This document shows, piece after piece, positions 1 through 20,000 of a DNA stretch of 20,000 nt. The notes beneath the pieces were generated by a model that ran no database searches, was not told where the DNA came from, and saw nothing but the letters and a program-made list of their open reading frames with translations. Every line of letters starts with the position of its first letter. The stretch's first letter is position 1. The position numbers and the translations under genes were made by a program. This DNA is from an uncultured virus (IMG/VR IMGVR_UViG_3300011211_000031) (taxonomy: Duplodnaviria; Heunggongvirae; Uroviricota; Caudoviricetes), in IMG/VR virus record IMGVR_UViG_3300011211_000031, positions 44,549 through 64,548 of that record; one strand, given 5' to 3'.

Positions 1-1041
1 TACCACAGCACTGAGATCGGACCGTATGGACTCGGCGGCGGGCCGTCGCTGTTGGAATTGCCACGTCAGTTTGTAGCTGCAACGGCACCGCCCGCCACGC
101 GGACTGTCCGCATGGGTTGGCGAGCACGTGCCAACGCCGCGTATGGTGCCAACCCTTACATTTGGGCGGTGCGACCGATGTTGGAGCAGGTGCCTAACAG
201 TCAGATGGCACCTTCTCCGTGGTCGGCCGGCGGTTCGGAGGACCACGCCAGTATCAGCATGTTCACTGACGTCAACGGGAACATCGCTGGCACTCAGGTC
301 AAGAACGACGGCACCACCGGCGAGATCAACATGCTGGCCAACGTGCTGAACGTAGTCAGTCCTGGCGCGGTCGATGGCCTGGAGCTACGTGACGGCTTCC
401 TCCGTGTCTGGCGCGGAAATGTGCAGCGCATCGTTGGCAATGGCTTCGGCCCTGATGGGCTGATGGACTACTTCGGGCCGAACGTCGGCGCCGGCAACGC
501 AAGCAAGGCGATTGCAACTATGTGGATGGACGTGAACGGCAACGCCTACTGGGGCGGCGCGCTGGCGGCTGGCGTGCGGAGCAACGCGGTGCAGTCTACG
601 CAGACGACTACGGTGGGCACCGGGGTCACCACGGGGTACTTCGACACCAACGGCAAAAACAAGGCGGTGGTGATCAGCGTGAGCCGTCAGGTGCGCCGGA
701 CGAAGGGTGCATCGGGAAGCAGCGGGTTCGTGGCAGGGGGCGGCACCAACTCCATGACGGTGAACGTCTACCGCCAGATCATCAATCAAGGTGAGACGCT
801 GTGGACCAGCTTTTCCGCTGGCGGCGGCGTGGACATCTTAAATGAGATCGACGGGCCGGATACCGCAACGTCACTGTGGAACGGGTCTATCACCTTGAAC
901 GACAGCGCCGACGGTACTGCGCAGCGCTCTTACCGAGCAGAGATCGTTGCCTACAGCGAGCAAGCCGTAACGCACACGTCCGGCACGTTTGAGGGGCAGA
1001 CGATCACGCAGAGCCTGTCCGTGCGGTCGACGGAACAGTAA
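1..1041 (+). CDS. Phage tail tip / host-specificity (J-like) or tail fibre protein, C-terminal part (5' end outside window)
   Basis: Frame 1 is open from base 1 to TAA at 1041; Gly/Thr/Ser/Asn-rich beta-type sequence; lies at the end of the structural region before accessory genes. Confidence 0.65.
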   Translation, partial: YHSTEIGPYGLGGGPSLLELPRQFVAATAPPATRTVRMGWRARANAAYGANPYIWAVRPMLEQVPNSQMAPSPWSAGGSEDHASISMFTDVNGNIAGTQVKNDGTTGEINMLANVLNVVSPGAVDGLELRDGFLRVWRGNVQRIVGNGFGPDGLMDYFGPNVGAGNASKAIATMWMDVNGNAYWGGALAAGVRSNAVQSTQTTTVGTGVTTGYFDTNGKNKAVVISVSRQVRRTKGASGSSGFVAGGGTNSMTVNVYRQIINQGETLWTSFSAGGGVDILNEIDGPDTATSLWNGSITLNDSADGTAQRSYRAEIVAYSEQAVTHTSGTFEGQTITQSLSVRSTEQ

Positions 1042-1094
1042 AACAGCGAGCCGCCGGCATAGGCGACCCTTCTTTTTCATCAAAGGAAACAGTC

Positions 1095-1529
1095 ATGAAC
1101 TTCAGCACGATCCTCAATCTCCGCACCGAGACGGCAAGCCAGCGCGGCGTCGTCGTCCTGCAATTCGTCCCTCAGCAGGCAATCGGAGCGCCGCAGCTGA
1201 CCCTGTCAGTGACGCCCGCGATCGCGGCGCCGCTCGAGGTGGGTGAGATGTACCAGTGGAGCGCGGCCAAGGTAGATCCGGATGTAGACGAAGAGGGCGC
1301 GGCCGGCAGCGCAATGTCGTTCAAGGCGCTGCTCAACCTGCGCACCGAGTCAGCCGGGCAATCAGGCACGGCTGAATTGCAGTTCTTGCCGCAGCAGAGC
1401 GTCGGAGTGCCCCAGCTCACGATGCGCGTGTCGCTGGATGTTTCGTCAGGCCTGGTCGTCGGCGCTACCTATCTGTTCGAAGCGTCGCACGTCGAGCCGC
1501 AGGTGCAGGTTGAGCCGGAGGCGGCCTGA
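1095..1529 (+). CDS. Hypothetical protein made of two ~62-aa internal repeats
   Basis: RBS AAAGGA before ATG; residues 1-62 and 74-135 align without gaps, 30/62 identical by hand count. Confidence 0.8.
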   Translation: MNFSTILNLRTETASQRGVVVLQFVPQQAIGAPQLTLSVTPAIAAPLEVGEMYQWSAAKVDPDVDEEGAAGSAMSFKALLNLRTESAGQSGTAELQFLPQQSVGVPQLTMRVSLDVSSGLVVGATYLFEASHVEPQVQVEPEAA

Positions 1530-1535
1530 CGGGGG

Positions 1536-2201
1536 TCAGGCGACCGGCGAGAGCAGCTCTTCCGTGTTGTTGCGCGGGGAGTTGACCGCCCGGCTCACAC
1601 GGTAGGCTTCCATCGCTGGCGTCTCGCTGGCCAGCAGCATGGCCATGGCGTCGTCGGGGTCTGCCGCCATCCATTCGTCCACCTGCCCGGGCTGCAGCCA
1701 CACCGGCATCCGGTCGTGGATGTCGGCCGACACGCCGCTGCTGTCCCCGGTGATGACGGTGAAGGTGCCGAGATTGCCATCGGGGAGCAGGGGACTGCTC
1801 TCCTCCCACAGCCCGGCCGCCAGCAGCGGGCCGGTTGCGTGGATGAACCACGGATCCTTCTTGCCGTCCTCAGGGCTCACAGACCATTCGTAGTACCCGG
1901 CCATCGGCACGACGCAGCGGCGTTTCTTGAACGCGGTGCGGAACGCCGGCTTCGTGGCCACGGTCTCGATGCGGGCGTTGATCGTGGAGCCCTGCAGGCC
2001 CTTCGCCTTCGCCCAGAAGGGAAGGAGGCCCCAAGCAAGCCGGGTGACCTGCCGGCCGGTGCCGCGGTCAAGGATGACTGACGCGCGCTGGGTCGGCGCC
2101 ATGTTGTAGCTGGCAGGCAGCTCGAGCAGGTCTTGGGCCAGGTCGGGCAGGCCGAGCTGGTCAGGCTTGAAGATCGGGGTCTGGACGAATCGGCCGCACA
2201 T
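1536..2201 (-). CDS. SOS response-associated peptidase (SRAP/YedK/HMCES family, abasic-site protection)
   Basis: N-terminal MCGRF, YNMAPTQ, WGLLP, INARIET, RRCVVPMAGYYEW, IHDRMPV, VSRAVN motifs; start moved from 2318 to ATG 2201 so that Cys2 is N-terminal. Confidence 0.95.
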   Translation of the reverse strand: MCGRFVQTPIFKPDQLGLPDLAQDLLELPASYNMAPTQRASVILDRGTGRQVTRLAWGLLPFWAKAKGLQGSTINARIETVATKPAFRTAFKKRRCVVPMAGYYEWSVSPEDGKKDPWFIHATGPLLAAGLWEESSPLLPDGNLGTFTVITGDSSGVSADIHDRMPVWLQPGQVDEWMAADPDDAMAMLLASETPAMEAYRVSRAVNSPRNNTEELLSPVA

Positions 2202-2290
2202 GGCCCGACCATAAGGTCGGACGCGTGATGGCGGCGCGTGGAGTATGCTCCTGCGCGGGGGGCTCCAAGGAAGACGACAGGGGTCATGGA

Positions 2291-2746
2291 ATGCCGATTC
2301 AAGCAATCGCCTACACAAGCGAGGCGGTGCCCGGGTTTGGCCTGGATGCAGCGGACGACCTGGCGCGCTGCGCAGCCGACTTCAACATGCATGCCGGCGT
2401 GACCGGACTGCTGCTGTTCGACGGTGCGCGTTTCCTCCAGTACTTGGAAGGACCAGAGGACGGCATCGCGGTGGTCTACAGCAGGGTGCAGAACTCCCAG
2501 CGCCACACCGGAATGGTGGAGCTCGGCCGGGCGCGGACTGGCCGCCGGCACTTCCCCTATTGGGCGATGCGCATGCTGCCTTCGGAGCCCGCTGAGCTGC
2601 GCGGGGCAGTCCGCAAGGACTGGTCCAGCTTCGTAGTGCGCCAAGCGGCGCCGCCGGGCGACGATCGCTACGGGTTGGAGGAACTAGCCCGCATCGTGGT
2701 TCCTCACCTCGGCCAGACGCCTGCAGAGGCGCCGCGCGTCGGGTGA
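2291..2746 (+). CDS. BLUF-domain blue-light sensor (stand-alone)
   Basis: IAYTS, FN-x3-GVTGLLLFDG-x2-FLQYLEGP, RH and R-x-F-x2-W-x-M motifs, with the conserved Tyr/Gln/Trp/Met; start taken at ATG 2291. Confidence 0.92.
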   Translation: MPIQAIAYTSEAVPGFGLDAADDLARCAADFNMHAGVTGLLLFDGARFLQYLEGPEDGIAVVYSRVQNSQRHTGMVELGRARTGRRHFPYWAMRMLPSEPAELRGAVRKDWSSFVVRQAAPPGDDRYGLEELARIVVPHLGQTPAEAPRVG

Positions 2747-2799
2747 ATCCTTCACCAATGTATCGGGCCGTGAGACTGGGCCGGCCTATGCTCCGCCGC

Positions 2800-3156
2800 A
2801 TGGACGACTCGCAGACCCTCACCCCCATGCCCGACGGCTTCTACTGGAAGCCGCGCTGCCACCTCGACACGCTTCCGACCGGCCTGTTCCTGCACGGTGA
2901 GATGGTTGCGACCATGCACCAGCGGATCGACGGCGCCTGGTTGGCCCGGCTGCACCTTGAGGATGGGGTTGACGCCCCGCTGGTCACCCGACGGTGCACC
3001 TCTTTCGAGGACGGCCGACGGGGGTGTGAGATGTGGGCGCTGCGCCACGAGAGGGCTTTGCGCAAGAAGGTCGCGATCAAGCTGCAATGGATCCAAGACA
3101 ACGTCGTCCTCCGCGGCCGGGGCCGGCAGTTGGGTGAGGCGGACCTTACGCACTGA
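2800..3156 (+). CDS. Hypothetical phage accessory protein, probably leaderless
   Basis: Plausible globular sequence; TATGCT -10 box 7 nt before ATG 2800 and no Shine-Dalgarno sequence. Confidence 0.7.
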   Translation: MDDSQTLTPMPDGFYWKPRCHLDTLPTGLFLHGEMVATMHQRIDGAWLARLHLEDGVDAPLVTRRCTSFEDGRRGCEMWALRHERALRKKVAIKLQWIQDNVVLRGRGRQLGEADLTH

Positions 3157-3213
3157 ACTGGACAGGGGGCTGGCCTTGTCGGAGTATTTGCCGCAGAGGG
3201 AGGGGCGCCCGGC

Positions 3214-3828
3214 ATGAGCATCCTCAATGTGCTGCTTACACCTGATCGGCTCCTGGTGGCCGTGGACACTTGGGCGGAAGACGCCCAGACCGGCGCTCAG
3301 TCAGCCGGTGCCAAGGTGCTGCTGATCCCGCAGCATCAAATAGTGCTCGCAGCTCGTGGCTCGGCGCAGTTTTTTCTGCACCTGTACCAGCGCATGTTGT
3401 TGGCCAGCTACCGGGCAAACTTCGGGCTTGAGCAGGTGATGCGCGAGACGGCTCCCCTGATTGACCAGCTCTGGCCAGCATACGAGGCGGCTGCTACTGC
3501 CTCTGGCGTGCCGCAGGATCGTCTGTGTACGGAACTTGTCCTGGGCGGGTGGTCCTACGGACAGGGGCAGATGGCGGCGTGTGCCTATGCCAAGGACGCG
3601 ACAGGTCAGCCTGCCATTGCGCAACCACTGAGTGGCGGCTTGGCATCGCCAGGCGAACCGCTGCGCGGGAGGCCGGATAGCTTCGCGGCTCCCGACGTTC
3701 TCGCCGCCGCCCGGCTGCAGGCCGCGTACTTGAATGCACAGGAGGGGCGGGGAGTGGCCGGGGGCCGCCTTATAACGGCTACCCTGACCGCTGGCCATGC
3801 CGCCATCTCGGACCTGGGGCCAATTTGA
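3214..3828 (+). CDS. Hypothetical protein with proteasome-beta/HslV-like Ntn-hydrolase signature
   Basis: RBS GGGAGG; after Met removal the mature protein has Ser1, Asp17, Lys33 and Gly48-Ser49. Confidence 0.6.
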   Translation: MSILNVLLTPDRLLVAVDTWAEDAQTGAQSAGAKVLLIPQHQIVLAARGSAQFFLHLYQRMLLASYRANFGLEQVMRETAPLIDQLWPAYEAAATASGVPQDRLCTELVLGGWSYGQGQMAACAYAKDATGQPAIAQPLSGGLASPGEPLRGRPDSFAAPDVLAAARLQAAYLNAQEGRGVAGGRLITATLTAGHAAISDLGPI

Positions 3829-3849
3829 TGAAGGCCCCTGACGCAGGCA

Positions 3850-4143
3850 TCAGTCCTGCTGATCCCCAAGCCGCGCCGCGCCCTCGATCTGCGTCGTCAA
3901 GGATGTCAGTGCCTGTTGGAATGCCGCGTGGTAGAGCGCGGAATGACCGCCTGCAATGACCTGCTCATCGGCCAGCTCGGGCAGGACGTGGGACCACAGC
4001 TCAGCCAAGGCTGATGGTTGGGGGTGGCGCGCGATGAGGGCATGGATCCCGTACTCCATGGCTTTGATGTAGCCTCGGCTTGCCTGCAGCTCCATCTCGC
4101 AGCGTTCGAGGCGTTCGATCAGCTCTCTTGTTAGGTCAGCCAT
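3850..4143 (-). CDS. Hypothetical helical protein
   Basis: 97-aa ORF with plausible composition, convergent on the previous gene; TAGACT -10-like box upstream. Confidence 0.7.
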   Translation of the reverse strand: MADLTRELIERLERCEMELQASRGYIKAMEYGIHALIARHPQPSALAELWSHVLPELADEQVIAGGHSALYHAAFQQALTSLTTQIEGAARLGDQQD

Positions 4144-4237
4144 GTCGATGACGTCTGGGCGCGACAGTCTACCCCTTCAGTCAGCTGCCGTTGCCTGCGT
4201 ATCGGCCCGTGCGACCGGCGGCGCTGACAATGGCGGC

Positions 4238-4450
4238 ATGACGAAGACGAACGTGAGAAAGGCGCGCTGGGCGCGCAGCAAGGCCGAGGATCTGCATCGG
4301 CAGGCCCGCGAATTAGAGCAGGACCGCAGCGGCGACTGGCAAGCCATGGCTCGCCGCCGGCGAGGGGCGGCACATTTGCGGCGGGAGGCCGACAGGTTCG
4401 ACTCCATGGCCTATCGATGGGCTGACCCCAAACTGACCCCAGCGGCGTGA
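4238..4450 (+). CDS. Small basic hypothetical protein, probably leaderless
   Basis: GACAAT -10-like box 6 nt before ATG 4238; Arg/Ala-rich helical 70 aa. Confidence 0.5.
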   Translation: MTKTNVRKARWARSKAEDLHRQARELEQDRSGDWQAMARRRRGAAHLRREADRFDSMAYRWADPKLTPAA

Positions 4451-4543
4451 TAAGTCATTGATTGCGCTAGACCGTCAATGATCGCGACTGATCGCCCTAG
4501 TCTTTGTTTCTATTGATGTTCCCCAACCTTGACATGGTAGAGG
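4422..4543 (+). other. att-like site remnant: arm-type direct repeats, IHF site and tRNA-Val(GAC) anticodon-arm fragment
   Basis: CTGACCCCA twice (4422-4430, 4433-4441); TAAGTCATTGATT (4451-4463) is the reverse complement of IHF consensus WATCAANNNNTTR; ACCTTGACATGGTAGAGG (4526-4543) resembles a Val-GAC anticodon loop plus 3' stem. Confidence 0.6.
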
Positions 4544-4609
4544 CCGACCCGTGACGCGGCTCTAATTCAATGCTCTACTGTGGGCACCAGCCCTTCAGGA
4601 GCGGAGCAT

Positions 4610-5206
4610 ATGGACCATGGGATAACATCCGCGCTTATCGGCGCTGGCGCGGCTCTCCTCGTTGTATTAGTTACCGCTGCAGTAGCAGTCACGCAGCTGA
4701 GGCATGACCGTGAGCAAAGGGCAAAGGACAGGGCATTGCAGGCCAAGCGCGATCTGCTGATCGACGCCCTGAAATCGGCGATTATCGCAATGAGGTCCGG
4801 AAGCGATCTGGTCAGGCAGGAGGTAGACATCAATGCGGTCAGTGCAAAGTTCACGAACGCAATCGCGGCGATGAACGCAGCGAGCGCGGTCGCCAGCCTT
4901 GAGGTTGTTGCGCGTGGTAAGGACCTGGTTGCCACGATGGGGAAGCAGTACATGACCGCAATGGCCGTCAGAAGCACGCTTGCGCCTGACCTTATGCCGG
5001 AGCAGTTGGTGGATTTCGCGCTTGACGTGATCGAGAAGCAGAAAGAGTTTCAGCAGCCATTTGCGTTGCTTGTCGCGGCAGTTCGCAGGGATCTATTGAT
5101 CGAGGGGGCGGATGATGAGGCGGTTGCGAAGGCGCTGTGGATGAACGTGGACGAGATAGGGGAACATGCGCGAAAGACGTTTAAGGACCTGCTGGGGCGA
5201 ATCTAG
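4610..5206 (+). CDS. Hypothetical protein with N-terminal transmembrane helix and helical soluble domain
   Basis: GGAG RBS before ATG 4610; hydrophobic ALIGAGAALLVVLVTAAVAV followed by a charged helix; stop overlaps the integrase stop. Confidence 0.75.
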   Translation: MDHGITSALIGAGAALLVVLVTAAVAVTQLRHDREQRAKDRALQAKRDLLIDALKSAIIAMRSGSDLVRQEVDINAVSAKFTNAIAAMNAASAVASLEVVARGKDLVATMGKQYMTAMAVRSTLAPDLMPEQLVDFALDVIEKQKEFQQPFALLVAAVRRDLLIEGADDEAVAKALWMNVDEIGEHARKTFKDLLGRI

Positions 5207-6351
5207 GTCCCAGTGCAAAAGTCGGCCCATGAGTTCATCAACAGGCGGCGCTTCTCGATAAGTGCGCCGCGCCTGTACGCCGCCTCTGTCTTGTCCTTGA
5301 TGGCATGCGCAAGCGCCATCTCGGCAACCTCACCTGGAAAATCCGTCTGTTCTGCTGCCCAGTCACGAAAGCTGGATCGGAACCCGTGCACCGTGAATGG
5401 TAGACCGAAGCCCTTCGGCGACGGCTTCTGAAGCAGGTAGAGCATCGCGTTCTCGGAGAGTGAGAAGGGGGGCGCGGAGCGGGGCAGGCCTGCGAGTATC
5501 GCCGCTGCCGCTGGCGTCAGTGGCACGACATGTTCCCGGCCCCCCTTCATTCGTGACGCGGGCACGGTCCACAGCATCGCCTCCAGGTCGAATTCGGCCC
5601 ACGTTGACCCGGTGACCTCCTCGGTGCGCGCAGCCGTGAGGATGGTGAAGCGTAGCGCCCGCCGCGATTTCGCATCCCGTTCCGGCAGCCTGGCCATGAA
5701 GGCCGGCACGTCGACGAACGGCATGGCCGCATGGTGCCGCTTCGGCTTCACCTTGCTTGGCTTAGGGAGGAGATTCTCCAGGTGCCCGCGCCAGCGCGCC
5801 GGGTTGTCCCCTTCACGCAGGCCGTGAACCTTGGCCCAGTCCAGCACGCGCTCGATGCGGCCGCGCACGCGCGTCGCTGTCTCCGTCTTATTGGACCAGA
5901 TCGGCTTCAGGCATGCCATCACCACGGTGGTGTCGACCTGGGCGATCGGCAGCGACTCGGCTGGGCCGTAGTCCCTGAGCGACTGGGCCCATTGGTCGGC
6001 CTGGGCATTGTTCTTCCAGCCAGCGCGGTGCGCATCGATGTAAGCCTCTGCGGCTTGGCCAAAGGTGGCCCCTGCGCTCCGGGCCGCCCGGCGGGCGTCG
6101 ATGGGATCCTCGCCGCCGGCGAGATGCTTTCGATGCTCCAGCGCCGCGGCGCGCGCTTCCTGCAGGCTGACGACCTGAGTAGAGCCCAAGCCCATCTCTC
6201 GTAACCGGCCGCCGCGGCGGAAACGCAGCACCCACGACTTTGATCCTGCCGGCTTCACCAACAGGTACAGGCCACCGCCGTCGGCGTGATAGCCTTGCTT
6301 CGTCAGGGTCTGGACTGCTCTGGCGCTGAGCCGATTGATCGGGCGCGCCAT
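5203..6351 (-). CDS. int: Tyrosine integrase, P4-like family with arm-binding N-terminal domain
   Basis: DGGGLYL...GSKSW...MGLG...SLQEAR N-terminus; catalytic TAAR, RMK, HGFRSSF, LAH and AAYRR motifs. Confidence 0.96.
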   Translation of the reverse strand: MARPINRLSARAVQTLTKQGYHADGGGLYLLVKPAGSKSWVLRFRRGGRLREMGLGSTQVVSLQEARAAALEHRKHLAGGEDPIDARRAARSAGATFGQAAEAYIDAHRAGWKNNAQADQWAQSLRDYGPAESLPIAQVDTTVVMACLKPIWSNKTETATRVRGRIERVLDWAKVHGLREGDNPARWRGHLENLLPKPSKVKPKRHHAAMPFVDVPAFMARLPERDAKSRRALRFTILTAARTEEVTGSTWAEFDLEAMLWTVPASRMKGGREHVVPLTPAAAAILAGLPRSAPPFSLSENAMLYLLQKPSPKGFGLPFTVHGFRSSFRDWAAEQTDFPGEVAEMALAHAIKDKTEAAYRRGALIEKRRLLMNSWADFCTGT

Positions 6352-6358
6352 TAAAACC

Positions 6359-6415
6359 GTCCCATACTTTGTCCCATACTTCCGGGTGCGATTGAGTGAG
6401 ACGGCATGGTATGGG
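6359..6415. repeat. Probable integrase arm-type binding sites
   Basis: GTCCCATACTT direct repeat at 6359-6369 and 6371-6381; inverted core GTATGGG at 6409-6415; located between int and the att core. Confidence 0.65.
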
Positions 6416-6485
6416 TGTGGAGTCGCATAGACTGATACGCCTAGCTATTGAGCCAACATGAGGCGCGGTGAGACGGCGCAATCGG

Positions 6486-6500
6486 CCACTCTCTCCGCCA
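6486..6500 (+). other. attR core: duplicated 3' end of tRNA-Ser
   Basis: CCACTCTCTCCGCCA matches a Ser-type tRNA 3' end (G discriminator + CCA); no upstream T-loop or rest of the tRNA. Confidence 0.75.
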
Positions 6501-6552
6501 GATACGCAAAAGCGCCCCGAAAGGGGCGTTTTGCGTATCTGGCGGAGAGAGT
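6488..6552. terminator. Long inverted repeat (about 30-bp arms, GAAA loop) including the tRNA 3' end; terminator-like
   Basis: ACTCTCTCCGCCAGATACGCAAAAGCGCCCC-GAAA-GGGGCGTTTTGCGTATCTGGCGGAGAGAGT, one bulged base. Confidence 0.7.
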
Positions 6553-6796
6553 CGGGTGCCGAGACCGCGCGGGTTCGACGGATTCGCCAGGAGCGAACCC
6601 GGACAGCCGAATGGCTGGCCCTGGAGCGCGCAGCGCGGAAGGGTGAGGCGCATGGATGCGCCTCACAATCCCACTCGGTCTATCCGGAAGCAGCGTCGCC
6701 CGCACGGGGCGTTCTGCGTATCTGGCGGAGAAAGTGGGATGGCAGAAGCTACGCGGGCTCGACGGATTCGCCAGGGAGCGAATCCGGAAAGCCGAC
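6523..6796 (+). repeat. Two degenerate tRNA-linked repeat units, period 183 bp
   Basis: 6523-6610 is similar to 6706-6796 (GGGGCGTTYTGCGTATCTGGCGGAGA...CGCGGGYTCGACGGATTCGCCAGG...); internal hairpin GTGAGGCGCAT-GG-ATGCGCCTCAC. Confidence 0.75.
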
Positions 6797-7009
6797 TTCC
6801 CTACCTCCGTCGCCGATCACCTCGACGCAGAAGCGATCGATATCCGATTTCGCCCACAACCTGCGCGAGACCAGCTTCTGCTGCTTCGGGAATCTGCCCT
6901 GTGCCATTCGGCAGTAAATAGACGCCCGACTCAATGAGGTGCGGGCCATCGCGACCTTGATGTCTCGGAGTTTAGCGGCGAGATCGATCGCAGTCTTCTT
7001 GCCCTTCAT
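6749..7009 (-). CDS. AlpA-family regulator / excisionase-like protein, possibly degenerate
   Basis: AAGGAG RBS before ATG 7009; VAMARTSLSRASIYCRMAQGRFPKQQKL...LWAKSDID fits the AlpA pattern; C-terminus runs into the repeat region. Confidence 0.75.
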   Translation of the reverse strand: MKGKKTAIDLAAKLRDIKVAMARTSLSRASIYCRMAQGRFPKQQKLVSRRLWAKSDIDRFCVEVIGDGGREVGFPDSLPGESVEPA

Positions 7010-7362
7010 CTTTGCTCCTTCGCCGCGCCGATCGCGGGCGATATCGCTTCGCCAGTCGGCTGCACGCCATGCATCAACTGCCGCAAGAGCGAGCTGCGAA
7101 AAATTGCGGACCTGTTCCCGACCCCACAGATTGGATCCAGCAGTGGAAAGAGATCGCGGCCTCGGCCAACAAGCGGCGCAGCGCGACGTCTTTCCGGCTG
7201 TCACCAACCCACCGACGCGGATCCCCCGGCAGCTATTCCCAGATCGACGTGCTGGTCGAATGGAGCCGGACCGCCCGAAGTGGACGGCAGTTCGATCTCT
7301 CTTTTCAAGCCGAAGCGGATGGCGGTTGCACCTCGACCTCGGCTCTGCAAAAGGATGGCGCC

Positions 7363-7762
7363 ATGACTGCGCTGAAGCCCGCCGATTGGCAGGAGCGTGG
7401 CGAGGGCATGATGACGCCCAAGCAAGCAGCACATGCTCAACGCCATCTGCGGTGACCTAGCGGCCGGTCTCTCTGGCACGGTTCGCGCCTGACGAAGGAC
7501 GACTGGCGGCACATGGTCGCTGGCACGAGGCTGGGCTGGTGCCTATTACCGGCGAGAGACCGGGGAAGGGGCGCGGTTGGTCACATCATGCTCGGCCAGC
7601 ATGAAGCTGACGAAGTCACTGGCCTGCGGTGTCATCACCGGGCCGCTTCATATCGGCGACCACCCGGAAGATCAGGGGCTACATGCAGGGCCGGTACGAT
7701 GGTATGACACAGTGCTACTGGGGCAGGGATTCAGGCCTCAAGATTTCGCGGAGACAGCATGA
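7363..7762 (+). pseudogene. Frameshifted phage NinB-like gene
   Basis: Pieces in shifting frames join as MTALKPADW...MMTPKQ / MLNAICGDLAAGLS / WHGSRLTKDDWRHMVAG...HIMLG / SMKLTKSLAC...DFAETA; about 3 frameshifts; WHG-x2-L-x3-DW resembles NinB. Confidence 0.55.
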
Positions 7763-7790
7763 GTGCTTCGTTAGAGCTGTCCTAGTTCCC

Positions 7791-8432
7791 TTATTCATCG
7801 GATCGCAGTGCCCCTTCCATTGCCTCCACCGCGCTCGTAAGTCCATCGTGCGCGTTCTGCAAGAGCTCATCGTAAGGTTTGACAGGGTCCAAAATATCTT
7901 CGTCACCTGTGTGCTCGTGACGGTAAACGCCATGATTACCGTAATAGAAATCTGCATACTCCAGCGCAGATATGAGACTTGGGAGGTGTGCGAGTGCCGA
8001 CTGCAGAGGATCCGCTGGCGCGCCGATCTCGTGAAGATGGGGTATCAAGGTCTTCAGTTCAGGTGGCACTTCACAAAGGCGGGCCGCGCCGCTCAAATTT
8101 GGGTAGTCGTCTTCCGACCAGTCGCCTGCAATCCTTATTGCTTTGGCAACGTTTTCGCGAAGCGCAGATACTGTTGGCAGCAAGAAAAGCATGTAACTCC
8201 TCTCCCGCAGCCTTCTGGCCACTGCCGCCGATTGTTGCTCGCGCTTGTGTATCGAGTAAGGAACCGCTACCGCAACACCGATAGCCAGAATGCTGCCAAT
8301 CGCCTGAACCCAAGCGGCACTTTCCTTTGCAGCGCTGGCGTCTATTTGTATCGGCTCGGAGAAGATCGCCCAAGATGCCAGAGCACCATAGCCGAAGGCC
8401 ATTGCCATCAGAGCAATAGAATCGCGATTCAT
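7791..8432 (-). CDS. Hypothetical membrane protein (two N-terminal hydrophobic segments, AAWVQAIGSILAI motif)
   Basis: AAAGGA RBS before ATG 8432; lower GC than flanks; hydrophobic helices followed by a soluble domain. Confidence 0.8.
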   Translation of the reverse strand: MNRDSIALMAMAFGYGALASWAIFSEPIQIDASAAKESAAWVQAIGSILAIGVAVAVPYSIHKREQQSAAVARRLRERSYMLFLLPTVSALRENVAKAIRIAGDWSEDDYPNLSGAARLCEVPPELKTLIPHLHEIGAPADPLQSALAHLPSLISALEYADFYYGNHGVYRHEHTGDEDILDPVKPYDELLQNAHDGLTSAVEAMEGALRSDE

Positions 8433-8987
8433 GAGATTCCTTTCACAAGTCATAAGCGCTACCAAGCTGGAATGGTAAGCGTTGTCTGTCATCAATGGGG
8501 TTAGTCGCTGATGCACGGAACTATCGCGAGCGCGCTCTGCTCGATGCTGTGCACCAAGTCGAGCGCACCCTGCAGACCGAGGGTTGCTATGACTGGCACG
8601 CCGGCCAGATCGCCTGGGAGATGCCGCTGAGCCCAGGACGCGTCGGCGGCGCTGACCGACACCAGAACCTTGGCCTGCGCGGGTGAGCGAAGGAGGCGTA
8701 GTAGGTAGCGTTCCTGCTGTCCTCGCGTAGGAACTCTCTATCCCAGTTTGGCTTCAAAGATGGCATGGAGAGCCGGGCCCGAAATCAATTCAAGGTCGGT
8801 GCAACCGCTGTGTTCAGCGAACACTTGACTGGCCACCACCAGCTTCGCGTCCGGGGCGCAAGCCAAGGCCTTCAACCTTTCATGCCTCAGGGCGGGCACT
8901 GTTCCAGGCACCAGCCAAAAGCGGCTGTGCCCGCGTTCTCATCGCATCCGCCCAATCCAAAGCAGCTGGCAGGGGTAATGTTTCGTA

Positions 8988-9857
8988 TCAGCATGCGTTC
9001 CCATAAGGCAAGAGTGGCGACGCACTATGGCGCGCGATGCACGACTTGGCGTGCCCGGCCAGGTGCGTTGGATGGGGGCGATGGATCGCAGAGGTAGGCA
9101 GGTTTAAGGGCTTGCCTTGGAGCGCGGCGTAGTCGGTCGCGAGCAACGACGGGGCAAGCGCCACAGTGTTCTCGGGCGTGACCCAGAGCAACCCGCAGTC
9201 GAAGAGCGTGTGGAGATCAGCTCGCAACAACAGGCCGTTGTCCAACCGGTTGGTGTGCTCGCCCTTGTAGGGCAGCACATGCGCAGCCTCCAACACTTCC
9301 ACCGCCGAGCACCCGGTGATGGCGCAACGACCGCCGTAGGCGTCCAGTAGCTTAGCGCGGAACAACGGTTGGCCCCGGCGCTGGGCTACCGCTCGCATCG
9401 CCCATACCCTCGCATCGTGGGTGCTATCCAGCGGCGCGTTGAACGCATCGGCTTGCGCCTCAGCCTCTGCCCTCGCTTGCTCGTCCATCGCCAAAGAAAC
9501 CGCTTGCCATTTTCGCTCGCCAATCGGCAGCAGATCCCAATGCCCGTGCCGGGCCGGGTTGAACAGCACGTAGCGGGTGCGCCGTCGTGGTCCAGAGTCC
9601 ACCAGCTTGAACAACACGTCGTGGGGGTGGCCTTGGTCGCTTCGGCAGCTCTCGCGGGCGTAGTTGTAGTGAACCCGGCTGGCACTGTTCACCGTGAACA
9701 ACTCCAGGTCGGCCCGGGCATTGCCTAGTGGATCGTTGGGAAACCGCTCGCGGTCCCAGGCTTCCACCTCCGCCAGGGTTGCACTGCCCAATTCGTTGAT
9801 CGCCTCGGCCGCGCGCCAATACTTCACCCGATCGCGCTTGTTGCGTGGTTGCGCCAT
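8988..9857 (-). CDS. HNH endonuclease (putative restriction-type, HNH_2-like) with unrecognised N-terminal domain
   Basis: RRGQPLFRAKLLDAYGGRCAITG...LEAAHVLPY...NGLLLRADLHTLFD; AGGAG RBS. Confidence 0.92.
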   Translation of the reverse strand: MAQPRNKRDRVKYWRAAEAINELGSATLAEVEAWDRERFPNDPLGNARADLELFTVNSASRVHYNYARESCRSDQGHPHDVLFKLVDSGPRRRTRYVLFNPARHGHWDLLPIGERKWQAVSLAMDEQARAEAEAQADAFNAPLDSTHDARVWAMRAVAQRRGQPLFRAKLLDAYGGRCAITGCSAVEVLEAAHVLPYKGEHTNRLDNGLLLRADLHTLFDCGLLWVTPENTVALAPSLLATDYAALQGKPLNLPTSAIHRPHPTHLAGHAKSCIARHSASPLLPYGNAC

Positions 9858-9926
9858 GGGCTAGCTCCTTTCTCCCAAAGTGCCATGCGGATCCACGGAG
9901 GCTCGGTAATGGCTTCCGTCGAGTAT

Positions 9927-12900
9927 TTACAAGGACGCAAAGAAGTGGCGACGCAAGACGAGGTCGCTTGCTAGTTGCCCGTAAGTGCCCGACAAGAATG
10001 CTTCCCGATGTTCGCTCAGCCCATCGAACGACCGCTGGATCGCGGCTTCAAATTCTTCGTCTGGATGCCGCTGGCTGCGCGAGAACGTTGGCAGTGGGGT
10101 TTTCTCCGGCATGTCTAGGGGGGGATTTCGGTGTGCCTCAAGTGCTTCTGACAGAGATTCGTAAGCGTCCTTGAAACGTGGGTCTTTCAATTTTTCCTTC
10201 AGGGAGATCTCCGATCGGGCAAGCTCCAACGCACTCTCTACCCTGCTTCTTTCCACAAAAATTCGGTGTTTCAAGTCGGACGTTGCGTTTTGCACAGCGC
10301 TGGCGCGGGAAACGTTGCGGTTGATCTCCGCCAGCCCATTGTTGAAGGATTCGAGGATGGAGGAAAGCGTTCGCCTGGGAGGTGCGGCCTGCGGAATGGA
10401 GACGTGTCGGACCGGCTGGCTCGGAGGCACCACCGGCGCGCGTTTGGGGAGCGGCGGTGGGGTGGCGAGTGGGGAGGGGGCTACGCCGCGTCGCCTCGGC
10501 TTGTAGCTGCAAACGGGGAAATTGGAACAGGAGCGAAACTCCCCATAAGGGCCGGTGCGCAACACCAGCACGCCTTGCTTGCAGGCCGGACACGCTTCTT
10601 CCTTGACGGTTTCGCCATCGGTGTCGGTGATCCCCAATATCCCGTCTTCCACCAACTCCCGAAGGAACATCGAGCGTTGGCCACGGGCGGTGAACATTGC
10701 CACGCTGCGGCGGGCCCGGGTCAGGGCCACGTAGAAGAGCCGGCGCTCTTCGCCCAGCGGGAACGTGTCCCCTTCTGGCATGGCCAGGGCCAGCACTGGA
10801 TCGTCGGTGCGGGTGTTGGGGAAGCTGCGTCGACGCGGGGCGCTGATCATTTCCGGAAGAATGACGTAGTCCGCTTCGCTGCCCTTTGAGCGATGGATAG
10901 TCAGGAAAGACACGTCTACCCAACGGTTGAACCGGCCTTGCCTCATCGGGACATACTGCTGATCAGCGTTGTAGCGGCCCAAAACGTAAATCGATACCTT
11001 GCCGTTGCGTCCCGGTTGGATCGTGCCATCGCGCACGCCCTCGGCCAGGTTCACCACGAATTGGTCGATTGCATCGGCCAGCTGGTCCTTGGTGTCCACT
11101 TGGAACGCTTGGAGCACTGGGCCCTGGGCAGGGGTGGCCGAATACACTCGCTTGGCAATCTGCCCACGGTTCTTGGAGACAAACGCACTGGAGACGTCGC
11201 ACAGTGCCTGGGGGCACCGGAACGTTTGTTCCAGCTTCAGCACCTGGCCGTGGCCAAACCACTGGCGAAAGCCGGTCATCACCGACACGTCCGCGCCGGC
11301 AAAGCGGTTGATCGACTGCCAGTCGTCGCCCACGGCGAAGAAGAAGCGGCCCTTCTCTTGGACCAGTGCGCGGCACAACCGGGCCCGAGCGCGCGAGGCA
11401 TCTTGGAACTCGTCGGCCATCACTAGGTCGTAAGGCGATTCCACGCGGCCGTTTTCCAGGTGGCCAGCGGCGAGGTTGAGCATGTCTTCAAAGTCGATGC
11501 CATCCTCTGCTGCCAAGGCTTCGTCCCACGCCGCCATCACCTGAGCCGCGATGTCCAGGAAAATCTGGTAGCGCAGCTTGAAGGTGTCGGCGGGCATCGC
11601 GTCCAACCGTCCCTGCAGGTCTGAGGGGCTCAGACCGTTGCTCTTGGCATGGCTCATGAACGTGCGCAACAGCCCAACGAGTTCGATGTCCGCCATGGGC
11701 TTTTGGCCCCCTTCGGGAATCTTTCGATATGGGTTGGGATCAAGCACCAAGCCTCGGGAAGTCAGTTCGTGCTCCAGGCGGTCAAGGTCGTCGCCGTGGC
11801 GCAACCCATGGCTGGTGGTCTCAAAGAGCGCGGTCCCTTTCTCCACGTGAAGCTGTCGCTTCCAGATCACCCCCTCCATGTAGCCTTGAAAGTGCGCTGG
11901 TGGCACGCCGCTGGCATCGAGCGCGAAGTGCTCGTGGAACAAGTTCAAGTCTGAGTAGTAGAAATCGGGCCTGTATTGCCGGTGCAATTCGTCGGCGGTG
12001 CGGTGGGGGTAGCTGGCCTCGTAGCAGTAGTTGACCCCGTTCAAGAAGAGCAGGTTGGCGATCATCACTTCTTCCATGCTCTTCACCCGCTCGCCCCGGT
12101 TGGTGACGAGCGCGCCCTTGCCTTGGGCGTCCCACACGTCCGAGGGCTCCGGTGCACCAAACGCCGGAAGGTCCTTGCCAAAGACGAAGCGGAACAGGTC
12201 CCACTGGCGGCGGAACGCGGGCGACCGGTCTTTGAGCTGGCCCACGATGTCGGTGAGCTTTCGCACCCCGCCGGCCGCATCGGTGGCCCACTCGGGAATG
12301 TCGGGCGTTTCCCCGGTGGCCTTGCCGATGAGGCGCAAACCCAACGCGTGGAAGGTGGAGGCCTCCACGCTCACCTCCGCCATGCCCAAGCGCTCAAACG
12401 CCAAGGCCGCGCGATCCTTGAGCTCTACGGCGGCTTGCTTGTTGAACGCCAGCAGGACGATTCGCTTGGGATCCACGAACCCGCGCTGGATGGCGTAGGC
12501 CGCCTTGGCCACCATGGTCGAAGTCTTGCCCGAGCCGGCCGAGGCCACCACCTGCACGCGGTTGTCGAAGCACACCACGGCCCTTGCCTGTTCCGGGGTG
12601 AGCGGTTTGCTCTCCACTCGGTCCAGCAAGTCTTTGCAGGCCACCAATTCGCGGTCCACGTGGGCGGCATTGAGCGCGGCCCATGCAGGGCGGTGGTCGG
12701 CTTCCCACGCGGCCAGCGAGCGCTCGATCGCCTGGGCAGCCGGTCCCAATCGAACCGCCACGCCGGGCTTTTTCAGGCGCGATCGAAGAACTGCCGCATC
12801 CATCTTGGGGCGGGCAGCGAGGACGTCCTCCTGCTGCTCGTGGGTGAACCAGCGGCGCTGCTCCAAACAGCCCCGCTCTTGATCTGCCTTGTGGTCCAGC

Positions 12901-13250
12901 CACGCGTCTATCGAGCACTGCTCGCCCTTGAGGAACGCCACGTCCTCACGCAGGCGTTTCTCTGCCAATGCCACGTTCAACGCTTGAACCAAGGCCGCGC
13001 GTTGGGCGTTGGGCAACCCGTCGGCCCTTACTTCCCGGCCCTGCCCAAGATGGAACGTGATGTCGGTCCAGAAGGTGCCGGTGTTGACGCGGTATGTGGC
13101 CTCGTCCTCGACGTTGACCCGGTGGGTGCACCCGTCCAGCGCCAAGGCGAGCTCCAAGCCCTCAAGGCGCAAACGCCAATCCGATGATCCCGTTACGTGT
13201 CGGCCCACCCACGACGGGGTCCATTCCTTCGCCACCCTTTTGCTGTCCAT
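9927..13250 (-). CDS. UvrD/helicase IV (HelD)-like SF1 helicase with inserted PD-(D/E)xK-like domain, topoisomerase-type C4 zinc finger and C-terminal extension
   Basis: Q motif LTPEQ, Walker A ASAGSGKT, LLAFN, STFHALG, Walker B ADEFQD, VGDDWQSINRF, TFRC, TIHRSKGSE, EERRLFYVALTRAR; insert KSMEEVMIANLL...YE...PDFY...HEHF; CPAC...GPYGEFRSCSNFPVC. Confidence 0.93.
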   Translation of the reverse strand: MDSKRVAKEWTPSWVGRHVTGSSDWRLRLEGLELALALDGCTHRVNVEDEATYRVNTGTFWTDITFHLGQGREVRADGLPNAQRAALVQALNVALAEKRLREDVAFLKGEQCSIDAWLDHKADQERGCLEQRRWFTHEQQEDVLAARPKMDAAVLRSRLKKPGVAVRLGPAAQAIERSLAAWEADHRPAWAALNAAHVDRELVACKDLLDRVESKPLTPEQARAVVCFDNRVQVVASAGSGKTSTMVAKAAYAIQRGFVDPKRIVLLAFNKQAAVELKDRAALAFERLGMAEVSVEASTFHALGLRLIGKATGETPDIPEWATDAAGGVRKLTDIVGQLKDRSPAFRRQWDLFRFVFGKDLPAFGAPEPSDVWDAQGKGALVTNRGERVKSMEEVMIANLLFLNGVNYCYEASYPHRTADELHRQYRPDFYYSDLNLFHEHFALDASGVPPAHFQGYMEGVIWKRQLHVEKGTALFETTSHGLRHGDDLDRLEHELTSRGLVLDPNPYRKIPEGGQKPMADIELVGLLRTFMSHAKSNGLSPSDLQGRLDAMPADTFKLRYQIFLDIAAQVMAAWDEALAAEDGIDFEDMLNLAAGHLENGRVESPYDLVMADEFQDASRARARLCRALVQEKGRFFFAVGDDWQSINRFAGADVSVMTGFRQWFGHGQVLKLEQTFRCPQALCDVSSAFVSKNRGQIAKRVYSATPAQGPVLQAFQVDTKDQLADAIDQFVVNLAEGVRDGTIQPGRNGKVSIYVLGRYNADQQYVPMRQGRFNRWVDVSFLTIHRSKGSEADYVILPEMISAPRRRSFPNTRTDDPVLALAMPEGDTFPLGEERRLFYVALTRARRSVAMFTARGQRSMFLRELVEDGILGITDTDGETVKEEACPACKQGVLVLRTGPYGEFRSCSNFPVCSYKPRRRGVAPSPLATPPPLPKRAPVVPPSQPVRHVSIPQAAPPRRTLSSILESFNNGLAEINRNVSRASAVQNATSDLKHRIFVERSRVESALELARSEISLKEKLKDPRFKDAYESLSEALEAHRNPPLDMPEKTPLPTFSRSQRHPDEEFEAAIQRSFDGLSEHREAFLSGTYGQLASDLVLRRHFFASL

Positions 13251-13291
13251 GCCCCGCGATCATCCAACGCCAAAGTGAGAAGCTGATCACG

Positions 13292-13657
13292 TCATGATAA
13301 AGCGTGAAGGCCTGCTTGGGCGGCCACCTTGGCCAGCGCAGGGCGCCAAGTCCCCTTGGCCATGCGTTGCTGGACACGGACGCGATAGGCGTCGGGTGAG
13401 GGGGCCGGGGTAGGGCGCTTGTGTCGCCGCAGGTTGCACAGGTGGCACGCGGCCACGACGTTGTCTGCCACGTCCTTCCCGCCGTCCTGGCGGGGCAGCA
13501 GGTGTTCTGCCGTGCACCGAAAAGGGGCGGCCGAACGGGGGCGCAGGCCCAACTCGTCGGGCGAGCACAGCCACATTGGACCGCTGCAGTAGTAGCAACG
13601 GCCTAGCTGGGCGTGAAAAGAATGGGTGCGCAGGGTTTTGAGGGTCTTCGTGCTCAA
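13292..13657 (-). CDS. Small HNH endonuclease with zinc-binding CxxC...CxxC
   Basis: GRCYYC...TAEHLLPRQDGG...NVVAACHLCNLRR; GGAG before a TTG start. Confidence 0.9.
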   Translation of the reverse strand: MSTKTLKTLRTHSFHAQLGRCYYCSGPMWLCSPDELGLRPRSAAPFRCTAEHLLPRQDGGKDVADNVVAACHLCNLRRHKRPTPAPSPDAYRVRVQQRMAKGTWRPALAKVAAQAGLHALS

Positions 13658-13765
13658 CGGCGGGCTCCGGAATCGAAAAGGATTCCCGCGCCCCCATTGG
13701 GTGGACCTCGGGCACCCGGAGCCTATTGGCTATGCGGGCACAACACCGACGCTTTAGCGACCGGC
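13658..13765 (-). ncRNA. Candidate structured leader / cis-regulatory RNA upstream of the HNH gene
   Basis: Hand folding gives several stems and an alternative 8-bp helix that hides the RBS; no known family recognised. Confidence 0.4.
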
Positions 13766-13771
13766 AAAGCC

Positions 13772-13800
13772 GTTATATTCCAGTCTCGCCGAGTATTCAA
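13772..13800 (-). promoter_or_regulatory. sigma70-type promoter for the HNH-helicase-HNH unit
   Basis: TTGAAT (13800-13795), 17 nt spacer, TATAAC (13777-13772). Confidence 0.65.
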
Positions 13801-13815
13801 TACATAGCCCAACGG

Positions 13816-14781
13816 CTAAACTTTAGTGGACTCGCGCCCATGGTATGCTGGCGTGCGCGTCGGTTGGTCCGTATCATCGCTAAGTCCTAGGCCCAATGAA
13901 CTGGCCGCCTGAAAACGTCCGCCACGAAGCCGTTCAGGCGGCGTTGAGCTCTTGGGCGACTGGTAGTCCAAGGTGGAGTGTAGCCGGGACGGATTGTAGA
14001 AGCCGAGGATGTAGTTGGTAATTGCTTTGCCAGCTTCTTCCTGCGTGGGGTAGACGCCACTGGCCTCTTCAGCCTTCAGCGTGGCGAAGAAGCTCTCGAC
14101 CACCGCGTTGTCCCAGCAATTACCAGGACGGCTCACGCTTTGGACAACCCCTCGCCGCTGCAGTAGCAGTTGATACTGGACGCCGATGTACTGCCCGCCA
14201 CGGTCGGAGTGGAAGATCAGGCCGGGCGTTTGCGGGTGTGCGCCCCAGGCATTGTTGAACGCCTGTACCACCAGTTCCTCGGTTATACGGGAGGAGACGC
14301 TGTAACCAAGCACCTGTCGGGTCTGCACGCTCACAACCACGGCCAGGTACAGCCAGCCCTGCTTGGTTGGGATATACGTGATGTCACCGACCCATGCCGC
14401 AAGGCCCGACCCAACGTCGAAACGGCGCTCAAGCAGATTGGCTGGAAGTGAACTCGGCGCAGGCGCCGATCTACGCTTGAAACCGCCTTTGATTTTGCCG
14501 CAGATCTGCTCCTGGGCCATCAGTCGCGCCACGCGCTTGGGGCCAATGCGGTGATTGCGGGCACGCAGCTCTTTGACCAACCGGCGCCGGCCATAGGTGC
14601 GCCGGCTGGCTGTATGGATACTCCGAAGTTCAGCACGTATGCCCGCGTCGGCATCGACCGCTGTGCTTTGCTTCATGCGGCGCAGGTAGTCATGAAAACC
14701 GGACGCTGACACGCGTAGCACCCGGCACAGCAGGCCAAGTGGGTACTGAGTCCTATGGGCAGCGGCGAAGGCGTATCTCAC
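13816..14781 (-). CDS. IS3 transposase OrfB (DDE domain); C-terminus reads through the right inverted repeat
   Basis: TYGRRRL, WVGDITY, FHSDRGGQY, WDNAVVESFF, FYN-x2-RLHSTLDY. Confidence 0.93.
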   Translation of the reverse strand: MRYAFAAAHRTQYPLGLLCRVLRVSASGFHDYLRRMKQSTAVDADAGIRAELRSIHTASRRTYGRRRLVKELRARNHRIGPKRVARLMAQEQICGKIKGGFKRRSAPAPSSLPANLLERRFDVGSGLAAWVGDITYIPTKQGWLYLAVVVSVQTRQVLGYSVSSRITEELVVQAFNNAWGAHPQTPGLIFHSDRGGQYIGVQYQLLLQRRGVVQSVSRPGNCWDNAVVESFFATLKAEEASGVYPTQEEAGKAITNYILGFYNPSRLHSTLDYQSPKSSTPPERLRGGRFQAASSLGLGLSDDTDQPTRTPAYHGRESTKV

Positions 14782-15132
14782 TTGGACTCTCTCGCAAAGA
14801 ACGCCGCCGCTTTTTTTAGGATTTCCCGCTCCATCCGCAGGGTGGCATTTTCCGCCCGCAGGCGACTGAGCTCGCTCTCCAGATCGGTAGCCTGCCGGCG
14901 GGTCTGCGAACTCAGCGACCGGCCTGCGCGGACGGCCTCGATCCAGTTGGTCAGGGTCTTGACCGAAATCTCCAATTGCCGGGCCGCGGCTGCCGGGCCT
15001 AGCGACTCGGCCAAGGTCACGGCCTGGTGCTTGAACTCATCTGTATAACTGCGGCGACTGATAGGGGACATGTGGACCTCCAAGTGCGACCAAGTATCGC
15101 TTCTTGGCGTACGTCCTTGGGGGGCCAGTTCA
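13897..15132 (-). mobile_element. IS3-family insertion sequence, 1236 bp
   Basis: Terminal inverted repeats TGAACTGGCCCCCCAAGGACGTACGCCA and TGAACTGGCCGCCTGAAAACGTCCGCCA with 5'-TG...CA-3' ends; orfA/orfB; A7G frameshift motif at 14810-14817; no flanking direct repeat. Confidence 0.95.
14778..15071 (-). CDS. IS3 transposase OrfA
   Basis: GGAGG RBS; RRSYTDEFK, HTH region, leucine zipper ELSRLRAENATLRMEREILKKAAAFF. Confidence 0.95.
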   Translation of the reverse strand: MSPISRRSYTDEFKHQAVTLAESLGPAAAARQLEISVKTLTNWIEAVRAGRSLSSQTRRQATDLESELSRLRAENATLRMEREILKKAAAFFARESK

Positions 15133-15838
15133 TGAGCGTCTCATTCTCGTTCACGCGAACGAGGATATGCAGGATCTCAAACGACGTGTTCGGCAGGAAT
15201 TGAAGGCGAGAGGGCAGGTGGATAAGGAAGACTTCACGTTTCGCTCTATCGGTAAAAATAAGGTCTTTCGTGACCTTGCGTTGAGCCGGGGTGATCAGGT
15301 CATCTTCAACGTCAAAGATGAAGGCCTGGATGTCATCAACGGGACCAAGGGGACGGTGAAGAGCATCAGGCGAAGCAGTGCGGGTGGGGTGAGCCTTGGC
15401 GTCGATATCGAGCGCACCGGGGTCACGAAGACGATCCGTTTTGACTCGCACTAATACAGTGCACTTGATCGGTCGTATTGCTCAACGATCCATAAGGCCC
15501 AAGGGCAGGGGAAGACCGATATCTTCCATCTAGGCCATGCTGGGATGACCGACAACCAGAGCGCTTTGGTGGCCTTTACCCGACTAACGAAAGGCAGCTA
15601 CACCTTATTTGCCGATTCGATGAGCCTGGACCAGATCAAAGGAAAGCTTGGGCAACAGCGGCTCAAAGAGAACGCCATCGAGGTGAAGAAGCCTATGCGG
15701 GCGAAGCGGCCCGACCTTAAAAACGAGTTTGAGCAGTTGGGTCAGCAGCTGGGGCAAAAATTAAAGGTCAATTCCGGCTTCGTTGAACGTTTGATCGCTC
15801 GTCGGCTAAGACAAGCCAGGGCTGCTCTAACACGTTGA
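15133..15838 (+). pseudogene. C-terminal helicase part of a TraA/MobA-type conjugative relaxase; 5'-truncated by IS3 with an internal stop
   Basis: ORFs 15104-15454 and 15545-15838 are in one frame across TAA 15452-15454; read-through gives GDQVIF...VINGTKGTV...YCSTIHKAQG...LVAFTR (RecD-like motifs V/VI). Confidence 0.8.
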
Positions 15839-15863
15839 TTTACATAAAAATGTGTTGTAAAGT
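15835..15863 (+). promoter_or_regulatory. sigma70-like promoter overlapped by an inverted repeat (possible operator)
   Basis: TTGATT-17 nt-TAAAGT; TTTACA-N11-TGTAAA at 15839-15861. Confidence 0.45.
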
Positions 15864-15889
15864 TCTATTCGCCAGGAGTTCCTGGGATA

Positions 15890-16378
15890 TTGGGGTATGT
15901 CATGGTTTACGACTATGATGTGGATGAAGGACAGGCCCAGTTGCGTCACCAGCAGCTCATCAACGATGAGCGGGCGAGCATTGACAGGCGTCGTATTAGC
16001 ACCCGGCAGAAGTTGCTCAATCAAGCTCTTCAAAACGGCAGCTTGATCCATGAGAATGCTGCGCTGGAAAAGAACGTAGCGGTGTTGGAAGGGCGCGTCG
16101 CTCTGCTTGAGGCTCAGCTTGAATCGGTCTCCTCGCTGGCAAGAGCAAAGCTCATCAACAGTGCTGCCTTGTTAAAAACTATCCGACACCTTCGAGATGC
16201 CTGGGGGAGTGACCAACCTAATTCCAGCGTTAGAAGTGAAATTGATGATTCTCTGGATGGTTATTACAAAGACAGCACTGAAATCTGTAAAGTTGACCGT
16301 GATCTGCTTACCAATATCAGTGGGCAAATTCAGTCGTCCATCGATGGCGCTAAGCCAGCAAGGCGCAAACTGCCTTAG
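15890..16378 (+). CDS. Hypothetical coiled-coil protein (start uncertain, TTG 15890 or ATG 15902)
   Basis: Heptad pattern LEKNVAVLEGRVALLEAQL; promoter upstream, terminator downstream. Confidence 0.7.
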   Translation: MGYVMVYDYDVDEGQAQLRHQQLINDERASIDRRRISTRQKLLNQALQNGSLIHENAALEKNVAVLEGRVALLEAQLESVSSLARAKLINSAALLKTIRHLRDAWGSDQPNSSVRSEIDDSLDGYYKDSTEICKVDRDLLTNISGQIQSSIDGAKPARRKLP

Positions 16379-16384
16379 CTGCTC

Positions 16385-16408
16385 AAGCCGCCTTCGGGCG
16401 GTTTTTTT
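16385..16408 (+). terminator. Intrinsic terminator
   Basis: GCCGCC-TTCG-GGCGGT followed by a T run. Confidence 0.9.
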
Positions 16409-16471
16409 GTCTATTCATTGACAAACGTGTGATCTGGCTTTTGATGAAAAGACCCATCAGAGGAGATCACA

Positions 16472-16669
16472 ATGAATAACATCCCACATCCATTCTTGCT
16501 AACAGCTTTGCTTTTGAGCTTCGTCACCATGCTTGTGCTTTGGCCGAGCTATGGAGCCACGGGTGCTCAGCTGGCTGCATACATGACCTCAGCTGCTCTT
16601 GCACTGACCCTATGCCTAATGCGCTTTAGGAAGATATTGGAGGCAGAGCGAGTAAAGGCCGAGCGATGA
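16472..16669 (+). CDS. Small two-helix membrane protein
   Basis: AGGAG RBS; two hydrophobic segments; ATGA overlap with the next gene. Confidence 0.75.
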   Translation: MNNIPHPFLLTALLLSFVTMLVLWPSYGATGAQLAAYMTSAALALTLCLMRFRKILEAERVKAER

Positions 16670-17163
16670 GGTCTCGAAGCTTTGCACTCGTCGAGCTCAG
16701 CCTTGTAGTCGGGCTAGCTGCGATAGCCGGTCTAGGTGCCTGGATGGCCTTCGGTCCTACTTCCGCTGGCACCAAGGTCCAACAAGAAGCGGCAAATCTG
16801 ACCCAGCTGGCGGACGCCATCACTGCTGACTACGCTGTCGCAGTGGGGCGCTACCAGGGCGTTGGCGTGGCAGCGGCTGTCGAGCGCAATTTGGCACCGT
16901 CAGCTTGGGTAGAGGGCCAGGAACTGCAATCCCGGACCTTAGGAAAAATCGAGCTCTCACCCATTCAAGGAGGGCAGGGCTTCCGAATCACCGCGACTGC
17001 TGTCCAGGTCGAGCTTTGCTCTGGTCTCGTGCAAGTCGCTTCCAAGGCCTTCTCTGAGGTCCACGTCAATGGCGTGCTGGTCTACTCTCGCCGATCTCTG
17101 AATCAGACCGCGTTAGCAGAGAGCTGTGCTGAGGGTGGGGAAGTCGCGTTTGACCGGATCTAG
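16666..17163 (+). CDS. Type IV pilin, PilS-like
   Basis: Class III-like leader MRSRS/FALVE (Phe+1, Glu+5), hydrophobic helix, GFRITAT...ELC...V-x-VNG...SC C-terminal Cys pair. Confidence 0.8.
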   Translation: MRSRSFALVELSLVVGLAAIAGLGAWMAFGPTSAGTKVQQEAANLTQLADAITADYAVAVGRYQGVGVAAAVERNLAPSAWVEGQELQSRTLGKIELSPIQGGQGFRITATAVQVELCSGLVQVASKAFSEVHVNGVLVYSRRSLNQTALAESCAEGGEVAFDRI

Positions 17164-17226
17164 CCATTGAAAAAGCTATAGCTATGGTGACTGCATCCGT
17201 CTCGACGAGTAAGACTAGGGCATCGT

Positions 17227-17499
17227 ATGCTTGGGCTTCAACCAACAGTGGAAGTAGGGGGGGGCGACGTGGCAGAAGGAACAGGGGGCTCGGGTTCAGG
17301 CGGAATTTGGGCGTTGGTGATGAGTGTTGTCACTCTTCTTTTGAAGATCTGGGACTCTATTCCCGAAGAGCAAAAGAATAAAATCATCAATACTATTGTT
17401 GAAAGTTTCACGAAGACGTTCGAAGCTTTCTTCGATAAATTCCACGCATGGGTTAAAAGTGATAGCGCCGATGCTGCTCCGGAGATGACCCATGAGTGA
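17227..17499 (+). CDS. Small hypothetical protein with one hydrophobic segment (alternative start GTG 17269)
   Basis: IWALVMSVVTLLL followed by amphipathic helices; 8-nt overlap with the next ORF. Confidence 0.65.
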   Translation: MLGLQPTVEVGGGDVAEGTGGSGSGGIWALVMSVVTLLLKIWDSIPEEQKNKIINTIVESFTKTFEAFFDKFHAWVKSDSADAAPEMTHE

Positions 17500-17845
17500 T
17501 CGGAAATTCTCATTGTCGAGCTTCATTGCCGAAAGTAGTTCCGCATCCGCAGCAGGTAAGGCGCTGCCAAGCCCATCGGCTTCAACGGGTGGCGAGCTTG
17601 GACAGGTGGCGATAAGGATTGCGGATGGGATTTCTCCGATCTTGGCGATTTCTGGAATCAAGAAATCTGAGCAGCAGAAGTTCGAAGAGTCAGCCGTTGA
17701 TCTCGTTACGTCCTCGGAATTTATCGATGGACTTAGCGAAAAAGTCGGGGTTCCGCTTGAAGGCGAGACCAAAGAGCAGTTTGTTAGCCGAGCGAAGTCG
17801 GAGTTGCGAACCCTCCTGACTCAGAAGTTGCTCAAAAAGAAGTAG
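17492..17845 (+). CDS. Hypothetical protein
   Basis: GGAG RBS; 117 aa; followed by a terminator. Confidence 0.75.
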   Translation: MSDRKFSLSSFIAESSSASAAGKALPSPSASTGGELGQVAIRIADGISPILAISGIKKSEQQKFEESAVDLVTSSEFIDGLSEKVGVPLEGETKEQFVSRAKSELRTLLTQKLLKKK

Positions 17846-17868
17846 AGAGCAAGTGCAACTCCTTTCAT

Positions 17869-17898
17869 AGAACCCGTCTTCACGACGGGTTTTTCTTT
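17869..17898 (+). terminator. Intrinsic terminator
   Basis: AACCCGTC-TTCAC-GACGGGTT followed by TTTCTTT. Confidence 0.85.
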
Positions 17899-17935
17899 GC
17901 CAGACTTGCGACTGTGCGCAAGCAGAGCTATCAGC

Positions 17936-18993
17936 TTACAGCAGTCCTAGCGCTTGAAGGGCTCTCACTTCGACGATGTCTACCTCACCGTTGGGCATGG
18001 TCTCAGCCGTAAAAGGTGCGTTGACGAAGTAGTCTTCGCCCTGCGGTGTGATGTTAACGCCGGCATTGCCATAGCTCTCGATGACGACTTGCTTAAGCTC
18101 ATCAAAGACAGCGAGTCCTGCTTTGTCATCCATCCGATTCCAAGTGCTTCGCAGTGCTGTCCAGAACCGAGGGATCAACTCAGTAAGCCCTGAATCGGCA
18201 TAGGTCGGGCAAAGCACCTCAAGGTCCATCTCGTCCTGGTTGGCATCAAGGTGGCCGAGCAGATATGAGGCTAATTTAAGAGGCATAGCCGTGTGCGTGC
18301 CCGCTTGTATCAGCAGCGTGTCAACGCTGCCATGAACGCGGAAGTCCTTAATCTTGTACCTTGCTCGCTCAAGATACAGCCCAGCTGATTCGTCGAAGTT
18401 CTTCGCATATTGCTCCTTCAATGCCTCAACATCAGCGATAAAGCCGGTGAGCCGACATGCAGCATATTCCTCCCAAACGGCCGTTGTGTGTGTAGGAATA
18501 GGTTGTCGGTGAAGTTGCCGTCCTTAAGCTGTTCATCAAGCCCTGGGGCTGATTCGTCTCTCCATTTCAGCTCTGCAACGTGACCCAGCTCATGGGCAAT
18601 CAAGTGCAGTGCTTGCTTATAGCCAGGGCTTGTGTTGTCAACGATGTCCTGGATGAAGGCTGCGCTGTAGACGACATGTGTCTTCTCGATTCCGTCTCTT
18701 TTCACGCTTACGGCTTTGGCAATGCACTCAACTTCCGCAGTTGAAGTGAACGAGGGCGGTGATACGCCTGGCTCACCCATGTCAACGGCCGCAATGGCCG
18801 ACGCGAAGTCATACCCGACTGTCACGCCTGCCAGTCGCTCGAGATCTAATACGCGACTGCATACTGTAAGGGCGACAGATAGGTGCTCATAGAACACTTG
18901 AACGAACTCTTGGCTTGGGAACCCTAAAAGCGCAATTCTAAGGTTCTTGGGGACCGTCGAAGCTGGCATATCTTGTATTGTCTTTTTTTCCAC
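17936..18993 (-). pseudogene. HExxH zinc metallopeptidase-like gene split by a frameshift in a dinucleotide repeat
   Basis: IAHELGH in ORF 18418-18993; removing one CA from the tract at 18485-18493 gives LHTTAVWEEYAACRL... in frame with ORF 17936-18421, a 351-aa product. Confidence 0.8.
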
Positions 18994-19066
18994 AACTGGC
19001 TCCGTGGATAGTGAATCTTAGCCGGCAGCTGACCCTATAACAGCAGCTGACCGCCTGAGCTGTGAG

Positions 19067-19513
19067 CTAAGGACTTGACTCCACGAAGGCTTCTGCTTCC
19101 TTGGTCAGGCCATTACACCCAGAACCAAGGCTATCGTAGAAGTCGCCAAAATCACGTGTCATCAGAACGCAATGGATGCTGTAAATTGCAGATCGACGAA
19201 TGTAAAGCTGGTCGTCTGGGTTCTGCTCTTTTAAGAGTTCAAAGAACCTTGCCCTGCCCATGAAGTATTGGTAGTCCCGTTGAGCGGCAATGGCCTTCTG
19301 CGCAACGAATTCAAGCGGATAAATTTCGAGATACTGCTTGACCTCAGGATGGCGATCAAGTTCGCCGGCTTCGTGATGTATTTCATACATCTCGTGGAAG
19401 AAGTGTGCCTCCACAAGCTTGGTGCTGAAATTTGCTCCGTGATATGCAAACGAACTGATACCAAATGCCGCTTGCACCAATGCCTCCGCTATTGCCCTAT
19501 CGTCGCTTGACAT
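19067..19513 (-). CDS. Hypothetical protein
   Basis: GGAGG RBS before ATG 19513 (the longer ORF starts inside the IS); 148 aa. Confidence 0.75.
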   Translation of the reverse strand: MSSDDRAIAEALVQAAFGISSFAYHGANFSTKLVEAHFFHEMYEIHHEAGELDRHPEVKQYLEIYPLEFVAQKAIAAQRDYQYFMGRARFFELLKEQNPDDQLYIRRSAIYSIHCVLMTRDFGDFYDSLGSGCNGLTKEAEAFVESSP

Positions 19514-19552
19514 GTTGACCTCCGTGTAAGGAATGCCATCATAAGCCATAGC

Positions 19553-19580
19553 AAAAAGGTGGGGGCTCCCCCACTCAAAA
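19553..19580 (-). terminator. Intrinsic terminator-like hairpin
   Basis: Minus strand GTGGGG-GAGC-CCCCAC-CTTTTT. Confidence 0.6.
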
Positions 19581-19591
19581 GAGGAGCTCCC

Positions 19592-19920
19592 TGAACTGGC
19601 CCCCCAAGGACGTACGCCAAGAAGCGATACTTGATCGCACTTGGAGGTCCACATGTCCCCTATCAGTCGCCGTAGTTATACAGATGAGTTCAAGCACCAG
19701 GCCGTGACCTTAGCCGAGTCGCTAGGCCCGGCAGCCGCGGCCCGACAATTGGAAATTTCGGTCAAGACCCTGACCAACTGGGTCGAGGCCGTCCGTGCAG
19801 GCCGGTCGCTGAGTTCGCAGACCCGTCGGCAGGCTACCGATCTGGAAAGCGAGCTCAGTCGCCTGCGGGCGGAAAATGCCACCTTGCGGATGGAGCGGGA
19901 AATCCTAAAAAAAGCGGCGG
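19592..19920 (+). mobile_element. Second, inverted copy of the same IS3 (left inverted repeat plus orfA from ATG 19653), interrupted at 19920
   Basis: Near-identical to the reverse complement of 14804-15132; similarity stops just after AAAAAAAGCGGCGG. Confidence 0.92.
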
Positions 19921-20000
19921 TGGGCTCAACCGGTCAATGCAGCATCATCGGTGAACAACAATATCCGGGGGTGGACTGTGGGCATGGGAAGACCTGGGCT
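19921..20000 (+). mobile_element. Probable left end of an IS30-family element
   Basis: CTCAACCGGTCAATGCAGCA resembles IS30-type ends as I recall them; ORF start ATG 19984 (MGRPG...); only 80 bp visible. Confidence 0.5.

Follow-up and report, generated by a model that had tools for sequence, protein, structure and literature searches.

A tRNA-Ser island of Xanthomonadaceae with a probable array of independent cargo genes, headed by a small HNH nuclease gene and its conserved structured leader

The stretch of DNA analyzed here (the window, 20,000 nucleotides) carries on its minus strand three intact open reading frames, which encode a small HNH nuclease, a helicase IV-like protein and a large HNH_2 nuclease (Table 1). 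They are separated by gaps of 41 nt and then 69 nt, and a re-check of the open reading frames confirmed that the three genes are intact and co-oriented, as the initial annotation had described them. This annotation had also proposed a tRNA-linked island. There is no tRNA gene anywhere in the window, but a repeat of the 3' end of tRNA-Ser is present (6486-6503); it belongs to the att end of an adjoining prophage, which occupies the remainder of the contig beyond that point. The best reading of the region is a tRNA-Ser island of Xanthomonadaceae that carries a cargo array.

Table 1. Coordinates of the features found in and around the gene array
Feature	Position	Strand	Basis and remarks
Prophage integrase	5203-6351		Belongs to the prophage next to the att end 6486..6552
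att end of adjoining prophage and left edge of island	6486..6552	+	tRNA-Ser 3'-end repeat plus hairpin
Large HNH_2 nuclease, 289 aa, DUF7669-like N-terminal domain	8988..9857	-	Pfam HNH_2
Helicase IV (HelD)-like SF1A helicase, 1107 aa	9927..13250	-	Pfam Helicase_IV_N, UvrD and Zn_ribbon_Top1
Small stand-alone HNH nuclease, 121 aa	13292..13657	-	Pfam HNH; TTG start
Ribosome-binding region (GGAG, TTG start)	13655..13681	-	Pairs with the 3' strand of P3 or P2 in the minimum-energy fold; predicted OFF fold
Conserved three-hairpin 5' leader RNA	13682..13766	-	Alignments, covariation, model searches; P1 ~13765-13745, P2 ~13739-13714, P3 ~13712-13684
Sigma-70-type promoter	13772..13800	-	-35 TTGAAT (13800-13795), 17-nt spacer, -10 TATAAC (13777-13772)
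IS3-family element	13897..15132	-	Pfam rve and HTH_Tnp_1, terminal inverted repeats; ~100 bp upstream of the promoter

The initial annotation had read the three genes as one anti-phage or anti-plasmid DNA-degrading system, unless their homologues rarely co-occur, and rare co-occurrence is what the gene-neighbourhood check returned. Among 55 helicase loci, the small HNH gene stands upstream of the helicase in six, the large HNH gene downstream in nine (all among the 20 closest) and both in four, and the trio is adjacent and intact in a single one. In 401 genomes of the family, the small HNH had 51 matches, the helicase 35 and the full-length large HNH 14; the small HNH directly precedes the helicase twice, the large HNH directly follows it four times, and the trio was found in none. 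Each of the three genes is also found without the other two, in other orders, with other partners and decaying independently. The large HNH follows the small HNH with the helicase absent in loci L119 and L120, and Uzume stands after the small HNH (L034, L125), after the helicase (L010) or after the large HNH (L001, L090). Where both partners are present, the small HNH is frameshifted in L001, and the large HNH is frameshifted in L004 and reduced to a remnant in L003; the helicase is intact in L002, L003 and L004 beside a frameshifted or decayed large HNH. An obligate system made of the three genes would fit the order small HNH-helicase-large HNH common to the window, L001, L003, L004, L007 and an assembled contig of run X18, as well as the tight spacing behind a single promoter, but it is already largely refuted by these counts and by a small HNH family that is mostly found in prophages and islands lacking both partners, and we regard it as highly improbable. 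Because its members rarely co-occur, swap order and partners and decay independently, a three-gene system is unsupported.

What stands of the earlier proposal is a role in defence for each gene taken singly. Neighbour scans, performed with chosen open reading frames and without a background set, place relatives of the helicase near genes of Gabija, type IIG and type IV restriction-modification, DRT1, Olokun, ShosTA, SEFIR, Lamassu and PD-Lambda-4, and Uzume or PDC-S29 lies directly behind the small HNH in relatives; because of these neighbours, such a role is plausible. No PADLOC model covers any of the three genes as a named system (for the helicase, among the 25 of 48 matches listed). Septu consists of the ATPase PtuA and the HNH protein PtuB, Zorya II of the membrane motor ZorAB and the HNH protein ZorE, and Hachiman, in the excerpt of its description available, of HamA (DUF1837) and the SF2 protein HamB. 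None of the Pfam families of these systems is present in the three proteins, and PADLOC returned none of the systems for the two HNH proteins or in the 25 of 48 helicase matches listed.

The two HNH nucleases are indeed different, as Pfam assigns HNH to the 121-aa protein and HNH_2 to the 289-aa protein. The smaller one starts with TTG in the window and with ATG at the same place in L002 and L003. An alignment of 40 sequences displays the motifs CxxC (21-24), E51-H52, N66 and CxxC-N75 and a basic C-terminal helix ending in W104, and basic helices are conserved at both ends of the family. At E<=1e-30 and 50% identity, this family falls into 175 clusters. With a single sequence as query no viral relatives were found, whereas an alignment query found some; there was no match among 50,697 annotated phage records, ten plasmid records matched at 37-47% identity, and the gene was absent from all 150 further genomes sampled from the class. 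Together with its leader, it is present in about 11% of the Xanthomonadaceae genomes sampled and travels as a passenger in many prophages. The small HNH genes, in short, form a large family that stands alone, as passengers of islands and prophages with their own sigma-70 promoter and structured leader, and they mark variable island slots that are rich in defence genes.

The one clear promoter of the initial annotation was retained: a TTG-N16-18-TA pattern recurs at the same position and distance, with unrelated spacers, in 18 of 18 relatives examined, although a consensus scanner missed the site (two promoter-like sites against 1.3 expected, neither of them there). The same scanner, which thus missed the leader's own promoter, flagged no antisense promoter near the leader. 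The six terminators found in the window (7.2 expected) give no signal above chance, in agreement with the earlier remark that no internal terminator is obvious. Given the spacing of the genes, transcription from the leader promoter probably extends here into the helicase and large HNH genes.

Between the promoter and the small HNH gene, a conserved structured leader spans 13658-13766; it lies inside the stretch that the initial annotation had described and was overlooked there. In an unfitted alignment of the leader, 84.8% of the cells are paired, compared with 32-51% in slid controls, and in 144 of 153 pairs the leader shows higher conservation than the coding sequence. Because the leader sequences are related, neither of two further counts represents independent events: double changes affect 10 of 25 base pairs in the unfitted alignment, and the predicted accessibility of the ribosome-binding region is below that of shuffled leaders in 36 of 38 relatives. 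In the searches made, the leader RNA was found only with the small HNH. In 84 independent viral and metagenome loci the leader model had 19 matches, all 19 ending at most 100 nt from the HNH start on the same strand; among the 65 loci without a match, some have a different conserved RNA and in others none was recognized. The ninth match of one search with the model was discarded, as it lies inside an unrelated coding sequence. The three-hairpin leader is apparently undescribed: Rfam gave no match at 13658-13800 with E<=1 and, one tRNA excepted, no gathering-score match in 20 related loci, and a literature search returned no title or abstract opening that describes the locus, the helicase family or the leader RNA. 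A leader peptide was also considered and rejected because the ATG within P3 is not conserved.

Transcription of the leader was seen in run X24, the single informative RNA run, which comes from a strain with a paralogous copy rather than the window locus: the leader has a depth of 57 in sense and 3 on the opposite strand, 174 reads continue from the leader into the HNH start, and 22 molecules end in the P1 loop. These ends, at 13754, lie beside two strain differences and may reflect clipping. Runs X21, X5 and X18 gave no information on co-transcription of the three genes (five reads; contigs only). The ends in the P1 loop bear on an alternative in which the leader is the RNA half of a ribonucleoprotein, with the small HNH binding its own 5' RNA as antitoxin or scaffold, in the manner of type III toxin-antitoxin or OMEGA systems, and also repressing translation. 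Near-invariant bases at the P2/P3 junction, the exclusive association of the RNA with the small HNH, the basic helices of the protein and a second clade, in which another, longer multi-stem RNA is conserved at this position, would all suit such a particle, as would the 22 molecules if they are genuine ends. However, the reads of run X24 continue past the leader into coding sequence and so do not demonstrate a small RNA of its own; a repeat array, a terminator behind the leader and a variable, guide-like 5' segment are all absent. We consider the ribonucleoprotein unlikely.

The small HNH was also compared with OMEGA nucleases. IshB has a PLMP-type N-terminus, and HEARO RNA is present in Rfam. 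No PLMP-type N-terminus was seen in the small HNH, whose alignment starts ~20 residues before the first CxxC, and no IS200/IS605 (Y1) transposase was found among 142 neighbours in 60 non-redundant viral and metagenome loci, the IS of the window being an IS3. IscB and Cas9d profiles match weakly in the core of the protein. Within the part of the source available, OMEGA IshB, considered here together with IscB and its omega-RNA, is a protein of about 180 aa (PMC11610941). On that partial description, IshB and IscB share with our locus a small HNH protein and a conserved structured RNA upstream, but the small HNH has 121 aa rather than about 180 and its leader of 85-110 nt has no Rfam match. A second likeness is offered by translational riboswitches and by type I toxin mRNAs, whose 5' leaders sequester the ribosome-binding site: here too, a long structured leader with predicted hiding of this site precedes a potentially toxic gene on mobile DNA, the differences being an HNH nuclease as product and a motif that belongs to no Rfam family; neither an antisense antitoxin nor a ligand came to light. 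The gated leader that we favour may keep the nuclease off until it is needed.

Between the window and L005, identity is 100% in the leader, 98% in the first 312 coding bases and 47% in the promoter region, and on the 5' side similarity begins abruptly where the leader starts. No conserved DNA motif is visible at the 3' side of the leader and HNH in 96 sequences; for this reason a transposon with defined ends is disfavoured, and recombination in the conserved leader is preferred.

For the middle gene, Pfam (UvrD and Zn_ribbon_Top1, the C4 ribbon at residues 885-917) agrees with the SF1 helicase with a C4 zinc finger that had been described. At the level of sequence, the helicase domains and conserved catalytic residues are recognizable, with Walker A at K242 and Walker B at D613-E614. 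Its nuclease-like insert (~380-500; about 170 aa), also noted earlier, keeps S391-E393-E394, P428-D429 and E440-H441 in 45-50 of 50 homologues and, in a model with pLDDT 90, has its alpha/beta elements arranged in the order known from PD-(D/E)XK cores; its identity as a nuclease is likely, with SxEE, PD and ExH kept and a third motif that reads E-H-F rather than ExK. Weak matches to T7 endonuclease I (E 0.02-0.14) were obtained for four of six inserts scanned, the window's own giving none; the insert looks like a PD-(D/E)XK nuclease of this type. Searching the PDB with the insert sequence gave nothing meaningful, and an Atlas search gave unnamed clusters only. The whole helicase modelled without an alignment was unusable (pLDDT 38); residues 190-925 were modelled with 50 sequences, and fold searches with this model returned helicases only, Rep and UvrD on top. 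A helical C-terminal extension (~936-1107) is optional: 37 of 120 close homologues have it, and in L002 and L003 it is encoded by an ORF of its own.

The closest profile to this protein is DNA helicase IV (HelD, NCBIfam PRK11054; E 5e-102), with which it shares Helicase_IV_N, but it scores 342.5 bits against a cut-off of 543 and differs by its insert, its zinc ribbon and its patchy, island-borne copies. A paralogue with 66-73% DNA identity is present in 78 of 121 Stenotrophomonas genomes, and because such paralogues often stand beside metabolic genes and sometimes have a degenerate insert, they suggest that the family works in repair or recombination. The helicase could then be a repair enzyme that hitch-hikes on islands, with the HNH genes as selfish or neutral passengers and no anti-phage role; relatives in Clostridia and Pedobacter records, the latter among sugar-hydrolase genes, would be in line with this. 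Against it, the island helicases keep their nuclease residues amid many unrelated defence genes, and the small HNH keeps its catalytic residues and a strongly conserved leader, so that we find this reading quite unlikely. On islands, the helicase is probably directed against the DNA of phages or plasmids. By analogy, and on the part of its description available, Nhi offers the nearest model of how the middle gene may work. This part presents Nhi (SERP2475) as nuclease-helicase immunity, proposed to degrade phage replication intermediates, and as a Dda-like, 606-aa DUF2075 protein with an N-terminal PD-(D/E)XK nuclease, located in defence neighbourhoods, whose nuclease and helicase are both required for protection (bioRxiv 10.1101/776245). 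Both combine such a nuclease, a likely one in our case, and an SF1 helicase in one chain within defence neighbourhoods, but the middle gene encodes a UvrD/Rep-like helicase IV of 920-1107 aa that has a Top1 zinc ribbon and whose nuclease-like part interrupts the helicase. DUF2075 had no match in it at E<=0.01, its N-terminus being Helicase_IV_N.

Some modification-dependent (type IV) restriction enzymes consist of a sensor and an HNH_2 domain. The large HNH resembles them in its layout, an N-terminal domain followed by HNH_2, but only its HNH part matches, and the N-terminus is DUF7669-like (weak in the window, E 0.11; above the cut-off in three of eight relatives). The match to the HNH endonuclease of PDB 6yex (E 1.7e-9) likewise covers the HNH part only, and NF045808 gave 42 bits against a cut-off of 180. 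Because the large HNH takes this place behind the helicase in 9 of the 20 closest helicase loci, and does so in the form of two different subtypes, the two genes may be coupled. Such a pair could be a defence system of its own, comparable to Gabija or Hachiman, in which the motor senses and unwinds and the partner cuts, the small HNH being an unrelated neighbour. The recurrence just described, intergenic distances of just a few bases in L001, L008, L009 and L089 and the 4 of 14 full-length matches of the family sample that adjoin a helicase speak for it; yet 46 of the 55 helicase loci have no large HNH, 10 of these 14 have no helicase in front, the broken copies stand beside intact helicases, and the helicase has its own nuclease-like insert. 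A prediction of the complex between the helicase core and the large HNH (score 0.00) is informative neither way. Gabija itself, in the portion of its description available, pairs the OLD/TOPRIM nuclease GajA with the UvrD helicase GajB (PMC13069673). GajB models match our helicase (best E 4.8e-38, partial), which also lies next to a nuclease, but it is ~2x as long, contains its own insert and has no fixed partners; Pfam and PADLOC gave no match to a GajA-like ATPase/TOPRIM gene, its neighbours being HNH and HNH_2. A dedicated two-gene system is a doubtful reading.

Based on our results, the locus is probably a cargo array of independent genes behind one promoter, in which the small HNH has a putatively gating leader and the helicase and large HNH are more loosely paired; these independent genes are probably anti-phage. 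The conservation of promoter and leader, the covariation, the specificity for the small HNH and the sense transcription of a paralogue are observed, and we infer a translational gating of the nuclease by its leader. The small HNH would be a self-contained module of promoter, structured leader and nuclease. In the OFF state, the finished mRNA is predicted to fold with the ribosome-binding site paired; in the ON state, an alternative fold with P2 and P3 formed would leave it free. The cue that shifts the fold would most likely be phage infection or a stress on DNA or transcription, and the nuclease then made would cut DNA, resulting in abortive infection or island addiction. The helicase would be a one-protein helicase-nuclease tracking on single-stranded DNA, whose endonuclease-I-like insert may cut branched replication or recombination intermediates, and the large HNH a putative type-IV-like restriction nuclease with an N-terminal sensor, often, not always, behind the helicase. 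The conserved leader and HNH may serve as a recombination anchor at which upstream and downstream genes are reshuffled. A bolder reading, which we hold only tentatively, is that the small HNH and its leader form a widespread and so far undescribed module of one gene for immunity or addiction, with the RNA as sensor of a phage cue or of the nuclease itself, its fold flipping from ribosome-blocking to open and freeing a DNA-cutting effector that heads the defence cargo.

In conclusion, a plausible-looking defence operon is corrected here to a shuffled array, in which a helicase IV-like protein that contains an endonuclease-I-like domain is a candidate for a defence or repair enzyme working as a single protein, and the small HNH, as a marker of defence-rich island slots, could be used to look for further defence genes. 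Should a nuclease indeed be gated by RNA, phage defence would gain a trigger at the RNA level, or a new riboswitch-like motif would be at hand. Small HNH proteins associated with RNA also bear on the origin of RNA-guided nucleases. If the RNA-sensor module is true, at least two unrelated RNA folds being in use in different clades, these RNA-controlled HNH nucleases would form a new class, separate from the IS200/IS605 OMEGA lineage.

The initial annotation offered 8988..13800 as a candidate undescribed three-gene defence operon; our comparison indicates that the three genes do not make up one unit. Its anatomy holds, with three intact, co-oriented ORFs separated by 41 and 69 nt, Pfam matches for two different HNH proteins and a helicase with a zinc ribbon, and a promoter ahead of the first gene, a TTG-N16-18-TA pattern that precedes the 5' RNA leader in 18/18 copies, with unrelated spacers. 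The grouping did not survive comparison. We compared 55 helicase loci, after removing two duplicates from the 57 retrieved; a few end early at one flank. A small HNH stands immediately before the helicase in 6 of them and a large HNH immediately after it in 9 (including L091), and 4 have both. The small HNH is frameshifted in L001, and the large HNH is frameshifted in L004 and reduced to a remnant in L003. Across 401 family genomes (one unscored in two of the searches), the small HNH was matched 51 times, the helicase 35 times and the full-length large HNH 14 times; the small HNH precedes the helicase twice, both in closest-relative records already found, and the trio was not found together. 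Rare co-occurrence had been named beforehand as speaking against an operon, and an obligate trio, with L007 the only one of the 55 helicase loci in which all three genes are intact, is highly improbable. In addition, L119 and L120 carry a small HNH and then a large HNH without any helicase, five loci have Uzume in one of these slots, and in L126 the small HNH is directly followed by PDC-S29.

The helicase and large HNH adjoin in 9 of the 20 closest helicase loci, and this pairing may be the sole functional link among the three genes. In the family genomes the large HNH follows the helicase in four cases. A system made of these two genes as a pair seems unlikely. We consider it rather probable that these are independent cargo genes behind one promoter. 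Their anatomy, conservation and distribution are observed; beyond these, we infer a leader that would hold the small HNH nuclease off until a cue flips its fold, a helicase-nuclease that would attack branched DNA, a large HNH that would act as a type-IV-like restriction enzyme, and protection as the outcome.

Alignment of upstream DNA revealed that some 110 nt ahead of the small HNH are conserved, a block that begins just past the -10 box, reaches the start codon and is predicted to fold into three hairpins (P1, P2 and P3). With 26 sequences in an ordinary alignment, 84.8% of cells are paired (reached by 0/500 shuffles; slid controls, 32-51%) and 10/25 pairs show double-sided changes; the count is 20/25 in a model-fitted alignment of 39, which leans towards structure, and kinship of the sequences inflates both counts. 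The leader is more conserved than the coding sequence in 144/153 sequence pairs. Scanning 150 whole genomes with its covariance model gave 9 sites: one spurious and 8 directly before a small HNH, of which 5 belong to the training sequences or are identical to one of them. Of 84 further viral and metagenome loci, none used in training, 65 had no site; the model placed 19 sites in the rest, each on the strand of a small HNH and ending no more than 100 nt from its start. A retrained model gave 9 matches in 91 loci, every one before a small HNH family member, and nothing in 43 of 44 loci with merely weak HNH matches. Rfam gave no match for the leader in the window and related loci. Between the window and L005, the leader is 100% and the first 312 coding bases 98% identical, against 47% for the promoter region; the module was therefore reshuffled at the leader edge. 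An orphan promoter and leader in L124, where the HNH gene is gone after its first few bases, is a sign of recombination or decay at the leader anchor.

In 36/38 cases the ribosome-binding-site region is predicted to be less accessible than its counterpart in shuffled leaders; the predicted fold pairs this region with the 3' strand of P3 or P2, a pairing that excludes the conserved hairpins. This predicted layout is that of a translational switch, and the first gene would work much as toxin mRNAs with closed leaders do. That the leader is a protein-bound antitoxin or scaffold, an explanation confined to the first gene and compatible with independent cargo genes, is doubtful. In raw reads of the RNA run X24, whose strain carries a paralogous copy, depth over the leader bin is 57 on one strand and 3 on the other, the former being sense if the library follows the usual convention. 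An end at 13754 is shared by 22 molecules, 15 reads extend past the leader start and 174 continue into the small HNH gene. These reads show the transcribed 5' leader of the paralogous copy, not regulation.

The small HNH family keeps its catalytic E-H, N and N residues in alignment and comprises 175 clusters at 50% identity (E<=1e-30), occurring in 44/400 family genomes and 0/150 other genomes from the class. Members often follow mobilisation genes in Xanthomonas-like islands and elsewhere are prophage passengers adjoining methylases, terminases, lysis genes or integrases; no IS200/IS605 transposase was found among 142 neighbours. In another clade the same upstream position is taken by a different conserved multi-stem RNA, which is longer and shows double-sided changes at 10/27 predicted pairs; in the tested loci it matched no Rfam family at gathering score. 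As for the large HNH, many relatives carry a fused N-terminal domain of ~130 aa, which in L061 stands alone, convergent to the small HNH.

Helicases in a 50-sequence alignment keep Walker A K242, Walker B D613-E614 and four zinc cysteines, and the predicted structure of residues 190-925 (pLDDT 90.5) best matches Rep, UvrD and PcrA. In the nuclease-like insert first suggested for this protein, SxEE, PD and ExH motifs persist in 45-50/50 homologues, and 4/6 of the inserts scanned gave weak matches to T7 endonuclease I; we read it as a putative PD-(D/E)XK nuclease of junction-resolvase type. No PADLOC model covers the whole helicase among the 25 of 48 matches listed, and its NCBIfam helicase IV score is under the cut-off. 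The C-terminal 170 residues are optional (37/120 close homologues) and have an ORF of their own in the Xanthomonas loci L002 and L003. A chromosomal paralogue (L016 and L093-L099 among its loci), 66-73% identical, occurs in at least 78/121 Stenotrophomonas genomes, often adjoining a zinc dehydrogenase gene; some copies have lost the catalytic residues, the insert being degenerate in some lineages. Domestication is possible, and this commonness and decay weigh against a solely defensive role. That the helicase is a repair enzyme accompanied by neutral passengers is quite unlikely. Genes chosen for scanning around helicase relatives include those of Gabija, restriction enzymes, DRT1, Olokun, ShosTA, SEFIR, Lamassu and PD-Lambda-4. 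In L239 and L108, which are unrelated, distant helicase relatives lie convergent to a small HNH, which may reflect a shared niche or a loose link.

The source record is a 64.5-kb virus contig whose first 51 kb read as temperate prophage, and the nearest named relatives of the locus are Stenotrophomonas and Xanthomonas records. As to the tRNA-linked island, a tRNA search of the window returned no tRNA gene, and the link itself stands through a repeat of the tRNA-Ser 3' end, which therefore places the trio in an island past the prophage att end. The trio is flanked by an AlpA remnant and IS3. The repeat, the hairpin-region copies that follow it and the AlpA remnant are traces of repeated integration. 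A low-GC stretch (51-55%) that includes a pilin gene lies between two inverted IS3 copies, which are 97% complementary over 329 nt; the first copy interrupts a RecD/TraA-like fragment. Two of three minus-strand ORFs without a match in Pfam, PADLOC or NCBIfam may be one gene split by a break.

Coordinates of features in the window and in related loci (L numbers)
Feature	Location	Strand	Remarks
Small HNH ORF, 121 aa	13292-13657	minus	intact; Pfam HNH
Helicase ORF, 1107 aa	9927-13250	minus	intact; Pfam Helicase_IV_N, UvrD, Top1 zinc ribbon
Large HNH ORF, 289 aa	8988-9857	minus	intact; Pfam HNH_2
Helicase helical C-terminal extension	9927-10445		no Pfam match
Extension as separate ORF	L002:10916-11425; L003
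Distant helicase relatives	L239:3679-5238; L108:11722-14751		convergent to small HNH
~130-aa pre-HNH_2 domain	L007:11390-11790; L119:8919-9320; L120; L061:1863-2252		no Pfam match
Second leader RNA	L138:1440-1582; also L143, L239, L246, L249, L252, L141, L151, L160, L162		upstream of HNH
Orphan promoter and leader	L124:13033-13114
Prophage end	1536-4450		SRAP protein, BLUF blue-light sensor, small ORFs of unknown kind
204-aa ORF	3214-3828		seen again near islands in L001, L005, L006
tRNA-Ser 3'-end repeat	6486-6503
Repeat and hairpin-region copies	6486-6800		two degenerate copies of downstream hairpin region, ~184-nt spacing
AlpA remnant	about 6840-6950
IS3 copies	13897-15132; 19592-20000		inverted orientation
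RecD/TraA-like fragment	15104-15454		interrupted by first IS3 copy
PilS-like type IV pilin gene	16666-17163
Three unmatched ORFs	17936-19654	minus
Possible split gene	18418-18993; 17936-18421	minus	HExxH motif in 18418-18993

As first annotated, the layout matches none of Gabija, Hachiman, Septu and Zorya II, the locus failing the defining tests of all four (for Gabija, as set out in PMC13069673). The small HNH fails that of IshB (PMC11610941), and the helicase gene, likened to Nhi in its working, yet fails the Nhi test (10.1101/776245). HNH and UvrD have zero occurrences in the text of the S. maltophilia defence-island survey (PMC11680222). The literature covered, main texts with few subscription journals, gives no account that treats this helicase family as defence or that describes the leader RNA. 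The RNA-leader HNH module is a real and apparently undescribed feature that is worth testing.
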